From NCBI GenBank assembly GCA_020054695.1, contig JAHXBT010000016.1, forward strand, positions 101,680 through 165,679: a DNA stretch of 64,000 nt, given 5' to 3'. This DNA is from Rickettsiales bacterium. Its GTDB lineage: Bacteria > Pseudomonadota > Alphaproteobacteria > Rickettsiales > UBA1997. The notes beneath the pieces are model-generated. The model made no database searches, had not been told where the DNA came from, and saw only the letters and a program-made list of their open reading frames with translations. This document shows, piece after piece, positions 1 through 64,000 of the stretch (positions within the stretch are counted from its first letter, which is position 1; each line of letters starts with the position of its first letter). The position numbers and the translations under genes are program-made.

Positions 1-239
1 AAACTTTTATCATTTCTTTAATATTTTATTTGTTGTCAAGCATCACTTATCGAGATAGACAAACAACCTCTCTACAAGAAGATATTATCTAAGGTAATGC
101 TTTTTTTCTCGAACAGTTGATGATGCACCTTCTTTAGTTTTCAAAGATATTAGTTTTAGTCTAGGTTACGAGTGATTTTCTATTATAGCTTAATCCATAA
201 CATTTTTGAAATGAAAGCAGACCCTAATGTCTTAGGCAT

Positions 240-1016
240 CTATTTTTCTAATTTAATGATTAAATTTTCCTCTTCAATTTTATGATAAAATTTTTCAGAA
301 GAATTGGTTAAATCAATAAAATTAATCTCATTACCTAAGGTTTGGTTTTTAATGTAATCCTTGTTGTCAAGAATAATTTTCTGCAATTTATCACTACAAT
401 AAATTTTAATGTTAATGTAATGTGAAATATTAAAATCTTTTTCTTTCCTATCTTGCTGGATTAATCTCACAACGTCTCTAGCAATCCCTTCATTTTCTAA
501 TTCTTCAGTTACATTAAGATCTAGTTCAATTAGGCAATCATTTGTTGGTAGAGGGAATATTTTTTCTGGGTATTTAGTAGTTAATTTAATTTCAAAGTCA
601 TCTTTTGATAGAATTTCTCCTGAAATCTGAATATTACCATCTTCTAATTTTTGCCATTGATTATTTTTAGCTGCTGTAGAAATTTCTTTCATTTTTGGAC
701 CAAATTTAGCGCCAATTTTTTTAAAATTTAATTGTAATTTAAATTCAGCAAGCTCTGAAATATTATTATTTAGCTCAATGTTTTTTACATTGACCTCATC
801 CTTAATAATATCAGAAAAATCAATGATTTGACCAGATCTCTTAGTAATAATTTTAAGACTGGCAAGAGGTAATCTTACTCTTAATTTATATTTATCACGG
901 ATAGAAAGAGCTATTGAGCAGATATTTCTCACTAAATCCATATTTTCGACCAATTTTTGGTCAGATTTAATAAAAGAAAGATCTGGAATATTTTGCAAAT
1001 GTACTGAGTTTTTCAT
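240..1016 (-). CDS. Stand-alone protein matching only the C-terminal ~260 residues of long-form (type 2) isoleucyl-tRNA synthetase
   Basis: 258-aa ORF. MKNSVHLQNIPD, LRVRLPLASL and ELENEGIARDVVRLIQQDRKEKDFNISHYINI resemble the SVHL..P / RQPL / EGxARExVRxIQxxRK blocks that end type-2 IleRS. Its ATG overlaps the purM stop (ATGA at 1013-1016), so no catalytic domain lies upstream. Confidence 0.6.
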   Translation of the reverse strand: MKNSVHLQNIPDLSFIKSDQKLVENMDLVRNICSIALSIRDKYKLRVRLPLASLKIITKRSGQIIDFSDIIKDEVNVKNIELNNNISELAEFKLQLNFKKIGAKFGPKMKEISTAAKNNQWQKLEDGNIQISGEILSKDDFEIKLTTKYPEKIFPLPTNDCLIELDLNVTEELENEGIARDVVRLIQQDRKEKDFNISHYINIKIYCSDKLQKIILDNKDYIKNQTLGNEINFIDLTNSSEKFYHKIEEENLIIKLEK

Positions 1017-2008
1017 CTTACTTGTCCAATTTTAGTTACTTTTTCACCAAATTCTGTTAATATTTCTGAAATTTTTTCTACATCTTTTTTTTCACAAATA
1101 GTAACCATACCAATACCACAATTAAAAACTCTACGCATTTCTATTTCATCAATATTACCTTTTTCTTGTAAAAATTTAAATATTTCTGGCCTGTCCCAAG
1201 TTGAAAAATTAATGTCGATATTTAAATTTTCAGGAATGATTCTCATAATATTTTCAACCAAACCACCACCAGTAATATGAGCAAAACCCTTGATTTTACC
1301 TGTTTTTGCTGCCTTCAAGCAAGATTTAACATAAATTTTAGTTTCTTTTAATAGAGACTGGCCAATTGTTAAATTATTTGCAAAATTTTCTGATAAATCA
1401 ATATTTTGATTTATGATAATTTTATTGACCAAAGAAAAGCCGTTAGAATGTACGCCATTTGATGCCATACCTAGAATGATATCTCCTGATTTGATATTGT
1501 TTTTTGGCAAAAGATGTTCTTTTTCAGCCACACCAACACAAAAACCAGCTAAGTCATAGTCATTGTTCTGATAAACAGAAGGCATTTCAGCGGTTTCGCC
1601 TCCAATTAGGGCGCAATTTGCTTGTTTACAACCTTCTACTATGCCCTTGATAATTTCCTCTCCAACCTGCAAATCTAACTTACCACATGAAAAATAATCT
1701 AAGAAAAATAAAGGCTCTGCATTTTGAACAATTAAATCATTAACTGACATAGCAACCAAATCAATGCCAATCGTGTCATATTTATTAAGTTTTTCTGTTA
1801 ATTTGACCTTGGTGCCAACGCCGTCATTACAAGAAACTAAAATAGGGTTCTTGTAGCCACATTTTTGTAGATCAAACAACCCTCCAAAACCTCCAATATC
1901 GGGGTTTGAACCTGTTCTTGCTGTACTTTTTACCAGAGATTTAATATTGTTTACAAATTGATTACCTTTGTCGATATCTACCCCTGATTTTTTGTAATTT
2001 TCGCTCAC
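1013..2008 (-). CDS. purM: Phosphoribosylformylglycinamidine cyclo-ligase (AIR synthetase)
   Basis: 331 aa. YKKSGVDIDKGN, GGFGGLFDL, DGVGTK and HITGGG motifs are typical of PurM. Confidence 0.95.
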   Translation of the reverse strand: MSENYKKSGVDIDKGNQFVNNIKSLVKSTARTGSNPDIGGFGGLFDLQKCGYKNPILVSCNDGVGTKVKLTEKLNKYDTIGIDLVAMSVNDLIVQNAEPLFFLDYFSCGKLDLQVGEEIIKGIVEGCKQANCALIGGETAEMPSVYQNNDYDLAGFCVGVAEKEHLLPKNNIKSGDIILGMASNGVHSNGFSLVNKIIINQNIDLSENFANNLTIGQSLLKETKIYVKSCLKAAKTGKIKGFAHITGGGLVENIMRIIPENLNIDINFSTWDRPEIFKFLQEKGNIDEIEMRRVFNCGIGMVTICEKKDVEKISEILTEFGEKVTKIGQVR

Positions 2009-2252
2009 TATATTAAGTATTTATGGATCTTTAAATTTTAACCTAAGACATATTAATATATGCTTTTCCAAACTAAAGTGGTATTGAATAAGCAATATTA
2101 TGTCTGAAAAACTAATTATCAATTACTGATTGCCTATTAAAAAATAATTATTAAAATTGTTACTGTATTTAGAGTTAAGTGAATTTAATATATTTTATAT
2201 AATTATTTCAATTTCCCTCCTAATTATCTTATTTAATTCAATTAAAAGTATT

Positions 2253-2456
2253 ATGTCTACAGGCAAAATTAAGTGGTTCAACCCAACTAAAGGGTTTGGT
2301 TTTATAGTACCTGATGAAGGTGGTGCAGATGTTTTTCTACACATTAGTAATTTAGGTAATGAAGATGCCCACTCTATAGAGGAAGATCAACCAATTTCTT
2401 ATGAAATTGAAGATAACAGAGGAAAAAAATCTGCCGTTAATATAAAATTAGGCTAG
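2253..2456 (+). CDS. Cold-shock domain protein (CspA family)
   Basis: The track ORF starts at 2157, but the conserved protein starts at the internal ATG 2253 (MSTGKIKWFNPTKGFGFI, RNP1-like KGFGFI, VFLHIS). The 67-aa length fits the Csp family. Confidence 0.9.
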   Translation: MSTGKIKWFNPTKGFGFIVPDEGGADVFLHISNLGNEDAHSIEEDQPISYEIEDNRGKKSAVNIKLG

Positions 2457-2469
2457 TTTAAACTTCCAC

Positions 2470-2515
2470 ACCATTTTAACTTGAAGATTATAACAATCTT
2501 GAGGTTAAAATGGTA
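2470..2515 (+). terminator. Long hairpin 14 nt after the csp stop (candidate terminator or stability element)
   Basis: Arms accattttaacttgaagatt (2470-2489) and aatcttgaggttaaaatggt (2496-2515) form 20 pairs with one G-U and one mismatch, around loop ataaca. No clean U-run follows. Confidence 0.4.
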
Positions 2516-2565
2516 TAATGTGAGTTTATTAAATTTAAAAAGTTCATGTTATAATTTTTTATATC

Positions 2566-2925
2566 ATGTCAAATTACGACCAAAGTAATATTTTTGCCAA
2601 GATCATTCGCGGTGAAATTCCTTCCACGAAAATTTATGAGGATAATGATATCCTTGCCTTTGAAGATATTAACAAAGTAGCCCCAGTACATATTTTGGTT
2701 ATACCTAAGGGGGAGTACATCTCATTTTCAGATTTTGTTTTAAAAGCTAGCTCTGATAAGGTCAATAATTTCTTTAAAAAGACCGCACAAATCGCAAAGG
2801 AGCAAAATTTAGATTCCGGCTATCGTCTTATTACCAATACTGGTGTTGATGCTGGACAAACTGTTTTCCACTTTCATATTCATATCATAGGTAAGAAAAA
2901 AATGAGTGAATTATTAGTCGTATAA
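2566..2925 (+). CDS. HIT-family (histidine triad) nucleotide hydrolase
   Basis: 119 aa. IFAKIIRGEIPS is at the N-terminus and the histidine triad is HFHIHII. Confidence 0.9.
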   Translation: MSNYDQSNIFAKIIRGEIPSTKIYEDNDILAFEDINKVAPVHILVIPKGEYISFSDFVLKASSDKVNNFFKKTAQIAKEQNLDSGYRLITNTGVDAGQTVFHFHIHIIGKKKMSELLVV

Positions 2926-3141
2926 ATAATAACTCTTACCTTATAATTACGCCTTATTTATTCTTGCTTTGTTTTTAAAAAATAATTGTAGCAAGTTGAA
3001 AATTATACAGATCCAGATAAATTATAATTAATGTTACTGACAATAAAGTAATTTTTTCTAGTAACTAGTGAATAATTTATTTAGCAACTTATAGAGGTAA
3101 AATTCTGCCTAAATTCTTAAAATTACGATAAGATTTTTTTG

Positions 3142-4044
3142 TTAAAGTAAAGCCCCAGCAAACTCTTTAGCATTAAATTCTCTTAAATCTTCTATTTTTT
3201 CTCCTACTCCAATAGCATAAATAGGTTTAGAAAATTTTTCAGTTATTGCTAATAATATACCTCCCTTAGCAGTTCCATCTAATTTGGTAATTATTAAGCC
3301 AGTGATATCAATATATTTACTAAAACTTTCAATTTGATTAATAGTATTTTGACCATTTCTTGCATCAATTATTAGAATATTTTCATCAACATCTTTCCCG
3401 CTTGCTTTTTTAACAACACGATTCATTTTAGACAACTCTTCCATTAAGCTTTTTTTGTTTTGTAATCGACCAGCCGTATCAATTAATAATACATCAAAAT
3501 TTTCATCAATTGCTTTTTTTACTGATCTAAAGGCAACAACGGACGATTCTTCACCTTCTTTGGTAGCTTCAATTATTTCTGCTTCTGATCTTTCTGACCA
3601 AATCTTTAATTGTTCGTTTGCTGCAGCTCTAAAAGTATCGCATGATCCTATTAATACCTTTTTCCCTTCTTTTTTTAATGAGTGAGATATTTTACCAATA
3701 GTTGTTGTTTTCCCCGCCCCATTAACTCCATTAAAGATTATAATGTAAGGTTTTTTCTGGTGATTAATTATTAATTTTTTTTCAACCTTTTGTAATAATT
3801 TTGATATTTGCTCTAATAATATTTTTTTGACTTCCTCGAAACTAATATTTTTATTAAATTTAGATTTAGATATATAGTCAATAATTTTTGTAGTAAATGC
3901 CACACCTACGTCTGCACTTATCAATAAGTCTTCTAATTCTTCAATTTGTTCATTTTTTAGTTTCTTACTAGAAAAGATACTCTTAAAATTAGTTTTTTGT
4001 GAAAAAACACCTTCTTTAATAGATTTTTTTGAAAAAATTCCCAT
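3142..4044 (-). CDS. ftsY: Signal recognition particle receptor FtsY
   Basis: 300 aa. SRP-GTPase NG domain with GVNGAGKTTTIGK (G1), DTAGR, TKLDGTAKGG and AIGVGE. Confidence 0.93.
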   Translation of the reverse strand: MGIFSKKSIKEGVFSQKTNFKSIFSSKKLKNEQIEELEDLLISADVGVAFTTKIIDYISKSKFNKNISFEEVKKILLEQISKLLQKVEKKLIINHQKKPYIIIFNGVNGAGKTTTIGKISHSLKKEGKKVLIGSCDTFRAAANEQLKIWSERSEAEIIEATKEGEESSVVAFRSVKKAIDENFDVLLIDTAGRLQNKKSLMEELSKMNRVVKKASGKDVDENILIIDARNGQNTINQIESFSKYIDITGLIITKLDGTAKGGILLAITEKFSKPIYAIGVGEKIEDLREFNAKEFAGALL

Positions 4045-4375
4045 GTTATTTTTAAATATTTTAATCAGAGATCTGATTCTATTTTACAGCGAAATAAAAC
4101 TCAATTATAAAAAAAATATAGTGTTTTTGGTCTTTTATTTTGGTTTAAATACCATGTATCAGATAAATTATCCTGTGCTTTATTCTGTTTTGTTTTTTTT
4201 TGTATTTTTTATTCCAACGGTTAAAAAAAATATTGCTATTGATCATTACAATAGGTTAAAATTTGCTCTTATTAGATATGAAATGGTTTATTTGTATCAA
4301 GTTTTATCCTATATAATAATTTTTATTATGATATTATTGGTATTTTTTATTTCTGCTTAATATTCAACAATCTAA

Positions 4376-5113
4376 ATGACAAAATTTATATACAATCTTA
4401 TCGTAATTATATTTAGCACTTTGTTAATTATGTCTTGTGCTAGTGTAAAAAAAGAGAATATGGCAAAAGATGAATATTCCAAAGCAATGGAGTACATCAA
4501 AAATAGCAACTTCATTGAATGTGCTAATAAATTTAATGAAGTGATAGAAGAGTTTCCATTTTCTATATGGGCAAAAGAAGCTAAAATTTTAGCAGCATAT
4601 TGCCATTTTAAAGAACAATCATATGGCGATGTTATTGCTTTGACAGATGATTATATTAGCAATTATCCTGCAGATCAAGATGTTGTTTATATGCAATATT
4701 TAAGGTCATTATCTTATTACAAACAAATGCCATATATGGATAGATCGCAAGATGAAAGTAAAATTGCCCTATATGGGTTTAAGGATATTATTTCTAAAGA
4801 TTCAAGATCAATTCACGCTAAAGATGCAATTAAGAAGATAAAAATAATTAATGAAAATATTGCTGGATATTATATGGAAATAGGGAGGTTTTATCAACAA
4901 AAAGACAACTTGATAGGTGCAATTAATAATTTTAATTATGTAATTAATAATTATTCATTTACTAATCAATACCCAGAATCATTATATAGAATTTATGCAA
5001 TTTATTATAAATTAGGTATAACAGAGGAGGCTGACAAAGCTAAAAATAATTTATTGAACTTAAGTCTAGAACAGGATAATAAGTGGTTGACGTTAATAAA
5101 AAAATCAAGCTAG
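4376..5113 (+). CDS. bamD: Outer-membrane assembly lipoprotein BamD/YfiO-like (TPR)
   Basis: 245 aa. Lipobox LLIMSC, followed by TPR-like helices (YSKAMEYIKNSNFIECANKFNEVIEEFPFSIWAKEA...YCHFKEQSYGDV). Confidence 0.75.
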   Translation: MTKFIYNLIVIIFSTLLIMSCASVKKENMAKDEYSKAMEYIKNSNFIECANKFNEVIEEFPFSIWAKEAKILAAYCHFKEQSYGDVIALTDDYISNYPADQDVVYMQYLRSLSYYKQMPYMDRSQDESKIALYGFKDIISKDSRSIHAKDAIKKIKIINENIAGYYMEIGRFYQQKDNLIGAINNFNYVINNYSFTNQYPESLYRIYAIYYKLGITEEADKAKNNLLNLSLEQDNKWLTLIKKSS

Positions 5114-5147
5114 GTATCATTTTAAAATACATTTAATTTATATAATT

Positions 5148-6164
5148 ATGTTAAAATCATTTAAAATAGTAATCATTTCTTTTTCTTTCCTTTCTTCATT
5201 TAATGTTTTTGCTAACGACTTAAGTAGTCGTCCAGATTATCATGCGCCAATTGGCGTTATGAGGGACCATATTCATAGCAAAGGTAAGATAATGACATCT
5301 TATCGTTTTGGATATATGTATATGGACGAAAATCGTAATAATAGAGATCGTCTAACAGAAGATGAAGTTAATTCTAGTGCTATTATTCCAACCTCTATGA
5401 TTATGAAAATGCATATTTTTGGTTTTATGTACGGTCTTACAGATAATTTAACTATCTCAGCAATGACAGGTTTTTCTGGTAAAAAAATGGATCATATTCG
5501 TGCTAGCAATGACGAAACTTTCATTATGGAAAGCGACGGTCGCACCGATAGTAAAATATCTGCTCTTTACCAATTCTATAAAAATGATCGCCATATATTA
5601 CAATTTAATGCAGGATTAAATATTCCTACTGGATCAATTAAACATAAAAAATCAGATGGCAATCGCTTTGCTTATCCAATGCAAGTGGGGTCTGGAACTT
5701 ATGACTTATTACCTGGGGTTAGCTATAGTGGATTTGCTGATGATTGGTCTTGGGGTGGTCAATTTAACGGAACTTTTAGGTTGGGTCGCAATAATAGTGG
5801 ATATACATTGGGTGATGTTTATAATCTAAATGTTTGGGGAGCTAGAAAATTAAATAATTTTTTTAGTACCTCACTGCGCTTAGATGCCAATTTAACAGAT
5901 GAAATCATGGGTAAGGATCGCAATATTAACCCTATGACTATGGGAATGATGGCAGGACAGTATATGTCTGCACCTATGAATCCTAATCTTCATGATAAAA
6001 AGCAAATTGATGCATTAATTGGTATTAATTTTATTGCGCCATCTGGTGATTTAAAAAATCATCGTTTTGCTGTTGAGTTTGGCTTGCCAGCCTATCAAAG
6101 AATTGACGGGCCAATGTTGGAAACTGACTATAAATTAACTTTTGGTTGGCAAAAAGCTTTTTAA
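5148..6164 (+). CDS. Putative outer-membrane beta-barrel protein (transporter-type), function unknown
   Basis: 338 aa. Signal peptide ending VFANDL, alternating beta-strand-like pattern, and a C-terminal aromatic signature (GWQKAF). Confidence 0.6.
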   Translation: MLKSFKIVIISFSFLSSFNVFANDLSSRPDYHAPIGVMRDHIHSKGKIMTSYRFGYMYMDENRNNRDRLTEDEVNSSAIIPTSMIMKMHIFGFMYGLTDNLTISAMTGFSGKKMDHIRASNDETFIMESDGRTDSKISALYQFYKNDRHILQFNAGLNIPTGSIKHKKSDGNRFAYPMQVGSGTYDLLPGVSYSGFADDWSWGGQFNGTFRLGRNNSGYTLGDVYNLNVWGARKLNNFFSTSLRLDANLTDEIMGKDRNINPMTMGMMAGQYMSAPMNPNLHDKKQIDALIGINFIAPSGDLKNHRFAVEFGLPAYQRIDGPMLETDYKLTFGWQKAF

Positions 6165-6269
6165 GTAATTTTGCTGTTTATTGTAGTATAAAGTTTTTTG
6201 TAATTTTTATTCAATAAGGTGGATTACAGTATGATTCTAAGATCGTCAAATTTAATAAAATATTGTAAT

Positions 6270-7562
6270 TTATTCTAACTCCAATAAGCATGCGCCACCT
6301 TGACCACCACCAACGCAAAGAGTAGCTAGGGCGGTTTTTCCTCCTCTTCTCTTTAGCTCTTTCAATGCGTGAATAATAATTCTTGTGCCACTCATTCCAA
6401 CGGGGTGACCAAGAGAGATACCTCCGCCATTAACATTAAGAATTTTATCATCTATTTTGCCAATGGCAGATTCTAGGCCTAGTTCTTTTTTGGCAAAGCT
6501 ATCGGACTCAAATGCTTTTTTGCAAGCAATTACTTGCGCGGCAAAAGCTTCATTAATTTCAATTAAATCAATATCTTCAAATTTAGTATTAGATTTTTGA
6601 AGTAATTTTGCTGTAGCAAAAACGGGCCCAAGACCCATGCGATCAGGATCCAATCCGGCATAGGCAAAGTCTTTGAGATAACCAATGGGTTTTAATTTTA
6701 ACTCTTTTGCTTTTTCTTCACTCATTAAAATTACAGCTGCTGCGGCATCAGTTAATTGAGAGGAATTACCTACAGTCACTGTCCCAGTATTTTTTTCAAA
6801 ATATGGTTTTAATTTAGATAAATCTTTCATATTTTGATCATTTCTAATACCTTCATCATTTTCAATTATCTTGCTATTTTTATCATCGCCATTAAAAATA
6901 GTTATAATTTCATCAGTAAAAATACCTGCCTTAATTGCTTTTTCTGCTCTATTATGACTGCGCATAGAATATTCATCCTGCTCTTTTCTATTAATTTTAA
7001 ATTCACGAGCTAGATTTTCAGCAGTTGAGCCCATCATTAATCCAGAAATTGGGTCTGTTAAGCCTTGTTGTACTGCTATTACTGGTGATAAAAAACTGGG
7101 GCGAAACTTTAGAATTGTTTTTAATTTTTGACCAAATGATCTTGCTTTAAATAAATCAGCAAAGAATTTTGTCATTTTTGAATTATAAAGCAAAGGAATA
7201 TTACTCATTGATTCGACGCCTCCAGCAACAATGGTTTTTGCATCACCAAGAAGAATTTTATCAGCAGCTGTAGTTATTGCCTCCATACCTGAGGCGCAGT
7301 TACGATGAACAGTAAAAGCGGGAACGTTATTTGGAATGTTTGCTTTTAAAGCAATAACTCTAGCAATATTTGCTGCATCACTTAAATTTGCAACATTACC
7401 TATAATTACTTCATCAATAATATTAGGGTTAATTCCAGTTTTTGTTAGAAGATCTCTTACAACTTTTGCTCCAAGATCGTGGGCTGATACGTTTTTTAAA
7501 GATCCTCCGGCCTTACCCATTGGGGTTCTAAGTCCTTCAATTATTGCAATTCTTTCCTTCAT
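6270..7562 (-). CDS. Acetyl-CoA C-acyltransferase / thiolase
   Basis: 430 aa. Active-site Cys context HRNCASGMEAI, with NVNGGGISLGHPVGMSGTR and CVGGGQGGA at the C-terminus. Confidence 0.92.
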   Translation of the reverse strand: MKERIAIIEGLRTPMGKAGGSLKNVSAHDLGAKVVRDLLTKTGINPNIIDEVIIGNVANLSDAANIARVIALKANIPNNVPAFTVHRNCASGMEAITTAADKILLGDAKTIVAGGVESMSNIPLLYNSKMTKFFADLFKARSFGQKLKTILKFRPSFLSPVIAVQQGLTDPISGLMMGSTAENLAREFKINRKEQDEYSMRSHNRAEKAIKAGIFTDEIITIFNGDDKNSKIIENDEGIRNDQNMKDLSKLKPYFEKNTGTVTVGNSSQLTDAAAAVILMSEEKAKELKLKPIGYLKDFAYAGLDPDRMGLGPVFATAKLLQKSNTKFEDIDLIEINEAFAAQVIACKKAFESDSFAKKELGLESAIGKIDDKILNVNGGGISLGHPVGMSGTRIIIHALKELKRRGGKTALATLCVGGGQGGACLLELE

Positions 7563-7662
7563 AAATTTTTGATAATATTGCTATTTATAAATACAGTAAT
7601 ATGAATTATATGGTAATATTTTTTTAAATCTATAGTAAAAATAAAGCCAAAATGATTTTGAT

Positions 7663-8652
7663 CTATTTTATAAGATATTTCTCAGGATTAATAGCTTCCT
7701 TTTTATATCTTAAGCTGAAATATAGTTGTTTTTCTAAAACATTACCAGTGCTGCCCATAGTGGGAATTTTTGTCCCTTGTCGAATTTTCTGCCCCTTTTT
7801 GATTAGAATATTATCCAAATGGGCATAGGCCGAAATCCAGTCGTTACCATGTTTTATGATAATTAAATTACCATAACCCCTCAATTCATTTCCAACATAA
7901 GCAATTTTACCATCACGAACGGATAGTACATCATTATTGTCAGTAGGTTTAATATTAATTCCATCATTATATAATCCACCAGATTTTTGGCCAAATTTTG
8001 AAATTATACTGCCAGATTTTACAGGCCAAATAAAGTTATTATTATCTATATTTGGTGCTTTTTTTATTATCTTTTTTATTCTTTTTTTAGATTTTCGTTT
8101 AATTGATGCGGTTTCAGAAATCCTTATTTTATCGCCAATTTTAATATTATATGGTTTTTTTAACTCATTTAATTTAATCAATTCACTAATGTTCATATCA
8201 TAAATGCGGGCTATATAATATAAATTTTCTCGTTTTACAACATTATGATATTTAAAAGAGGGTAATTTTAATTTTTGACCTTCTTTTAGAACATAAGGTT
8301 CCTTTAAATTATTAATTTCAATTAAATCTCTATTTGGAACATTATAAGTTGCTGAAATGGCATATAGCGTATCCCCATCATTAACGACTACGTGAGAAGA
8401 GTTTTTTTTATCTTCTATATCGCCCCTTTTAGTTGTTGGCAAGTTATTATGTTTTTTGTTATTTAATATTGCTAGGTTATTTTTACTTATTTCTTGTAAT
8501 TCAATTCTATTTTTCTTGTAATAATTTTTACTAGAATATATATTGGTTCTATTGGTGATAATTTCTGCCTTATTTTGATAGCAGCTAGATAGTAGAAGCA
8601 AAATTGTAAATCCTAGCAACAAATTACCAAGATTTTTTAAGAAATAACTCAT
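7663..8652 (-). CDS. nlpD: Lipoprotein with two LysM repeats and a degenerate LytM (M23) domain, NlpD-like
   Basis: Start placed at the internal ATG 8652 (MSYFLKN...LLLSSC lipobox); the longest ORF reaches 8736. Two LysM repeats are present (DGDTLYAISATYNV..., ENLYYIARIYDMNI...). In the M23 domain the metal ligands are replaced: NDGINI instead of HxGxD, and KQLYFS instead of HLHFE. Confidence 0.8.
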   Translation of the reverse strand: MSYFLKNLGNLLLGFTILLLLSSCYQNKAEIITNRTNIYSSKNYYKKNRIELQEISKNNLAILNNKKHNNLPTTKRGDIEDKKNSSHVVVNDGDTLYAISATYNVPNRDLIEINNLKEPYVLKEGQKLKLPSFKYHNVVKRENLYYIARIYDMNISELIKLNELKKPYNIKIGDKIRISETASIKRKSKKRIKKIIKKAPNIDNNNFIWPVKSGSIISKFGQKSGGLYNDGINIKPTDNNDVLSVRDGKIAYVGNELRGYGNLIIIKHGNDWISAYAHLDNILIKKGQKIRQGTKIPTMGSTGNVLEKQLYFSLRYKKEAINPEKYLIK

Positions 8653-8739
8653 AGGTATCTTAATAATTAAATTTGATAATAATTTAAAAAGATATTCAAT
8701 ATTTAGCATTTGTATTAATAATAAAAATAATTTCATATT

Positions 8740-9534
8740 ATGGTTATATCTTTAATAATTATTCTTGGCCTAATATTTGGTAGCTTTGCTTCCATGGCAA
8801 GTTATGAACTAGGTGCCAAAGATGGTAAATTACTTAATATTATAATAAGACGATCTTTTTGTCCAAAATGCAATAATATTTTAAAAATAAAAAATTTATT
8901 TCCTGTATTGTCTTGGCTTTTTCAACGCGGTAGATGTTCATTTTGTCATAGTAAGATTTCTTATCGCTATGTTCTAACAGAGATACTATGTGTTGCATTA
9001 TTTGTCACTAGCTATTTTGCTTTAGGGCAAAAATTAGATATTCATTTATATTTAATATTAACAATTATAGTTATATTAATGGTAGCTTCTATTGTTGATT
9101 TAGAGCATTACTTCATTCCAAATATTACACAAATAATATTAGTTATATTGGCAGTTTTTTACCACATCTTTGTAACTAATAATGTAGATATAAAAACATA
9201 TTTAATATCTGGATTTTTATATGGATTGTTTATCTATTTTATTTTTTATATATTTTTAATAATTAGAGGCAGATGTGTGATTGGCAGTGATGATTTAAAG
9301 TTTTTTCCGATAGCTGGATTGTTTTTAGGTTTAGAAAATTTTGTATATTTTATTGCTTTTCTTGGTATTTTTGGTATAATATGTGGTACGGGTTGGAAAT
9401 TTTTTAAGCAGGAAAATTGCTTTCCTTTTGCCCCCGCACTCTCACTTGCTTTAATGACGAACTTATGGGGTTTTAATAAGTTATTTGATTTGGCTGATAT
9501 TTTGGAGTGTGTAATTCTAGAATGTGTAGGTTAG
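8740..9534 (+). CDS. pilD: Type IV prepilin leader peptidase (A24 family)
   Basis: 264 aa polytopic protein. Zn-finger pair CPKC...CSFC, with candidate catalytic Asp contexts SIVDLEH and GSDDLKFF. Confidence 0.85.
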   Translation: MVISLIIILGLIFGSFASMASYELGAKDGKLLNIIIRRSFCPKCNNILKIKNLFPVLSWLFQRGRCSFCHSKISYRYVLTEILCVALFVTSYFALGQKLDIHLYLILTIIVILMVASIVDLEHYFIPNITQIILVILAVFYHIFVTNNVDIKTYLISGFLYGLFIYFIFYIFLIIRGRCVIGSDDLKFFPIAGLFLGLENFVYFIAFLGIFGIICGTGWKFFKQENCFPFAPALSLALMTNLWGFNKLFDLADILECVILECVG

Positions 9535-11865
9535 ATGCTTTATATAAGGATATTTCCAATAATAATATTTTCCATATTGCTATTGCTATCTAGAAATTTA
9601 TTTGCTTCATGTTATGAGGCAAATAATATGTTCAACAGTGATGGTGATATAAAAGGTCTTGTCGTAAATTTTTCTCAATGTGCTCCAGACGGGTCCGGAT
9701 CACCCGCTCCATATAAAATATTAGTTCCTAGAGATAGCAACTTAAAACAATCTTCGTCAATAAAGTTTACCATTACAGATAGCGATTTGGCTTTAATTAC
9801 TAATGATAAAAAAATCATTAGATTCTACGGTTTGGATGGTCTAATTGCTGAAATATCTAAGAATAACTTAGGTCAACAAACCTGGCTAGGGGGTGTTAAC
9901 ATTGAAAAAGAAGGGCAAACATATATTTTATCCAACATTAATTTTTTAGGAACTCATAAAATTTCTTTTGGCGACACAGGATTTATAGGATCTATAGATG
10001 ACATTAGGTATAGAACTGTTGATGTGAGTGATTTTTTACCTTTTATTGTTAGTAATCCCTACCATATTAATCCGAGTTTAGCTCCATTGTTTGGTAAGAC
10101 GGCAACTCTACCTGATGGTATAATGCCAAAATCAACAATATATTATGATCATGAAAAAAGCTCTGTTATTAAAGGTGATTTAAATTGTAAAAAGGATTAT
10201 ATAAAATCTGATGATTTGGGCTATTATTTTGAAAAGACTCTAGATAAAGATTTGAAAATTAGTGGATGTTGTTATAAGGAAACAGTTAAACAAGGATTTG
10301 CAAACAACAATATAAAAACAAATGTTGATATTGATTTCAGTCAAGATAGAGTAGGAAGAAGCAATGCTTTAAACCTTAGTGATTTGGAGTGTGTTAACGG
10401 AAGCGTTAGCGCTAATTTATCTTATTATTTTGATGACAGTAGTTGCGAAATACGGTTTTTAGGACAGTGTTCTGGTGATGGAATTGTGCCGTATTCTTCT
10501 TTGATTAATGATTGCTCGCCAATAACCGCTGGAGATATAATATTTGAGACAAATGGAACCGATTCTATGATAGAAATTGACTGTAAGGTTGGTTGCAAAT
10601 ATTCAAATATTAACGACACTTTGAAATATTCATTATCAAGCTCTACTGCCGAGGTAACTATATCAGGCGAAAAGTGCGTTAAAAAAACACAAACAATTGA
10701 GTCTTGGACAAGTGAGGTTCCAAAAGGTATTAACAAAAATACTAATATAGAATATAAATTTAATGGAGAAAGTTTAAGTCTAGATTGTATGTCAGGATAC
10801 ATAAGTGGTACAGTGGAGTATTATTTTTCTGATGGATTGGAAGATATCAATTTTACTGGCTCCTGCGCTCCAAAAGAGTATAAGCTTAGCGATTATAATA
10901 ATTTTGAATTACTGGAGGGTTTAAATGGAGATATATCGGTTTCCTATAATGAAGACATAAATTCTATAGAAACAAAAAGCCCATTGGGTTGTATTCCAGG
11001 ATATGAATCAGACGGGGATTTAGGATATTATTTTACTGATATCGATACTGATGGAAGGCAAGATCTTGTAATTTACGGAGGCTGCAATAGAAAACAATAT
11101 ATGCTTAATAACTACGAAAATTTTGACAGATTAATAACTATTGATGGATCTATATCGGTTACTTATGATGAAAACAAAAATTCTATTGATAGTATGGGAT
11201 CTTTAAGTTGTAATGCAAATTATAGATCAGACGGGGATTTAGGATATTATTTTACTGATATCAATGCTAATGGAGAGCAAGATCTTGTGATTAGTGGCAA
11301 TTGTATGTTAGATGATTATAATTCTGTTTTAGCAGATCATGATGCTCTTACTTTTGATATTATTAAACAGGATAATTCAAATATTAATAATATTTTAACA
11401 CCTCTTACATTGCCAGCCTTGGGTAGTAATGGCACTAATATATCTTGGTCATCATCTGACAACAATATTGGGGATAATAATGGTGGAATTAGACAGGATG
11501 GTATTGTAATTAGACCAAACCCCGGAGTTGCAATTAACAATGTAACCTTATATGCCAATATATCAAAGGGCAGTGAATCAATGCAAAAAACCTTTGCTTT
11601 AAAAGTAATTCCATATACTGAGTATAGTAGATATGTCGGTTATTCACAGTATCAATATAATGGCTATGGTATGACAAACCACTACTCATCAACAACTACA
11701 GCTAACTACACAGATTGCGCAACATCATGCAAAAATGATAGATATTGCATGTCTGCTTTTTGGCGAGATAGTGAGAGTAAGATATGTAAAAAATTCAACA
11801 ATGCTAATGATATTGACTCTAGTTGGCAAAATTATAATGATAATCTAAGATATTATAAATATTAA
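9535..11865 (+). CDS. Large secreted Cys-rich repeat protein (adhesin-like) with an Ig-like segment and a PAN/Apple-like C-terminus
   Basis: 776 aa. The ATG directly abuts the pilD stop. Signal peptide ends LFASC. At least 5 modules are bounded by Cys and centred on (L)GYYF. The segment LTLPALGSNGTNISWSSSDNNI...VTLYANISKGSESMQKTFALKVIP looks like an atrophied bacterial Ig-type motif. The C-terminal CATSCKNDRYCMSAFWRDSESKICKKF looks PAN/Apple-like. Confidence 0.8.
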   Translation: MLYIRIFPIIIFSILLLLSRNLFASCYEANNMFNSDGDIKGLVVNFSQCAPDGSGSPAPYKILVPRDSNLKQSSSIKFTITDSDLALITNDKKIIRFYGLDGLIAEISKNNLGQQTWLGGVNIEKEGQTYILSNINFLGTHKISFGDTGFIGSIDDIRYRTVDVSDFLPFIVSNPYHINPSLAPLFGKTATLPDGIMPKSTIYYDHEKSSVIKGDLNCKKDYIKSDDLGYYFEKTLDKDLKISGCCYKETVKQGFANNNIKTNVDIDFSQDRVGRSNALNLSDLECVNGSVSANLSYYFDDSSCEIRFLGQCSGDGIVPYSSLINDCSPITAGDIIFETNGTDSMIEIDCKVGCKYSNINDTLKYSLSSSTAEVTISGEKCVKKTQTIESWTSEVPKGINKNTNIEYKFNGESLSLDCMSGYISGTVEYYFSDGLEDINFTGSCAPKEYKLSDYNNFELLEGLNGDISVSYNEDINSIETKSPLGCIPGYESDGDLGYYFTDIDTDGRQDLVIYGGCNRKQYMLNNYENFDRLITIDGSISVTYDENKNSIDSMGSLSCNANYRSDGDLGYYFTDINANGEQDLVISGNCMLDDYNSVLADHDALTFDIIKQDNSNINNILTPLTLPALGSNGTNISWSSSDNNIGDNNGGIRQDGIVIRPNPGVAINNVTLYANISKGSESMQKTFALKVIPYTEYSRYVGYSQYQYNGYGMTNHYSSTTTANYTDCATSCKNDRYCMSAFWRDSESKICKKFNNANDIDSSWQNYNDNLRYYKY
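10786..11330 (+). repeat. Three tandem in-frame modules (68-73 aa) inside the 776-aa protein
   Basis: Module Cys codons sit at 10786, 10990 and 11209. The near-identical DNA cores gacggggatttaggatattattttactgata at 11011 and 11230 are spaced 219 nt apart. Confidence 0.85.
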
Positions 11866-11868
11866 TAT

Positions 11869-12927
11869 ATGTATAAAAATTTTATTAGACCTATTTTATT
11901 TAAATTTGATGCTGAAAGAACACATGATTTTGCAATAAGATTGATAAAAAATAATCTTCTAATATATCCAAAAATTAAAAATTATGATTCTCTTAAAAAC
12001 AACATTTGTAATATAGAATTTAATAATCCAATTATAATGGCAGCCGGTTTTGATAAAAATGCCGCTATAATTTTAAATTTATTTAAATTTGGGTTTGGTT
12101 CAGTTGAATGTGGCACCGTTACTCCAAAAGCACAAATTGGCAATGATAAACCAAGAATTTTTCGCCTCAAAGAAGATGAAGCAATTATAAATCGTTTGGG
12201 TTTTAATAATGTTGGTATAAAAAAATTTTTACAAAATATTATAGATCAACAAATTAATCAACCTTTTGGTATCAATATCGGGAAAAACAAGGATCAAAAA
12301 GATCAAGTTTTAGATTACATTAATTTATTAGATATTGTTTATGGCTTAAGCTCTTACATCACTATAAACATTTCCTCTCCTAATACTAAGGATTTGCGCA
12401 ATATTCAAAAAAAAGATGAATTAGACTCATTCTTACAGAAAATTATGCAAAAAAAGACTGATTTACTACAAAGAACTAATAAAAATATTCCAATTTTCTT
12501 AAAAATAGCACCAGACTTAGATCATAAAGAGCTGAAAGATATTTCTGATACTGTATTACAAAATAAAGTTGATGCAGTTATAATTTCTAACTCAACTATT
12601 TCTCGTGACAATCTTAAGTCAAATAATCAAAAAGAGCAAGGTGGTTTGACGGGAAAGCCGCTTTTAGAAATTTCAAATGATATTTTATCAAAATTTTATA
12701 AATTTACAGATGGTAAGGTTCCTTTAATAGCCTCTGGTGGTGTATTTTCAGCACAAGATGCATATCAAAAAATTAAATTAGGTGCATCAATGATACAAAT
12801 TTATTCAGCCTTTATTTATAAAGGTTTTTCTTTAGTAGAGAAAATAAAAAAAGAATTAGATTTATTAATCAAAAAAGATGGTTTTGAAAATATTAATGAT
12901 GCAGTAGGAATTGATCATAAAAAATAG
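11869..12927 (+). CDS. pyrD: Dihydroorotate dehydrogenase (quinone), class 2
   Basis: 352 aa. LFKFDAERTH, NPIIMAAGFDKN, GFGSVECGTVTP, NISSPNT and SGGV motifs. Confidence 0.93.
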   Translation: MYKNFIRPILFKFDAERTHDFAIRLIKNNLLIYPKIKNYDSLKNNICNIEFNNPIIMAAGFDKNAAIILNLFKFGFGSVECGTVTPKAQIGNDKPRIFRLKEDEAIINRLGFNNVGIKKFLQNIIDQQINQPFGINIGKNKDQKDQVLDYINLLDIVYGLSSYITINISSPNTKDLRNIQKKDELDSFLQKIMQKKTDLLQRTNKNIPIFLKIAPDLDHKELKDISDTVLQNKVDAVIISNSTISRDNLKSNNQKEQGGLTGKPLLEISNDILSKFYKFTDGKVPLIASGGVFSAQDAYQKIKLGASMIQIYSAFIYKGFSLVEKIKKELDLLIKKDGFENINDAVGIDHKK

Positions 12928-12931
12928 CAAT

Positions 12932-14032
12932 TTATATTTTATGATATTCGTAATTTAAGGCTTCACTAACAGCTTTATAAGTAATTTTACCATTAACAAC
13001 ATTAACTCCATTTTTTAAGTTAATGTCATCTGCAATTGCATCCTTATAACCTTTAGATGCTAAATTTATAGTAAATGGTAAAGTAGCATTTTCTAATGCC
13101 TGAGTTGAAGTTCTGGCAACCGCTCCCGGCATATTTGTAACGCAATAGTGAATTACACCATCAATATCATAAATAGGATCGCTGTGGCTGGTAGGTTTTG
13201 ATGTTTCAAAACAACCCCCCTGATCAATTGATATATCAACCATTACAGATCCTTTTAACATTTTTTTTACCAGATTTTTTGATATTATTTTTGGCGCAGC
13301 TGCGCCAGGTATTAGCACTGACCCAATCACTAGATCAGAATTTATAACATTCTTTTCAATATTTTCCTCAGTAGCATATAAAATTTCACATGAATTGTAA
13401 AATATATCAGATAGATATCTTACTCTTTTTAGTGATTTATCTAAAACTGTTACATTCGCGCCCATTCCTATTGCTACTTTTGCAGCATTAGTTCCAGCAA
13501 CGCCACCACCAATGATGGTAACCTTGGCTTTTGATGTACCTGGAACACCTCCCAATAGAACACCCCTGCCTCCGTTAGATTTTTCTAATGATTTAGCTCC
13601 AGCTTGAATAGATAATTTACCAGCAACTTCGCTCATAGGCGCCAGTAAAGGTAGGGATCCATCTTCAGAGCTAACTGTTTCAAAAGCAATAGCGATGCAT
13701 TTAGAATCAACTAGCATTTGGGTTAATTTGGGTTCGGCAGCTAAATGTAGATAAGAGAAAATTATTTGACCCTTTTTTATCATTTTACATTCTGATTCTT
13801 GCGGCTCTTTGACTTTTAAAATCATATCAGATTTACTATAAACCTCTTTAGCATCTTTAGCAATAACAGCTCCAGATTCTAAATATTCGTCATTAGTAAA
13901 ATCAATATTTAATCCAGCATTATTTTCAATGATAACCTTATGGCCTGAGTTAACTAACTCCCTTACTCCCGATGGTGTAGCACCAACTCGATATTCATGA
14001 TTTTTAATTTCTTTTGGTATCCCTATTAGCAT
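12932..14032 (-). CDS. ald: Alanine dehydrogenase
   Basis: 366 aa. MLIGIPKEIKNHEYRVGATP at the N-terminus and the Rossmann motif VTIIGGGVAGTNAA. Confidence 0.93.
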   Translation of the reverse strand: MLIGIPKEIKNHEYRVGATPSGVRELVNSGHKVIIENNAGLNIDFTNDEYLESGAVIAKDAKEVYSKSDMILKVKEPQESECKMIKKGQIIFSYLHLAAEPKLTQMLVDSKCIAIAFETVSSEDGSLPLLAPMSEVAGKLSIQAGAKSLEKSNGGRGVLLGGVPGTSKAKVTIIGGGVAGTNAAKVAIGMGANVTVLDKSLKRVRYLSDIFYNSCEILYATEENIEKNVINSDLVIGSVLIPGAAAPKIISKNLVKKMLKGSVMVDISIDQGGCFETSKPTSHSDPIYDIDGVIHYCVTNMPGAVARTSTQALENATLPFTINLASKGYKDAIADDINLKNGVNVVNGKITYKAVSEALNYEYHKI

Positions 14033-14104
14033 AATTTTAAGTTAAAAATATTTTAAATATTTTATCACATTGATCATTTTAGATTATTATTCTTTTAAAG
14101 AAAT

Positions 14105-14869
14105 TCAATAAGTTTTTGAGGTGTTTTTTAATATTTGATCTATTTTTAATATTCCTACCTTAACATTAGTAATAAAAACCTCATCAGCTTCAAATAACTT
14201 GTTAATATTAGCCTTGATCTCGAATACTGTATTATTTTTTATAAACTCACCCCTTACTGTTCCTGCGACAATTCCTGTTTCTAATGGTGGCGTATAGATT
14301 ATATTGTTTTTTTTCCAGAATATATTAGCTGAGGATGTTTCTGCTATTTCCTCTTTTTCATTTAATAAAACTACATCAAATAAACCTCTTTCATCTGCTT
14401 CAATTTTAGCCATAACAGAAATTAGATTATTTGATATTTTGCCATTTAATGGAAGAAAATTCGATGATAATCTTCTATACTTACTTATTCCTAAGATAAT
14501 TTTGTCGTATTTTTGTTCAATATGGGGTAAATTTTCAATTATTATCAGTGGTTTTATGTTCTTGTTTGGTAAATATCCTGTACTTCCTGATCCGCGGCTA
14601 ATAGATATTCTTACAAAACCATTTTTTAGTTTGTTTTTATTAATTAATTGATATGATATTTCTTCAAGGTTGGATATATTTGCTTTGATTTTTAGTTCAT
14701 TTAAGCTAAAACTTAGCCTTTTCAAATGTAAGTTAAGGTTTTTGATTTTATTATCACTTATACGACAAGTTTCATAGACACCATCACCAAATCTAATAAT
14801 TCTTTGGTTAACAGAGATAAGTCCATCTTCTTGTGTTGTAATTTTATTGTTGATAGCTAAATATTTCAT
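14105..14869 (-). CDS. Class IV (fold type IV) aminotransferase / aminodeoxychorismate lyase-like
   Basis: 254 aa. FGDGVYET, Lys context GKISNNLISVMAKIEA and ETSSANIF fit the BCAT/DAAT/PabC family. The subfamily is not resolvable by eye. Confidence 0.75.
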   Translation of the reverse strand: MKYLAINNKITTQEDGLISVNQRIIRFGDGVYETCRISDNKIKNLNLHLKRLSFSLNELKIKANISNLEEISYQLINKNKLKNGFVRISISRGSGSTGYLPNKNIKPLIIIENLPHIEQKYDKIILGISKYRRLSSNFLPLNGKISNNLISVMAKIEADERGLFDVVLLNEKEEIAETSSANIFWKKNNIIYTPPLETGIVAGTVRGEFIKNNTVFEIKANINKLFEADEVFITNVKVGILKIDQILKNTSKTY

Positions 14870-14887
14870 AAAATGGAATAAATTATA

Positions 14888-16648
14888 ATGATGAAACTAT
14901 TTATAATATTATTTAAATTATTTTTAATTGCATCAATTTGGTTTGGTGGCTTTATATTTATCTATCTTTTTTATAAATATCACAATCTGCCAGATGTGGA
15001 GGATATAAACTTACGTCAAGGCGATAAAATTATTCAAATTAATTATTCAGATAGTTCAAGAATTAGAACAATTGGTGATTTATATTCAAATCAAATAACC
15101 TTTGATCAATTCCCTAATTATTTAATAGGTGCGTTAGTTGCTACCGAGGATAGAAGGTTTTTCTTTCACAGGGGGTTTGATATAAGGGGTATTATTAGGG
15201 CATTTTTTGTTAATTATAAATTGGGTAGGATAAGGCAGGGCGCTAGTACTATAACGCAACAACTAGCTCGTATATTATTTTTAAATCAGGAAAAGACAAT
15301 TGATCGTAAAATTAGCGAGATATTGTTAGCATTTAAATTAGAAAGTGTTTTTAGTAAAGAACAAATAATAACCTTATATTTGAATCATGCTTATTTTGGC
15401 GCTGGTAATTATGGTATTAGTGATGCCGCTCAATTTTATTTTAATAAGAAGGTTAGAGATTTAAATTTAAATGAATCAGCAATTTTAGTTGGCGTTCTAA
15501 AGGCGCCATCTAAATTAGCGCCAAATAAAAATAGAAAATTAGCTGAGGATAGGGCGGATATTGTTATACAAAATATGGTGAATAACGGTTCTCTTGGTTT
15601 AAATCTCATTAAGGATTTAGATTATAATGCTGATTATAAAAAAGATAATCTAAGAGAGTTTTACTTTACTGATTATGCTTCTCAAAAATATCAAGATTTT
15701 TTGAATAAAGAACAGAAAAGTAATAATTTTTTTAAAATTACTACCACTCTTAATAATAAGCTACAATCTTTAACTGATGCGGCTGTAGATAAATTATATC
15801 TTAAATACCCAAAAAGGTTACAAAATAGTCAGATTTCAGTTATAACAATGTCTTATGAAGGTCAGATATTATCAATGATAGGTGGTAAAAATTACAGGCA
15901 GAGTCAATTTAATCGAGCAATAAATGCTAAAAGACAGATAGGATCTATCGCTAAGCTTTTTATTTATCTAACTGCTTTTCAACAAAATTTTGTTCCAGAT
16001 GATATTTTTGAGGATAAAAAAATTAAGATCGGCAATTGGCAACCCAAAAATTACAATAATAAATATTATGGATTGGTAACTCTTAGGCAATCTTTTGCAA
16101 AATCTTTAAACTCTGTAGCAGTACAATTAGCTCAAAAAGTAAAGGTTGCCAATATAGTGGAAAATATGAAAATAATGAATATAGAAAGTAAAATTAATCA
16201 AGATATTACAGTTGCTCTTGGCACAAGCGAGACAACTCTTTTAGAATTGGTAACAGCTTTTTCTATTATAGCTAATGGTGGAAACTACATAATACCTTCT
16301 TTTATTAATAAAATAGAGTCAGAATCAGGCAAAATAATGTATAATAGGAGATCGTCCAGCGCAGGGAAAATATTTAGTAATAAAGAAATCGATATGATCA
16401 AGTCTCTTCTTAGGTCAGTAGTAACTGACGGAACAGCCAGCAATGCTAATATTGCAGGAGACGTGTTTGGTAAGACTGGAACTACTCAGGATTTTAGAGA
16501 TGCTTATTTTATTGGTTTTAATTCAAATTACGTAGTAGCTATTTGGATTGGAAATGATAACAACAAATCTACCAATAAAATTACAGGCGGTATGTTACCA
16601 ACATTATTATTTAAAGACATAATAGAATCTTTTCCAAAATCTTACTGA
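14888..16648 (+). CDS. Class A penicillin-binding protein (glycosyltransferase + transpeptidase), short form
   Basis: 586 aa. N-terminal TM segment; GT51 motifs ATEDRRFFFHRGFD and GASTITQQLAR; transpeptidase motifs SIAK (SxxK) and KTGTT. Confidence 0.88.
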   Translation: MMKLFIILFKLFLIASIWFGGFIFIYLFYKYHNLPDVEDINLRQGDKIIQINYSDSSRIRTIGDLYSNQITFDQFPNYLIGALVATEDRRFFFHRGFDIRGIIRAFFVNYKLGRIRQGASTITQQLARILFLNQEKTIDRKISEILLAFKLESVFSKEQIITLYLNHAYFGAGNYGISDAAQFYFNKKVRDLNLNESAILVGVLKAPSKLAPNKNRKLAEDRADIVIQNMVNNGSLGLNLIKDLDYNADYKKDNLREFYFTDYASQKYQDFLNKEQKSNNFFKITTTLNNKLQSLTDAAVDKLYLKYPKRLQNSQISVITMSYEGQILSMIGGKNYRQSQFNRAINAKRQIGSIAKLFIYLTAFQQNFVPDDIFEDKKIKIGNWQPKNYNNKYYGLVTLRQSFAKSLNSVAVQLAQKVKVANIVENMKIMNIESKINQDITVALGTSETTLLELVTAFSIIANGGNYIIPSFINKIESESGKIMYNRRSSSAGKIFSNKEIDMIKSLLRSVVTDGTASNANIAGDVFGKTGTTQDFRDAYFIGFNSNYVVAIWIGNDNNKSTNKITGGMLPTLLFKDIIESFPKSY

Positions 16649-17469
16649 TTCAATTACATCATGAGTTGCAAAAAGGATCAGATAAATTAATTGATATAAC
16701 TTATCTGAAATATTTAATATATCTCCCGAATTGTTTTTTGAAAAGTTGCAAAATAGTCAAAATAACAATGACTATCAACTACTATTACAAAATAAACCCT
16801 TATTTAACAAAGGTTTACTTTCATTAAAAATTCATAAGAAAATAAAAGAGTGTCTTTTTAGACTATTAAAAAACTTAATGTAGTAGTAAGTGTGTTTTTT
16901 GTAAAATGCAGGTTAGATTATTAATTTAAATTTATTTAAAGATGATTTTTGTACCTTTGGCAGTTATAATAAGTTTAGCTATTATAGCTATATTTGTTTA
17001 GAAATATTAATTAAGAGAGGACAATTTACTTTCTTTAATTCCAAGCGTACCCCATTCTTTTAATATATTTGTAAAACATATCTTACAATTTTTCCTGTAA
17101 TAAATAATTTTATTTATATAGAAGGAGATATCTTGTAGATTGGAAAGATTGCCTAGAAACCATGCTTTCTAAAATAATTTTAATGATCTGGTAGATTTAT
17201 AAAATATAGCTTAAGACCATAAAAGTAATGATAAAACTTCCTAGTAAATTTATTTAAATTTACCTTTAGTAAAAAGTTGTTTTAAAGATTGGGCTTGTAA
17301 TGACGTATTTTGACCTGAAGATGGATTTTTTTAATAGATAATCATTTTTAGCTAAAAATTAACAAAAACGCTGGGCAATATAGGTATGCTAATCTCATTT
17401 TTTATAAATTTTATCTCAAAAATGCACCCAAATAGCTATTCATTTTAAAAGTCAAAACGCCATAAGTAG

Positions 17470-19361
<1,892 letters not shown>

Positions 19362-19443
19362 TTAGATTAATTATTTAAACCCTAATAATTTGGTATATAC
19401 CTACACTATCATACAGTTCTAAAATTTATTGTAAAGAATTTAA

Positions 19444-19472
19444 TTGACAGTAAAAACATGGCATGTTATACA
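19444..19472 (+). promoter_or_regulatory. Candidate sigma70-type promoter for uvrA with an embedded palindrome
   Basis: TTGACA (19444-19449), a 17-nt spacer, then TATACA (19467-19472). The spacer holds the perfect palindrome AACATGgCATGTT (19455-19467), nested in TGACA...TGTCA (19445-19477). Confidence 0.3.
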
Positions 19473-19622
19473 TGTCAGGGCAGTTTTCAAAGAATTATTA
19501 TTAATTAAATCTTTATTTATAGCTGATTTGGTTAATATTTTAAATAATAAACATTAGGTGATTATATTATACTACTTTATGATATTTGGTCATCAAATCT
19601 TAATCACATAAGCTAAAATATA

Positions 19623-22478
19623 ATGGAAGAAAAAATAATAAAGGTTGTTAATGCCAGAGAACATAATCTTAAGAATGTATCAGTTGATATTCCTAAGAAT
19701 AAGTTAGTTGTTGTAACTGGTCTTAGTGGCTCTGGTAAATCTTCTCTTATATTTGATACTGTTTATTCCGAAGCTCAAAGAAGATATATTGAAAGTTTAT
19801 CAGTTTATGCTAGGCAATTTTTAAATATGCAAAGCAAGCCAGATGTTGAATCTATTTCTGGTCTTTCTCCTGCTATCGCTATTAGCCAAAAAACTACCTC
19901 AAGAAATCCTCGTTCTACAGTTGCTACAGTAACAGAGATTTATGATTATATGAGGTTATTATTTGCTAAAATTGGTATTCCTTATTCTCCTGAAACTGGC
20001 TTGCCTATTTCCAATCAATCTTCATCACAAATGGTGGAGCAGATTAAAGAATTACCTGTAGGTACTAAATTATACATTTTAGCCCCAATTGCGAGAGGGC
20101 AAAAAGGTGAATTTAGAAGAGAAATTATTAATATTAAGAAGCAAGGTTTTGCAAGGGTAAAAATTAATGGTAAAATTTATAAATTAAATGAACCAATTCC
20201 TAAGTTAGAAAAAACTAAGAAACATGATATTGAGGTTGTAGTTGATAGAATTGTTATGTCAGCCAATCTTGGTAATCGAGTTGCTGATTCTGTAGAAACT
20301 GCTCTCAAATTATCAGATGGTTTAATTTTTATAGAAATAGTTTCTGTTCCTGATGATTATCAAAAATATAAAAAGAGGGATATAGTTACATTTTCAGAAA
20401 AATTTTCTTGTCCAGTTTCTGGATTTACTATTGCTGAAATTGAACCAAGATTATTTTCTTTTAATAGTCATTATGGTGCCTGTGAGTCCTGTGATGGCTT
20501 GGGAACAGAATTATTCTTTTCCGAAGAGTTGGTTGTGCCTGATGAAAATTTATCATTACAAGAGGGTGCTATTGCTGTTTGGCAAGGATCTGAATCTAAG
20601 CATTATGGTCAAATATTAGCAGCTCTTGGTGAGAAGTACGGGTTTGCCTTAGACGTTCCATTTAAAGAATTAAGTAAGGAATCTAGAAGTATAATTTTTT
20701 ATGGTATTGAGGGTGAAATTGAAATGAAATATCAAGATGGATTTAGAACTTATAATGTTAAATATGAATTTGAAGGTGTTATTAACTATCTTAAATTCCA
20801 ATATAATGATTCTAGTAATTCTTCACTGAAGGAAAATATAGCAAAATATCAAGATTTAACAACTTGTCATGTTTGTAATGGAGCCAGGTTAAATCAGGAG
20901 GCGTTATCTGTTAAAATTAATGGTATAAACATTGCTGCTACTTCTGGATTTTCAGTTGTTCAGGCTTTAGAGTGGCTTGGTGATCTAAAAAATCATTTAG
21001 ATGATACTGAAATTAAAATTTCTGAGAGGATTATTAAAGAAATTAGTAAAAGATTGGGCTTCTTAAAAAATGTTGGTTTGGAATATTTAACTCTAAATAG
21101 AAAGGCTGGAACACTTTCTGGTGGTGAAGCCCAGAGAATTCGTTTGGCATCGCAAATTGGTTCTGGACTTTCTGGCGTAATATATGTTTTAGATGAGCCT
21201 TCAATTGGCTTGCATCAGTCAGATAATAATAAGTTAATTGCTACATTAAAGAATTTACGAGACATGGGGAATTCAGTATTAGTAGTTGAGCATGATGAGG
21301 ACATGATGCGTGAATCTGATTATCTAATTGATGTTGGTTATGGTGCTGGAGTTCATGGTGGGAAAATTATTTCCCAAGGCACGCCAGATGAAGTAATTAA
21401 TGATGATAATAGCGTTACAGGTCAATATTTGAGTGGTAAAAAAGAAATACCAGTACCAAAGAGGAGAAGAGGTGTTAGTCAAAAATATATGATCACTATT
21501 AAGGATTGTGTTGTTAATAATTTAAAAAATATTACTGCTAAATTTCCGTTGGGTGTGTTTTGTTCGGTTAGTGGTATTTCTGGCGGAGGTAAGTCAAGTC
21601 TAGTTATCCATACTTTGTATAAAGCTTTGCATCGTTTGGTTAATAATGCTAAATCAATTCCTGGGCCGTATAAATCAATCGAAGGTTTTGCCTATATTGA
21701 TAAAATCATTCAAATCGATCAGTCTTCAATAGGTAGAACTCCAAGATCTAACCCCTGTACCTACATTAGTGCTTTTACGCCAATTAGAGAATTTTTTACT
21801 AATTTACCGGAAGCTAGAGCCAGAGGTTATAAGTCTGGTAGATTCTCTTTTAATGTTAAGGGCGGCAGATGTGAAAATTGTCAAGGAGATGGTCTAATTA
21901 AAATTGAGATGCATTTTTTGCCTGATATTTATGTTACTTGTGATGTTTGTAAGGGTCGCCGTTATAATAAGGAAACTTTAGAGATTAAATATAAGGATAA
22001 AACAATTGCTGATATTCTTGAAATGACAGCGGAAGAAGCTAGGGAATTCTTTAAAAACATGCCTCATATTCACGAAAAATTCAAAGCTCTTTGCGATGTT
22101 GGTCTCAATTACATCAAAATTGGTCAATCAGCAACAACCCTTTCTGGTGGCGAAGCGCAGAGAATTAAATTAGCTAAAGAACTTAGTAAAAAGGCAACTG
22201 GTAAAACTCTTTATATTCTTGATGAGCCAACAACTGGTTTACATTTTGAAGATATTAGTAAATTACTTAAATCACTACATAAATTAGTTGATAATGGTAA
22301 TAGTATAATTGTTATTGAGCATAATTTAGATATTATTAAAACTTCAGATTGGGTAATTGATATTGGCCCTTATGGTGGTGAAAAAGGTGGCTATATTGTT
22401 GCAGAAGGTACGCCAGAGGATGTAGCTGCAAATACTAAATCAGTTACTGGAGAATTTTTGAAAAAAATGTTAAAATAA
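19623..22478 (+). CDS. uvrA: Excinuclease ABC subunit A
   Basis: 951 aa. Two ABC ATPase modules ([18 protein letters not shown]; LSGGEAQR twice) and zinc-finger Cys clusters. Confidence 0.97.
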
Positions 22479-22533
22479 ATTTTAGTTGTTAATTAAAAAT
22501 ATTTTTTAAATAGAGTTAATAATATAATAAGTT

Positions 22534-23328
22534 ATGTCTAATATTAAAAATAAAAAAGTTACAACATTTAGTGAGGCATCAAAATTTTGGTGGTCTATTT
22601 TTTGGAGATCTCATTTTGTAAGTATAATTTTATTACTAATAATTACACTTATTTTATTCTTACTATCTCCAAATCAAGACGCCAGTTCTTTTACCCCAAC
22701 TGTTTTACAAATTATATATCCAGGTAGTTATCAGGCTATTACTTTTTTAATATTTATTTTAATTTTTTTTAGGATTTTAAGAAATAATGTTAATTCAACC
22801 AAGATTACAGCTATTTTTTGGTCATTTTTTTGGCGTTATGCCGTTGCTTTAACTACAATATATATAATATGGATATGTACTTTTTATTTAATTCTATCTC
22901 TATCTTTTAATATTAACCAAGAGCTATATATACCAAGGTGGAATTTTGATACCAATCGTTTTTTGGTTTGTTTAATATCTACAATTGTCGGTATCATTGT
23001 TATATCTTATATTTGTTTACTAAATCGTAAGTCTATTTCTATATTAATTGCTATCTGTATAATATTTGCTTTAATTGCACATATATTATCACCATTTTTC
23101 TTCTTATTTTTATATAAATCAGATTCATTCTTTATTCATAGTTATCCAACTACTTTTAACAATACCGTTGATAATCTTTTAATGGCGATGTATATGTTTG
23201 TTATTATTGGAGCTATTTCTTTAAAAATTAGAATTTATCAAATTATTTTTAATAAAGGATTGGTTAAATATTCTAAAGTTAAGAATTACAATATTACAAA
23301 AATTAAGATTGGTAAATTTTCTATATAA
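22534..23328 (+). CDS. Polytopic membrane protein, unknown function
   Basis: 264 aa with about 6-7 hydrophobic spans. Duplicated motif KFWWSIFWRSHF / AIFWSFFWRYAV. No recognisable family. Confidence 0.6.
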   Translation: MSNIKNKKVTTFSEASKFWWSIFWRSHFVSIILLLIITLILFLLSPNQDASSFTPTVLQIIYPGSYQAITFLIFILIFFRILRNNVNSTKITAIFWSFFWRYAVALTTIYIIWICTFYLILSLSFNINQELYIPRWNFDTNRFLVCLISTIVGIIVISYICLLNRKSISILIAICIIFALIAHILSPFFFLFLYKSDSFFIHSYPTTFNNTVDNLLMAMYMFVIIGAISLKIRIYQIIFNKGLVKYSKVKNYNITKIKIGKFSI

Positions 23329-23332
23329 TTAA

Positions 23333-24418
23333 ATGACAAACAGCTTCGGTAAATTATTTTCTTTTACATCTTTTGGGGAGTCTCACGGACCAGCGATTGG
23401 TTGTGTTGTTGATGGTTGTCCATCATTAATTGATATCGATGAGGAGTATATCCAAAAAGATCTTGATCGTCGGCGTCCAGGTAGTTCTAAATTTGTTACT
23501 CAAAGAAATGAGCCTGACCAAGTAAAAATTCTATCTGGCATTTTTGAAAACAAGACAACAGGTACACCAATTGCCTTATTAATTGAAAATCAAGATCAAA
23601 GATCTAAAGATTATTCTGAAATTAAAGATAAGTTTCGTCCATCTCATGCTGACTTTACTTATTTTAAAAAATATGGCATTAGAGATTATCGTGGTGGTGG
23701 CAGATCTTCTGCGCGTGAAACTGCCGTTAGAGTTGCCGCAGGTGCAATTGCTAAAAAAGTTCTAAGACAACATAATATTGAAATTACTGGCTATATTTCT
23801 CAAATTGGAGCAGTAAAAATTAACAATAATAACATTAATTATAATCAAATTAATCAAAATCCATTTTTTTGTCCAGATATTAATAAAATACAGGAGGTAG
23901 AAGATTACTTAACTAAAATTCGTAAGGAGGGTGATTCAGTTGGTGCTGTTATTGAAGTTGTAGCTAGAAATGTTCCTGTTGGTCTGGGTGAGCCAATCTA
24001 TAATAAATTGGATACAGCTCTTGCCGCTGCCATGATGAGCATTAATGCTGTAAAGGCTGTTGAAATTGGCTCTGGTTTTGATATTGCTTCGAAAAAGGGT
24101 AGTCAGGTTTCGGACGAAATTTCTATAGATGGAGATGATGTCAAGTTTTCTAGTAATAATTCTGGGGGTATTTTGGGCGGCATTTCTTCTGGTCAAGATA
24201 TTATAGTTAGATTTGCTGTAAAACCAACCAGCTCAATTTTAAAAGAAAAAAATACCATCGATAAATTTGGGCGTAACACCAAGTTAATAACCAAAGGCCG
24301 TCACGATCCGTGTGTTGGCATTAGAGCCGTGCCAATTGGTGAAGCAATGATGGCTTGTGTAATATTGGATCATTTGTTGATAAAGAAATCTTACGCCAAA
24401 ATCAGAGATTTTGATTAA
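23333..24418 (+). CDS. aroC: Chorismate synthase
   Basis: 361 aa. [29 protein letters not shown] and GRHDPCVG motifs. Confidence 0.96.
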
Positions 24419-24633
24419 AATATAAACAAAAAATACTTTGGTTGTTTTTTATTTTGTGCTTTATTTTTGTTGTAAAAAACCTCAAAATTTTTTTTAAAAA
24501 TAGCTTTGCAACTAATTTAGTTTCATACCTCGCTTTTATATGGGGAGTCAAATTTTATTTTAAGCTAATTTGGATGGGTATAATACGATTTTTAAGTTAT
24601 AAAATGGCATTACATCATAAACCATAACATAAA

Positions 24634-25053
24634 ATGCAAAAAATACTCATCAATAATCATGGCCAAATGGCAGATTTTGCTAAAAAGCAAGCAAAAAATG
24701 TTAAAAATAATCAAATTTTTACCCTAAGTGGTACATTGGGTTCTGGCAAAACATTCTTTGCTAAATATTTTATTTCACACCTAACTGGCTTAGATGTTGC
24801 TCAAATAACAAGTCCAACTTTTAATATTTATAATCATTATGATGCAAATAACCTAAATATCTATCATTTTGATTTATATCGCATTAAAGATGAAGTAGAA
24901 TTAGAAAACATTGGTTTTTATGATTTATTAAAAGACGGAGTTTGCCTTATTGAGTGGCCAGAAATTGCTAAAAAATATTTACCACGTAATGTAGTGTCAA
25001 TTATTTTTGAAATTATTAATAATAATAAAAGGAAATTAATTATTACAAACTAG
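24634..25053 (+). CDS. tsaE: tRNA t6A biosynthesis ATPase TsaE (YjeE)
   Basis: 139 aa. Walker A GTLGSGKTFFAKY, plus SPTFNI, HFDLYR and IEWPE. Confidence 0.85.
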   Translation: MQKILINNHGQMADFAKKQAKNVKNNQIFTLSGTLGSGKTFFAKYFISHLTGLDVAQITSPTFNIYNHYDANNLNIYHFDLYRIKDEVELENIGFYDLLKDGVCLIEWPEIAKKYLPRNVVSIIFEIINNNKRKLIITN

Positions 25054-25457
25054 AATTTTACGTCAGATAGGTTTAATTTAGAAGAGTTAGAATCATTAAA
25101 ATAGGTGGCTAATAGATAAAAAATTGAGGAATTTTATAGAAAAAAGACAGCTTACTGGAATTGTAAAACATGAATATAGATTAAATAAAAATTATATATG
25201 TATTACGATATTTATTTAGATAAGATTAAAGAAAAGTTGCCAAAAAAATCTACCGACAAACTAAGTGTATAAGGAGATTGGGGTCTAATATAGTATTTTG
25301 AAAATGAAAATCCTTGACAAAATATTTAGGTATAATTTAAAATTTTCAAGATCATAAAAAATTAGAAAACAACCTTTAAATTTTTCTTAGATTACCTATA
25401 TTAATTTTTATAAATATTTAATATTTTATTTTATCAACTTTAAAACAGAAATTAAAG

Positions 25458-26225
25458 ATGACCGAATTAAAAAATTTTAAAAATACTAAAAAAAAATCAT
25501 CAACAAAGATTTATAAAAAGAAAGGTCTGCTAGTAAAAAAATTTAAAAATTACAAATCAAGGAGTTACTCATTTTCAAGATCATTTATTGCATTAATATT
25601 TTTACTGGTTGGAATTGGCGGAACTTTATTAATGCATAGCTTTGCACATAAGATAGATAATAATTCTCATAAAAAAGTATTGGTGCATGATCAGCAGATA
25701 AAAATGCTACAAGCTTGGCAAAATGATGTTAATGAGTGGATAAAGAAATCTCGTACAAAGAAAATGTATAGGTCAGATAAATTCTTTGATGATTTTTATT
25801 TGGATTCATTTGTTCCATTTTCTAATATGGGCGATGTCAACAAAAGAATAAGAGAAAGATTCTCCAACTTTGACCAATTATTTAATAATCATTTTGATGG
25901 CTATAGGAGATCCAATCACTCACCTCTTTCTAGCAGAGCGTATATTTCTCAAAAGGAAGATGATGAATTTATTTATTATCAGCTAAATTTTAGGGGATTT
26001 TCTAAGGATGGTATATCTGTAAAAATTGAGGATGGGTTGATAACCTTCTTTTCAAAAAGGATAGAGGATAGTACATCGGAAGATAATAATTTTAAATCGC
26101 GATCAAAAATAGAGTCAAATTTCTTTTATTCATTTTTAGTTCCAAAAAATATTGATCTATATAATCCTGAGATAATCAGAGAGCGCGGTAAAATAATTGT
26201 TAAATTCAAAAAGAATAAAGATTAA
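25458..26225 (+). CDS. Membrane-anchored Hsp20/alpha-crystallin-domain-like protein
   Basis: 255 aa. Lys-rich N-terminus, one TM segment (FIALIFLLVGIGGTLLMHSF), and a C-terminal ACD-like pattern ISQKEDDEFIYYQLNFRGFSKDGISVKIEDGLITF...FFYSFLVPKNIDLYNPEIIRERGKIIVKFKK. Confidence 0.65.
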   Translation: MTELKNFKNTKKKSSTKIYKKKGLLVKKFKNYKSRSYSFSRSFIALIFLLVGIGGTLLMHSFAHKIDNNSHKKVLVHDQQIKMLQAWQNDVNEWIKKSRTKKMYRSDKFFDDFYLDSFVPFSNMGDVNKRIRERFSNFDQLFNNHFDGYRRSNHSPLSSRAYISQKEDDEFIYYQLNFRGFSKDGISVKIEDGLITFFSKRIEDSTSEDNNFKSRSKIESNFFYSFLVPKNIDLYNPEIIRERGKIIVKFKKNKD

Positions 26226-26402
26226 TAGATTATGAATTATTTCATATTGAAATAGGAACGCTACTATTAAAACAATTACCACAACAATATTGGTGCTAAA
26301 AGAGGGGTGAGGTTGCTAAATTTTGTTTTTTTCTTTGGTGGCGGTATTATTATGATATTAATGTTAATATCAAAAGAGTGTTTGGTAAAATATCTTTCAC
26401 CA

Positions 26403-27437
26403 TTATATTTTTCCTGATTTTTTCATTAGGTAAGTAATATTAATAAAAGAATTGAAAATATTTTGGCAATTTTCATAATCTTTTTTACATTTAATTTCAA
26501 TTTCTTGTAATCTCATCATAATTTTTTCAATCGAGTTAATTTGCCAAATTTTATGATGCTTTCTAAAAAAATCTTGTTCTTTAAAAAATATTCTCTGGGA
26601 TTTCATTTCTATTTCTAGGTTACTTCCTTCTTTAATTGCTACAGCAATTTTATATAATTTAAAAAAGTAATTTTGTAAATATCTCAGAATAACAACTGGG
26701 TTAATCTTTTGATAGTAAATTTGATCTAAAATTGTAACTGTTTTTTTTAAATCTAAAGCAACAAAATTATTAACAAATTCATTGATAGTAACCTCCGAAA
26801 TATCGGAAAATAAATTTTGAACAATGTCCAAAGTAAGATATTTTTCTTCGTCTAAATAGGTAATTACTTTATTAATTTCATTAAGAATAATTAGTCTATT
26901 CTTGCCAAATTTACTATTAATATATTCAATTACGCCAGATTCAATTTTAATGTTTTTTTTAGTAAATTCAGAACGAATTATGTTGGAAATAGTAGCGACA
27001 TTGTCTTCATAACATGCAATTGTTGCGATTTTTGGAGATTTTTCAGAAAGTTTTCTAAGGGAAGATGTGTTATCTAATTCTCCTGCTATAAGTAAGATAA
27101 AATTATCACTTTTGGATTCTACCTCGAATAGAGATTTGATATTTTTAGTAATTTTATTATTTGCTTGATCAATTTTAATTAATTTACGATCAGGTCCAAA
27201 CATTGACATTGAAAAAAACTCATCAAATAAAATATTTCCATTTTCTTCAATTCGTTTGGTAGAAATATCACTAAAAGCAAAAGGGTTGGAAGAGTCTGTA
27301 ATAATTTTTTTAGCAATTTCTTTTGATCTAATTGAAACTAAACCAGATTCTGGACCAAAAATTAAGGCAGCAGAAATATCCTTATTTTTGTCTATATTTC
27401 TAATAAACTCATCTATCTTAAAAGGAGGTATTTTCAT
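26403..27437 (-). CDS. holA: DNA polymerase III delta subunit
   Basis: Start placed at the internal ATG 27437 (MKIPPFKIDEF...AALIFGPESGL); the longest ORF reaches 27491. Length and helical C-terminus fit HolA. Confidence 0.72.
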   Translation of the reverse strand: MKIPPFKIDEFIRNIDKNKDISAALIFGPESGLVSIRSKEIAKKIITDSSNPFAFSDISTKRIEENGNILFDEFFSMSMFGPDRKLIKIDQANNKITKNIKSLFEVESKSDNFILLIAGELDNTSSLRKLSEKSPKIATIACYEDNVATISNIIRSEFTKKNIKIESGVIEYINSKFGKNRLIILNEINKVITYLDEEKYLTLDIVQNLFSDISEVTINEFVNNFVALDLKKTVTILDQIYYQKINPVVILRYLQNYFFKLYKIAVAIKEGSNLEIEMKSQRIFFKEQDFFRKHHKIWQINSIEKIMMRLQEIEIKCKKDYENCQNIFNSFINITYLMKKSGKI

Positions 27438-27761
27438 AATTGAGCAAGAGATCCGTTTCGATTCACTTCTAAATTGGCATCTTTTGTACACAATTTTGGT
27501 CTATATGTCATATCGAATAAGTTTTTGTTCACTATTTCCTATAGTTGCATTGTATCATCAGTAGCTTTTTTATTTTAATAAGATCTCGATCTATTTAAAA
27601 TAACTTTCTTAGATTGTCACTATCTACTATAGTGGTAATTAGTTCCTGCTAGTTTTTTTAATTTTGGTGGCAGTGTTAATCAACTAAGTATAATAATTTT
27701 ATTCAAGGATTGAATTTTAAATCATATTATTTATATTTACTAGGTAATTTAATAATATTCT

Positions 27762-29003
27762 ATGAGTTTAATTGTTCAAAAATTTGGTGGTACTTCAGTT
27801 GGTAATATTGCTAAAATTCAAAATGTTGCCAAAAAAGTTGCTGTTGAAATTGAAAAAAATAATAAAGTAATAATTGTGGTTTCCGCTATGTCTGGCGTAA
27901 CAAACCAACTAGTTGGCTACTGTAATGAAGTCTCTGAATTAAGGGATAATGATGATATGGCAGAATATGATGCTATAGTTTCTAGTGGTGAACAGGTTAC
28001 CTCAGGTCTTTTAGCTTTGGAGCTAAAAAAATTAGGTTATAAAGCAAGATCTTTTACCGGCTGGCAAATTGGCATGAAAACAGATAATATTCATTCAAAA
28101 GCTAGGATCAAATCTATTGATAAGGATATTTTAATTAATGAATTAAAAGAAAAAGATGCCATAGTAATTGCTGGTTTTCAGGGTATTAATGATAAAACTC
28201 AAAGAGTGACAACTTTAGGTCGTGGCGGGTCGGATACCACCGCAGTTGCAATTGCGGCAGCGGTTAAGGCTGATATTTGCGAGATTTATACAGATGTTGA
28301 TGGTGTCTTTACTACCGATCCAAGAATTACTGATGAAGCTAAGAAAATTGATAGAATATCTTATGAGGAAATGCTTGAAATGGCATTTTCAGGCTCTAAA
28401 GTATTACAGACTCGTTGTGTAGTAATGGCGATGACTCATAATGTTAAGGTAAGGGTTTTGTCAACTTTCGAAGAAAAAACAGAAAATTCTGGAACTATTT
28501 TAATTAATAATAATGATATTATGGAAAAAAGACTTATAACTGGTGTCAGTCAAAGTAAAAATGAAGCGAGGTTTACTTTAAGTGATATGCCTGATAACCC
28601 TGGACTTTCTGCTAATATTTTTGGTTCTATTGCTGATAATGGCATTAATACCGACATGATTGTACAAAATATTAGTCAGGATAATAAGACCGTTAATATT
28701 ACTTTTACTGTCAATATAGATGATTTAAACCGCACTAAAATTGCCCTAGAAGAAAAGAGGCAGTTATTGGGATATCAAAAAATGTTAATCGACGACAATA
28801 TTTCTAAAATTTCTGTTATTGGTGTTGGTATGATAAGCAATTCTGGCGTAGCTCATACTATGTTTAAAATTTTAGCAGATAAAAATATAAATATTTCATT
28901 AATTTCAACTTCGGAGATTAAAATTTCTACTTTAATTGAAAAGAAATTTGGTGATCAAGTTATTAAAGCTTTGCATAAAGCCTTTGATTTGGGATCTTCC
29001 TAG
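27762..29003 (+). CDS. lysC: Aspartate kinase
   Basis: 413 aa. VQKFGGTSVG, VVVSAMSGVTN, LGRGGSDTTAVAIAA and C-terminal ACT repeats. Confidence 0.95.
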   Translation: MSLIVQKFGGTSVGNIAKIQNVAKKVAVEIEKNNKVIIVVSAMSGVTNQLVGYCNEVSELRDNDDMAEYDAIVSSGEQVTSGLLALELKKLGYKARSFTGWQIGMKTDNIHSKARIKSIDKDILINELKEKDAIVIAGFQGINDKTQRVTTLGRGGSDTTAVAIAAAVKADICEIYTDVDGVFTTDPRITDEAKKIDRISYEEMLEMAFSGSKVLQTRCVVMAMTHNVKVRVLSTFEEKTENSGTILINNNDIMEKRLITGVSQSKNEARFTLSDMPDNPGLSANIFGSIADNGINTDMIVQNISQDNKTVNITFTVNIDDLNRTKIALEEKRQLLGYQKMLIDDNISKISVIGVGMISNSGVAHTMFKILADKNINISLISTSEIKISTLIEKKFGDQVIKALHKAFDLGSS

Positions 29004-29048
29004 TTTAAAAAAGGGTACTAAGTTAATTAGCAACATAATTCGAAGATT

Positions 29049-30134
29049 TTGTATAATAAAATATTTTCCAATCTACTATTAAAAATTAAGATAGGCTTTT
29101 TTTTATTATTATTTGCCCATCTATCCATAGCCGAGGAATCTAAGTATATCATCAGTAATATTACAATTAATGAATCTGCTGAATCTGCCAGCAAAGCTCA
29201 AGAAATTGCTAATATCAATGCTAATAGAGAGGCTTTTCTCAGGTTACTTAAGAAATTATCAATTAATGAATCATTTTCTGATTATATTGATGATGATCAG
29301 TTGGAAGAGGCAATTTATGCTAAAACTATTTCTAATGAAAAGATAGCTGATAGTTGGTATAAGGCAACATTTAATATAGAATTTACAAAAGGTTATATTG
29401 ATAATTTATTAGAAAGTAAGGATTTTGGTTTGGATCTTGATCTGAGTAAAAAATATTTAATATTTCCAATCCAAATTTTAGATTCACAATCCAAAATATG
29501 GCATAATAACAATACGTGGTTTAATGCTTGGCGTTCTGTGCTATCAGAAAATGAGTCAGAAGTTATTAAAATTCCTGCCGGTGATATTGACGACATATCA
29601 CTTTTAAAATCGTTTGATTTAGAAACTATAAAATATCTTGATATCAAAGATATTGTTAAAAAATATAATTCTAAAGTTGCTGTTTTTATTGATATCTATA
29701 TTGATCATTTAGAAAACAATGTTGCTATCAATATTACTATGGTTAAAAAATTTACCAAGAAGAATATAAGGCTTAGCTTTGTTAATATTAATGATATCAA
29801 AAAGGAGAGATTGTATAATATTATTGTCCAAAAAATTATTGAATATTTAAGTGAAAAAGATCTCTCGGAAGTTGATAAACAATATAAAAAGAAAGATAGC
29901 AATAATATTTATATAGATATATTACCATCTTCTTTAAAATCCTGGATTACTTTTGAAAAAAAACTTAAAAAAGTAAATAATCTTGATTTTAAAGTAATAT
30001 CAGTATCTGCAGATTTAATTAAATTATCAATCAAGCCGCTAGAAGGGGTGGATATTTTAAAATATCTAGAAGATTATGGTGTTTTTGTTGAAAAGAGTGA
30101 AGATAGTGCAATTTATTATATTGCGCTTGATTGA
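29049..30134 (+). CDS. Secreted hypothetical protein
   Basis: 361 aa with a TTG start. Signal peptide FFLLLFAHLSIAEE. No motif recognised. Confidence 0.6.
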   Translation: MYNKIFSNLLLKIKIGFFLLLFAHLSIAEESKYIISNITINESAESASKAQEIANINANREAFLRLLKKLSINESFSDYIDDDQLEEAIYAKTISNEKIADSWYKATFNIEFTKGYIDNLLESKDFGLDLDLSKKYLIFPIQILDSQSKIWHNNNTWFNAWRSVLSENESEVIKIPAGDIDDISLLKSFDLETIKYLDIKDIVKKYNSKVAVFIDIYIDHLENNVAINITMVKKFTKKNIRLSFVNINDIKKERLYNIIVQKIIEYLSEKDLSEVDKQYKKKDSNNIYIDILPSSLKSWITFEKKLKKVNNLDFKVISVSADLIKLSIKPLEGVDILKYLEDYGVFVEKSEDSAIYYIALD

Positions 30135-30147
30135 TAGCGCTTTTTTT
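30123..30147 (+). terminator. Rho-independent terminator candidate separating the upstream gene from the PKS block
   Basis: Stem gcgct (30123-30127) / agcgc (30136-30140), loop tgattgat (contains the stop codon), followed by ttttttt (30141-30147). Confidence 0.45.
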
Positions 30148-30513
30148 CAAAAAAACCTTCGATAACCTAGCTTTTATCTCAAAACATTCAAATTTATTAT
30201 TAATTTTAAAAGCTGGTTATGGTAAGTCATTAATAGAATTTTTTTATATCAAGATAATTTATATTTTTAAATCAATGATTGCCTAATAAGCTTGTGAAAT
30301 ACATTAATATTTATTATACAAGACATTTTAACTTAATTTGTATTAAAGTATATTAAGTTATAATTAAGTATCTCTTAAAGAAATCAACCAAATTGCTTGA
30401 ATTTTATATTTTAGAGTGCGATATTATTTTAATCTACAAATGAATTAAAATGTAAGTTTGTTACAAGTTTTGCATAGGGTAATATGAGTTTAAAAATGTA
30501 ATAACATAAAAAA

Positions 30514-33500
30514 GTGACTAAAAAAACCATTAAAAACAGCAAAAATTATTCTATCAATAAATTTCCAATAGCAATTATTGGAATGGGCGTAAGGTATCCT
30601 GGTAATATTTGTGGATCTGATGGATTATGGAAGGCTCTAATTGAAGGAAGAGATTCTATCACTAGTATCCCTGCTGATCGATGGAATATAGCAAAATATT
30701 ATGATCCAGATCCCAATAAATCAGATAAAATTAAAACTAAAAAAGGCGGATTTATCTCTGGCATGAAGAAGTTTGATGCTTCATTCTTTGATATTTACCC
30801 CAATATTGCTGAAAAATTAGATCCAAGACAAAGACATTTATTAGAAGTTGTGTATGAGTCTTTGGAGGATGCTAATATTACCATGGAGCAAATCAATAAT
30901 AGTAAAACATCTGTAATTACTGGTGTATTTTTAGGTGATGAAGGTAAAAAATATGCAGGTAGTGATATTTCTAATATTAATGCTCATAGTTTAATGGGTA
31001 GTTCTGATGTTACTGTTCCCGCTAGGATTGCTTATCAATTTAATCTTAAAGGACCTACTCTCTCAGTTGATACTGCTTGCTCATCATCTTTGGTAGCTGT
31101 GCAAATTGCTTGTAGTAATATTTGGCTTGGCGATGCTGATATGGCAATTGCTGGAGGTGTTAATATTATGTCCAGTCATGAGCATTTTATCGGTTTGTCC
31201 AAGGGTGGTTTTTTAAGCCCCGATGGCTATTGTAAAAGTTTTGATGCTGATGGCAAGGGCTATGTTCGTGGTGAGGGTGCTGGTGTTGTAATTTTGAAGC
31301 CTTTGGATCAGGCCGAAAAGGATGGTAATAATATTTACGCAGTCATTAAAAATGCTGTAGTTAATTTTGATGGTTATACTAAAGATGGCATGACTGTTCC
31401 AAATGAATTTGCTCAACAAAAAATGTTGGAGGATGCTTATAGTGGAGCAAATATTGATCCAAGTGAAGTTGATTATGTAGAGGCTCACGGTACTGGTACT
31501 ATAGTTGGAGATCCTAAAGAATGTACAGCCTTTGGTCATGTTTTTGCTAAGGATAGAGATGTTAAAAAACCTTTAATTATTGGTTCAATTAAAAGTAATA
31601 TTGGTCATACTGAAGCTGTTGCAGGTATTGCTGGTTTAACCAAATTAGCACTTTGCATTAAAAATAAGCAAATTCCTCAAAATTTACATTTTAACAATCC
31701 TAATCCCAAGATTAAATTTGATGAGTGGAAGTTAAAAGTACCAACCAAATTAATGAATTGGCCAGGTAAAAAAGACAAAAAGGCAATTGCTGGTGTTAAT
31801 TCTTTTGGTGCTGGCGGTACTAATGCTCATATTGTTTTAGAAGAATATATTTCTGATTTTCAACAGGAATTATCAAAACAAGATAAGAATGAATATAATT
31901 TTCCTTATGTTTTTTCATTATCAGCAGCTTCTCTGGAATCCTTAAAAAAACTGGCCGAAAGATATATAGATTTTATTAATAATTCTCAAGATGATCTATT
32001 AGATATTTGTTATTCTATTCTTAAAAACAGATCTAATTTGAAAGAAAAATTAGTAATAATTTGTAATTCAAAAGAAGATTTAATCAAAAAATTATCTTTA
32101 TATATATCTGATAGTAAAAATCCCCAAATTATTACTGGCAAGACTAAAAAAGATGAAAAATTAAAAATTGCCTTTATTTGCTCAGGTCAAGGTCCTCAAT
32201 GGTATGGAATGGGCAGGCAATTAATGGCAAAATCACAAATATTTGCTGACATTTCTAACAAAATTGACAGAATATTCTTTAAAATTGCTGGCTATTCAAT
32301 TTTAGAAGAAATGAGTAAAGATTCTGCTGATTCTAAAATATCTGAAACTAGAATTGCACAACCAGCAATAATGATCATACAAATTGGTTTAATTGAAATT
32401 TGGAAATCTTTTGGGATTGATCCTGATGGCATAGTTGGTCATTCAATAGGTGAAGTTGCTGCGGCTTATGGCGCTGGCTCTCTTAATTTAGAACAGGCGG
32501 TTAATGTTATTTATAATAGGTCAAAGGAGCAAGATAAGGCCTCTGGTAAAGGTAAAATGTTAGCAACCTCATTACCACTTTCAAAATCAATACAAATTAC
32601 CCAAAAATATAACAATCAAGTTTCAATTGCCGCTCTTAACGGTCCAGAATCAACAGTTTTATCAGGTGATATTGTGCCTTTGGAGGAAATTGCTCAGGAG
32701 TTGGAGGAAAAAGAAATATTTAACCGCTTCTTAAAAATTAATGTTCCTTTTCATAGTCATTATATGGAAATGACTAAGGAAGAAATGCTAAAATCTTTAA
32801 AAGATTTAGAACCTAAAAGAGCTAACATTTCTTTATATTCAACAGTAACTGGTTTGAAAGAAAGTGGCTTAAATTTAAATGCCAATTATTGGTATAAAAA
32901 TGTTAGAGATACAGTTTATTTTGTTAATGCCATCGAGAAAATGATCAATGATGGTTTTAATTATTTTATCGAGATTGCGCCACATCCTATTTTGGGTGCT
33001 GGAGTTAATGATATGTTATCTGTTCAGAAAAAAGATGGCTATGTTATATCCTCTCTTTCTAGAAATATCAAAAACTTTGAGGCAGGAATTGAATATGAGG
33101 TTAATGATATTTTATCTGCTACTGCTAAGACCCAAATAGCAACTCAAAAAGTCAATTTACTTAATATTTATAAACAATATAATCCCAAATCAATTAAACT
33201 ACCAAATTACATTTGGAATCATAAGGAATATTGGTCTGAAAGCAAAGAACATGAGATATCTAGGTTAAAAAAGCAAAAACATCCTTTTATTAAAAATATA
33301 ATTAAAAGCTTAAGTGATAAAAATTCTGCTATTATAGAATTAGATCTTAACCCTAATAAACATCTATTTTTAAATGATCATAAAATTGATGGGGTAATAG
33401 TTATACCAGGTACCGCACATTTTGAAATTGCAACCGCAATTGGCAAAGAAATTTATGGCGATAAGTTTTCACATTTAGAAGATATTCATTTTAAAAAGGC

Positions 33501-36500
33501 TTTATTTTTACCAGATGATGGTTATATAGAGGCAAGATTAGAGTTAAAATCATCAGGAAAATATACTATTCATAGCAAATTAAATAATAAGTGGACTAAT
33601 AATAGTAGCGGTAAAATATGTCATAGTAATAAAAAACAAGTTAAGAAATTTGAAAAATTAGAAGATCTAAAAAAAAGAATTAATAAAGAATTATCAAAAA
33701 AAGAATTTTATAATAAGTTGCAAGAAAGAGGTTTATTTTATGGAGCTAATTTTAGAATAGCACAAAAGATATATTGTAATGAAAATGAAATTTTATCCGA
33801 AATAGGAATAGATAAAAATCAAGAAATTGACGAATATAATGTTATTCCAAATATATCAGATTGCTGTTTACATACAATTTTATCTAATAATATTAATAAT
33901 ATATATTTACCCGATAGGTTTAATAAAATTACAATCTTTAATAAACCAACAAAAATTGTATTTAGCTATATTAGAATTATCAAACATAGTACAAAATTTT
34001 TATTGGGTGATATATTTGTGTATGACTACAAAGGTAACCCGGTATTTTGCATTGAAGGTATGCAGCTAAAACTACTAGAAAATTTTAGCAAAAAAAAACA
34101 GAATCATAATTATGAGTTCCAGTGGTTTAAATCAGATATTTCAATTAATAATAAGGCTGTAGATAAAAATTTTTATATTATAATTTTTATAAATAACAAT
34201 CTAATAAATTTATTAGGTGATAAATTATTAGATATTGGGAATAACATAATATTTATTAATAAGGGTATCAAATTCAAAAAAGAATCTGAATATAATTATA
34301 TTATCAATCCAAATTCTCAAGAGGATTTTAGTAGACTATTCCATCATCTGGCAAAAGAAAATGTCAATATTGCAAAAATAATTAATTTTTGGCCAATTGA
34401 TGGTATAATTAGCAATAATGACAATTGTTACAAATTAAGTCAAGAATCACAAAATTTACTTCTTCCAAATCTTTATTTATTACAAGAAATAGCAAAATTT
34501 GAAAATAATAAAATATATCTCTATCAAATTACTCAAAATGCTGACATAGTTGACGATAAAAAAGATAAAAATATAAATTTTTTACAAGGATCGCTATATG
34601 GTATGGGTCGAGTCTTTATGAATGAATATCCTAATCATCACATAAGGATGATTGATATTGGTTGTCCTAAAATAGAAGATAACATTAATCTCATAATAGC
34701 TGAAATTAATAAGGAAGAACAAATACCTTATGAGACAGAAATAGCAATTAGGGATTACGGTAGATTTGCTCGTAAATTAGTTGAATTTGATCAAAAAAAA
34801 CAGCCTAATAGGGATTTAGCATTTACACCGAATTCAACCTATTTAATTACTGGTGGGCCCAGCGGACTTGGTCTTACTTTGGCTCAGTGGCTTTTTGAAG
34901 AAAAAAACATCAAAAATTTTGCTCTAATGAGTAGATCAGGACCAAAATATGATCAAGATAAGAAAATTATTTCCCAGATGCAGCAAAAGGGAGCAAATAT
35001 TATTTGGCAAGAAGTAATAGCTGATGTAACTAAAGAAAATGAGGTACAAAAAGCCATAGATTATATTAAAGATAATATGCCGCCTTTAAAGGGCATTATC
35101 CATTCTGCTGGATTATTGGATGATTCTTCTATTCCTAATATGAATAAAGAAAAATTCTTTAAAATATTTAATCCCAAAGCCTTAGGGGGGTGGAATTTAC
35201 ATAGAGCAACCTTAGATATTAAATTAGATTTATTTTTATTAATATCCTCAGTTTCTTCAATTATTGGAATTGCTGGACAAACAAATTATTCTTCAGCTAA
35301 TAATTTTTTAAATTATTTATCTCTTTACAGGAATTGTAGCAATGAGAGTTCTAGAGCTATTTGTTTTGGCATGTTATCAGGTTCTTTTGCTGGAATGTCA
35401 AAACAGCAATCTGGCTTAGAAGATTTAACCGCCAAAACAGTAGGACTGATTGCGATGGATAAAAAATTGATGTTAAATAGCATGGAAGATACTTTATACA
35501 ATTCTAATTCATGTTATTATATGATATCTTCTATGAATTGGAGCATATTCTTTGAATCACATTCAGCATCTAGTAATATATTATTATTAGGTGACATATT
35601 GAAGAATAATTCTAAAATATTAAATAAAAAATTACTACCTATAGAAAAAATATTATCCAGTAAAAATGAGGATGCAATAGATCTAATTAAAAATTCAATT
35701 AAAAATATTCTAACAAAAATATTGGGAACATCCATGAATGAGATAGACTCTAATATATCCATATCTAATCTAAATTTAGATTCATTAATGCTTAATCAAC
35801 TTCGCAGCTCCATTCAATCTGAATTTGAATTGTCAATACCGCTAATGCAACTAGTCAAAGGACCAAACATAAATGAGCTGTCTAGAAAAATATTAAAAAC
35901 TATATTGCAACAAGAAAAGGTTGATTATTTTAACGATTCGGATATAGAAATATCAAAGAATAAGTGGTTAATAAAAAGAAAAAATTCACATAAAACAAAA
36001 TATAAAATAATTTGCCTCCATCCAGTTGGTGCTGGGGCATCTATTTTTAGTCATTTTATTTTTAATCCTCCCAAAAATACGCAAATTATTGCCTTACAAA
36101 TGCCAGGTAGAGAAAATAGAATGGATGAAGATTATTATTATAATAATATGGAAAAATTAGTAGAAGATCTATCTAATCAAATAATAGCGGAAATATCTGG
36201 TCCAACAATATTTTGGGGCCATAGTTGGGGCGGTGTAACGCTTTATGAGGTAATAAAATATTTACGCCGTAATAATATTAAAGAATATCAAAATATTAAA
36301 CAATTAATAGTAACAGGTTCAATTGCACCACAATTAACATTACCTTGGAAGGATAGAGATTCTATTAAACAAACAGCAAGAAAAGATAATACTATAGATA
36401 AAATATTATCAACAGTTTCATATATTGATGATGAAAATTATTTGCGCAGCATAATACCGATCATGAAAAAAGATATGGAAATGATAATGACTTATAAATA

Positions 36501-36705
36501 TAAGGAAGAAGAAAAATTAAATATACCCATTTTAGCTTTTGGCGCTAAAGAAGATGATGTAGTATTGTTAGATGAATTAAAAGAATGGGAAAAGCAAACA
36601 AATGATAATTTTCAATTATATGAGGTAAGTGGCGATCATTGGTTTTTAAGTAGAAATAAGGAGTTTATTACAGAAAAAATTGCAGAGAATATCATGGGGC
36701 TTTAA
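30514..36705 (+). CDS. Single-module type I polyketide synthase, KS-AT-DH-KR-ACP-TE
   Basis: 2063 aa with a GTG start; the first in-frame ATG already lies inside the KS motif IAIIGMGVRYPG. KS: DTACSSS (Cys189), EAHGTGT, NIGHTEAVAG. AT: GHSIGE (Ser644), VPFHSH. DH: HKIDGVIVIPG (His956) and DCCLH. KR: TGGPSGLG (~aa1445), LLDD, Y1592 in NYSSAN. ACP: LDSL (Ser1757). TE: ICLHPVGAGAS, GHSWGG (Ser1904), GDHWF. Confidence 0.95.
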   Translation: MTKKTIKNSKNYSINKFPIAIIGMGVRYPGNICGSDGLWKALIEGRDSITSIPADRWNIAKYYDPDPNKSDKIKTKKGGFISGMKKFDASFFDIYPNIAEKLDPRQRHLLEVVYESLEDANITMEQINNSKTSVITGVFLGDEGKKYAGSDISNINAHSLMGSSDVTVPARIAYQFNLKGPTLSVDTACSSSLVAVQIACSNIWLGDADMAIAGGVNIMSSHEHFIGLSKGGFLSPDGYCKSFDADGKGYVRGEGAGVVILKPLDQAEKDGNNIYAVIKNAVVNFDGYTKDGMTVPNEFAQQKMLEDAYSGANIDPSEVDYVEAHGTGTIVGDPKECTAFGHVFAKDRDVKKPLIIGSIKSNIGHTEAVAGIAGLTKLALCIKNKQIPQNLHFNNPNPKIKFDEWKLKVPTKLMNWPGKKDKKAIAGVNSFGAGGTNAHIVLEEYISDFQQELSKQDKNEYNFPYVFSLSAASLESLKKLAERYIDFINNSQDDLLDICYSILKNRSNLKEKLVIICNSKEDLIKKLSLYISDSKNPQIITGKTKKDEKLKIAFICSGQGPQWYGMGRQLMAKSQIFADISNKIDRIFFKIAGYSILEEMSKDSADSKISETRIAQPAIMIIQIGLIEIWKSFGIDPDGIVGHSIGEVAAAYGAGSLNLEQAVNVIYNRSKEQDKASGKGKMLATSLPLSKSIQITQKYNNQVSIAALNGPESTVLSGDIVPLEEIAQELEEKEIFNRFLKINVPFHSHYMEMTKEEMLKSLKDLEPKRANISLYSTVTGLKESGLNLNANYWYKNVRDTVYFVNAIEKMINDGFNYFIEIAPHPILGAGVNDMLSVQKKDGYVISSLSRNIKNFEAGIEYEVNDILSATAKTQIATQKVNLLNIYKQYNPKSIKLPNYIWNHKEYWSESKEHEISRLKKQKHPFIKNIIKSLSDKNSAIIELDLNPNKHLFLNDHKIDGVIVIPGTAHFEIATAIGKEIYGDKFSHLEDIHFKKALFLPDDGYIEARLELKSSGKYTIHSKLNNKWTNNSSGKICHSNKKQVKKFEKLEDLKKRINKELSKKEFYNKLQERGLFYGANFRIAQKIYCNENEILSEIGIDKNQEIDEYNVIPNISDCCLHTILSNNINNIYLPDRFNKITIFNKPTKIVFSYIRIIKHSTKFLLGDIFVYDYKGNPVFCIEGMQLKLLENFSKKKQNHNYEFQWFKSDISINNKAVDKNFYIIIFINNNLINLLGDKLLDIGNNIIFINKGIKFKKESEYNYIINPNSQEDFSRLFHHLAKENVNIAKIINFWPIDGIISNNDNCYKLSQESQNLLLPNLYLLQEIAKFENNKIYLYQITQNADIVDDKKDKNINFLQGSLYGMGRVFMNEYPNHHIRMIDIGCPKIEDNINLIIAEINKEEQIPYETEIAIRDYGRFARKLVEFDQKKQPNRDLAFTPNSTYLITGGPSGLGLTLAQWLFEEKNIKNFALMSRSGPKYDQDKKIISQMQQKGANIIWQEVIADVTKENEVQKAIDYIKDNMPPLKGIIHSAGLLDDSSIPNMNKEKFFKIFNPKALGGWNLHRATLDIKLDLFLLISSVSSIIGIAGQTNYSSANNFLNYLSLYRNCSNESSRAICFGMLSGSFAGMSKQQSGLEDLTAKTVGLIAMDKKLMLNSMEDTLYNSNSCYYMISSMNWSIFFESHSASSNILLLGDILKNNSKILNKKLLPIEKILSSKNEDAIDLIKNSIKNILTKILGTSMNEIDSNISISNLNLDSLMLNQLRSSIQSEFELSIPLMQLVKGPNINELSRKILKTILQQEKVDYFNDSDIEISKNKWLIKRKNSHKTKYKIICLHPVGAGASIFSHFIFNPPKNTQIIALQMPGRENRMDEDYYYNNMEKLVEDLSNQIIAEISGPTIFWGHSWGGVTLYEVIKYLRRNNIKEYQNIKQLIVTGSIAPQLTLPWKDRDSIKQTARKDNTIDKILSTVSYIDDENYLRSIIPIMKKDMEMIMTYKYKEEEKLNIPILAFGAKEDDVVLLDELKEWEKQTNDNFQLYEVSGDHWFLSRNKEFITEKIAENIMGL

Positions 36706-37441
36706 TCAATCTTTAACAAAATTATTAATAAATAATAAGTTTGTTAATTTAGATTTGATTCTAAATAATAAAAATAATAATTTTGCTGCCAATATTGCCT
36801 TTTGTAGCTCCGATTTATTTGGAGTTACAAAAAGTCAATTATTAAAATATTTATCAAAAGATGAGATTAAAGATTACAATAATTTAGAAAATGACTTTTT
36901 AAAGAAAAAATATTTAGATAGTAATGTCTGTGCCAAATATGCTATTTCTCAAATTGCCAAAATTGACGATTTGTCAAAAATTAAAATTCATAGAGGTATA
37001 TTTGGTCAGCCATATATCATTGCAGCAAAAACGCAAAAATTTGTAATTTCTATTGCTAATAAAGTAATTAATGGCAATAATATCACCTGCGCTATTGCCT
37101 TTGAACAACAATTTCCCATGGCCATTGATTTGGAGAATATGGATAATAAAAATAGCAGCCATATTGTAAGTCAAATGACAAATTTTGAAATAGAAAATTT
37201 TGGTGTATCGCATCAGGATTTAATTAGAATATGGAGTGCAAAAGAAGCTCTTAGTAAAGTAACATTATGTGGTTTAAATGCTAATTTTAAAATATTTGAG
37301 ATATCACAAATAATTCAATGCAACAATTATATTGAATATTATTTTAAGAACTTCTCTCAATATAAAGCTCATTCCAAAGTAATAGATAGTATACTTATTA
37401 CCATAATTTATCATAAAAATTATAATATTCGAAATAATTAA
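36680..37441 (+). CDS. Sfp-type 4'-phosphopantetheinyl transferase
   Basis: 253 aa. Motifs AIDLE and WSAKEALSK. There is no in-frame ATG before residue ~146, so the TTG at 36680 (26-nt overlap with the PKS 3' end) or another non-ATG codon must be the start. Confidence 0.85.
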   Translation: MQRISWGFNQSLTKLLINNKFVNLDLILNNKNNNFAANIAFCSSDLFGVTKSQLLKYLSKDEIKDYNNLENDFLKKKYLDSNVCAKYAISQIAKIDDLSKIKIHRGIFGQPYIIAAKTQKFVISIANKVINGNNITCAIAFEQQFPMAIDLENMDNKNSSHIVSQMTNFEIENFGVSHQDLIRIWSAKEALSKVTLCGLNANFKIFEISQIIQCNNYIEYYFKNFSQYKAHSKVIDSILITIIYHKNYNIRNN

Positions 37442-37443
37442 AT

Positions 37444-40400
37444 ATGGTTACTTTTACTCTAATATCATTTTTTATTACTTTTTGTACATGCTTCCTATTA
37501 TCAATATTACTCGTAACCTGTGGGAAGAAATATATACAATTTACAATATTTAATATTAATTTATGTATTTGGACTTTATTTAATATTTTATATATTTCTG
37601 CAGAATCATTTGAGTCGTCACTTATATATGCAAAATTTGCCAGCGCTTCCATTGTACTCATACCATATTTATTCTTTAAAACAACGCTATCACTTTCAAA
37701 CACAAGAATAAAGCCAATATATAATATAATAAATAATATTATTGCTATATCACTTTCGCTTTCAATGTTTACGGATCTGATGATAAGGGGGGTTAGACCT
37801 TTTATGGATTTTAAATTTGCACCAGAAGCAACTATGTTTTTTTACATATATTGCATATATCTTGTAATGGTAGTGGTAATTGGACATATATTTTTGTACA
37901 AATCTATTAAGTATAATTATAAAAATAAGTTTATATTTTATGCTTATATAATAGGATGGAGTGGAGGTGTGACAACCTTACCAGTTTATCTTGGAATTTC
38001 AATATATCCCTTCTCTGTAATATTGGTAGCAGTTTATACACTATTTGTATCATATGCCCTTATGCAACATAGAATACTTGGCCTTTACTTAACTATAATT
38101 AATTTATTGATAAAAGCATTATGCTTTGCAACGATATTCTTTTCTTATTTAATTTCTAAAAAAATATATGATTTAATATTTATAAATGATCATTATGCAT
38201 ATATTATATTTAACATGCTGTACATTATGTTTTCTATACAATTGTATCAAAGTTTAGTTCAGAAGTTAAAAGTAGTAACGGAAAAAATGGCATTAGGTAT
38301 ACCATATAATAAATTAGAGATAAGAAATAATATTGGTAAACATATATTAGATATTGTAGAAATTGATCAATTATCAAAACAAATAAAAAATATTATTGAA
38401 AAACAAATAGGTGTTAAAACTATCTCTTTTTATGTTGCATCAGAATTAGGAATTAAAGAACATAATGATCCTAATATAAAATTTGTAAAATATTATGGTC
38501 AAGATATAGAAAGGAAGTATATAATAGAAATGCAGCGATCTATTCAGGATGAAAAATTCTCCCTATCAACAAAATTTAATGAAGTTGATTATAAATTCCG
38601 CAAAATAATGGGTGGCGCAGATTTTCAAGGATTAGTACCCTTTTTATATAATAATAAAGTTGTGGGCTTTTTGACTCTACAATCTCGCCCTAAAAAAAGA
38701 AATTATTTTTATTATGAAGATATGGAATTATTTGATGAAGTTTCTAATAAAACTGGCTTTGCCTTAGAAAGGGTTAGATTACATTTACAATTTATGGAGG
38801 AAAAGGAATTAGCATTAATATCTCTTGCTGGTTCTATTGCTCATGAATTGCGTAACCCACTTGGCGCAATTAAACTGACAACTGATAATTTAACCTCTAT
38901 AAAAGAAAATTCACGATGTGATGAGAATGTAAAAGAAGTAATTAATAAAGATAGTGAGTTTAAGGAAACAATAAATAATTCAGATATAAAAATTAATAAT
39001 TTTAAGAATCAAATTAATAAAACTATTGATTTAGCTACTGATATTATTGATATGACTTTGCATGAGATTAGTGGAAAAAGATTAACCAGGGAGGATTTTG
39101 ATTACTATTCTGCTAAAAAATCCGTCTTAGATGCTATAATGCTTTATGGTTATGATAGTAATGAAGAAAAAGATAAGGTTACTATTAATTTATCTGATGA
39201 TAAAAATATTACAGCAAGTAAGGCTGGCGATCAAACTATATCAGTAAATAATATTAAGGAAGATAATGATTTTATTATTTTAACCAATAACACTGGTTTT
39301 AAATATATAATTTTTAATTTAGTAAAAAATGCTTTATATTATTTAAGCAAATATCCAGATTCTGATATTGCCATTTCTTTTGAGAAGGAAAAAATAATTG
39401 ATCAAAAAACAATCAAAAAATTTAATATATCTAATCACAATATTAAAATAGAAGATTCAAAACCAAGCACTAATTTTAAAGGTATTTATAAATATAATGT
39501 TATTAATATTATTGACACCGGACCCGGAATTAAAGAAGAGATAATTACAAAAATTTTCCAACCATATACGTCTTATAAAAAAAATGGTACAGGAGTTGGT
39601 TTAGATTTTTGTAATAGAATGATGGGTAATTTTGGCGGCGCTATAATTTGTGAAAGTAAATTAGGAAAATATACTAAATTTAGTTTATTATTTCCAATAT
39701 TGTCAGAACAAGAAGAGAAAGTTGCAATTGGTCAAATTTTAGAGCTTGAAGATAAAATTGCACAAGCAGAGAAAAAAGGAGAGAATCTATCATATGTAGA
39801 AAAATCTTTGGAGAAAAAACCTAAAAAGAATATTTTACTTATTGATGATGTTAAGGTTAATATTGATATATTGGCCAGGGATTTAAAAAATAAATGCCCT
39901 AATTTTGAAGTTGTTATTATGACTTGTCCGGTTGAAGCATTTAAATTAATTAAAGTTAAGCAAGAGGAAGATGAGCAGTTTGATTTAATTCTTACAGATA
40001 TTGAAATGCCTTTAATGAATGGCATAGATTTAATTAATAAAGTTAGAAATGAATTAAAAATCTCAAAATATGATTTGCCTATCTTGGTTTATGGTTCTCG
40101 TGAAGATAAGATAACTATTAATGAAGCTCTAGATGCCGGTTGTAATTCTTATTATATGAAGCCAAAAGATTTAAGATTTATTGCTAGAAATATTTCTAAA
40201 TGGGTTTTAAATGATTATATGCCATCTAAGACTATTAATAATAAGGAAATTATTATTAATAATCAGACTTTAAAAGACCTTAATATTATCATAGCTGATG
40301 ATCAATTAATGAATTTAATGTTGGTATCTAATAAAATTTCTAATGCCGGTGCTAATATTTTTAAATGTAATGATGGTGGGGATATAATAAAATTAATGAC

Positions 40401-41055
40401 AGAAGATCCAGATAAATACCATCTGATTATTACAGATATTAATATGAAAAGAATAGGTGGTATTGAGGCGGCAATGAAGGTTAGAAATATTGAAGCTAAA
40501 CATAATAAGCAGTATAATAGTGATAATAAAATACCCATCATTGCCCTTTCTGGTGATAATGATCAAAAATTTGTTATGAATTTATTAAATAATTCAATTG
40601 ATGATTACATGATTAAGGGTAGTGATCCTAAAAATATTATTAAATTATCAAGATTTTGGGTCGATTATAGGTTTTGTAACCACGATATATTATCCAAAGA
40701 TAATAAACATAATGGCAATAATATATTAAGAAGTGATTTTATATCATTATTTTCTAACAAATCTAGTGCTATAAAAGTCATTAATGTTTTTAAGAAAGAG
40801 TCAGATAGTATTATTCAGGAAATAAGAGGTAATAAAACAGATGTGGTTGAATTACAAAAATCAATTCACAAATTAAAAGGTTCTTCAGATTTAATTGCTA
40901 CTAGAAAATTATTTGAATATTTATCAGAAATTAATATTATTACTAAAGATGGTAAATTACCTGATAATAATAATTTTGATAGTATAATTGAAGAGTATGT
41001 TAATGAAGCGATAGACATTATGAAGTTAGAAATAAAGCGTAATTTCCAAATTTAA
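37444..41055 (+). CDS. Hybrid sensor histidine kinase: ~8-9 TM sensor, GAF-like, HisKA, HATPase_c, REC, REC, HPt
   Basis: 1203 aa. Hydrophobic N-terminal ~270 aa ending YALMQHRILGL. H-box SIAHELRNPLGAI (His467). N-box NLVKNALYY; G1 DTGPGI (~aa691); G2 GTGVGL. REC1 LILTDIEMP (Asp852), YMKP. REC2 LIITDINM (Asp998). HPt SIHKLKGSS (His1142). Confidence 0.92.
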   Translation: MVTFTLISFFITFCTCFLLSILLVTCGKKYIQFTIFNINLCIWTLFNILYISAESFESSLIYAKFASASIVLIPYLFFKTTLSLSNTRIKPIYNIINNIIAISLSLSMFTDLMIRGVRPFMDFKFAPEATMFFYIYCIYLVMVVVIGHIFLYKSIKYNYKNKFIFYAYIIGWSGGVTTLPVYLGISIYPFSVILVAVYTLFVSYALMQHRILGLYLTIINLLIKALCFATIFFSYLISKKIYDLIFINDHYAYIIFNMLYIMFSIQLYQSLVQKLKVVTEKMALGIPYNKLEIRNNIGKHILDIVEIDQLSKQIKNIIEKQIGVKTISFYVASELGIKEHNDPNIKFVKYYGQDIERKYIIEMQRSIQDEKFSLSTKFNEVDYKFRKIMGGADFQGLVPFLYNNKVVGFLTLQSRPKKRNYFYYEDMELFDEVSNKTGFALERVRLHLQFMEEKELALISLAGSIAHELRNPLGAIKLTTDNLTSIKENSRCDENVKEVINKDSEFKETINNSDIKINNFKNQINKTIDLATDIIDMTLHEISGKRLTREDFDYYSAKKSVLDAIMLYGYDSNEEKDKVTINLSDDKNITASKAGDQTISVNNIKEDNDFIILTNNTGFKYIIFNLVKNALYYLSKYPDSDIAISFEKEKIIDQKTIKKFNISNHNIKIEDSKPSTNFKGIYKYNVINIIDTGPGIKEEIITKIFQPYTSYKKNGTGVGLDFCNRMMGNFGGAIICESKLGKYTKFSLLFPILSEQEEKVAIGQILELEDKIAQAEKKGENLSYVEKSLEKKPKKNILLIDDVKVNIDILARDLKNKCPNFEVVIMTCPVEAFKLIKVKQEEDEQFDLILTDIEMPLMNGIDLINKVRNELKISKYDLPILVYGSREDKITINEALDAGCNSYYMKPKDLRFIARNISKWVLNDYMPSKTINNKEIIINNQTLKDLNIIIADDQLMNLMLVSNKISNAGANIFKCNDGGDIIKLMTEDPDKYHLIITDINMKRIGGIEAAMKVRNIEAKHNKQYNSDNKIPIIALSGDNDQKFVMNLLNNSIDDYMIKGSDPKNIIKLSRFWVDYRFCNHDILSKDNKHNGNNILRSDFISLFSNKSSAIKVINVFKKESDSIIQEIRGNKTDVVELQKSIHKLKGSSDLIATRKLFEYLSEINIITKDGKLPDNNNFDSIIEEYVNEAIDIMKLEIKRNFQI

Positions 41056-41061
41056 GCAAAT

Positions 41062-41958
41062 ATGACAAATAAAAAATTAATTTTATCTTCCTTATCGGTA
41101 ATAATTATAGCTATTATTTTTGCTACATTATATAAATATTTTTATCCTGATAATGTTAAATTAGAACAAAAACATATAATAGTTAAAAAAGACAGTAAGG
41201 ATATTATTATAGCAACTTTTGGTAATGGAAAATCTATTACTAAGGCACAATTAGAAACAGAAATAGAGAAAATATATATACAAAATCCAAAGCTAAGGAA
41301 TGTGGAATTTAATAATTTACCTTTTTCCCAAAAAGAATCTATTATTAGACAAATTATTCTTAAAGAATTAAGTTATAAACAAGCTAAAAGACAGAATATT
41401 CACAGATCTAATGAATATAAAAAAACAAAAAGATTGTTTGAAAAAGAATTATTGCAGCAAAAATTATTTGTTGCCATTTCTCAAGATGCATCTTCGGAAG
41501 AAAGATTGCAAAAAAAATATGACGAACTTAAAACAGATTTGCAAGATAAAAAGGAAGTAAGAATTAGATATATTGCATTAAAAACAGAGAAGGAAGCAAA
41601 GTCCCTTTATAAAAAATTAAAGAGAAATCCAGAATCATTTGCTAGTCAGGCTAAGAGCAAATCGATTGATAAATCTACTTCAGATAATGGTGGTGATTTA
41701 GGTTTTGTTGTTGAGAGTAATTTGCCAGAAAACATTACAAAGGAAATTAATAAATTAAAAAAAGGTAAAATATCTAAGGCATTTAAGATTGATAATGTAA
41801 ATTGGATAATTATCAAGCTAGAGGAGAGAAGAAAAGCAAAAGTGCCTGAATTTAATGATATAAGAGAAAAATTAGTTAAAGATTTGGGTAATGAAGCAAT
41901 AGAAAAATTCGCTACATCTAGTTTAGATAGTGCTAATATTAAGATTTTGCTAAAATAA
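41062..41958 (+). CDS. Membrane-anchored parvulin (PpiC-type) peptidyl-prolyl isomerase
   Basis: 298 aa. N-terminal TM segment, SurA/PpiD-like helical part, and a parvulin core with GGDLGFV. Confidence 0.8.
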   Translation: MTNKKLILSSLSVIIIAIIFATLYKYFYPDNVKLEQKHIIVKKDSKDIIIATFGNGKSITKAQLETEIEKIYIQNPKLRNVEFNNLPFSQKESIIRQIILKELSYKQAKRQNIHRSNEYKKTKRLFEKELLQQKLFVAISQDASSEERLQKKYDELKTDLQDKKEVRIRYIALKTEKEAKSLYKKLKRNPESFASQAKSKSIDKSTSDNGGDLGFVVESNLPENITKEINKLKKGKISKAFKIDNVNWIIIKLEERRKAKVPEFNDIREKLVKDLGNEAIEKFATSSLDSANIKILLK

Positions 41959-42441
41959 TTATTACAAAAAGCGCAAACTAATCCAGCTACACAGGGTATA
42001 AGCCATGTCCAATATGGAGCTAAAACTGTCTGGCTACTAAAAACTACCGCTTAACCTGTTGGATATCTATTCCAGAGTGTCTTATAAAATATTGCCTTTA
42101 TTTGAGAGCAATAAGTACTCCTTTCTTGTAATTATTAGTAAGATAGAGAAGTTGAACATTGTTATAAATTATAATATTACTCATATCAAACTTTTCTAGA
42201 TAGTAAGAAAAATTGACAAAGAGAAAACCTGTTAGGTATTTTTAATAATAAAGAAAATAATTTGGATAATAAATTTTAGATAAAATTAACTAAAAAAGTT
42301 ACTTCTTAAAATTACAATGTAAGCGATATCAATTGGTGGTTTATAATTTAATTATTATTATAATAATTGTTTCAATATTGTCTTATAATTTTAAATTCAT
42401 AATATAAAGTAATATTTTTAAAAATACTTTTTTACTTATAA

Positions 42442-43080
42442 ATGCAATTATCATATAAAGAATTCTCTCGAAATAATACAAAAATAGAAAAATTAGTTAT
42501 TTTTCTTCATGGATATGGTGCAAATGGTGAAAATCTCCTTGCTTTAGCGCCCGAAATTTCCAAAAGCCTGACAAATGCTAAATTTATTGCGCCTAACGCT
42601 ACCTATCAGTGCGATATTGGGCTACCTGACTCATATCAATGGTTTACCTTGGCGCAGGCTGATCCAGTTAAAATGTCGATCGAAATTACTGAATCTAACA
42701 GTATTTTAGATAATTTCATTAAAACACAACTAGAAAAACATAATTTAACCAAAAAAGATCTTATTCTTATTGGTTTTTCGCAAGGAGCGATGATGTCTAT
42801 GTATAATTCTCTTAGGTCCTCCGAAGAGCCAGCTGTTATTTTAGCATTATCTGGCAGATTGATTTTACCGCCTGAAATAAAATCTAAACCAAAGGTTTTT
42901 CTTATTCATGGTACAGATGATGATGTAGTAGGATATCACTTTTTAAGAGAAGCAGAAGATGGTCTAAAAGAAATTGGTATAGAGTTTGAGTCTCGTTCTT
43001 TAGATAATCTAGGTCATTCAATAGATTATCGTGTTGTTAAAATTATCCAAAATTATTTCACAACTTTATTTAAAAAATAA
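42442..43080 (+). CDS. Phospholipase/carboxylesterase-family alpha/beta hydrolase
   Basis: 212 aa. VIFLHGYGANG, nucleophile elbow GFSQGAMMS, IHGTDDDVV and GHSI. Confidence 0.85.
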   Translation: MQLSYKEFSRNNTKIEKLVIFLHGYGANGENLLALAPEISKSLTNAKFIAPNATYQCDIGLPDSYQWFTLAQADPVKMSIEITESNSILDNFIKTQLEKHNLTKKDLILIGFSQGAMMSMYNSLRSSEEPAVILALSGRLILPPEIKSKPKVFLIHGTDDDVVGYHFLREAEDGLKEIGIEFESRSLDNLGHSIDYRVVKIIQNYFTTLFKK

Positions 43081-43087
43081 CGAATTT

Positions 43088-43129
43088 ATTATAGGGTTTA
43101 TTTTGTAAAATTAAAATGAACCCTATAAT
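43088..43129. terminator. Inverted repeat between convergent genes (possible bidirectional terminator)
   Basis: attatagggtt (43088-43098) pairs perfectly with aaccctataat (43119-43129), giving an 11-bp stem with a 20-nt AT-rich loop. Confidence 0.35.
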
Positions 43130-43163
43130 TTAACTAAAAAGCCGCCTTAATGTAATTATAATC

Positions 43164-44216
43164 TTAAATTTCTAAAATTGTTGAAACTAATTTTTCAGAA
43201 ACTTGATAAGGACAAGAATTGGCGCCAGGTCTTCTATCTTCAAGATAGCCATAACCTTTAGTTTCAACTTGACGTGGAATTCTAATAGAGCAACTTCTGT
43301 CAGCAACGCCAGCTTTAAATTCATTAATATCACAAGTTTCATGATCACCTGTTAATCTTTGATCTAAACCATGACCATAAACTGCAATATGTTCCTTGTG
43401 TTTTTTAGCAAGATTGTCAATTGCTTTATTAATTGCAGCTTTACCAGTCTTAGAATCCCTAAAAGAATCAATTGAAAAATTAGTATGCATTCCAGCACCG
43501 TTCCAATCTCCCTTAATTGGTTTATTACTAATTGAGGCATCAATGTCATAATCTTCACCAAGGCGGTAAATCAACCATCTAGCAAGCCATAAATGGTCAC
43601 AAACATTTAGAATTGAGTTATCTTCATCTGCATTACCCCTGTAGCCAATTTGAAACTCCCATTGTCCAGGCATAACTTCTGCATTAGTACCGTAAATTAA
43701 AATACCTGCTTCGATACAAGCTTCCGTATGTTCTTCAACTAATTGTCTACCATAAACAGCATCATTACCAACACCACAATAATAAGGACCTTGCGGAGCA
43801 GGAAATCCTCTTGTTGGCCAACCCAACGGAATGCTATCTTTATATAAGGTATATTCTTGCTCAAAACCAACCCATGGATTATGAGAGTCGCCACCCGCAT
43901 CTAAAACTCTTCTTAAACCAGCACGAGTGTTTGACCAATGAGGGGTGCCATCAGAATTCTCAACTTCACATAAAACCAAATAATTTCCGTCACCTCTAAT
44001 AGGATCTTTAACAAAATTAACAGGTTTAAGCAAAAGATCAGAATTACCACCTTTAGATTGATTAGTAGATGAGCCATCAAAACTCCATTCGGGAAAATCA
44101 GACAATTTAACGTTATCAAAATTCTTAAAAGTTGTGATCCTAGTTTTAGATCTAATTTTTTGAACTGGTTTAGCACCGTCAATCCACAGATATTCTGCTT
44201 GCTTAATTTTTGACAT
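43164..44216 (-). CDS. glnII: Glutamine synthetase type II (eukaryote-like GSII)
   Basis: 350 aa, shorter than the ~470 aa of GSI. AEYLWIDG, WSFDGSSTNQS, EVMPGQWEFQIG, GAGMHTNFS and LEDRRPGANS are GSII signatures. Confidence 0.93.
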   Translation of the reverse strand: MSKIKQAEYLWIDGAKPVQKIRSKTRITTFKNFDNVKLSDFPEWSFDGSSTNQSKGGNSDLLLKPVNFVKDPIRGDGNYLVLCEVENSDGTPHWSNTRAGLRRVLDAGGDSHNPWVGFEQEYTLYKDSIPLGWPTRGFPAPQGPYYCGVGNDAVYGRQLVEEHTEACIEAGILIYGTNAEVMPGQWEFQIGYRGNADEDNSILNVCDHLWLARWLIYRLGEDYDIDASISNKPIKGDWNGAGMHTNFSIDSFRDSKTGKAAINKAIDNLAKKHKEHIAVYGHGLDQRLTGDHETCDINEFKAGVADRSCSIRIPRQVETKGYGYLEDRRPGANSCPYQVSEKLVSTILEI

Positions 44217-44356
44217 AATAGTTAACGATATTAATTAATATTTGATTCTATCTCTAGAAATATCTTATATGATTTTCATAAATAAAATATAGTAAATTAT
44301 TTTGGAAAATTTACAAAACAATTATATATAATTTTAATATGAAAAAGCAATGATAA

Positions 44357-45106
44357 TTAACCATCTTCATAAATTACTTTAGTAAAATATAAGCCACAAG
44401 ATGGCGCATTTGGACCTGATTTCGTCCTATCTTTTGCTTCCAAAATAACCTTTATTTTTTCTGGGGAAATGTTTTTTTTAGAAAATTGAATTAATGTGCC
44501 AACAATATTTCTAACCATATGATGCAAAAAAGATTTAGCAGCAATCTCAATGACAATAACATCATTTTCCTGCTTCGTCATGTTAATATAGTCAATTCTT
44601 CTAACACCATTATCTGCTTGACATTCGGAATCCCTAAAGCTAGAAAAATCATGTTTTCCAATCAAATATTTAGTAGATTCTTTAATTAATTCAAAATCTA
44701 ATTTAAATGGAACGTGATGAATGCGATTTTTATCGAGAGCTGGCTGCGCTCTACGATTGAGTATTTTATATTGATATATCCTTTGTTTAGCTGAAAATCG
44801 AGAATGAAAATTATCAGCAACCACAGAGCATTCTAAAATAGAAATATCATCCATTTTAAGAAAAAAATTTAAAGCCATTTTAATCTTAAATGGCTCAAAT
44901 TTTTCTTCTAAATCAAAATGAGCAACTTGTCCTAATGAGTGAACGCCGGCATCTGTTCTACCTGAACCCATAATTTTAACTTTCTTTTTGGTAAGCTTTT
45001 CTAATGATGACTCAATTTGCCCTTGAATAGTAATAATATTTGGCTGTTTTTGCCAACCACAATATCCAGTACCATCATATTCTACAATTATTTTATATCT
45101 TGGCAT
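44357..45106 (-). CDS. truA: tRNA pseudouridine(38-40) synthase
   Basis: 249 aa. YDGTGYCGWQKQ, GSGRTDAGVHSLGQVAHF and FLHHMVRNIVG. Confidence 0.93.
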   Translation of the reverse strand: MPRYKIIVEYDGTGYCGWQKQPNIITIQGQIESSLEKLTKKKVKIMGSGRTDAGVHSLGQVAHFDLEEKFEPFKIKMALNFFLKMDDISILECSVVADNFHSRFSAKQRIYQYKILNRRAQPALDKNRIHHVPFKLDFELIKESTKYLIGKHDFSSFRDSECQADNGVRRIDYINMTKQENDVIVIEIAAKSFLHHMVRNIVGTLIQFSKKNISPEKIKVILEAKDRTKSGPNAPSCGLYFTKVIYEDG

Positions 45107-45252
45107 TTAAATTTTTTAATTATTAAACTAGATCTAAACAACTTAATTTGAAAAAGATCTACATCGTCTTTTGGAAGGTAGGAAAGTCAAAATTTTGGTG
45201 GGGCATTTTATTGCAATAAATGAAGTGGTTTGTTCTATTAATAATTTTACAA

Positions 45253-46158
45253 CTATTTAAATCTATTCCAGCTCGATCTTTCTTCTATTTTATTAAAAAT
45301 ATCATCAATGATGTTTTCTGAAAAATCATCAAATTTGGTAGCTAATAAGTCCTTAACTAAACCCTTTTTCTTTTCTTTTATTTCTACAAATTTAACTTTT
45401 TTACCAAACTTTTTCTTCATAACATCTCGCATATTAGCAATATCATCAATTAAGCCAATTTTTTTACTCTCTGTTCCTGACCAAAAAGCCCCGTTAAATA
45501 GTTCAGCATCGGTTTTTTTAAGTTTTTTACCTCTAGCATTTTTTACAATATTCTTAAAATTAGCAAAAATATCCTTTTGTACAGATTTAAGAATCTTAAT
45601 ATTATCTGGATCTTCAGGAGAAAATGGATCCATAACAGCCTTGTTTTTTCCTTCAGTGTATATCCTTCTTTCCACACCTATTTTCTTAATTGCCTTTTCA
45701 AAGCCAAAACTAGCTGAAATAACACCTATTGAACCAATAATAGATGAATCATGGGCATAAACTTCATCACCAGCGCAAAGTATAAAATATCCACCTGACG
45801 CAGCAACATCTCTTGCAAAAGTAAAGACTGGAATTTTCTTTTCTTCAGAAAGTTCTCTAATTCTTTGAAATATCAACTCTGACTGTACCGGAGATCCGCC
45901 AGGAGAATTGACATTAATTGCTACAGCTTTAAATTTTTTCTCTTTAAAGGATTTTTCCAATAAAGGATTAACATTGTCAATATTTATACCCTTATCAAAT
46001 TTACTAGCATTACCAATTACACCATTAAGATTAATTACAGCAATTTGACTATCTTTTTTGGGTAATATTTTTTTTGTTAAGTCGCATACGAATGACATAG
46101 GACATTGTTTTTCTTTTTTTAGCATTGTTAAATAATAATTGTTATTACACCCCACCAA
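45253..46158 (-). CDS. sppA: Signal peptide peptidase SppA / S49-family protease (36K type)
   Basis: 301 aa. INVNSPGGSPVQSE and AASGGYFILCAGDEVYA. The exact start is uncertain because several N-terminal Met codons exist. Confidence 0.83.
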   Translation of the reverse strand: MVGCNNNYYLTMLKKEKQCPMSFVCDLTKKILPKKDSQIAVINLNGVIGNASKFDKGINIDNVNPLLEKSFKEKKFKAVAINVNSPGGSPVQSELIFQRIRELSEEKKIPVFTFARDVAASGGYFILCAGDEVYAHDSSIIGSIGVISASFGFEKAIKKIGVERRIYTEGKNKAVMDPFSPEDPDNIKILKSVQKDIFANFKNIVKNARGKKLKKTDAELFNGAFWSGTESKKIGLIDDIANMRDVMKKKFGKKVKFVEIKEKKKGLVKDLLATKFDDFSENIIDDIFNKIEERSSWNRFK

Positions 46159-46299
46159 AATGACAAAAGATCATTTTGACTAGAATATTAGAAAAAAACT
46201 ACTCGCTTTTTTACTGTGTCATTGACTTACTTTCAAGGCTATCTTGACTCCGTTATTAATAATAATGAATTTAATAAAACATTATAAATCAAATAAAAA

Positions 46300-46854
46300 T
46301 TATTCGGCTATTTGTTCTACTGACTCCACTTCAGGTATGTAATGTTTTAGCATATTTTCTATTCCATTTTTTAAAGTAACAGTTGAGCTTGGACAGCCTG
46401 AACAAGCACCTCTTAAACTTAAAAAAACTACACCAGATTCAAAAGAATGAAAAATAATATCACCCCCATCCATAGCAACAGCTGGTCTTACCTTCATTTC
46501 AATTAATTCTTTAATTTGTTTTACAACATCACTTTCGTTTTCATTAAGATCTTCCTCATTTTTTTTGTAAAAAACTTCCTGACCAGAATTAATGAAGTCC
46601 ATAAGATTAGCAATGACATCTGTTTTTATATCACCCCATTCAGTATTAGAATTCTTGGTAATAGTAACAAAATCCTTACCCAAAAATATGGATTTTATAC
46701 CCACTATCTCAAATAACTTTTCTGCAAGAGGAGATTCTAATTTAGCTTCATCAAGGTTTTTATATTCTGAAATTTTAGAACCAGCTATCTCAACTTCATC
46801 AGGTATAAATTTTAAACTTTCTGGATTTGGAGTGTTTTCAATTTGTATAAACAT
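46300..46854 (-). CDS. NifU/Nfu-type Fe-S cluster scaffold/carrier
   Basis: 184 aa. Nfu_N start MFIQIENTPNPESLKF, and a NifU C-terminal domain with GACSGCPSS. Confidence 0.88.
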   Translation of the reverse strand: MFIQIENTPNPESLKFIPDEVEIAGSKISEYKNLDEAKLESPLAEKLFEIVGIKSIFLGKDFVTITKNSNTEWGDIKTDVIANLMDFINSGQEVFYKKNEEDLNENESDVVKQIKELIEMKVRPAVAMDGGDIIFHSFESGVVFLSLRGACSGCPSSTVTLKNGIENMLKHYIPEVESVEQIAE

Positions 46855-46855
46855 A

Positions 46856-47179
46856 TTAAAATAATTTTTTAAATTTATCTTCTAAACTTTTACCCTTTGA
46901 CTTAAATTGATCCTCTATTTTGTCAGTTTTTCCTGTTACTTTGTCAGTAATATTATCAACTTTCTCAAACAACTCATCTCTTACTTCGGTCACCTCTTTT
47001 AATAATTCATCTTTGGTTTTATCAATTTTAGAATTAATTTTTTCTTCAAAATTATCAATTTTGGATTCAATATTATTTTTTGTATCAATTATATTGGTTA
47101 CAGCTACATAACCAGCAATTATAACTGATATTAATGAAATAGCTATAATAGATAATAACAAAGTATTTAATTTTTTCAT
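46856..47179 (-). CDS. Small membrane-anchored coiled-coil protein, unknown function
   Basis: 107 aa. One N-terminal TM segment, then repetitive K/D/E-rich helical sequence (KIDNFEEKINSKIDKTKDELLKEV...). Tightly packed between ymdB-like and nfu. Confidence 0.55.
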   Translation of the reverse strand: MKKLNTLLLSIIAISLISVIIAGYVAVTNIIDTKNNIESKIDNFEEKINSKIDKTKDELLKEVTEVRDELFEKVDNITDKVTGKTDKIEDQFKSKGKSLEDKFKKLF

Positions 47180-47212
47180 AATGTAGTAATAGTTAGAAAT
47201 AAATAATATAGT

Positions 47213-48016
47213 TTATGTCTGTGTTAATATACCACCTATTTTGACTATATCAATATTTTTTGCAAGACCCATATCGCCAATATCAATTATTGATCCACAA
47301 AATGTTGCTTCTTTTTTAGCGGGTACCATTTTACCGACACGTCTTTTGCTTAAAAAACTACGAAGAGGAACGTCCTCATCCATACCAATTATACTATCAT
47401 AATCTCCACACATTCCGGCATCTGTTTGATAGGCGGTACCTTTTTTCATAATATGATTATCATTAGTTGGAATATGAGTATGACTCCCAATTATAGCTGA
47501 AACTCTACCGTCAAGAAATTTACCCATAGCCATCTTTTCTGAAGTTGCTTCAGCATGAAAATCAACAAAAATAGCATCTACATCAGTACCTAACTTATAA
47601 TTTTTAAGAATATTATCAATAGATTCAAACGGACAATTTAAGTTATTTTTAATAAATACTTGTCCTAAAGCATGAATAACTAGAATTTTCTTATTACTAA
47701 TTGAAGTAAATATTCTAGCGCCAGCACCAGGAGATGATTTGGGGAAATTCAACGGACGCAAGATCCTTTTCTCTCTGGTAATATAATGCAACATTTCTTT
47801 TTTGTCCCAAACATGATCGCCTCCTGTTAAAACATCTATACCAATTTCTGTGAAATCTTTAACATTATTTTCATTAATACCAAAGCCGCCAGAAGCATTA
47901 TCAACATTAGCAATAATAAAATCTAAACTATATTCATTTTTTAATTTTGCTATATTATTAAAAACAGCTTCTCGACCAGTTCTGCCAACTATGTCTCCAC
48001 AAAATAGTATTTTCAT
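47213..48016 (-). CDS. YmdB-family metallophosphoesterase
   Basis: 267 aa. MKILFCGDIVGRTGR, GGDHVWD, DFHAEATSEK and GSHTHIPT. Confidence 0.88.
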   Translation of the reverse strand: MKILFCGDIVGRTGREAVFNNIAKLKNEYSLDFIIANVDNASGGFGINENNVKDFTEIGIDVLTGGDHVWDKKEMLHYITREKRILRPLNFPKSSPGAGARIFTSISNKKILVIHALGQVFIKNNLNCPFESIDNILKNYKLGTDVDAIFVDFHAEATSEKMAMGKFLDGRVSAIIGSHTHIPTNDNHIMKKGTAYQTDAGMCGDYDSIIGMDEDVPLRSFLSKRRVGKMVPAKKEATFCGSIIDIGDMGLAKNIDIVKIGGILTQT

Positions 48017-49389
48017 TATTTTTTACCTAAAATATTACCCATATTAGATAAGCTTTGATCTCCAGCTAATTGCTCTAATTCTGATTTATCCATTTTTCCT
48101 ACTTTTTTTACAATTTTTTGCATTTGCTTTAATTTTTTTAATAAACGATTTACCTCTTGAATTGTTGAGCCAGAACCGTTAGCAATTCTTTTTTTACGAG
48201 AAGAGTTTAGAATTTCAGCTTTTATTCTTTCTTCTTTATTCATTGAATAAATTATTGCCTCCTGCGTCTTTATCTCTTTCTCTAAATCAGAATTCTGCAA
48301 CATTTCTTTAATTTTCCCTGCTCCAGGTAAAAAACCAAGAATAGAGCCAATACCTCCCATTTTTTTCATATTTTTGATTTGTTTTAACAAATCTTCAAAA
48401 GTAAAAGTACCCTTTCTTATTGATTCTTCAGTTTTTTTCATTTCATCTTCGCTGATTTGTTCGCCAGCTTTTTCAACCAAAGATACAATATCACCCATAC
48501 CAAGAATTCTTGAAGCAATTCTTTCTGGATCAAAAATTTCTAATTCATCTATTTTTTCTCCAGCACCTAGAAATTTTATTGGACAATTTGTTGCAACTCT
48601 CATAGTGATAGCAACGCCACCCCGAGAATTGCCATCTATTCTAGTTAAAATAACACCATCAATATTTAATCTATCATTAAAATCTTGGGCTACATTAATA
48701 CCATCCTGACCCATCATGGAATCAACTACCAAAATTGTCTCATCGGGATTGGTAATTTTTTTAATATCTTCCAATTCTGACATCAAAGCCTCATCAATGT
48801 TTGTACGACCGGCACTATCTAATATTAAAACCTCATAAGACTCATCTTTTGCTTTTTTCAATGCTCTTTGAGCTATCTCAACACTTGTTTGATTTTTGAT
48901 TATATCCAAATTATCTACACCAACTTTTTGTGCCAAAATTGCAAGTTGCTCCATAGCTGCAGGTCTTGAAGTATCAAGTGAAGCTAAAAGAATTTTACTT
49001 TTATTCTTTTTTTTAAATAAAAAATTAGCTAATTTTGCAGTAGTGGTAGTTTTACCAGAAGCCTGCAAACCAGTCATTAAAATAACATTTGGCTCTTTAT
49101 TGGTTAAATTAATTTCTGAAGCTTCAGAACCAAGCAATTCTATTAATTGATCATTAAATATTTTAATAATCATATCGCCAGTTTTGACATTTTTTATAAT
49201 ATCCTGACCTATAATTTCCTCTTTAGCTTTTTTTATAAAATCCTTAGCTACAGATAAAGACACATCAGCTTCTAATAAAGAGATTCTTATTTCTCTCATA
49301 GCTGCGTCAACATCTTCATCAGAAATTATTTTTTTACTTGAAATTTTTTCGAATATTTTTGAAATATTACTACTTATCGTGTCGAACAT
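48016..49389 (-). CDS. ffh: Signal recognition particle protein Ffh
   Basis: 457 aa. GLQASGKTTTTAKLA, DSAGR, TRIDGNSRGG, and a Met-rich M domain. Confidence 0.96.
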   Translation of the reverse strand: MFDTISSNISKIFEKISSKKIISDEDVDAAMREIRISLLEADVSLSVAKDFIKKAKEEIIGQDIIKNVKTGDMIIKIFNDQLIELLGSEASEINLTNKEPNVILMTGLQASGKTTTTAKLANFLFKKKNKSKILLASLDTSRPAAMEQLAILAQKVGVDNLDIIKNQTSVEIAQRALKKAKDESYEVLILDSAGRTNIDEALMSELEDIKKITNPDETILVVDSMMGQDGINVAQDFNDRLNIDGVILTRIDGNSRGGVAITMRVATNCPIKFLGAGEKIDELEIFDPERIASRILGMGDIVSLVEKAGEQISEDEMKKTEESIRKGTFTFEDLLKQIKNMKKMGGIGSILGFLPGAGKIKEMLQNSDLEKEIKTQEAIIYSMNKEERIKAEILNSSRKKRIANGSGSTIQEVNRLLKKLKQMQKIVKKVGKMDKSELEQLAGDQSLSNMGNILGKK

Positions 49390-49394
49390 AGTTT

Positions 49395-49793
49395 TTATTT
49401 AAATGCTTTTATTATTAATTCTGGAATCTTAACCGGCCTAAAAGTTTTAATATCTATAGTTGCTAAAACTACTTTGGCCTTGTTCATAAGAATATCATCA
49501 CAATATATTTCCTGCTCCATTGTAATAGAAGCTTTTTTAATTTCAGCAATTTTAGTGGTAACAGTAATTAAATCATCCATTTTTACTGATTTTATAAATT
49601 TAACCTCTATCAAGCTAACAACAAACGCAACATTCAATTCAGATTTTATATCTCTTTGTAAAATACCCTCCTTTCTTAAAAAATCTGACCTCGCCCTTTC
49701 ATAGAATTTTAAATAATTAGAGTGATATACAACACCCCCCCAATCTGTATCTTCAGTGTATATTCTAAAATTAATATTCATTGATGTTGACAT
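49395..49793 (-). CDS. YbgC/4HBT-family acyl-CoA thioesterase
   Basis: 132 aa. Hot-dog fold signature YTEDTDWGGVVYHSNYLKFYERAR. Confidence 0.85.
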   Translation of the reverse strand: MSTSMNINFRIYTEDTDWGGVVYHSNYLKFYERARSDFLRKEGILQRDIKSELNVAFVVSLIEVKFIKSVKMDDLITVTTKIAEIKKASITMEQEIYCDDILMNKAKVVLATIDIKTFRPVKIPELIIKAFK

Positions 49794-49838
49794 TATCTAA
49801 AAGTTGTGAAAAATTAAAAAGACCAATTATGACCTAAT

Positions 49839-50852
49839 TTGATAAATCAAATGTTAAAAACCCAAAAATTTTTTATTACATTAATATTATTCACCCTTTC
49901 ATCTTGTCTTTCAATTAGAAATTTTGAATCTTATAAAAAAGTTCCACTTTCAGAGTCTGAATTTTTACCTACAAAATTAGAATTAAAAGGAGAGGTAAAA
50001 AAGGTAGTAGTTTTTCCTCTTGATTTAGGAAAAAATGAAGTAGCTAAAAAGGCAAATATTAGTAAAGTTGCCACAACTTCTATTGAAAATATTCTTACTG
50101 AAAATAAACTAATAAAATTAATAGATAGAAATTCTGCAAAAAAATTAGCAACAGAAATCAGGCTTTCGGAAATGAAAAAAAGTGGAATATATAAAGGTCC
50201 ACCAATTGCTGATTATGCTATCATGGGTACATTTTCTAATGTTGGATTTACCTCAAAATATAAAGCAGCAATACCAGGATATAAACCAGGAGAAGGTTAT
50301 TATATAAATCCTGCTCATTTCCAGTATATATCTAATATTTCTGGAAATATTAGAATATATGAACTGCCATCTATGTCAGTAATTGAAAATATTGGCTTTG
50401 ATGGTTCAGCCGTACGCAAAGAGAATGCTAAAAATGAGGGCGTATCTGTACTTGGAATCATCGAAATAAAATCAAAACAAGATAAAGGAGTTAAAAGAGA
50501 TGATAATTTAGTTAGGCAAGCTGCTAAGAAATCTATTCAATCTATTACTCGTAAATTAAAAAATGTTTTTGCTAAAAAGGGATATATTTTAGAAAAAAGA
50601 ATTTTAAAGAAAAAAACTATTTTTAAAATCAGCCTAGGTAGTAAAGATGGAATTAACAAAGGTAATAAATTTCAAATAGTAGGTAAATTTGAAGAAACTA
50701 ATGATATTACAGGAGAATCAGAAATTGAAAAACGAATTTTAGCAAAAGGAAAGATTAGTGATAGAGTAAATAGTAAATCATCTTGGATTATAATTGATAA
50801 AAATGATTATAATAAAATTAGATTGGGTGATATAATTAAAATAACATACTAA
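49839..50852 (+). CDS. Lipoprotein, possibly CsgG/LpoB-like
   Basis: 337 aa. Lipobox LFTLSSC. VVVFPLD...LIDRNS...ADYAIMGTF resembles the CsgG-family core. Function is uncertain. Confidence 0.6.
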   Translation: MINQMLKTQKFFITLILFTLSSCLSIRNFESYKKVPLSESEFLPTKLELKGEVKKVVVFPLDLGKNEVAKKANISKVATTSIENILTENKLIKLIDRNSAKKLATEIRLSEMKKSGIYKGPPIADYAIMGTFSNVGFTSKYKAAIPGYKPGEGYYINPAHFQYISNISGNIRIYELPSMSVIENIGFDGSAVRKENAKNEGVSVLGIIEIKSKQDKGVKRDDNLVRQAAKKSIQSITRKLKNVFAKKGYILEKRILKKKTIFKISLGSKDGINKGNKFQIVGKFEETNDITGESEIEKRILAKGKISDRVNSKSSWIIIDKNDYNKIRLGDIIKITY

Positions 50853-50855
50853 AAA

Positions 50856-51701
50856 ATGATTTTTAAAGATAGTGTATTAGAAATATACAAGGATTATACT
50901 CATTTTATCGTTGATATTTGGGGAGTTATCCATGATGGTAGTCATGTGTATCCAGGAGTTATTGACAATCTTAAACGAGTTCGTGCCAGTGGAAAAAAAA
51001 TATGTTTTTTATCAAATGCACCAAGAAGAGCAATTAAAGCTGAAAAATTATTAAATAATTTTGGAATTGACAAAGAACTCTATGATTTTGTTCTTACTTC
51101 AGGGGAGGCGACTTTTTTACATCTATCAGAACATAAAGATTTTGGTCAAGAATATTTTTATATGGGTGAAGATAAGGATCTAGATCTCCTTGATGGTTTA
51201 GATTATAAAATAACTGATATGAAATCAGCAAAATTTATTGTTAATACTGGTCTTGGCGATCAATTTCCAACTATAGAATCAAGAATATCAGATTTAAAAG
51301 AAGGTTTAAAATATAATCTACCCATGATTTGTGTTAATCCCGATATAATTGTTGTTAAACAATCTGGTTTAGAAATTCTATGCGCAGGTATTCTAGCAAA
51401 AAGGTATCAAGAGATGGGAGGTAGAGTAATTTATTTTGGCAAACCTTACAAATTAGTATATGATAAAGTAAAAGATTTATTTTCAACTGACAATAATTCT
51501 AAAATTCTAGCAATTGGTGACGGTATAGAAACAGACATTTTGGGTGCAAATGAAAATAATATTGATGCTGCCTTAATTGGAGGGGGTATTTTAGGAAATA
51601 AGCTTGGAATTAAATATCGAGAATTGCCAAAATCTCACGATATAGAAAAAATATGTGAAGAATATAAAGTTGCACCTAAATTTATATTAGGTGGCTTATA
51701 A
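50856..51701 (+). CDS. HAD-superfamily subfamily IIA hydrolase
   Basis: 281 aa. Motif I VDIWGVIHDG, then LSNAPR, and GDGIETDILGA (motif IV). Confidence 0.85.
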   Translation: MIFKDSVLEIYKDYTHFIVDIWGVIHDGSHVYPGVIDNLKRVRASGKKICFLSNAPRRAIKAEKLLNNFGIDKELYDFVLTSGEATFLHLSEHKDFGQEYFYMGEDKDLDLLDGLDYKITDMKSAKFIVNTGLGDQFPTIESRISDLKEGLKYNLPMICVNPDIIVVKQSGLEILCAGILAKRYQEMGGRVIYFGKPYKLVYDKVKDLFSTDNNSKILAIGDGIETDILGANENNIDAALIGGGILGNKLGIKYRELPKSHDIEKICEEYKVAPKFILGGL

Positions 51702-51733
51702 CAAGCTATTTTAATGAACCAACATATAATCTT

Positions 51734-52753
51734 ATGAAGTTAGAAAAAATATTTTTACCAGCAATAATAATAATTGCTATATCTTGGTTATTATTAACAA
51801 TAAAATCAATTTTATCACCCTTTATATTTTCTGCAATTATTGCCTATTTATTTAGCCCTGTAATTCTAAAATTAGAAAAATTTGGCCTTACAAGACCTAC
51901 ATCATCTGCAATTATTCTTATATTATTTTTTACAATTTTAGCCACTATTTTTACAAATTTATTACCTAGTTTATTTCTTGAATTAAGCCACTTTCTTAAA
52001 AAATTACCAACATATATTGATAATTTATTAATCAAGATATCATCATTTCTTAATATTGGCCTAAAAGATCAATTAATAGATAGTGGTAACGTATCTGAAA
52101 TATTATCTTTTTCTGATAATATTTTTAGCAATATTGCTAAATCTACTAACGCTGCTATTGACGTTGTGGCCTCTTTTGCAATTACTCCTATAATTACTTT
52201 TTACTTTTTAAAAGATTGGGAAAAAATGATTTCTTCCATTCAAAAATATCTACCAACAAAATATAAAAAAAGAATCGGGGAGGTCGTTACAGATGTTGAC
52301 CAAGTTATCTCTCGATATTTACGAGGACAATTAACAGTATGTTTAATTCTAAGTCTTATTTACTCTATTTCCTTAAATTACCTAGGATTAAATTATGGCT
52401 TCCTTATAGGTATAATTACTGGTATTTTGTCATTTATACCCTATGTAGGTATGTTAATTGGTGTTAGTTCTGCTTATATTGTTGCTTTGTTTCAGTGGGG
52501 TTTTATTCCTATGTATTTTGGACTAATAGCAATAATTTTTATTATTGGTCAAATTGTTGAATCTAATTATTTTACTCCCAAATTAGTTGGAGATCAAGTG
52601 GGTATCCACCCCGTTTGGATTATTTTTGGCCTTTTTGTATTTGGTATATTGTTCGGATTTATAGGATTGTTGATGGCCATTCCCTTAACTGCTATTTCAA
52701 AAATATTATTGCAATATTACGCTAAATTCTATAGAAAAAAATACATAGAATAA
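51734..52753 (+). CDS. AI-2E family transporter (PerM/UPF0118)
   Basis: 339 aa polytopic protein. Contains RYLRGQL, FIPYVG and GLLMAIPLTA. Confidence 0.85.
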   Translation: MKLEKIFLPAIIIIAISWLLLTIKSILSPFIFSAIIAYLFSPVILKLEKFGLTRPTSSAIILILFFTILATIFTNLLPSLFLELSHFLKKLPTYIDNLLIKISSFLNIGLKDQLIDSGNVSEILSFSDNIFSNIAKSTNAAIDVVASFAITPIITFYFLKDWEKMISSIQKYLPTKYKKRIGEVVTDVDQVISRYLRGQLTVCLILSLIYSISLNYLGLNYGFLIGIITGILSFIPYVGMLIGVSSAYIVALFQWGFIPMYFGLIAIIFIIGQIVESNYFTPKLVGDQVGIHPVWIIFGLFVFGILFGFIGLLMAIPLTAISKILLQYYAKFYRKKYIE

Positions 52754-53061
52754 CATTGCACAATTTTATATTCCTAGTAAAATAATACTTCGAGAAAATA
52801 CATAAAAAATGAGTATAACAATACCCATATTATGCATATCTTATTGTAATATATAACCTTAAATAATACTAAAAGTGGAAAAGGACATTACATTAGTCAT
52901 TATTAAAAAACTTTTATAAAAATACTTAATGTTACATTAATTTGAATAAGTTATAACACAATATTTCAAAGATATTATAATAATACTTGCAAAATATTTT
53001 CATTATCTCATCATAGTTTGTTAACGATAGAATTCATTACAAGTGAATTTATTATCTTTTT

Positions 53062-53137
53062 GCCCAGATAGCTCAGTCGGTAGAGCAAAGGATTGAAAAT
53101 CCTTGTGTCGGCGGTTCGATCCCGTCTCTGGGCACCA
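53062..53137 (+). tRNA. tRNA-Phe (anticodon GAA), CCA encoded
   Basis: The sequence gcccagatagctcagtcggtagagcaaaggattGAAaatccttgtgtcggcggttcgatcccgtctctgggcacca folds as a cloverleaf, with acceptor gcccaga/tctgggc and T-loop ttcgatc. Confidence 0.95.
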
Positions 53138-53399
53138 CAATTATCTAGGAGAATTACTTTTACAATTCATAAAAAACCTATATTAATAAGAAATACTGGT
53201 ATTTTAGAGGCAGAGATATATCTATATTTGAGAAATTAATACAATTATTTGAATCAGATTATACTATTTTCATTAACTTATGAAAATAGTAATATCGTTA
53301 AGAATAATAATATAACTTTAATAAAGTTCTAAGTAATTTGTGGTAACTACTTTAAGCTAAATAAATTTAAAATTAGGAAAGGTTATAGGAAGAAAAGCA

Positions 53400-53774
53400 T
53401 TAATCGCTATCCTTTAAATATTGATTGTAGGCATCTTGATCCATCAGATCATCTAACTTATTACTACCATCTAATTTGATTTTTACTAACCAACCCTCAT
53501 TTTGTGGACACTGGTTAACTCTTTCTGGATGATCATTAAGCGTATCGTTAATAGATGTAACCTCACCAGAAATTGGTATATAAACATCTGATGCAGATTT
53601 AGCTGATTCAACAACTGCAAAAGCGTCGCTTCTAGTAAATTTAGCACCAATTTCAGGTAACTCAACATAAACTAACTCACCTAATGCATCAACTGCATGT
53701 TGAGTAATGCCGATAATACCCTCGTCACCTTCAACTTTTATCCATTCATGATCCTTTGTAAATCTAACTGTCAT
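53400..53774 (-). CDS. gcvH: Glycine cleavage system H protein
   Basis: 124 aa. FTKDHEWI, and the lipoyl-Lys context VESAKSASDVYIPISGEV. Confidence 0.95.
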   Translation of the reverse strand: MTVRFTKDHEWIKVEGDEGIIGITQHAVDALGELVYVELPEIGAKFTRSDAFAVVESAKSASDVYIPISGEVTSINDTLNDHPERVNQCPQNEGWLVKIKLDGSNKLDDLMDQDAYNQYLKDSD

Positions 53775-53779
53775 AATTT

Positions 53780-54136
53780 TTAATTAAATTTGTTATAGTT
53801 CTCCATTTCAACAATATTTACAGAAATAGCAAGATTTTTCTTCTCCACAGAAGAAAAAAAGTATTTTTTTACTAATTCTAATAAATTTTTGGAAAATACT
53901 TCTATTTTATCTTTAGTTCTACCTGGAAGAATTTTAATCTCAAAAAATATAAAAGATTTTTCAGAGCCGTCCGCCAAATAAAAGTCGTCAAATTTTATAG
54001 CACGACTTTTGCAAGCAGCAATATTCGCATTCAGATCATCAATTAATAGTTGATGAATTTTAGGAAATAATGTTTGAGAAAATTTTTTATCTTTCTCTAT
54101 AATGTTGGAGCTGTATTCTAAAACAATATGAGGCAT
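53780..54136 (-). CDS. 5-carboxymethyl-2-hydroxymuconate isomerase-like tautomerase
   Basis: 118 aa. N-terminal MPHIVLEYSSN (catalytic Pro1 after Met removal), CKSRAI and ILPGRT patterns of the CHMI family. Confidence 0.7.
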   Translation of the reverse strand: MPHIVLEYSSNIIEKDKKFSQTLFPKIHQLLIDDLNANIAACKSRAIKFDDFYLADGSEKSFIFFEIKILPGRTKDKIEVFSKNLLELVKKYFFSSVEKKNLAISVNIVEMENYNKFN

Positions 54137-55251
54137 TATTTAATGCTTTTTGTTCTAGCTGGTAAAAAATTTGGAGAACATATTTCAGCCAATATCTTTC
54201 TATTTCTTACAATAACATTTATTTTTTCTCCATTAATAGCAATTTCAGACGGCAAATATGTTTGACCGATTGATGTTTTTAATGCCGGAGAAAAACCACC
54301 GCTAGTTAATTTGGCAATAACCTTCCCCCCTCTTTCAATTTCTGAACCTTCTCTAGCTATTCCCTTCTCAAGAAGCTTAATACCTACTCTTTTTATTTTG
54401 GCACCATTAGACTTTTCTGGAATAATTCTATCACAACCAAAAAAGTTGTCATTAGTTTTGCTAACAACCCAAGATAAACCAGCTTCAACAGGACTAGTCT
54501 CCTCATTAAGATCGTGACCATATAAAGGGTATCCCATTTCTAAACGAAGAGTATCTCTAGCGCCAAGACCTATTGGTTTAACGAATTCATTTTGACATAA
54601 TTCTAGCCAAAAATCAACAGCTGCAGTATCTAAAATACTAACTTCAAATCCATCCTCACCAGTATAACCTGTTCTACTAATATAAACTTCTTGACCATTT
54701 CTTAAGGTAAATTGACCCAAATTCATATAGGGTAGATCAGATAAGTTTCCTTCTGATATAAGACCTTGTAAAACTTCTTCTGATTTAATACCCTGAATAG
54801 CAATCAAGGACCGGTTATCTAATTTAGTTAAAGTTAAATTTTCTGGCAAATTCTTTTCCATCCAAGCAATATCTTTTTCTTTGCATCCGGCATTAATTAC
54901 AATAAAAAATTTATCCTCTGCTATTCTAGTAATGATCAAATCATCAATAATGCCACCCTTTTCATTTGTTAAAACAGTGTATTTAGCAAGATTATTCTTA
55001 GCTATTTTAAAATTACTAGGTGTCAAATTTGATAGAAATTCTGCAACATTATCACCTTCAATAGTGATTTGACCCATATGAGAAACATCAAATAAACCAA
55101 CATTATCATTCCTTACCCATTCATGCTCCTTTAGCATACCAAGAGAATATTCTACTGGCATTTCATAACCAGCAAACTCAACCATTTTTGCCTTTTGATC
55201 CTTATGAGCTTGATTTAAGGAAGTTTTTTTTATGGATATTATATTATTCAT
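54136..55251 (-). CDS. gcvT: Glycine cleavage system aminomethyltransferase T
   Basis: 371 aa. KMVEFAGYEMPVEY, LFDVSHMGQ, SRTGYTGEDGFE and RDTLRLE. Confidence 0.95.
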   Translation of the reverse strand: MNNIISIKKTSLNQAHKDQKAKMVEFAGYEMPVEYSLGMLKEHEWVRNDNVGLFDVSHMGQITIEGDNVAEFLSNLTPSNFKIAKNNLAKYTVLTNEKGGIIDDLIITRIAEDKFFIVINAGCKEKDIAWMEKNLPENLTLTKLDNRSLIAIQGIKSEEVLQGLISEGNLSDLPYMNLGQFTLRNGQEVYISRTGYTGEDGFEVSILDTAAVDFWLELCQNEFVKPIGLGARDTLRLEMGYPLYGHDLNEETSPVEAGLSWVVSKTNDNFFGCDRIIPEKSNGAKIKRVGIKLLEKGIAREGSEIERGGKVIAKLTSGGFSPALKTSIGQTYLPSEIAINGEKINVIVRNRKILAEICSPNFLPARTKSIK

Positions 55252-55573
55252 CGGAAATGTTTGGAATTTGTAATTTTTTATTTTCCTCTTTTTCTTCTAT
55301 AGCTTTTTCAATTTTAGATAAAGAAGAGTCAGTAGATCTGGCTGTAATTGTTGCTAAAATCAAGCAATTACCCATAAAAATAGCCACTAAAATCATAATA
55401 GATTTTGTTAGAGCAGCATTTCCAGCCTTAGATGATATTGCAGAATTAACGCCGCCGCTAGCACCAATACCATTAAGAGAGCTGTTGCCAGATTTTTGTA
55501 CCAAAACCAAAACTATCATAATTGACACAATGATAATTTGAGATATTAATAATATTAATTGTAAATTTGTCAT
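55244..55573 (-). CDS. secG: Preprotein translocase subunit SecG
   Basis: 109 aa. Two TM segments flank the Gly/Ser-rich loop LVQKSGNSSLNGIGASGG. Overlaps the gcvT start by 8 nt. Confidence 0.8.
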   Translation of the reverse strand: MTNLQLILLISQIIIVSIMIVLVLVQKSGNSSLNGIGASGGVNSAISSKAGNAALTKSIMILVAIFMGNCLILATITARSTDSSLSKIEKAIEEKEENKKLQIPNISDE

Positions 55574-55585
55574 TGAAATTGATTA

Positions 55586-55662
<77 letters not shown>

Positions 55663-55822
55663 CCTATTTTCACCTACCTTTAATTAAATTTTAAGGAAAA
55701 TTTAATTTAATTTGCTATTTTCTTTTATTTTTTTTAAATTTGCAATATTAATTTGTATCAAATAACAAATCTTATCTAGAAAGCTATTTTAAAAATAGAA
55801 AATTACATTATATCATCGAGAA

Positions 55823-56101
55823 ATGAAAAAAATAATTACCACTTTATTTATAATTAATATCTTTTGCATAAACCCCTCTTTTGCCTGGACAGGATATGAA
55901 AAAGATTCTACAAACATAATTGATATTGGTTCTGGAAGTTTAACTAGAATTGGATTAATAATAAGTTTTTTTGATTTTGTTGATAACAAAAGTCATGATG
56001 CTGAAATTTTGTCAATGGAGAATAACGGTAATTTTCTAGAAATTACACTATTTGACATTGATTTGCAAAAAGAAAGGATATTTTTAATGGAAAATGATTA
56101 A
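55823..56101 (+). CDS. Small secreted hypothetical protein
   Basis: 92 aa. Signal peptide ending PSFAW. Overlaps the gpmI start by 8 nt, which argues for a real, coupled gene. Confidence 0.5.
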   Translation: MKKIITTLFIINIFCINPSFAWTGYEKDSTNIIDIGSGSLTRIGLIISFFDFVDNKSHDAEILSMENNGNFLEITLFDIDLQKERIFLMEND

Positions 56102-57623
56102 AAAAACAACGTTACTTTGTATTTTAGATGGTTGGGGAATAGGTAGTAATCATAAAAATAATGCTATTTATAGAGCAAAAACACCTAATTATGACCGAAT
56201 CTTAGCGGCATACCCACATTCAGAAATAAAAACTTCTGGTGTTGATGTTGGGCTACCTGATGGACAAATTGGTAATTCTGAAGTTGGGCATGTTTCCATT
56301 GGATCTGGTCGTATTATACATCAAAATTTACCTAGAATTAATAAAGAAATAGAATCTAATAATTTAGGAAATAACCCTATTTTACAAAAACTAAAACCTG
56401 AACAAGAAAATAAAACTTTTCATTTAATGGGTTTATTTTCTTTTGGTGGAGTACATTCTCATATTAATCATATTATATATTTAGCTAAATTTTTAGCAAA
56501 GAAAGGCTTTATAGTTAAAGTTCATGCCTTTTTAGATGGTAGAGATGTAGGACAAAAAACTGCTCTTAATGATTTTGCTAAATTTCGTTCAGCAATTTCT
56601 GACTATAAAAATATTGAAATAGCAACAATATCAGGTAGATATTATGCTATGGATAGAGATAAAAAATGGGATAGAACCAAATTATCCTATGATTCAATTA
56701 TTTTTGGCAAAGGCCAAGGATATGACTCAACCTTTGACTGTATTAACGATCATTACCAAAAAAATATTACTGATGAATTTATCTTACCTAGTATTATAGG
56801 CAACTATGATGGCGTTAAAGATAAAGAAAATATTATATGCGCTAATTTTAGATCTGATCGTGCTAGACAAATTTGTTTAGCCATACTAGACCCCAATTTT
56901 AGAGGTTTTGACACTAAAAGGATTAATTTTAATTCTTCAATTGCTTTGACTAGCTATTCTGATCAATTAAATAATTTTCAAGAAATTCTTTTCCCAACGA
57001 TTAACATTAAAAACTCCTTAGGAGAAGTTTTGCAAAACAATAATCTTTCTCAACTTAGAATTGCTGAAACTGAAAAATATGCTCATGTTACTTTCTTCTT
57101 TAGTGGCGGTCGTGAGAAAGAGTTTATTTTAGAAGATCGTATTTTAATTGATTCACCAAATGTTGCTACCTATGATCTAAAACCTGAAATGTCAGCAATA
57201 GAAGTTTCGCATAATATTGTAGAGCAAATACAGTCTAATAAATATGATTTTATCATTGTTAACTATGCCAATCCAGACATGGTAGGGCATAGTGGAGTAT
57301 TAAATTCAGCAATTGAGGCCTGCTCAATCATTGATAAACAACTCGGTAAGCTAGAGCAGGAAATTCTTAAAATTGATGGTAATATGCTAATTACTGCAGA
57401 TCACGGCAATATCGAAAATATGGTTGATGAAAGTGGCAATCCACACACTGCACATACATTAAATCCTGTACCATTAATTTTACTATCAAATAATGCTAGA
57501 AATTTTCAATTAAATGATGGTGTTTTATCAGACATTGCACCAACAATTTTAAATTTAATGAAGATTGAAAAACCAAATGAAATGAGTGGCAAAAATTTAT
57601 TAAAACTTTCCAAACTTATTTAG
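56094..57623 (+). CDS. gpmI: 2,3-bisphosphoglycerate-independent phosphoglycerate mutase
   Basis: 509 aa. LCILDGWG, GNSEVGH, GGVHSH, ETEKYAHVTFFFSGG, NYANPDMVGH and TADHGN. Confidence 0.95.
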   Translation: MIKKTTLLCILDGWGIGSNHKNNAIYRAKTPNYDRILAAYPHSEIKTSGVDVGLPDGQIGNSEVGHVSIGSGRIIHQNLPRINKEIESNNLGNNPILQKLKPEQENKTFHLMGLFSFGGVHSHINHIIYLAKFLAKKGFIVKVHAFLDGRDVGQKTALNDFAKFRSAISDYKNIEIATISGRYYAMDRDKKWDRTKLSYDSIIFGKGQGYDSTFDCINDHYQKNITDEFILPSIIGNYDGVKDKENIICANFRSDRARQICLAILDPNFRGFDTKRINFNSSIALTSYSDQLNNFQEILFPTINIKNSLGEVLQNNNLSQLRIAETEKYAHVTFFFSGGREKEFILEDRILIDSPNVATYDLKPEMSAIEVSHNIVEQIQSNKYDFIIVNYANPDMVGHSGVLNSAIEACSIIDKQLGKLEQEILKIDGNMLITADHGNIENMVDESGNPHTAHTLNPVPLILLSNNARNFQLNDGVLSDIAPTILNLMKIEKPNEMSGKNLLKLSKLI

Positions 57624-57676
57624 TACGCATGTTTTTAGATCTGCCAAAATTACCTACTAAACCTGCTGTATGTTGG

Positions 57677-58201
57677 TTAAATTATAAGGTTTGTTGCATT
57701 TAATAATATTACATTAATTATTAATATAAAAATAATTAATAACAATATTATCCGCCTATATTTTGAATTTATTGTATTATTACAAGACACAACAATTGTG
57801 CCTGCTGCAAAGTCTCTTATCGATCTTCTTTTACTGTTTAATATAATAGAAATAATATCAGCTAATTTTAATAGTGGAATTGAAGTAATAAAATAAGAAG
57901 AAGATCTAAGAATTGATTTTTGTAATGATGGCAAATTACCATTTTCATCCAAAATAATAATATTCATAAACATTTTTCCTGGAGTTTGACCATATAAAAA
58001 AGTAAAAAAAGTAAAAAAAGTAAATATTAATATAAAACTAAAAAAAGACCAAACATTAATAGCTATTAAAGAATTAATATAAACAGCAATCATCAAAGAA
58101 ATAACCATAATTGGACTCAATATTAAAAAATCCAAAAAATAAGCTGCCGCCCTCTTACCTATAATATTATAATATTTTATATCGCTTATGTTATAACTCA
58201 T
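57677..58201 (-). CDS. RDD-family membrane protein
   Basis: 174 aa. GKRAAAYFLDFLIL, and RSIRDFAAGTIVV near the C-terminal half. Confidence 0.72.
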   Translation of the reverse strand: MSYNISDIKYYNIIGKRAAAYFLDFLILSPIMVISLMIAVYINSLIAINVWSFFSFILIFTFFTFFTFLYGQTPGKMFMNIIILDENGNLPSLQKSILRSSSYFITSIPLLKLADIISIILNSKRRSIRDFAAGTIVVSCNNTINSKYRRIILLLIIFILIINVILLNATNLII

Positions 58202-58202
58202 C

Positions 58203-59126
58203 TTAATAATTAAATTTAGCAGTAGAAATTAGATATTGTACCATATCATCAAATGTAATATTAACACATTTGCCAATTTTTGGAACCAAAGAAGTTGAAG
58301 TAAATCCCGGTTGGGTATTCATTTCCAAAAAATATATTTTATCATCTTCACCTAAAATCAACTCTACCCTTTTAATTCCACTACAATTTAGTAATTTATG
58401 ACATTTTAATGAGACATCCATAATTTCATGATACTTTTTTTCTGCTATTTGGGCAGGAATTATATATTGAGTTGAATCATCTACATATTTACTGTTATAA
58501 TCAAAAAAATCAGCATCTGGAATAACTTCACAAATTCCAAGAGCCTTATTATCCATTATAGCAATTTGCAATTCTCTTCCCTTAATATATTGTTGTATGA
58601 TAATTTTATTACCAAACTGCCAATCATAATTAGAGATATCAAAATCACCTTTTATTATTTGTACACCAGCACTAGAGCCTTCGTTAATTGGTTTTATTAC
58701 AAATGGTCTTGGAAAATCTTTAATAATTTCTAAAGCATATTTTATATCATCTCTTTCTATTATTTTAGTCTTAGGGTCATAAAGATTGTCAATATTTTGA
58801 GTACAAATATTACTTGCCATAATCTTATTCATAGCAATTGCTGAAGCTGTGCATCCAGAGTGAGTGTAAGGTATTTTTAAGAAATCTAAGATAGATTGTA
58901 TTCTTCCATCCTCACCAAACCTACCATGCAACGCGTTAAAAACCAATTTTGGCTGTAACTTTTGAATATTATCTAAAAATTTACCATCAAAAAATAATTT
59001 TTGAGTATTATACCCCATCCTTATCAAAGACTCAAAAACATTATCACCTGTTACTTGAGAAACTTTAGCTTCGGCATTATCGCCACCATATAAGACTAAT
59101 ATTAAATCTTGCTTTTTGATTTCCAT
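58203..59126 (-). CDS. ddl: D-alanine--D-alanine ligase
   Basis: 307 aa. ALHGRFGEDGRIQ, KPINEGSSAGV and FLEMNTQPGFT. Confidence 0.93.
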   Translation of the reverse strand: MEIKKQDLILVLYGGDNAEAKVSQVTGDNVFESLIRMGYNTQKLFFDGKFLDNIQKLQPKLVFNALHGRFGEDGRIQSILDFLKIPYTHSGCTASAIAMNKIMASNICTQNIDNLYDPKTKIIERDDIKYALEIIKDFPRPFVIKPINEGSSAGVQIIKGDFDISNYDWQFGNKIIIQQYIKGRELQIAIMDNKALGICEVIPDADFFDYNSKYVDDSTQYIIPAQIAEKKYHEIMDVSLKCHKLLNCSGIKRVELILGEDDKIYFLEMNTQPGFTSTSLVPKIGKCVNITFDDMVQYLISTAKFNY

Positions 59127-59170
59127 TACTTTTGTATAAAAATTACATTTTTTCCAACTTAAAAACTTCT

Positions 59171-59458
59171 TTAAAGGTTGGACGTATTATTGCTATTTTT
59201 TAATCTTTTTTTAGCTTCTATTTCATCCATCAAATGACCCAATAAATCTTCAAATGGAACATTATGCTTATCAGATGTTTCTTTTATTTGAGAAATTGAT
59301 TTCATAAATTCATCAGGTATTTTACCTCCAGAAGTAGCAGCAAGCCATTTAGCTTGAAACCCAAGAGGATGAGATTCTACTGATGGATTGCCAACATAAA
59401 ATGGAACTTTTTGTGTTATACCATTAAAATCACAATCTATAATAATTTTACGAGCCAT
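59171..59458 (-). CDS. Conserved-looking small hypothetical protein
   Basis: 95 aa with non-low-complexity sequence (VPFYVGNPSVESHPLGFQAKWL). The start overlaps the trpD stop by 11 nt. Confidence 0.55.
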   Translation of the reverse strand: MARKIIIDCDFNGITQKVPFYVGNPSVESHPLGFQAKWLAATSGGKIPDEFMKSISQIKETSDKHNVPFEDLLGHLMDEIEAKKRLKNSNNTSNL

Positions 59459-60434
59459 TTTTTATTTTATTTAATAATTTTAGCGGTAAATTTTTCTCTA
59501 AACAATCTCTTGCCACCAATAAACAATTAGAAATATCTCCAAATTTTCCACTTAAAAGCAACAAATATGCAGAATTAATTGTTACAATATCATTATATTC
59601 ATCTTTTTGTCCAGAAAATAATTGCAACATTCTTTGATAATTATATTCCGGATTTTTTCCTTTAATATCCTTTATGTCTGATATTGGAATTCCAAAATCA
59701 GATGGAGAAATTATATTTTGAATAATTTCCTGATCCTTTATATCCCATAAAATAGTTTTATCACTAATGGAAATTTCATCCATACCATCTAAAGAGTGAA
59801 CTATCATTACCCTCTTTTTGTTCAATTTTTGACACACTTTTGCCATTATATATGATATTTTTTTATCACTACAGCCAATTAGTTGGTAATTTGGATTAGA
59901 TGGGTTTAATAATGGTCCTAAATAATTAAAAATAGTCTTAATAGATAATTCTGATCTTACTTTAGAAACATTTTTAAAAGATGGGTGAAAGATTGGTGCA
60001 AATAAAAAAGCTAAATTAAAATCCTTGATATGTTGAATAATTCGTTGTTCTTCTTGCAACATCTCTACACCCATCTGAGAAAAAATATCTGCTGACCCAG
60101 ATTTAGAGGACACAGATTTGTTACCATGTTTTGCAACTTTTAACCCCAATGCTGCAACAACAAAACAAACAGCAGTCGAAATATTAAGAGTGTTAAGCCC
60201 GTCACCACCTGTACCACAAACATCAAAAATATCGCCAGAAATATTTATTTTCCTACATCTTTTAGTAAATGATTGGATTGCGGCTAATAATAAATTTTCT
60301 GTGATACCAATTTGATTTATTTTGAGTAAAATATCCTCAATTTCATTATCTAATAATTTGCCATCAGCAATTTGGCAAAAAATATAATAAGAATCCTCAA
60401 AATTGATATTTTTATTTAGATTTAAACTTAACAA
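59448..60434 (-). CDS. trpD: Anthranilate phosphoribosyltransferase
   Basis: 328 aa. DVCGTGGDGLNTLNISTA, KHGNKSVSSKSGSADI and HPSFKNV. Confidence 0.92.
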   Translation of the reverse strand: MLSLNLNKNINFEDSYYIFCQIADGKLLDNEIEDILLKINQIGITENLLLAAIQSFTKRCRKINISGDIFDVCGTGGDGLNTLNISTAVCFVVAALGLKVAKHGNKSVSSKSGSADIFSQMGVEMLQEEQRIIQHIKDFNLAFLFAPIFHPSFKNVSKVRSELSIKTIFNYLGPLLNPSNPNYQLIGCSDKKISYIMAKVCQKLNKKRVMIVHSLDGMDEISISDKTILWDIKDQEIIQNIISPSDFGIPISDIKDIKGKNPEYNYQRMLQLFSGQKDEYNDIVTINSAYLLLLSGKFGDISNCLLVARDCLEKNLPLKLLNKIKNGS

Positions 60435-60948
60435 TTTCTGTTTTAATTAAACAAATTAAAGTTATGGCAAAAAGACAATAAAGTGCATTCAAAGTTGCGA
60501 ATGTAATTCCAAAAAATTTAAAAGATGGTTCATCACATTTGACTGCTTTTTTAACCATAATAATTTCTGTTAATTCATTAATGTTAGACATGTTTAAAAT
60601 ATTTGCACCAGAGCAACTATTGGGAAGTGCAAATATTTTCTGCTCAACTCCAGTATGATAAAGAGCTAAAATCATATTGACAAAAAATAGTAAAATAACC
60701 AAATAAATAGTATAATTTTTAAATTTTAAACTTTTAAGAAACACGAGGGGAATTAATGCCAAAAACAGTATTGCAAAAAAAGGTATTCTTTGATATGAAC
60801 AAAGATTACATGGCTCTAATCCAAATACATACTGGGCTACATACACTAATAGTAAAGGAAAAAACGACAATATAAATATTAGTTTATTAAGACCTGGAAA
60901 CTCAACATTAATTTTATATGTGCCAATTTTTTTTATTAACCCCTTCAT
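60412..60948 (-). CDS. DsbB-family disulfide oxidoreductase (membrane)
   Basis: 178 aa with 4 TM segments. First periplasmic loop has CNLCSYQRIPFF (CxxC), and a second Cys pair lies in the long loop (CSG...CDE). Confidence 0.72.
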   Translation of the reverse strand: MKGLIKKIGTYKINVEFPGLNKLIFILSFFPLLLVYVAQYVFGLEPCNLCSYQRIPFFAILFLALIPLVFLKSLKFKNYTIYLVILLFFVNMILALYHTGVEQKIFALPNSCSGANILNMSNINELTEIIMVKKAVKCDEPSFKFFGITFATLNALYCLFAITLICLIKTEIVKFKSK

Positions 60949-61087
60949 AAAAATTAATTACTTGTTTACCTAAAAAAATTTCATAACATATGGTTGCTAT
61001 TCAATTTCTTACTAACTAAAAAAACTACTGTTATTTATTGATATATCAAGTTATTTTTATAGTATAAAAAAATGTAAAAATATATTA

Positions 61088-62056
61088 ATGGAAGAATTTG
61101 AAATTATTAACAAATATTTTAAGAAAATATCTTTAAACAGCCCAGCTGCTTGTAAATTAGATAATGATGTTGCTAATTTTTCAATTGAAAATGATCAACA
61201 ATTAATTATTAGTAAAGATATTATGGTAGAAAATATCCATTTTGGAAGTAATTACACAGCTGACCAAATTGCTCATAAATTATTAGCTAGTAATTTATCT
61301 GACCTTGCATCTGCTGGTGCAAAACCTCACTCCTATATGTTAGGTTTTTCTAAAAATAATAACATTGACAAAAATTTTATAACATCATTTTGTTCTAAAT
61401 TAGAAACGTTATCTAAGGAATACAATATTTCACTAATTGGAGGTGATACAGTGTCATCAAATTCTGATCTCTTTTTTTCTATTACCATTTTGGGTACCTG
61501 CCCTAAAAATAAGATATTATCAAGATCAAAAGCTAGAGATAAGGATTTAATTTTTATATCTGGAAATATTGGAGATTCCTATATGGGTTTACAAATATTA
61601 CAAAATAAAATTAATATTACAGATAATACTACTAAAAATTATTTTCTAAATAGACATCATTATCCCACCGCAAGAGTAAGTCTTGGGATAAAAATTTTAA
61701 ATAGGGATTTATCAAGAACTGCTATTGATATTTCAGATGGTTTATTTGCAGATTTAAATCATATTTGCCAAAATTCAAAATTAAGTGCTAATATTTTTTT
61801 AGATAAGATACCAATATCAAGTTATTGTCATAATCTACAAATAGATAAAATGAAATTATTTTCAGGAGGAGAAGATTATGAATTAATTTTTACAGCAAAA
61901 GAAAATAAAAGAGAAGAGATCGCCCTTTTATCCCAAGAGTTAAATTTAAATATTACAGAAATAGTATTTTTATCAAAATACAATGATAGAAAAATAAAAT
62001 TATTCGATCAAAATAATAATAAGATAGAAATTAAAAAATACGGGTATGAACATTAG
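61088..62056 (+). CDS. thiL: Thiamine-monophosphate kinase
   Basis: 322 aa. EFEIINKYF, SKDIMVENIHF, NLSDLASAGAKP, GGDTV, AIDISDGL and SGGEDYELIFT. Confidence 0.9.
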   Translation: MEEFEIINKYFKKISLNSPAACKLDNDVANFSIENDQQLIISKDIMVENIHFGSNYTADQIAHKLLASNLSDLASAGAKPHSYMLGFSKNNNIDKNFITSFCSKLETLSKEYNISLIGGDTVSSNSDLFFSITILGTCPKNKILSRSKARDKDLIFISGNIGDSYMGLQILQNKINITDNTTKNYFLNRHHYPTARVSLGIKILNRDLSRTAIDISDGLFADLNHICQNSKLSANIFLDKIPISSYCHNLQIDKMKLFSGGEDYELIFTAKENKREEIALLSQELNLNITEIVFLSKYNDRKIKLFDQNNNKIEIKKYGYEH

Positions 62057-62612
62057 TTTTACAATTTTAAACAAAATATTTAACAAAATAAATAATTATA
62101 AATTTTTTATAATTACTGCATTGTTGTTTATAAATTCCTGTGGTTTTACATCTGTTTATTACAATGAGAAATCAGAGTCTAAAACAGATAATTATCATAA
62201 TGAACTAATATTGGTAAAAATTAAAAAATACAGATCCAACATAAGTCGTGAGTTATACAGAGATTTAACTGGTATATTAAACCCACATAACCTTGAAACC
62301 GAAAAAAAATATTTATTAGACATCAAATTAAAAGATAAACTATCCTCCACCTTTACAACTTCAACTGGATCTTCCGGTAGAAATAAAATAACTTTAATTG
62401 CCAATTACAAATTAACGGATATAGAGAGTGGAGCACTTATTGGTTATGGAAAGTCTGATGAAAGTAGTGATTTTGATGTTAGTTATAAAAGATTTGCCAA
62501 TTACACAACTGAGGAGAGAGTTAAGCTTGATCTAACAGAATTAATAGCAAAAGATATTAGGAATATGATAATTAATGATCTATATAAATTATGCCAGAAT
62601 TGCCAGAAGTAG
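62046..62612 (+). CDS. Lipoprotein, LptE-like (LPS-assembly lipoprotein candidate)
   Basis: 188 aa. Lipobox FINSCGFTSVY resembles the CGF.P.Y start of alphaproteobacterial LptE. The assignment is otherwise weak. Confidence 0.5.
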   Translation: MNISFTILNKIFNKINNYKFFIITALLFINSCGFTSVYYNEKSESKTDNYHNELILVKIKKYRSNISRELYRDLTGILNPHNLETEKKYLLDIKLKDKLSSTFTTSTGSSGRNKITLIANYKLTDIESGALIGYGKSDESSDFDVSYKRFANYTTEERVKLDLTELIAKDIRNMIINDLYKLCQNCQK

Positions 62613-63421
62613 AAACGGTATGCCGTGGTTTAAAAAAAAATATTATTGATAGGAAGATAAAAATAGTTAATATTTCAAATAAAAATTTAAGATTTCCTTA
62701 TCCCAGCTATTTTATTAAAAACCTACGAGATAGAATCGTCACCAAAATAACTCGTAGAGCAAGATATATATTAATATATTTAAATGATGAGCAAGTTTTA
62801 TTAATACATTTAGGAATGACCGGGAAATTAAATTTCCACATAAATAATGATAAACCCATTGCCCAAAACCATGATCACATTGTGATTAAGTTTTTTGATA
62901 ATTCTTATTTGATTTACAATGATGTAAGGAGGTTTGGTTTTGTTGATTTGTTTCATTCAAAAGAAGAATCAAAACATAAAATACTAAAGCATTTAGCAAT
63001 AGAACCATTAAGTGACGATTTTAATGTTAAATATTTACAAGAAAAACTAAGAAACAAATCCATAAATATAAAAAATATTATGATGGATAATAAAATAGTT
63101 GTCGGTGTTGGAAATATTTATATTAATGAATCTTTGTTTTTATCAAGCATATTGCCAACAAGGCCAGCAAATAAAGTAAAAACTAAAGAATTAGAAAATT
63201 TAATATATAATATTAAAAATATCTTACAAAGAGCAATTGATAAAGGGGGGTCAACACTCAGAGATTATCAACAGCTAAATGGAGATGTCGGTAATTTCCA
63301 ATTTGATTTTAAAGTTTATGGTAAGGAGGGAGATAAATGTTCTAATTGTATAAAAGGCAAAATTATTAGGATAAAGCAATCTGGTCGATCTAGTTTTTTC
63401 TGCCCAAATTGTCAAAGGTAA
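62591..63421 (+). CDS. mutM: Formamidopyrimidine-DNA glycosylase
   Basis: 276 aa. MPELPEVE N-terminus, H2TH region, and the C-terminal zinc finger CSNC...CPNCQ. Confidence 0.95.
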   Translation: MPELPEVETVCRGLKKNIIDRKIKIVNISNKNLRFPYPSYFIKNLRDRIVTKITRRARYILIYLNDEQVLLIHLGMTGKLNFHINNDKPIAQNHDHIVIKFFDNSYLIYNDVRRFGFVDLFHSKEESKHKILKHLAIEPLSDDFNVKYLQEKLRNKSINIKNIMMDNKIVVGVGNIYINESLFLSSILPTRPANKVKTKELENLIYNIKNILQRAIDKGGSTLRDYQQLNGDVGNFQFDFKVYGKEGDKCSNCIKGKIIRIKQSGRSSFFCPNCQR

Positions 63422-63486
63422 AGCCTTGTTTGATATAAAAATTAGAATTACTAATCTCTTTCAAGTTAAGGGTTAAAAAAATAAGT

Positions 63487-64000
63487 TTATTCAACCGGAA
63501 CTGTAACAGATCTTCTATTCTTTGACCAAATATCTTTTCCATGACCTATCATTGCTGGTTTTTCCTTACCATAACTAATAGTTTTTATTCTATCTGCACT
63601 AACGCCATTAGCAATTAAATAATCTCTAGAAGCATTAGCTCTCTTTTCACCAAGTGCAATATTATATTCTCTAGTACCTCTTTCATCGCAATGACCTTCT
63701 ATAGTAATCTTGATACCCGACTCAGATTTTAACCACTCAGATTGACCATCTAATACTTTTTTAGCTTCATTAGTCAACTTGGAGCTATTTAAAGAAAAGA
63801 ATACTCTATCTTCAACCTCAATTTCTTCAGATATATCGCTTGAAACCTCTTCATTTATCTTTGTAGCTTCGTCTTTATTACTAACCGTTTCATATACACC
63901 TTTTTTTTGATCATTGACAGAATCATTTGTTAGATCCGTCGAATTCCTGGAAACGCATGATGAAATTAAGATTATTAAGGCAACAGAAAATAATTTTTTA
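63487..64000 (-). CDS. pal: Peptidoglycan-associated lipoprotein Pal (OmpA domain), 5' end beyond window
   Basis: OmpA-C core is ITIEGHCDERGTREYNIALGEKRA. The track 'M' at 63777 is an in-frame TTG. My manual translation stays open to 63999 and reads ...KKLFSVALIILISSC (lipobox), so the start codon lies just outside the window. Confidence 0.85.
   Translation of the reverse strand, partial: KKLFSVALIILISSCVSRNSTDLTNDSVNDQKKGVYETVSNKDEATKINEEVSSDISEEIEVEDRVFFSLNSSKLTNEAKKVLDGQSEWLKSESGIKITIEGHCDERGTREYNIALGEKRANASRDYLIANGVSADRIKTISYGKEKPAMIGHGKDIWSKNRRSVTVPVE

Follow-up and report, generated by a model that had tools for sequence, protein, structure and literature searches.

Genes for type IV pili and for T2SS are usually scattered, and the pilus protein PilY1 carries a Sec-type leader instead of a prepilin one. 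The marine planktonic lineages labelled Rickettsiales, to which the locus described here belongs, are uncultured. A close described parallel comes from Escherichia coli, in which sslE (yghJ), pppA, yghG and gspC-M form one cluster and secretion of SslE requires PppA (PMC3707838). Type IV pilus and T2SS genes have also been reported in aquatic and basal Rickettsiales, and type IV pili have been proposed to serve host attachment in some of them (PMC9352585, PMC10847448). Our literature searches returned no account of the protein family described below, nor of Sushi domains in Rickettsiales.

We analysed a stretch of DNA of 64 kb (hereafter the window) in which a prepilin peptidase gene, pilD, is followed immediately by a gene encoding a 776-residue protein (Table 1). 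On the reading that we favour, and regard as reasonably probable, this product would leave the cytoplasm by Sec, be disulfide-bonded, and act not as an enzyme but as a modular binding protein with a swappable head; its export may depend on PilD.

Table 1. Features of the pilD locus, in window coordinates; domain and fold assignments are predictions
Feature	Position	Strand	Basis or remark
NlpD-like lipoprotein gene, two LysM and Peptidase_M23 (probable start)	7663..8652	-	divergent from pilD
pilD, type IV prepilin peptidase, 264 aa	8740..9534	+	Pfam
A24_N_bact domain of pilD, aa 8-93	8761..9018	+	Pfam
Peptidase_A24 domain of pilD, aa 108-216	9061..9387	+	Pfam
Catalytic Asp codons of pilD, D120 and D185	9097..9099; 9292..9294	+	
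776-aa ORF	9535..11865	+	
Sec signal peptide, aa 1-24	9535..9606	+	
N-terminal β-sandwich (aa 25-~175) and linker to aa 215	9607..10179	+	AF2
Modules M1 (Cys core aa 218-246) and M2 (aa 247-312)	10186..10470	+	regex, hhalign
Five-Cys insert, aa 313-381	10471..10677	+	hhalign, conserved Cys
Modules M3 (aa 382-444), M4 (aa 445-517) and M5 (aa 518-590)	10678..11304	+	hhalign
aBig_2 (atrophied bacterial Ig), aa 600-692	11332..11610	+	Pfam PF20578
PAN/Apple-like four-Cys domain, aa 707-774 (C728, C732, C738, C751)	11653..11856	+	
pyrD, dihydroorotate dehydrogenase	11869..12927	+	Pfam DHO_dh 2.7e-80

The prepilin peptidase gene and its surroundings

The pilD gene is intact. Its product matches A24_N_bact (PF06750; E 1e-23, 83.6 bits) and Peptidase_A24 (PF01478; E 4.5e-10, 40.4 bits against a cut-off of 26.5), both over the Pfam cut-off, and it retains the catalytic D120 and D185 together with a CxxC..CxxC motif formed by C41, C44, C66 and C69. 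In an alignment of 12 diverse PilD proteins D120, D185, C41, C44 and C69 never vary and C66 hardly does, and near-identical strains have no differences in the gene. Judged by both sequence criteria of MEROPS A24A (PilD/GspO), window PilD is a prepilin peptidase of that family. On its upstream side lies the NlpD-like gene (LysM 4.7e-21, Peptidase_M23 1.9e-26), the longest ORF of which reaches 8736; the probable start is Met29, since the homologue in L004 begins at the equivalent position and carries an 'LLSSC' lipobox. The divergent NlpD|pilD pair is kept even in a relative whose PilD is only 47% identical (L008).

On the downstream side, the TAG stop of pilD (9532-9534) is followed without any spacer by the ATG of the 776-residue ORF at 9535, just as the initial annotation had described. 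This ATG is conserved across all related loci and the internal Met32, which public gene calls use as the start, is not, so the 776-residue reading with its signal peptide is the right one. A PilD/776-residue fusion produced by read-through of the TAG was considered and rejected: the two genes share a frame here but not in L002. The next gene, pyrD, begins 3 bp past the 776-residue gene on the same strand and forms a conserved downstream border, being found at the same position in L001, L002, L005 and L006. The order NlpD(-), pilD, 776-residue gene, pyrD holds in every examined clade member, with a spacing between the middle two that ranges from overlap to about 50 bp; thus the check on conservation proposed with the initial annotation came out in favour of the arrangement, which is kept in every genome with a full-length family member.

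We searched the window for partners of PilD. All six frames were scanned for leader motifs of the prepilin and Flp types, with matches only inside housekeeping genes, none of ten otherwise unidentified window ORFs belonged to a pilus or T2SS family, and tblastn of two secretins against the 64 kb found nothing; T2SS and type IV pilus components other than PilD were found neither in the window nor in the fetched clade flanks. The earlier observation that no pilin, secretin or ATPase gene lies nearby is upheld by these results, and the description of pilD as an orphan stands for the 64-kb window, the sole extent covered, but not beyond it. A search with a relative's secretin returned many MshL-type secretins in MAGs labelled Rickettsiales, and two of these secretin loci were followed up (L012, L013), both in organisms less closely related to this clade. 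A promoter and terminator scan was uninformative in this AT-rich DNA, giving 35 promoter-like sites against 32.5 expected.

Architecture of the 776-residue protein

The signal peptide and abundance of cysteine noticed at the outset are both present: a predicted Sec signal, probably cleaved after Ala24, precedes a protein in which 22 Cys are encoded overall. Ala24 and Cys26 are invariant across homologues. Nine of the ten homologues that include the N-terminus have an even number of Cys (with Cys26 counted and those of the signal peptide left out), as would be expected if every Cys is paired in a disulfide and SPase I removes the leader.

In the N-terminal domain a single Cys pair (C26, C49) is conserved alongside a motif FGD..F.G.IDD..Y, and the AF2 model of the domain (aa 23-214) is all-β, with a pLDDT of 75.6 and a pTM of 0.71. 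A Pfam search with this domain was empty, and Foldseek against the PDB gave no significant match (best E 0.02), the weak matches being to CBM and lectin-like structures. The motif F.G.IDD.RY resembles the C-terminal strand of Laminin_G_3, and a LamG/ConA-like assignment was considered; given the empty Pfam search and the Foldseek value, it was set aside and kept as a lead. In Pfam the lead gained only an E of 0.065 on the N-terminal domain of a distant relative, P0076, and hhalign of the window domain against that of P0076 was not significant.

A regular expression finds exactly five modules of the form C..GY..YYF..G.C (aa 218-246, 286-312, 418-444, 486-517 and 559-590), where at least five had been proposed. 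By hhalign, M1 aligns with M2, M3, M4 and M5 at 93.6-97.2% probability, M4 with M5 at 99.5% and M3 with M4 at 95.9%; nine of the ten pairs lie between 87 and 99.5%, the tenth (M2/M5) at 46%. On these profile comparisons the five modules are mutually homologous, beyond chance. M4 and M5 are a tandem duplication of 219 nt, with a blastn self-match of 78.5% over 149 nt. The five-Cys insert is not homologous to the modules (hhalign probability <=11% against all of them), and four of its Cys (C327, C350, C354 and C381) are invariant.

The AF2 model is all-β over aa 23-520 with a pLDDT of 70-90, a range that applies to M1-M2 in particular, and its top Foldseek match in the PDB is Crry (2xrb; prob 0.99, E 1.8e-3), followed by SPICE, CD46 and PAPP-A. 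These matches to CCP/Sushi arrays range in E from 1e-3 to 9e-2 with low TM-scores, the aligned query residues not being displayed. The modules have no Pfam match to Sushi (PF00084) at E<=0.1, and whereas a Sushi unit has four Cys (paired 1-3 and 2-4) and a Trp, each of the five modules has two Cys and lacks the conserved Trp. A link to Sushi by sequence was rejected: the initial hhalign probability of 98% for M5 fell to 1% with four M5-type sequences only, and the first value was circular, since genuine Sushi units from paralogues filled rows of the alignment in those columns. The likeness of the modules to Sushi thus appears structural and borderline (E ~1e-3), and is undetectable by sequence. 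The repeat would be a previously undescribed one-disulfide module of ~60-73 residues, and the N-terminal ~520 residues match no described family.

Within the C-terminal head, the Ig-like motif that had been noticed in the sequence proved to be an aBig_2 domain (E 2.3e-16, 59.8 bits against a cut-off of 27), which scores 55-62 bits in orthologues. The PAN/Apple-like C-terminus that had also been suggested is plausible but lies at threshold: PAN_3 (PF08277; cut-off 21.1) is passed by the isolated 83-residue C-terminus, at 23.9 bits, and missed by the whole protein, at 20.2, with orthologues scoring 15.5-17.8, and PAN_1 (PF00024) gives 14.1 for the whole protein and 19.1 for the isolated C-terminus, both below its cut-off of 21.4. 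The four C-terminal Cys are invariant in five sequences and follow the spacing C-x3-C-x5-C-x12-C, which we take to resemble the PAN core of plasminogen. A PDB sequence search with this C-terminus returned 0 matches, and hhalign against a plasminogen PAN sequence (an approximate query) was not significant. AF2 pLDDT is <50 over the C-terminal 250 residues, including the PAN-like region, and the Ig and PAN folds are proposed from sequence profiles. No catalytic family was detected anywhere in the protein.

Distribution and divergence of the family

Among 1.84 billion representative proteins the family has 12 matches, about 6 of them full-length, and all full-length members come from AT-rich marine genomes labelled Rickettsiales. 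The conserved ~520-residue N-terminal part carries interchangeable heads, these being aBig_2 with PAN, Sushi arrays, or Sushi with a StcE β-sandwich; the orthologues bear, on the same scaffold, Pfam-significant Sushi and StcE_b-sandwich domains or aBig_2. Some 57 positions are invariant in the family, including 18 of the 22 Cys of the window protein, and intact full-length ORFs occur in at least 10 independent assemblies.

The protein diverges rapidly. It shares 32-54% identity with its orthologues, whereas the products of the flanking genes share 64-85% with theirs, and strains that are ~99% identical differ at 10-23 positions in the 776-residue gene and at none in pilD or in a thiolase gene. 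About 90% of these strain changes are nonsynonymous (pN/pS ~1.8-2.5, from few, non-independent substitutions). Three of four metagenome contigs retrieved with window PilD stop in or just beyond the M4/M5 repeat; hypervariability was considered as the cause of these breaks and rejected, given that the strains are ~99% identical and that the stops fall at or just beyond the 219-nt repeat.

Function and route to the surface

Every recognisable part of the protein is a binding-type domain and none is catalytic, which supports an adhesin or ligand-binding reading and agrees with the initial annotation of a secreted, binding-type protein; its extracellular location, disulfide bonding and adhesin role are what we infer. 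The product would accordingly be a Sec-exported, disulfide-bonded, non-enzymatic adhesin or lectin-like protein of a small clade of AT-rich, uncultured marine alphaproteobacteria labelled Rickettsiales. Its scaffold of β-sandwich, five modules and five-Cys insert would display a C-terminal head that can be exchanged: aBig_2 and a PAN/Apple-like domain in the window protein, and in orthologues a Sushi/CCP array that is sometimes accompanied by a StcE-type β-sandwich. Head and surface residues may diversify quickly, as expected of a protein that contacts the surface of a host, prey or particle. The gene may have been inserted between pilD and pyrD in the clade ancestor; judging from the spacing, it is probably co-transcribed with pilD, and its product perhaps gets to the surface by way of a PilD-dependent apparatus, either a T2SS or a type IV pilus-like one, in the manner of E. 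coli SslE and PppA. The initial annotation had called eukaryote-like adhesive domains unexpected in this kind of genome. If the Rickettsiales labels are right, that claim fails, since host-associated bacteria typically have domains of this kind; they would be surprising again if the organism were a free-living, streamlined plankter.

A working link between the protein and PilD is unproven, and we give slightly less than an even chance to an accidental adjacency, in which PilD works for type IV pili or a T2SS whose genes lie elsewhere, or has no role at all, and the 776-residue gene is an unrelated insertion at a permissive site whose product is exported independently of PilD. The functionally unrelated pyrD lies equally close (3 bp), so that tight spacing here reflects genome streamlining and is uninformative about function. 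Among distant relatives the gene after pilD encodes RecO (L008, which has the NlpD|pilD pair without the 776-residue gene), a secretin (L009, L012) or belongs to the Dot/Icm genes (L011), and none of the distant module-bearing proteins adjoins pilD, one lying beside thioredoxin and DsbD genes and another beside an autotransporter, neighbours which themselves fit an extracytoplasmic, disulfide-rich surface protein. It is because of pyrD and of these unpaired relatives that we word PilD-dependent (T2SS-like) export only as a possibility. Nevertheless, the gene order has been kept clade-wide despite divergence to 32% identity and swaps of the C-terminus, SslE and PppA provide a precedent (PMC3707838), and a protein that is folded and rich in disulfides, and whose only export signal is for Sec, must have some route across the outer membrane, usually a T2SS. 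The fate of the protein after Sec export may also be read in other ways. We think it rather unlikely that Cys26 is lipidated after SPase II cleavage and tethers the protein to the outer membrane, as in SslE. An invariant Cys does stand right after the hydrophobic core, and 'LFASC' resembles the lipoboxes of NlpD ('LLSSC') and BamD ('LIMSC') in this genome; yet, set against the lipobox pattern [LVI][ASTVI][GAS]C, the window sequence reads 'FASC' and homologues have N, V or T at -1, which is atypical, while the invariant Ala at -2 fits SPase I cleavage and Cys counts are even only with Cys26 free for a disulfide, probably to the invariant C49.

Display at the tip of a pilus built from PilD-matured pilins, following Sec export, would make the protein a functional analogue of PilY1/PilC, with which it shares a Sec-type leader in place of a prepilin one; it is also large and non-enzymatic, and adjoins pilD. 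We consider this improbable, as the protein has no Pfam match to PilY1/Neisseria_PilC or vWA at E<=0.1, the window has no pilin-leader or minor-pilin genes, and no pilus genes were found in the clade flanks. We find it scarcely credible that the ORF is an orphan without function, spurious or in decay: the family is very small, strains show a nonsynonymous excess, and the L001 orthologue is broken into three ORFs, but the intact copies and invariant positions described above contradict decay, and many other L001 genes are fragmented as well, which suggests assembly errors in that MAG (the other members of the L001 protein cluster are 1367-1481 residues long).

A Sec-exported binding protein with a swappable head thus remains our preferred reading. 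A bolder extension of it, which we hold to be a long shot, is that PilD is a true orphan, retained when the pilus and T2SS genes were lost because the adjacent protein cannot be displayed without it. That protein would be an adhesin that sets host range, composed of the undescribed module and swappable eukaryote-like heads (PAN, CCP), with which tiny, planktonic, Rickettsiales-like cells dock on protist or phytoplankton hosts; were this so, the locus would provide a first molecular way to approach the hosts of these marine lineages, and a prepilin peptidase would have acquired a non-canonical role. Being secreted, fast-diversifying, lineage-restricted and composed of binding modules only, the protein is a concrete candidate for a host- or particle-contact molecule, and one that could be used as an expressed probe. 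The repeat module and N-terminal scaffold would merit family definition, and the conserved placement after pilD is a testable export hypothesis, not evidence by itself.

Several described systems share parts of this locus. Residues 566-654 of AbnA, the Geobacillus arabinanase (PDB 5HO0), align residue by residue with the window aBig_2 domain, although AbnA is an extracellular GH43 glycoside hydrolase and its catalytic domain is absent from our protein. With the CCP/Sushi and PAN/Apple proteins of host-associated bacteria the family has in common a modular, Cys-rich, extracytoplasmic, enzyme-free architecture, Pfam-significant Sushi domains in orthologues and a threshold-level PAN_3 in the window protein; unlike Sushi proteins, the window modules have two Cys, no conserved Trp and no match to the Sushi profile. 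Window PilD shares both domains, the four-Cys motif and both catalytic Asp with the PilD/GspO A24A family, and differs from other members in that no substrate or partner genes were detected within 64 kb, whereas in related MAGs labelled Rickettsiales a secretin follows pilD instead. Compared with the sslE locus, the gene order is reversed, the peptidase gene preceding the other, and the sequences are not similar. SslE, a lipoprotein and M60-like metalloprotease, is followed by its full T2SS operon, whereas the 776-residue protein has no peptidase domain and no gsp genes occur in the window or flanks. What the two loci share is that the gene of a large surface or secreted protein, dependent on Sec, directly adjoins one for a prepilin peptidase.

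The pilD locus and the start of the large gene

Genes are densely packed in the window, which has a G+C content of about 28%. As the initial annotation had it, the pilD stop codon (TAG, 9532–9534) is followed immediately by the ATG (9535) of a large open reading frame. An alignment of PilD with 11 homologues of 25–75% identity shows no variation at the catalytic aspartates D120 and D185 or at three of the four CxxC..CxxC cysteines, and next to none at the fourth (C66); since these residues are conserved and both Pfam domains are matched, the enzyme looks functional. Taken at its longest, the NlpD frame begins 3 bp from the ATG of pilD; the homologue at a related locus (L004) points to Met29, with a lipobox (LLSSC), as the probable true start, which leaves about 87 bp between the genes.

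Features of the window and of related contigs
Feature	Contig	Position	Strand	Remarks
338-aa ORF	window	5148–6164	+	Signal peptide; C-terminal Phe
NlpD-like gene	window	7663–8736	-	Longest ORF; probable start 8652; LysM and M23; divergent, upstream of pilD
pilD	window	8740–9534	+	264 aa; A24_N_bact 1e-23, Peptidase_A24 4.5e-10, both above curated Pfam cut-offs
Large gene	window	9535–11865	+	776 aa
N-terminal coding region	window	9535–9630	+	Upstream ATG to Met32; predicted signal peptide missed by public models
pyrD	window	start 11869		3 bp past large gene
Type I polyketide synthase	window	30583–36705	+	2040 aa; KS-AT-DH-KR-ACP-TE
Hybrid histidine kinase/response regulator	window	37444–41055	+	1203 aa; after polyketide synthase
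pilD and secretin	L009/L010	164–2575
pilD and secretin	L012	9211–11653
pilD and Dot/Icm genes	L011	8001–14109		Bioreactor-sludge contig
P0076 locus	L019	1145–7124
P0075 locus	L021	572–4357

Public gene models open the large gene at Met32 (P0001, the 745-aa NCBI model) or at other internal sites. All seven loci in a DNA alignment keep the ATG that adjoins pilD, while the Met32 codon is missing from two (L002 and L004); among 11 homologues A24, C26 and N31 are invariant and Y27 nearly so. Because the upstream ATG and N-terminal residues are conserved and Met32 is not, the N-terminus is predicted to be a hydrophobic signal peptide, in agreement with the initial annotation. The invariant cysteine right behind it suggests a lipobox, and it is conceivable, if rather unlikely, that the protein is a lipoprotein: N, V or T precedes this cysteine in some homologues, the alanine at -2 is invariant, and, with signal-peptide cysteines left aside, nine of the ten homologues whose sequence includes the N-terminus have an even number of cysteines. 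These features speak rather for cleavage by SPase I and for Cys26 being held in a disulfide.

Elsewhere in the window, the 338-aa frame looks from its sequence like an outer-membrane β-barrel, although it has no Pfam match, and the polyketide synthase and hybrid kinase are unusual cargo for a streamlined genome of 28% G+C.

Modules, predicted fold and family

The protein has 22 cysteines and exactly five C..GY..YYF..G.C modules (M1–M5), where at least five had been proposed; they are mutually homologous by profile-profile comparison (87–99.5% probability in nine of ten pairs, 46% for M2/M5). A five-cysteine insert, non-homologous to the modules, lies between M2 and M3, and M4 and M5 constitute a 219-nt tandem duplication, its copies still 78% identical in DNA. 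The proposed Ig-like segment proved unambiguous in an HMM search (aBig_2, E 2.3e-16) and aligns with the corresponding domain of AbnA, an extracellular arabinanase. The PAN/Apple-like C-terminus fared less well: against a PAN_3 cut-off of 21.1 bits, the four-cysteine segment scores 23.9 in isolation but 20.2 within the whole protein, orthologues score lower than the window protein, and neither a PDB sequence search nor the structure gave confirmation. No catalytic family was detected with Pfam or NCBIfam.

An AF2 model built from an 11-sequence alignment is all-β, with pLDDT of 70–90 for residues 23–520 and below 50 for residues 520–776. Its top Foldseek matches in the PDB, with borderline E-values, are tandem CCP/Sushi proteins (Crry, prob 0.99, E 1.8e-3; SPICE; CD46; PAPP-A). 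We nevertheless reject the identification of the modules as Sushi domains, since they have two cysteines only, lack the CCP tryptophan and show no relation in sequence to the genuine Sushi units of the same family; they are better described as a new one-disulfide module, possibly with a CCP-like fold. Modelled alone, the N-terminal domain is a confident β-sandwich (pLDDT 75.6, pTM 0.71) with no significant structural relative.

Seven relatives came from a word-indexed search over 5.8 billion proteins, and the N-terminal profile, run exhaustively as an HMM against 1.84 billion representatives, gave 12 matches, six of them full-length. Members share an N-terminal scaffold of about 520 aa and differ at the C-terminus, which carries aBig_2 plus a PAN-like segment (window protein, P0002–P0004, P0071), Sushi repeats plus a StcE-type β-sandwich (P0005, P0069, P0070) or Sushi repeats only (P0006, P0072). 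The same module type occurs in three very distant proteins (P0075, P0076, P0078) from other AT-rich aquatic genomes. The family is new and very small; in it an undescribed scaffold and module are joined to known binding domains, and it falls in a familiar kind, the secreted modular adhesin with eukaryote-like domains.

In the related assembly GCA_038142525.1 (L001) many genes are divided into two or three frames (aminotransferase, SHMT, VirD4, thiolase, the large protein and the Sushi frames after it). That so many are split there, and that fellow members of the large protein's cluster measure 1367–1481 aa, suggests frameshift errors rather than pseudogenes.

Divergence and environmental setting

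Flanking genes are 64–85% identical to those at orthologous loci; for the large protein the figure is 54% (L002), 38% (L001) or 32% (L005). Four Tara/ENA metagenome contigs (L014–L017), about 99% identical to the window, show zero differences in pilD and the thiolase gene. Three of these cover at least 1.4 kb of the large gene and differ from it at 10–23 positions, about 90% nonsynonymous, with a pN/pS of roughly 1.8–2.5 that derives from small counts and non-independent contigs; the pattern is in line with diversifying or relaxed selection on a putatively surface-exposed protein. Across the same contigs nlpD (7663–8652) has 4–8 substitutions, almost all nonsynonymous. All four stop within the large gene (10041–11325) and, since three end in or just beyond the 219-nt repeat, M4/M5 is what breaks short-read assemblies.

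Low G+C, tight packing, many biosynthetic genes and recovery from the Tara 0.45–0.8 µm surface fraction and from a GOS record (AACY02) would fit a free-living, streamlined alphaproteobacterium of AEGEAN-169/SAR11 type equally well, whereas a VirD4-like gene close to the syntenic locus of L001 is more in keeping with Rickettsiales. The placement determines how unexpected eukaryote-like modules are here.

Adjacency to pilD, export and role

Wherever a full-length family member is encoded, the locus retains the order NlpD (-), pilD, large gene, pyrD, the spacing between pilD and the large gene ranging from overlap to about 50 bp, so that within the clade the adjacency is conserved. Four points call for caution in reading it. 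Tight spacing reflects streamlining, since pyrD is packed equally tightly. Relatives with PilD 36–47% identical have other neighbours: RecO follows pilD in L008, and in L009/L010 and L012, more distant MAGs labelled Rickettsiales (PilD 36–39% identical), the slot of the large gene is taken by an MshL-type secretin, with two genes lacking a Pfam match. The distant module-bearing proteins adjoin not pilD but a thioredoxin and a DsbD-type gene (after P0075) or a 1026-aa autotransporter (before P0076, which a DUF285 protein follows). Lastly, neither the 64-kb window nor the fetched flanks yielded a pilin leader, a secretin or a secretion ATPase, so that 'orphan' holds for the window only; partner genes could lie elsewhere in the genome, and basal and aquatic members of the Rickettsiales are reported to carry type IV pilus and T2SS genes (PMC9352585, PMC10847448).

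Other neighbours of pilD are also seen in L011, where the gene of a PilD homologue (30% identical) immediately precedes those of four DotI/IcmL paralogues, DotH/IcmK and TrbI (DotG-like), a prepilin peptidase here adjoining a type IVB secretion cluster.

Thus the observations of the initial annotation stand, and its interpretation does so in part. The large protein is probably a secreted adhesin or ligand-binding protein, which would be exported by Sec, fold oxidatively in the periplasm and function as a binding protein of modular build, a conserved scaffold carrying an interchangeable head. Folded proteins that are rich in disulfides and, like this one, lack an autotransporter, T1SS, T9SS or sortase signal usually cross the outer membrane by way of the T2SS, of which PilD is a component, as it is of the type IV pilus. 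PilD-dependent export is possible though doubtful. The system would gain in interest if PilD turned out to be an orphan in the strict sense, required to display the protein, or if the latter revealed which host these uncultured plankton have. Escherichia coli offers a direct precedent for a secreted-protein gene beside a prepilin peptidase gene: sslE adjoins pppA, and SslE secretion requires PppA (PMC3707838).

What the first reader, a model, noticed from the sequence alone, without database searches (positions are those of the whole stretch)
30514..41958. Self-contained PKS / PPTase / hybrid sensor kinase / parvulin block: candidate PKS-based make-and-sense signalling module
Seen in sequence:
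- Four same-strand genes have near-zero junctions. The PPTase TTG at 36680 overlaps the PKS 3' end by 26 nt. The kinase ATG at 37444 lies 2 nt after the PPTase stop. The parvulin ATG at 41062 lies 6 nt after the kinase stop.
- The block is insulated upstream by a hairpin plus T7 terminator (30123-30147) and a 379-nt spacer, and downstream by a 483-nt non-coding spacer.
- Everything around it is core metabolism and no other secondary-metabolism gene is in the window.

Established knowledge: a small-molecule synthase encoded next to a multi-TM hybrid kinase is the layout of the CqsA/CqsS and LqsA/LqsS alpha-hydroxyketone autoinducer systems.

Inference: the PKS product, activated by its own PPTase, may be sensed by the adjacent kinase. 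The kinase ends in an HPt domain and has no DNA-binding partner in the window, so output would go through a phosphorelay encoded elsewhere. A type I PKS wired this way in a small AT-rich genome would be unusual.
Basis: partly seen in the sequence, partly recalled or inferred. Interest (0 to 1): 0.85.

Follow-up and report, generated by a model that had tools for sequence, protein, structure and literature searches.

The report
Polymorphic PKS–kinase signalling module
An uncultured marine alphaproteobacterium carries a polyketide synthase, its activating enzyme and a membrane sensor kinase as one conserved unit, and strains of one species carry very different matched versions of it, as in bacterial "dialect" signalling systems, but no experiment has yet shown that the kinase senses the synthase's product.

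Summary
The four genes, their near-zero junctions, the upstream terminator hairpin and the housekeeping surroundings are all as described. The evidence fits a make-and-sense reading for three of the four genes. PKS, Sfp-type PPTase and a multi-TM/GAF hybrid kinase stay together, at most 11 nt apart, in at least eight diverged lineages. Their flanks differ and in one lineage the gene order is permuted. The parvulin occurs only in the window's own species.

The main new result concerns strains that are 99.5% identical in the flanks. They differ by a roughly 5-kb hypervariable cassette: PKS DH-KR-ACP, the PPTase and the kinase's sensor domain. Amino-acid identity there is 31-65% and dS is about 1.2, against 0.005-0.06 in the flanks. 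KS-AT, the TE core and the kinase transmitter stay 96-100% identical. The window's cassette allele is closer to that of another lineage (70-88%) than to its conspecific.

One lineage has lost PKS and PPTase and also carries a frameshift in the kinase. The kinase's transmitter relatives elsewhere sit beside signal synthases such as LuxM.

This resembles agr/comQXP pherotype polymorphism, but built on a type I PKS. Ligand sensing itself is inferred. The kinase is not a CqsS or LuxN family member.

The parts
30123..30147 (+). Intrinsic-terminator-like hairpin (GCGCT-loop-AGCGC) plus T7 ending the upstream DUF2066-like gene. It marks the 5' limit of the block.
   Evidence: Terminator scan; sequence.
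30148..30513 (+). AT-rich spacer upstream of the PKS, presumed to hold its promoter. It is nearly identical to conspecific L001 and does not align convincingly with L010.
   Evidence: No significant promoter or repeat signal.
30514..36705 (+). Single-module cis-AT type I PKS of 2063 aa with no ER and no loading module. Domains in window coordinates: KS 30565-31692, AT 32173-33105, DH 33280-34083, structural KR about 34177-34500, KR 34834-35376, ACP 35698-35886, TE 36004-36690.
   Evidence: Pfam. Motifs: C189, HGTGT, NIGHT, GHSIG, VPFHS, H956xxxGxxxxP, D1116, LDD, Y1592, LDSLM, GHSWG, GDHW. Closest solved relatives are modular PKS and MAS-like synthases.
33201..36090 (+). Hypervariable block 1, covering PKS DH, structural KR, KR, ACP and the start of TE. 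Nucleotide identity to conspecific L001 is 48-78%, against 99.5% in the flanks.
   Evidence: dS 1.27 against 0.02 in KS-AT.
36680..37441 (+). Sfp-type 4'-phosphopantetheinyl transferase of 253 aa. Its TTG start overlaps the PKS by 26 nt.
   Evidence: Pfam ACPS 33 bits. A PPTase is present in every intact copy of the module.
36681..38763 (+). Hypervariable block 2, covering the last PKS codons, the whole PPTase and kinase residues 1-440 (membrane sensor plus GAF). Nucleotide identity to L001 is 58-61%.
   Evidence: dS 1.15-1.24.
37444..41055 (+). Hybrid sensor histidine kinase of 1203 aa. Regions in window coordinates: membrane region with 9 predicted helices and a beta-hairpin loop 37444-38292, GAF 38311-38703, DHp/CA (H467) 38713-39813, REC1 (D852) 39832-40176, REC2 (D998) 40270-40641, HPt (H1142) 40714-41052.
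   Evidence: Pfam; family alignment; AlphaFold model with pLDDT 83; Foldseek GAF hits.
41062..41958 (+). Membrane-anchored parvulin-type PPIase of 298 aa. It is probably co-transcribed here but is a lineage-specific neighbour, not part of the conserved module.
   Evidence: Pfam Rotamase. Present in L001, L002 and L011 only; absent after the kinase in L003/L092, L007, L008, L009 and L010.

Best explanation
The conserved unit is three genes, PKS, PPTase and kinase, most likely transcribed as one operon. In this species the parvulin is appended.

Proposed mechanism:
1. The Sfp-type PPTase converts the PKS ACP to its holo form.
2. The ER-less MAS/FAS-like single-module PKS builds a lipophilic carboxylic acid or lactone from malonyl units, either on a fatty-acyl primer or iteratively. 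The product is hydroxylated or unsaturated, and the TE releases it.
3. The product is recognised by the kinase's own sensor, a 9-helix membrane region plus GAF domain.
4. Binding switches a H467 -> D852 -> H1142 phosphorelay, with a second receiver at D998, to a response regulator encoded elsewhere.

The locus exists as deeply diverged alleles in which the PKS tailoring and carrier domains, the PPTase and the sensor domain differ together, while the catalytic KS-AT, the TE core and the kinase transmitter stay constant. I read these alleles as specificity groups (pherotypes): different strains make and hear different variants of the signal.

Shown: gene anatomy, conservation of the trio, allelic structure, co-variation in one allele pair, co-decay.

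Inferred: that the product is the kinase's ligand, what the product is, that the alleles differ in signal specificity, and co-transcription.
For: 1. Linkage. The kinase family is small: 16 relatives in 5.8 billion proteins, and 16 sensor relatives at E<1e-30 among 1.84 billion representatives.
- Every intact copy examined lies at most 11 nt from, or overlapping, a PPTase or PKS gene of this PKS clade. These copies are L001, L003/L092, L007, L008, L009, L010 and L093.
- Their flanks are unrelated: lysC/esterase, argG-fumC/DAHP synthase, sdh operon, ABC-F/thioredoxin, ankyrin.
- In L008 the order is PKS-kinase-PPTase.
- In the reverse direction, all six examined proteins among the ten best PKS hits are next to the kinase.
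- Kinases in a related single-cell genome that share the transmitter at 52-53% identity but carry other sensors (dCache and others) are not next to a PKS.

2. Allelic cassette, window against conspecific L001.
- Flanks are 99.5% nt identical over 18 kb, and flanking proteins are 99-100% identical.
- Amino-acid identity is DH 48%, structural KR 55-57%, KR 65%, ACP region 34%, PPTase 31-33% and sensor 43-44%.
- KS-AT is 99%, the TE core 96-100% and the transmitter 99% identical.
- dS in the cassette is 1.15-1.27, against 0.005-0.057 in the conserved parts. These are therefore old alleles, not locally accelerated protein evolution.
- Three sensor alleles, 41-44% identical to each other, share a 99% identical transmitter.

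3. Co-variation. The window's allele matches L010, which is another lineage (KS-AT 83%, transmitter 53-55%, different downstream gene).
- Identities to L010 are DH 70%, structural KR 77-78%, KR 88%, ACP 72-73%, PPTase 78% and sensor 83%.
- dN/dS is about 0.2, so purifying selection acts within the allele class.
- Sensor allele C (L011) is 68% identical to that of L092, against 43% to conspecific allele B.

4. Co-decay. In L004-L006, which are identical in three samples, the PKS is reduced to a KS-N::TE-C out-of-frame remnant, the PPTase is gone, and the kinase has a frameshift at codon 24.

5. Kinase class.
- The best NCBIfam match is LuxN.
- Of 79 transmitter relatives, 64 have a same-strand gene ending within 400 nt upstream. 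These include LuxM AHL synthases, SAM/LCM methyltransferases and FabH-like ketosynthases.

6. A many-helix membrane sensor suits a lipophilic ligand.
Against: - There is no experimental datum of any kind. The product, its export, its binding and the transcript structure are all unknown.
- Full co-variation of PKS block, PPTase and sensor is documented for only one allele pair (window and L010). In L011 the PPTase is 91% identical to the allele-B type while the sensor is a different allele, so the PPTase is not strictly coupled to the sensor. L011's PKS is not on the contig.
- The parts of an iterative PKS usually credited with chain-length control (KS and TE) are the conserved parts, so it is unclear what chemical difference the alleles would encode.
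- The only Bacteroidota PKS relative examined (about 43% identity) has a PPTase but no kinase.
- The organism was recovered from the 0.22-0.45 um surface-ocean size fraction. Classical density-dependent quorum sensing is hard to picture for such cells.
- Several family members (P0006, P0011, P0012, P0014, P0028, P0031, P0033) could not be examined for context.
Confidence: 0.58

Rival explanations
1. The kinase is a cluster-situated regulator. It senses some other cue, environmental or envelope-related, and controls expression of the PKS operon through a distant response regulator. The PKS product is a metabolite with a non-signalling role, such as a lipid, antibiotic or siderophore-like compound.
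For: - Biosynthetic gene clusters often carry two-component regulators (general knowledge).
- PKS-PPTase occurs without a kinase in the Bacteroidota relative examined.
- The broader HisKA_7TM-GAF sensor family is widespread, with 873 representatives at E<=1e-3 and no known ligand.
Against: - This reading does not predict that the sensor domain, and only the sensor, is replaced together with the PKS tailoring domains while the transmitter stays 99% identical.
- It does not predict trans-lineage sharing of the whole cassette.
- No DNA-binding regulator is linked in any of the eight contexts.
Confidence: 0.2
2. The locus is a replacement-type flexible island under phage, grazer or host-driven diversifying selection. 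The PKS makes a surface or membrane lipid, and the multi-pass membrane domain of the kinase is itself an exposed target or monitors that lipid in the membrane. The variability would then reflect an arms race, not signal specificity.
For: - dS is saturated in the cassette while the flanks are near identical, as in replacement islands of marine bacteria (general knowledge).
- The module sits at different chromosomal sites in different lineages.
- L010 begins with what looks like the 3' end of a tRNA.
Against: - The cytoplasmic GAF domain (residues 290-440) is as variable as the membrane helices.
- The cytoplasmic PPTase and ACP vary too.
- The breakpoints fall at domain borders: AT/DH, within TE, and GAF/DHp.
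- There are no glycosyltransferase, export or lipid-attachment genes in the module.
Confidence: 0.14
3. The adjacency has no functional meaning. The genes are neighbours through compaction of a small genome, and the variability reflects assembly chimeras.
For: Small AT-rich genomes have many short junctions. All relatives are metagenome or SAG contigs.
Against: - The same trio occurs in at least eight lineages with different flanks and one permuted order.
- Allele A was seen in NCBI, ENA, Logan and Tara assemblies.
- Allele B is 100% identical over 6.8 kb in two independent runs.
- The decayed copy is identical in three samples.
Confidence: 0.03

Closest known systems
CqsA/CqsS (Vibrio) and LqsA/LqsS (Legionella) alpha-hydroxyketone systems
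   Same: - A signal synthase gene lies directly beside a polytopic membrane histidine kinase that senses a lipophilic product.
- CqsS, like this kinase, is a hybrid with a receiver domain.
- JGI labels several family members 'CqsS'.
   Different: - The synthase here is a 2063-aa type I PKS with its own PPTase, not a PLP-dependent acyl-CoA transferase.
- The sensor has 9 predicted helices plus GAF and matches Pfam HisKA_7TM, not a 6-TM sensor joined directly to DHp.
- The kinase has two receivers plus an HPt domain.
- No CqsA-type gene is adjacent to the kinase in the window or in any intact module copy.
LuxM/LuxN (Vibrionaceae)
   Same: - LuxN is the best NCBIfam match of the kinase.
- LuxN is also a many-helix membrane receptor kinase with a receiver, encoded next to its synthase. 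Transmitter relatives L061, L065, L078, L079 and L086 sit beside LuxM genes.
   Different: - The score is 135 bits against a cut-off of 1550, and the match covers only the CA-REC part.
- The sensor is unrelated in sequence.
- The signal would be a polyketide, not an acyl-homoserine lactone.
agr (Staphylococcus) and comQXP (Bacillus) pherotype loci
   Same: - A hypervariable segment bounded by conserved sequence spans the signal-producing gene(s) and the sensor domain of the receptor kinase, while the kinase's catalytic part stays conserved.
- There are several alleles per species, and allele classes are shared across species.
   Different: - Those signals are ribosomal peptides in Gram-positive bacteria. 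Here the signal maker is a type I PKS in an alphaproteobacterium.
- Cross-activation or cross-inhibition between alleles is untested.
RpfF/RpfC (DSF, cis-2-unsaturated fatty acids) and PhcB/PhcS (methyl 3-hydroxy fatty acids)
   Same: - A fatty-acid-like signal is sensed by a multi-TM hybrid kinase; RpfC carries REC and HPt domains.
- An ER-less KS-AT-DH-KR-ACP-TE acting on an acyl primer would give 3-hydroxy or 2-enoyl acids of the same chemical class (inference from domain content and memory of these systems).
- SAM/LCM methyltransferase-kinase pairs occur among the transmitter relatives.
   Different: - The synthase families are different: crotonase in DSF systems, methyltransferase in Phc systems.
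- There is no sequence relationship between the sensors.
- The product here is unknown.
MAS-like / FAS-like single-module iterative type I PKS (e.g. mycocerosic acid synthase)
   Same: - The condensing and modifying domain order is the same.
- Strong sequence matches to MAS, Pks16-type and modular PKS structures.
- Relatives in L009 and L093 keep the ER domain.
   Different: - The window enzyme lacks ER.
- It carries a C-terminal TE.
- It has a dedicated PPTase and a kinase partner.

Membership tests
cis-AT type I polyketide synthase (single module) | KS, AT, ACP domains with catalytic Cys-His-His, GHSxG and phosphopantetheine Ser; optional DH/KR/TE with their motifs | tested here: met
   Pfam. 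Motifs: C189, H325, H365, S644, H956, D1116, Y1592, LDSLM, S1904, H2042.
Sfp-type 4'-phosphopantetheinyl transferase | ACPS superfamily domain, about 230-250 aa two-lobed protein | tested here: met
   PF01648 33.1 bits against cut-off 25. Weak AusB-like NCBIfam hit. Orthologues in all module copies carry PF01648.
Hybrid histidine kinase with HPt (multistep phosphorelay) | H-box His, N/G boxes, receiver Asp, HPt His | tested here: met
   Invariant in the family alignment: H467, N625/N629, DxGxG/GTGxGL, D852 with K906, D998 with K1058, H1142-x-LKG. Pfam Hpt is significant in homologues but is not reported for the window protein at E<=0.01.
CqsS / LqsS family | Six-TM sensor joined directly to DHp | tested here: not met
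   9 predicted helices plus a GAF domain before DHp. Pfam HisKA_7TM (39.8 bits in L093).
CqsS / LqsS family | Adjacent CqsA/LqsA PLP-dependent synthase | tested here: not met
   The genes adjacent to the kinase are PKS and PPTase in the window and in every intact copy.
LuxN | Score above the NCBIfam LuxN_Vibrio cut-off; adjacent LuxM | tested here: not met
   135 bits against cut-off 1550; the match covers residues 682-870 only.
Pherotype-type polymorphic signalling locus (agr / comQXP-like) | Hypervariable segment covering the signal-producing genes and the receptor sensor domain, with conserved flanks and a conserved kinase core | tested here: met
Pherotype-type polymorphic signalling locus (agr / comQXP-like) | Allele classes shared across species and discordant with the rest of the locus | tested here: met
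   Window allele against L010, and allele C against L092. Only two such cases.
Pherotype-type polymorphic signalling locus (agr / comQXP-like) | Each allele's signal activates only its own receptor | not testable with these tools
   Needs metabolite isolation and kinase assays.
Parvulin-type PPIase as part of the module | Conserved association with the trio | tested here: not met
   The Rotamase domain is present, but the gene follows the kinase only in the window's species (L001, L002, L011). It is absent there in six other lineages.

The most novel reading that the evidence does not exclude
This is a previously undescribed class of cell-cell signalling system. A type I PKS acts as the autoinducer synthase and is wired to a dedicated 9-helix/GAF hybrid kinase. 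The system is maintained as multiple mutually exclusive specificity alleles (pherotypes) within single species of streamlined, uncultured marine alphaproteobacteria. This would be a Gram-negative, polyketide-based counterpart of agr/comQXP, and it would imply kin discrimination or private communication in small planktonic cells.
Probability: 0.4. Interest if true: 0.9.

Novelty: new variant of a known kind. Interest (0 to 1): 0.8.

Why it matters
- Known membrane-kinase quorum-sensing systems use small dedicated synthases (LuxM, CqsA, PhcB, RpfF). A modular-type PKS in that role would add a new chemical class of bacterial signal.
- The allelic cassette offers a natural experiment. The same KS-AT/TE scaffold is combined with swapped DH-KR-ACP domains and swapped sensors, which could show how polyketide structure and receptor specificity co-evolve.
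- Pherotype-like polymorphism has been described for peptide signals in Firmicutes. Finding it in abundant, uncultured, small-genome marine alphaproteobacteria would bear on whether oligotrophic plankton engage in social or kin-specific behaviour.
- The module has three genes and no accessory tailoring enzymes, so it is small enough for direct heterologous testing.

Tried and rejected
- An exact look-up of the window kinase found nothing. The nearest cluster representative is 99% identical.
The allele sample therefore stays small.
- The genome-contig scan found only one further module copy, L012, whose PKS is broken into several ORFs in a pilon-polished assembly. This is ambiguous between decay and sequencing error.
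- Organism identification through UvrA gave only about 70% matches to MAGs labelled Rickettsiaceae, Pelagibacterales or Rickettsiales. No finer placement is possible.
- A search for a regulatory motif, repeat or RNA in the two spacers found nothing beyond AT-rich chance matches.
- Foldseek of the membrane region gave only weak generic 7TM (GPCR) similarities, with TM-scores of about 0.3. The afdb50 library was unavailable.
- Six literature searches found no description of a PKS-kinase signalling module or of this sensor family's ligand. One candidate paper was read and was irrelevant.
- I considered a 6-MSAS-type aromatic product, because the domain order KS-AT-DH-KR-ACP is the same. The nearest relatives are ER-containing MAS/FAS-like enzymes, which makes a reduced aliphatic product more likely, but the aromatic option is not excluded.
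- The Spearman table of segment identities over 21 pairs has the sensor correlating with the PPTase at 0.68 and with the transmitter at 0.07. I report it but give it no weight as a test, because the pairs are not independent.
Full report
**Observation**

The junctions are as described: a 26-nt overlap between PKS and PPTase, a 2-nt gap between PPTase and kinase, and a 6-nt gap between kinase and parvulin.

Pfam gives these domains:
- PKS: KS-AT-DH-(structural KR)-KR-ACP-TE.
- The 253-aa protein: ACPS.
- Kinase: HisKA_7TM (weak), HisKA, HATPase_c and two receiver domains.
- The last gene: Rotamase.

Every catalytic motif of the PKS is intact, including Cys189. The AT carries VPFHS where malonyl-specific ATs have HAFH. 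The KR has the LDD motif. There is no ER and no loading module.

The hairpin plus T7 at 30123-30147 is recovered by the terminator scan. The surrounding 64 kb encodes housekeeping and amino-acid, nucleotide and cell-wall biosynthesis genes, and holds no other receiver or kinase domain.

- HPt is not reported by Pfam for this protein. It is supported by the invariant H1142-x-LKG motif and by Hpt hits in homologues.
- There are two receiver domains.
- An AlphaFold model (pLDDT 83) shows nine helices in the membrane region with a beta-hairpin loop, followed by a cytoplasmic GAF domain before DHp.

**Organism**

The identical PKS occurs in Tara Oceans station 67 surface water, 0.22-0.45 um fraction, and in NCBI, ENA and Logan assemblies. 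The relatives are MAGs and SAGs labelled Rickettsiales bacterium. UvrA is only about 70% identical to anything named. GC content is about 28%. With its full biosynthetic gene content, this looks like a streamlined, free-living or loosely associated marine alphaproteobacterium.

**Conservation of the trio**

The kinase family is tiny: 16 relatives in 5.8 billion proteins. In every intact copy whose context could be read, the kinase lies next to a PKS of the same clade and a PPTase, with junctions of 11 nt or less, or overlapping.

| Locus | Kinase identity to window | Notes |
|---|---|---|
| L001/L002 | 79% | same species as the window |
| L010 | 63% | another lineage |
| L003/L092 | 54% | another lineage |
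| L007 | 37% | |
| L008 | 33% | order PKS-kinase-PPTase |
| L009 | 33% | Rickettsiales bacterium GCA_028122795.1 |
| L093 | not computed (gene cut by contig end) | PKS with ER |

The flanking genes differ in each lineage.

In the other direction, the ten best PKS hits form a distinct group (2123 bits or more, 49% identity or more). All six of those examined are next to the kinase. The next group consists of Bacteroidota KS-AT-DH-ER-KR-ACP-TE enzymes at about 43% identity. The one examined has a PPTase but no kinase.

Kinases that share the transmitter at 52-53% identity but carry other sensors (dCache and others) are not next to a PKS. The association is therefore with the sensor domain. The parvulin follows the kinase only in the window's own species.

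**The hypervariable cassette**

This is the main new finding. L001 comes from a strain whose flanks are 99.5% identical to the window over 18 kb, with flanking proteins 99-100% identical. Two adjacent blocks drop to 48-78% nucleotide identity:
- 33201-36090: PKS DH, structural KR, KR, ACP and the start of TE.
- 36681-38763: the PKS tail, the whole PPTase, and kinase residues 1-440, which form the membrane sensor plus GAF.

About 0.6 kb of TE core at 95-100% identity separates the two blocks.

Amino-acid identities, window against L001:

| Segment | Identity |
|---|---|
| DH | 48% |
| structural KR | 55-57% |
| KR | 65% |
| ACP region | 34% |
| PPTase | 31-33% |
| sensor | 43-44% |
| KS-AT | 99% |
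| TE core | 96-100% |
| transmitter | 99% |

Synonymous divergence is 1.15-1.27 inside the cassette and 0.005-0.057 outside it. These are therefore ancient alleles kept or exchanged at one locus, not a burst of protein evolution.

A third sensor allele (L011) is 41-44% identical to the other two, with the same 99% identical transmitter. Allele B is 100% identical over 6.8 kb in two independent sequencing runs, and allele A occurs in several sources. This excludes assembly chimeras.

**Co-variation**

L010 belongs to another lineage: KS-AT is 83% identical, the transmitter 53-55%, and the downstream gene is different. Yet its cassette matches the window's far better than the conspecific one does. 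Identities are DH 70%, structural KR 77-78%, KR 88%, ACP 72-73%, PPTase 78% and sensor 83%. dN/dS is about 0.2 and the sensor and PPTase dS is 0.49-0.50, against 0.75 for KS-AT and 1.03 for the transmitter. PKS tailoring domains, PPTase and sensor therefore travel together and are discordant with the transmitter.

Sensor allele C is likewise closer to L092's (68%) than to its conspecific allele B (43%).

There is a caveat. L011's PPTase is 91% identical to allele B's while its sensor differs, so the PPTase is not strictly tied to the sensor. L011's PKS is not on the contig.

**Co-decay**

In L004-L006, which are identical in three JGI samples, three things have happened:
- The PKS is reduced to a KS N-terminal fragment fused out of frame to the TE C-terminus (GDHWFLSRN...).
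- The PPTase is gone.
- The kinase reading frame breaks in a T9 run at codon 24.

The only kinase found without a PKS is thus a decaying locus.

**Kinase class**

The best NCBIfam match is LuxN, far below its cut-off. JGI labels some family members CqsS.

Of 79 transmitter relatives fetched from reference genomes, 64 have a same-strand gene ending within 400 nt upstream. These upstream genes form recurrent families:
- LuxM AHL synthases in Enterovibrio, Grimontia and Photobacterium.
- SAM/LCM methyltransferases in Chlorobi and alphaproteobacteria.
- FabH-like ketosynthases in Paraburkholderia, Ramlibacter, a Rickettsiales MAG and Berkiella.
- An unknown family of about 410 aa in Paraburkholderia.

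This kind of transmitter is therefore typically paired with a neighbouring small-molecule-making enzyme.

**Interpretation**

The best-supported reading is a make-and-sense module. The PPTase activates the PKS, the PKS releases a lipophilic hydroxy or unsaturated acid or lactone, and the kinase's membrane/GAF sensor recognises it. The signal then passes through H467 -> D852 -> H1142 to an unlinked regulator.

The allelic structure is the signature of specificity groups, as in agr and comQXP. That step is inference (confidence in sensing about 0.58, in pherotypes about 0.4).

Rivals:
- A cluster-situated regulator that senses another cue (0.2).
- A replacement island under arms-race selection on a surface lipid (0.14).
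- Meaningless adjacency (0.03).

The first two rivals do not explain why the cytoplasmic GAF, the ACP and the PPTase vary as much as the membrane helices, nor why the breakpoints fall at domain borders.

**Membership**

The PKS, the PPTase and the hybrid kinase core meet their family definitions. The kinase fails the CqsS and LuxN tests on sensor architecture, partner synthase and curated score. It works like those receptors but is not one of them. No paper describing such a module was found.

**Verdict**

I file it as a new variant of a known kind (synthase plus membrane-kinase signalling) with an unexpected pherotype-like polymorphism. Interest 0.8.

Noticed in passing
L004 9360-10010 (also L005 and L006): Decayed copy of the module, identical in three metagenomes. 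A KS N-terminal fragment is fused out of frame to the TE C-terminus, the PPTase is deleted, and the kinase is frameshifted in a T9 run at codon 24. The gene caller starts the kinase at an internal Met, giving 1045 aa.
   Followed up: yes
L015 766-4536; also L040, L045, L051, L053, L066, L077, L091: A FabH-like KS III gene of about 345 aa sits directly upstream of a hybrid kinase with a related transmitter. The pair occurs in Paraburkholderia, Ramlibacter, a Rickettsiales MAG and Berkiella. It may be a second, uncharacterised ketosynthase-based synthase/receptor pair.
   Followed up: partly
L020 8017-11905; L016 11183-15291; L069, L073, L082, L089: A SAM/LCM-type methyltransferase gene lies directly upstream of an HK-REC-HPt kinase in Chlorobi and alphaproteobacterial MAGs. 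From memory this layout recalls PhcB/PhcS; this was not tested.
   Followed up: partly
L032, L034, L037, L042, L044, L046-L049, L054, L056, L059 and others (16 loci): In Paraburkholderia, a conserved protein of about 410 aa with no Pfam or NCBIfam family precedes a related hybrid kinase. It is an unknown candidate synthase family.
   Followed up: no
L013 94-3953 and L084 29-3408: An uncharacterised protein of 333-340 aa, with a weak methyltransferase hit in L013, lies immediately upstream of a kinase that shares the window kinase's transmitter (53% identity in L013, about 29% in L084) but has a short, different N-terminal sensor.
   Followed up: partly
L010 1-32: The contig begins with GGTCGGCGGTTCGATCCCGTCATCACCCACCA, which looks like the 3' end of a tRNA cut by the contig edge, about 330 nt upstream of the PKS. 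This hints that the module sits at a tRNA-linked insertion site in that lineage. ARAGORN cannot call it.
   Followed up: partly
L009 about 4600-6100; L093; L007 (PKS alignment columns between DH and KR): Some PKS orthologues keep a full ER domain (L009, L093) and L007 keeps a truncated one. The window, L001, L010, L092 and L008 have none. The degree of reduction of the product therefore differs between lineages.
   Followed up: partly
L003 3002-9264 versus L092 10001-16270: The same PKS is split into two ORFs (406 and 1646 aa) in one assembly and intact (2089 aa) in another assembly of the same species. This is a frameshift or assembly error in L003. L012's PKS is likewise fragmented in a pilon-polished assembly.
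   Followed up: partly
window 51734-52753: An AI-2E family transporter (PF01594) lies about 10 kb downstream. It is a housekeeping-type permease family named after autoinducer-2 export. No link to the module was found.
   Followed up: no
window 22534-23328, 25458-26225, 26403-27491: Three ORFs of 255-362 aa near the block have no Pfam family at the thresholds used.
   Followed up: no
window 37398-37426: A promoter-like hexamer pair (TTACCA-17-TATAAT) lies just upstream of the kinase ATG, inside the PPTase gene. Such hits occur at chance frequency in this AT-rich DNA (117 found, 98 +/- 10 expected).
   Followed up: partly

What the first reader, a model, noticed from the sequence alone, without database searches (positions are those of the whole stretch)
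30514..36705. PKS domain logic: intact KS-AT-DH-KR(B-type)-ACP-TE, no loading module, no ER, so probably iterative
Seen in sequence:
- All catalytic signatures look intact: KS Cys189/His/His, AT GHSIGE with VPFHSH (closer to the malonyl HAFH motif than to YASH), and DH HxxxGxxxxP plus DxxxH.
- The KR has the LDD motif (LLDD) and the S/Y/N triad. The ACP has DSL. The TE has GHSWGG and GDHWF.
- The ~250 aa between DH and KR (about 34081-34834) has no NADPH or SAM motif and looks like the structural pseudo-KR half.
- The KS begins ~17 aa from the N-terminus, so there is no loading didomain.

Established knowledge: KS-AT-DH-KR-ACP is the order of bacterial iterative type I PKSs of the 6-methylsalicylate and naphthoate type (for example ChlB1 and NcsB), and of reducing modules that yield trans-enoyl products.

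Inference: the product is either a small aromatic acid or a short unsaturated/hydroxy acyl chain released as a free acid by the fused TE.
Basis: partly seen in the sequence, partly recalled or inferred. Interest (0 to 1): 0.7.

Follow-up and report, generated by a model that had tools for sequence, protein, structure and literature searches.

The report
Polyketide synthase paired with membrane sensor
The gene is an intact one-module polyketide synthase from an uncultured marine bacterium, and it travels with its own activating enzyme and a membrane sensor kinase whose sensing half varies between near-identical strains in step with the synthase's product-shaping domains, which suggests a strain-specific chemical signalling system.

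Summary
ORF 30514-36705 encodes an intact 2063-aa KS-AT-DH-psiKR-KR-ACP-TE synthase. It has no loading module, no ER and no methyltransferase.

The enzyme is not close to 6-methylsalicylate or naphthoate synthases. It sits with 100% bootstrap inside a family of stand-alone, FAS-like KS-AT-DH-ER-KR-ACP-TE synthases. In its subclade the ER is first eroded and then deleted several times independently.

The PKS forms a conserved cassette with an Sfp-type PPTase (36680-37441) and a 7TM-GAF hybrid histidine kinase (37444-41055). I found this trio in 8 distinct cassettes with unrelated flanks. In a ninth locus only a KS stub remains and the kinase carries two nonsense codons.

A sister strain has the same locus with 97-100% identical flanks, KS-AT, TE core (89% in its first 150 nt) and kinase core. 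In that strain the DH-to-ACP block (33300-36000) and the PPTase plus kinase sensor block (36600-38700) are only 47-82% identical.

This mosaic resembles pherotype loci such as comQXP. Best reading (0.5): the PKS makes an unbranched unsaturated acid, released by hydrolysis, which the adjacent kinase senses. The product structure and the sensing are both untested.

The parts
30123..30513 (+). Terminator-like hairpin of the upstream gene (30123-30140 plus a T run), followed by a 370-bp AT-rich intergenic region that probably holds the cassette's own promoter
   Evidence: No terminator-like site lies between the PKS, PPTase and kinase genes.
30514..36705 (+). Type I PKS, 2063 aa: KS-AT-DH-psiKR-KR-ACP-TE
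30565..31848 (+). KS domain (C189, H325, H365)
   Evidence: It is 98-100% identical in sister strain L097.
32164..33108 (+). AT domain (GHSIGE S644, R669, VPFHS). The motifs indicate malonyl specificity.
   Evidence: Specificity is inferred from motifs only.
33274..34098 (+). DH domain (H956, D1116)
34099..34800 (+). KR structural subdomain (psiKR). It is not an ER or methyltransferase remnant.
34801..35613 (+). Catalytic KR, B-type (LLDD 1534-1537; S1579, Y1592, N1596)
35656..35913 (+). ACP (S1757)
35986..36702 (+). Type II TE-like thioesterase domain (S1904, D2014, H2042)
36680..37441 (+). Sfp-type 4'-phosphopantetheinyl transferase (AIDLE, WSAKEALSK). It overlaps the PKS stop by 26 nt.
   Evidence: It is conserved next to the PKS in all related loci.
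37444..38703 (+). Sensor half of the hybrid histidine kinase: a multi-helix (7TM-type) membrane bundle plus a cytoplasmic GAF domain (aa 1-420)
   Evidence: model pLDDT 87; the C-terminal part matches GAF domains
38704..41055 (+). Transmitter half of the kinase: HisKA (H467), HATPase, REC (D851), REC (D997), Hpt (H1142)
33300..36000 (+). Hypervariable allelic block V1 (DH, psiKR, KR, ACP): 47-82% nt identity to sister strain L097, whose flanks are 97-100% identical
36600..38700 (+). Hypervariable allelic block V2 (last 20 aa of the PKS, the PPTase, the kinase sensor half): 51-77% nt identity to L097
41062..41958 (+). PpiC-type rotamase gene 7 bp downstream. It may be co-transcribed here but is not part of the conserved cassette elsewhere.

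Best explanation
Shown:
- The ORF is an intact stand-alone type I PKS, KS-AT-DH-psiKR-KR-ACP-TE.
- It belongs to an uncharacterised family of single-module, FAS-like bacterial synthases (KS-AT-DH-ER-KR-ACP-TE, each with its own PPTase).
- In its subclade the ER is eroded and then deleted.
- In that subclade the PKS always sits with an Sfp-type PPTase and a 7TM-GAF-HisKA-HATPase-REC-REC-Hpt hybrid kinase. The three genes form a compact cassette that occupies different genomic sites.
- Two co-circulating alleles of this very locus differ sharply in two places only: the DH-to-ACP block, and the PPTase plus the kinase's sensor half. KS-AT, the TE, the kinase transmitter and the flanks are almost identical.

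Inferred:
- The dedicated PPTase activates the ACP.
- The module is primed from a common acyl or malonyl thioester and uses malonyl-CoA, most likely over several rounds.
- The B-type KR and the DH leave trans double bonds or hydroxyls, and nothing reduces them.
- The type II TE-like domain hydrolyses the chain to a free unbranched unsaturated (polyenoic or hydroxy-enoic) acid.
- This lipid-like product is the ligand of the adjacent membrane kinase, which passes the signal by phosphorelay to an unidentified response regulator.
- The variable DH/KR block would set the exact product structure and the variable sensor would set which structure is recognised. This would give strain-specific 'dialects', as in peptide pherotype systems. 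The variable ACP and PPTase would co-adapt as a docking pair.
For: Architecture and intact catalytic residues. psiKR.

Family placement:
- The nearest relatives are 2.4-kb-longer... no: the nearest relatives are about 2400-aa ER-containing, TE-terminated synthases from Bacteroidota, Planctomycetota and others.
- NJ tree of KS-AT with 200 bootstraps: single-module TE superclade 100%, kinase-linked clade 100%, ER-less P0005 sister to ER-sized P0006 100%, ER-less P0044 group inside the ER+ clade 92%.

ER decay:
- P0006 and P0007 score 25-27 bits on ADH_zinc_N (cut-off 31.8), against 86 bits for P0012, and have lost the GGVG motif.
- P0008 keeps a 189-aa remnant.
- The window protein and five others have none, and the deletion junction in the P0044 group differs.

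Cassette conservation:
- PKS, PPTase and kinase are adjacent in the window, L097, L083/L092, L091, L094, L084 (order PKS-HK-PPT), L086 and L099.
- PKS identity in these loci is 49-77% and kinase identity 32-79%. Where flanks are visible they are unrelated, except in L097, which is the same locus.

Joint decay:
- L093 keeps only a 69-aa KS stub directly upstream of a kinase homologue that has two in-frame TAA codons and a small HisKA deletion.

Allelic mosaic against L097:
- Flanking proteins are 99.4-99.7% identical.
- nt identity is 97-100% up to 33300, 47-82% over 33300-36000, 89-100% over 36000-36600, 51-77% over 36600-38700, and 97-100% (89% in the first 150 nt) from 38700 on.
- The breakpoints fall at the DH start, the TE start and the GAF/DHp junction.
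- The L097 allele occurs as a full-length protein in at least four assemblies, so it is not an assembly chimera.
- Catalytic residues are invariant in both alleles.

Sensor: high-confidence multi-TM plus GAF model.

Precedents:
- The orphan KS-AT-DH-KR-ACP PKS of C. acetobutylicum works iteratively on malonyl-CoA. Its C14 acid products regulate differentiation (PMC5686105).
- comQXP pherotype clusters are 65-70% identical in strains with about 100% identical gyrA (PMC4408185).
Against: - No product, chain length, iteration count, secretion or ligand binding has been tested. Everything about sensing rests on gene linkage and co-variation.
- The two variable blocks are separated by only 600 bp, so hitch-hiking of one with the other cannot be fully excluded.
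- Only one same-locus allele pair was available.
- One kinase homologue (L095) has no PKS in the 7.5 kb upstream, although the contig ends inside the kinase.
- No response regulator or exporter is encoded in the cassette.
- Quorum sensing is not obviously useful to a dilute planktonic cell recovered from the 0.22-0.45 um fraction.
- An ER acting in trans could change the product class.
Confidence: 0.5

Rival explanations
1. Regulation only. The PKS makes an unsaturated fatty acid for the cell's own membrane or envelope. The multi-TM kinase senses membrane state or an external cue and controls PKS expression, like DesK-DesR controlling a desaturase. The product is not a signal.
For: - The ancestral enzyme is FAS-like.
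- The sensor is mostly membrane-embedded.
- Tight operon-like packing.
- Joint decay in L093 also fits a regulator and its target.
Against: A homeostatic sensor and a housekeeping lipid synthase are not expected to be 47-82% identical in exactly the processing domains and the sensor half while the rest of the locus is 97-100% identical. The cassette is patchy and changes genomic site, which is unlike a core membrane function.
Confidence: 0.2
2. Same cassette logic, different chemistry. The module acts once on a fatty-acyl primer from primary metabolism and releases a trans-2-enoic (or 3-hydroxy) fatty acid, a DSF-like molecule, rather than working iteratively.
For: - A KS-AT-DH-KR(B)-ACP-TE module gives a 2-enoyl product per round.
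- MAS-type relatives take long acyl primers without a loading domain (plus established knowledge).
- The kinase layout (membrane sensor, HisKA, HATPase, REC, Hpt) resembles that of the DSF receptor RpfC (plus established knowledge).
Against: The cassette has no acyl-activating enzyme. The family ancestor has the full FAS domain set with a TE, which is typical of iterative enzymes. The only characterised orphan analogue is iterative.
Confidence: 0.25
3. The product is an antagonistic (antimicrobial or allelopathic) polyene. The allelic diversity reflects an arms race, and the kinase only autoregulates production.
For: Hypervariable modules between conserved flanks also mark toxin and bacteriocin loci (established knowledge). 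Polyenoic acids can be bioactive.
Against: The cassette has no immunity, efflux or tailoring gene. This model does not explain why the sensor half co-varies.
Confidence: 0.12
4. One reading: an iterative 6-methylsalicylate or naphthoate-type synthase that makes a small aromatic acid.
For: The domain order KS-AT-DH-KR-ACP is shared, and there is no loading module.
Against: - A fused TE is present.
- All close relatives are fully reducing FAS-like enzymes, and the ER is seen decaying within the clade.
- The KS-AT scores best against modular PKSs, CurL and mycocerosic acid synthase.
- The DH has a complete dehydratase motif set.
Confidence: 0.03
5. The mosaic is neutral. A divergent segment was imported by recombination, and its domain-level boundaries are coincidental.
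For: Only one same-locus pair was compared. Recombination between marine strains is common (established knowledge).
Against: - Two separate divergent blocks flank a conserved TE island, so at least two exchanges are needed.
- Breakpoints fall at domain borders (DH start, TE start, GAF/DHp junction).
- The same three segments are also the fastest-diverging in every other cassette pair.
- Catalytic residues remain invariant.
Confidence: 0.15

Closest known systems
Clostridium acetobutylicum CA_C3355, an orphan iterative type I PKS that makes clostrienoic acid and clostrienose (PMC5686105)
   Same: - A single orphan KS-AT-DH-KR-ACP module with no loading domain and no ER.
- A malonyl-specific AT.
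- Shown to act iteratively.
- Its product is an unsaturated C14 acid that regulates cell behaviour.
   Different: - It has no fused TE, no dedicated PPTase and no adjacent kinase.
- It needs unlinked tailoring enzymes.
- No allelic receptor co-variation is known for it.
- Sequence relatedness to the window protein was not tested here.
Stand-alone FAS-like KS-AT-DH-ER-KR-ACP-TE synthases with an adjacent PPTase, from Bacteroidota and others (uncharacterised; e.g. P0012 from Fulvivirgaceae, P0019 from Saccharicrinis)
   Same: Same family: 40-56% identity across all shared domains, the same type II TE-like terminus, the same PPTase neighbour, and a 100% bootstrap clade.
   Different: They keep an intact ER (86 bits, GGVG present) and have no kinase neighbour. 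The window subclade has an eroded or deleted ER and has the kinase.
Mycocerosic acid synthase, MAS-like PKSs and animal FAS
   Same: Single-module iterative megasynthases that begin with the KS and have no loading domain. KS-AT-DH is similar (593 bits to MAS, about 400 to animal FAS). The position of psiKR is the same.
   Different: They contain an active ER and make saturated chains. MAS uses methylmalonyl-CoA and has no TE.
ComQXPA (Bacillus) and agrBDCA (Staphylococcus) pherotype loci
   Same: Genes that make the signal, and the membrane sensor half of the kinase, are hypervariable between near-identical strains. The kinase transmitter half and the flanks are conserved (the part about the sensor half of ComP and AgrC is from established knowledge).
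   Different: Their signals are ribosomal peptides. Here the putative signal is a polyketide or fatty acid, the variable 'synthase' part is a set of domains inside a megasynthase, and the host is a Gram-negative marine alphaproteobacterium.
CqsA/CqsS, LqsA/LqsS and RpfF/RpfC (lipid-like autoinducers sensed by membrane hybrid kinases)
   Same: An adjacent synthase and a multi-TM (hybrid) kinase, a hydrophobic acyl-derived ligand, and a phosphorelay output (established knowledge; layout).
   Different: Their synthases are a PLP-dependent acyl-transferase or a crotonase, not a PKS. The sensor here has no detectable relation to them, and it carries an extra GAF domain and two REC domains.
6-Methylsalicylate and naphthoate-type iterative PKSs (ChlB1, NcsB, AviM)
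   Same: The domain order KS-AT-DH-KR-ACP and the absence of a loading module.
   Different: They have no TE, their 'DH' serves product release or programming, and their products are aromatic. The window protein's relatives are fully reducing FAS-like enzymes.

Membership tests
Type I PKS, cis-AT reducing module | KS Cys-His-His, AT GHSxGE with Arg, DH HxxxGxxxxP with DxxxH/Q, KR Rossmann motif with Ser/Tyr/Asn, ACP DSL | tested here: met
Stand-alone FAS-like single-module synthase family (KS-AT-DH-ER-KR-ACP-TE plus PPTase) | KS-AT groups with family members to the exclusion of multimodular PKSs | tested here: met
   100% bootstrap
Stand-alone FAS-like single-module synthase family (KS-AT-DH-ER-KR-ACP-TE plus PPTase) | Type II TE-like C-terminal domain and an adjacent Sfp-type PPTase | tested here: met
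Stand-alone FAS-like single-module synthase family (KS-AT-DH-ER-KR-ACP-TE plus PPTase) | ER domain between psiKR and KR | tested here: not met
   The ER is cleanly absent between residues 1429 and 1430. It is eroded or partly deleted in sister lineages.
6-MSAS / naphthoate-type iterative aromatic PKS | Ends at the ACP with no TE | tested here: not met
   A TE is present at 1831-2059.
6-MSAS / naphthoate-type iterative aromatic PKS | KS clusters with ChlB1, NcsB, AviM | not testable with these tools
   No reference sequences were available. Indirectly unlikely, because all neighbours are FAS-like.
Enediyne PKSE / PUFA PfaA | Domain order KS-AT-ACP-KR-DH(-PPTase), or tandem ACPs | tested here: not met
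   The order differs and there is one ACP. TIGR02813 scores 403 bits against a cut-off of 1010.
Iterative PKS (functional class) | The same module performs several extension rounds | not testable with these tools
   Supported only by the lack of any other module or loading enzyme and by precedent.
Signal-receptor (pherotype-type) cell-cell signalling locus | Synthase and receptor genes adjacent and inherited together | tested here: met
   8 distinct cassettes and 1 jointly decayed locus
Signal-receptor (pherotype-type) cell-cell signalling locus | Signal-determining parts and the receptor's sensor half are hypervariable between close strains, while the transmitter half and flanks are conserved | tested here: met
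   (one allele pair); general trend
Signal-receptor (pherotype-type) cell-cell signalling locus | The product is released and activates the cognate receptor specifically | not testable with these tools
   Needs biochemistry or genetics.
Hybrid histidine kinase phosphorelay | H-box His, N/G boxes, REC Asp, Hpt His | tested here: met
   H467, NLVKNA, DTGPGI, GTGVGL, D851, D997, H1142

The most novel reading that the evidence does not exclude
Free-living, low-GC marine alphaproteobacteria carry a polyketide-based, strain-specific cell-cell signalling (or kin-recognition) system. The product-shaping domains inside a single-module PKS (DH, KR, ACP) and the 7TM-GAF sensor of the adjacent hybrid kinase co-diversify into alleles. 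This would be the small-molecule counterpart of peptide pherotypes. It arose when a FAS-like synthase lost its enoyl reductase.
Probability: 0.4. Interest if true: 0.9.

Novelty: new variant of a known kind. Interest (0 to 1): 0.75.

Why it matters
- Type I PKSs are not known as autoinducer synthases paired with a kinase receptor, so this would add a new chemical class of bacterial signal.
- It would show that 'dialects' can be encoded by swapping processing domains within one megasynthase.
- It would give a testable case of signalling or kin discrimination in small planktonic marine bacteria, where the value of such systems is debated.
- The clade also offers a natural series for PKS evolution and engineering: ER intact, then eroded, then partly deleted, then cleanly excised at the psiKR/KR junction. 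There is also a natural DH-to-ACP block swap behind an unchanged KS-AT.
- Even if the signalling idea fails, the finding defines an uncharacterised, widespread family of stand-alone FAS-like synthases.

Tried and rejected
- The genome-contig scan with the PKS alignment used generic KS/AT patterns.
- The search for homologous proteins with the kinase sensor alignment returned essentially nothing, probably because of a word-index problem with TM-rich sequence. I replaced it with the exhaustive representative search (19 representatives at E<=1e-30, 208 at E<=1e-10).
- I first took PDB entries 7WVZ and 8I4Y for an aromatic iterative PKS. They are CalA3, a chain-release module, so the PDB offers no direct test against 6-MSAS-type enzymes.
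- I tested whether the TM-GAF neighbour of the 40% clade (L085) is homologous to the kinase sensor. There is no detectable similarity.
- I looked for tailoring, acyl-activating, efflux or response-regulator genes in the 64-kb window. All other ORFs of at least 150 aa with a Pfam hit are ordinary housekeeping-type genes.
- The promoter scan is uninformative at 28% GC (117 sites found, 99 expected).
- An assembly chimera as the cause of the mosaic is rejected, because the same 2069-aa protein occurs in several ENA and Logan assemblies.
- An alternative genetic code as the cause of the stops in L093 is rejected. Both internal stops are TAA, the same codon that ends that ORF.
- Taxonomy could only be narrowed to a deep-branching low-GC alphaproteobacterium. 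The best named UvrA hits, at about 70%, are Rickettsiales and Pelagibacterales MAGs.

Full report
**1. What is at the coordinates**

ORF 30514-36705 (+) starts with GTG and encodes 2063 aa. The window has about 28% GC throughout. The identical protein occurs on Tara Oceans, ENA, NCBI and Logan contigs, including a surface 0.22-0.45 um Tara sample.

Pfam gives these domains:

| Domain | Residues |
|---|---|
| KS | 18-393 |
| KS-AT linker | 396-532 |
| AT | 554-864 |
| DH | 923-1190 |
| PF21394 (KR structural half) | 1222-1329 |
| KR | 1441-1621 |
| ACP | 1729-1791 |
| TE | 1831-2059 |

There is no ER or methyltransferase hit.

**2. The DH-KR interval**

Three results show that residues about 1190-1440 are the KR structural subdomain.
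- The region has the PF21394 hit.
- In ER-containing homologues the roughly 318-348-aa ER is inserted exactly between window residues 1429 and 1430. Residues 1190-1429 align with the region before the ER.
- An AlphaFold2 model of aa 1191-1720 has mean pLDDT 67, and 76-93 over the first 100 residues. It superposes over about 490-500 columns on complete KR didomains such as DEBS KR1, macrolactin KR and tylosin KR1, with E down to about 1e-26.

**3. Specificity clues (motif-based inference)**

- The AT has GHSIGE, ETRIAQP and V-P-F-H-S, with the Phe of the malonyl-type HAFH motif. These are conserved in the whole family.
- The KR has LLDD. The final Asp of this motif is conserved in all relatives. 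This is a B-type KR, so the DH would leave trans double bonds.
- The TE is closest to stand-alone type II thioesterases: 6VAP, 3QMW and 3QMV, then RifR, human FAS thioesterase 2 and TesA. This points to hydrolytic release.

**4. Which family it belongs to**

The homology search shows that most hits at 37-56% identity are about 2400-aa KS-AT-DH-ER-KR-ACP-TE proteins. They come from Bacteroidota (Fulvivirgaceae, Cytophagales, Flammeovirga, Saccharicrinis), Planctomycetota and others.

An NJ tree of KS-AT with 200 bootstraps gives:
- a single-module, TE-terminated superclade separate from multimodular PKSs: 100%;
- a subclade holding the window protein with P0002-P0010: 100%;
- ER-less P0005 as sister of ER-sized P0006: 100%;
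- a second ER-less group (P0044, P0049, P0052) nested among ER+ Bacteroidota-type proteins: 92%.

Against the PDB, KS-AT scores best with a putative PKS KS (7ZMA), then DEBS (643 bits), CurL (595) and mycocerosic acid synthase (593). Animal FAS scores about 400. In Yersinia a relative is the terminal module of a two-module PKS. In Bacteroidota it stands alone with a PPTase.

Nothing links the protein to 6-MSAS or naphthoate synthases beyond domain order, and it has a TE that those enzymes lack. I could not run a direct tree against them because no reference sequences were available. The PDB entry I first took for one is CalA3.

**5. ER loss**

Within the window's subclade the ER is caught at every stage of decay.

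| Protein(s) | State of the ER |
|---|---|
| P0012 (outside the subclade) | Intact: 86 bits on ADH_zinc_N, 74 on ADH_zinc_N_2, GGVG present |
| P0006, P0007 | ER-sized insert, 25-27 bits on ADH_zinc_N (cut-off 31.8), GGVG replaced by TAIG or SAIG |
| P0008 | 189-aa remnant with no Pfam hit |
| Window protein, P0002, P0004, P0005, P0009, P0010 | None |

The P0044 group lost its ER independently and has a different junction. The simplest reading is that the ER was inactivated in the subclade's ancestor and then deleted repeatedly. On that reading the whole subclade makes non-enoyl-reduced products, unless an ER acts in trans.

**6. The cassette**

- The PPTase gene starts 26 nt before the PKS stop: 36680-37441, with Sfp-type motifs AIDLE and WSAKEALSK.
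- A 1203-aa kinase gene starts 2 nt after the PPTase stop: 37444-41055.
- The kinase has a 7TM-type N-terminus, a GAF-like region, HisKA (H467), HATPase, two REC domains (D851, D997) and Hpt (H1142).
- A model of aa 1-470 (pLDDT 87) shows a multi-helix membrane bundle with a short beta-hairpin loop, followed by a domain that matches GAF structures. The TM bundle has no convincing solved relative.
- The Tara gene call starts the kinase 107 aa too late. The longer start is conserved in homologues.
- A terminator-like hairpin closes the upstream gene, and 370 bp of AT-rich spacer precede the PKS.

The same three genes are adjacent in the following loci.

| Locus | PKS identity | Kinase identity | Note |
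|---|---|---|---|
| L083/L092 | 65% | 54% | |
| L091 | 63% | 53% | |
| L094 | 56% | 37% | |
| L084 | 49% | 32% | order PKS-HK-PPT |
| L086 | 55% | 39% | ER-sized PKS |
| L099 | 53% | 37% | ER remnant |
| L097 | 77% | 79% | same locus as the window |

Where flanks are visible they are unrelated, except in L097.

Every member of the subclade whose neighbourhood could be read has the kinase. Outside the subclade:
- Bacteroidota-type loci have only the PPTase.
- The independently ER-less P0044 group has a multi-TM plus GAF protein without a kinase domain. It is not detectably related to the kinase sensor.

In L093 only a 69-aa N-terminal KS stub remains, directly upstream of a kinase homologue with two in-frame TAA codons and a small HisKA deletion. 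The PKS and PPTase were lost and the kinase is decaying. L095 has a kinase homologue with no PKS in the 7.5 kb upstream, but the contig ends inside the kinase.

The sensor region is rare: 19 representatives at E<=1e-30 among 1.84 billion.

**7. The allelic mosaic**

L097 is the same chromosomal locus in a sister strain. Its upstream 361-aa protein is 99.4% identical and its rotamase 99.7% identical. The same esterase, GS, TruA and SppA genes follow downstream, with an extra IS30-like insertion.

Nucleotide identity in 150-nt windows:

| Window coordinates | nt identity | Content |
|---|---|---|
| 30000-33300 | 97-100% | spacer, KS, AT |
| 33300-36000 | 47-82% | DH, psiKR, KR, ACP (block V1) |
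| 36000-36600 | 89-100% | TE |
| 36600-38700 | 51-77% | PKS tail, PPTase, kinase sensor (block V2) |
| 38700-42100 | 97-100% (89% in the first 150 nt) | kinase transmitter, rotamase |

At the protein level:

| Segment | Identity |
|---|---|
| KS-AT (aa 1-900) | 98-100% |
| DH to ACP | 22-77% |
| TE | 90-100% |
| PPTase | 33% |
| Kinase aa 1-420 | 30-50% |
| Kinase aa 481-1203 (87% over 421-480) | 95-100% |

The breakpoints coincide with the DH start (aa about 929), the TE start (aa about 1829) and the GAF/DHp junction. The L097-type protein is present at full length in at least four other assemblies, so it is a real allele.

Its variable blocks are not close to any other sampled lineage (39-58% identity). 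In all other cassette pairs the same three segments are also the most diverged. Catalytic residues are invariant in both alleles.

This is the pattern described for pherotype loci. There the signal-making genes and the sensor half of the kinase are hypervariable between strains that are otherwise about 100% identical (PMC4408185; the detail about the ComP and AgrC sensor halves is from my own knowledge). The co-variation of ACP with PPTase fits a docking pair. The co-variation of DH/KR with the sensor fits a product and its receptor.

**8. Mechanism proposed**

Shown:
- the domain set;
- the eroded or deleted ER;
- the cassette and its joint decay;
- the mosaic.

Inferred:
- The PPTase converts the ACP to its holo form.
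- The PKS is primed from a common thioester and extended with malonyl-CoA, probably iteratively. No other module, loading enzyme or acyl-activating gene exists in the cassette or the window. The orphan KS-AT-DH-KR-ACP PKS of C. acetobutylicum is iterative and makes a regulatory C14 acid.
- KR and DH act without enoyl reduction, and the TE hydrolyses the chain to a free unsaturated acid.
- The acid is perceived by the 7TM-GAF kinase, which relays phosphate through REC and Hpt to an unknown regulator.

Chain length, number of rounds, double-bond pattern, export and ligand binding are all unknown.

**9. Rivals**

- A DesK-like arrangement, with the kinase only regulating a membrane-lipid synthase (0.2).
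- Single extension of a fatty-acyl primer to a DSF-like 2-enoic acid (0.25; this concerns the chemistry only).
- An antagonistic polyene (0.12).
- A neutral recombination mosaic (0.15).
- The aromatic 6-MSA-type reading (0.03).

The mosaic argues against the first, and the family placement argues against the last.

**10. Organism and context**

The best named UvrA hits, at about 70% identity, are Rickettsiaceae, Pelagibacterales and Rickettsiales MAGs. The window carries biosynthetic and envelope housekeeping genes: aroC, lysC, ilvC, dapA, trpD, PBP1, ffh, ftsY and ddl. The host is therefore a free-living, deep-branching, low-GC marine alphaproteobacterium. Related cassettes all come from marine metagenomes with 26-41% GC.

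**11. Verdict**

Its 'iterative, unsaturated free acid' branch is reasonable and its aromatic branch is not supported.

The PKS alone is a new ER-less variant of an uncharacterised FAS-like family. The PKS, PPTase and sensor-kinase cassette with pherotype-like alleles is, as far as the searched literature shows, undescribed.

Noticed in passing
L093 9706-13474: A decayed cassette. A 69-aa N-terminal KS stub lies directly upstream of a kinase homologue that has two in-frame TAA codons (11069, 11240) and a small HisKA deletion. The PKS and PPTase are gone.
   Followed up: yes
L097 14030-15097 (corresponds to window ~42118): An IS30-like transposase (HTH_38 plus rve) is inserted between the rotamase and esterase genes in the sister strain. 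It is absent from the window.
   Followed up: partly
L085 16607-18049 and L087 14602-16035: In an independently ER-less PKS clade (40% identity, 50-53% GC) the PKS neighbour is a 480-aa multi-TM, GAF_2 and coiled-coil protein without a kinase domain. This may be a second case of an ER-less PKS paired with a membrane GAF sensor. It shows no detectable homology to the kinase sensor.
   Followed up: partly
window 37444-37764 versus the Tara gene call (L081 17252): The public gene call starts the kinase 107 aa downstream and so loses the first conserved TM helices. A 101-aa antisense ORF (37398-37703) is called there instead and is probably spurious.
   Followed up: partly
P0006, P0007, P0008 (relatives, not in the window): These are ER domains in successive states of decay: below the Pfam cut-off with GGVG lost in P0006 and P0007, and a 189-aa remnant in P0008. 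They form a natural series for how a PKS loses a domain.
   Followed up: yes
L089 1187-15179 (Yersinia kristensenii): A family member serves as the terminal, fully reducing module behind an AprA-like (GNAT/methyltransferase) loading module. The family therefore also occurs in a two-module assembly line.
   Followed up: no
window 51734-52753: An AI-2E family transporter gene lies about 10 kb downstream of the cassette. The family name alone is not evidence of a link to signalling.
   Followed up: no
window 25458-26225, 22534-23328, 5148-6164, 49839-50852, 62046-62612: Five ORFs of 188-338 aa have no Pfam hit. The ORF at 22534-23328 looks like a multi-pass membrane protein.
   Followed up: no
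window 8740-11865: A prepilin peptidase gene is followed by a 776-aa protein with an 'atrophied bacterial Ig' domain. This may be a pilus- or surface-related pair.
   Followed up: no
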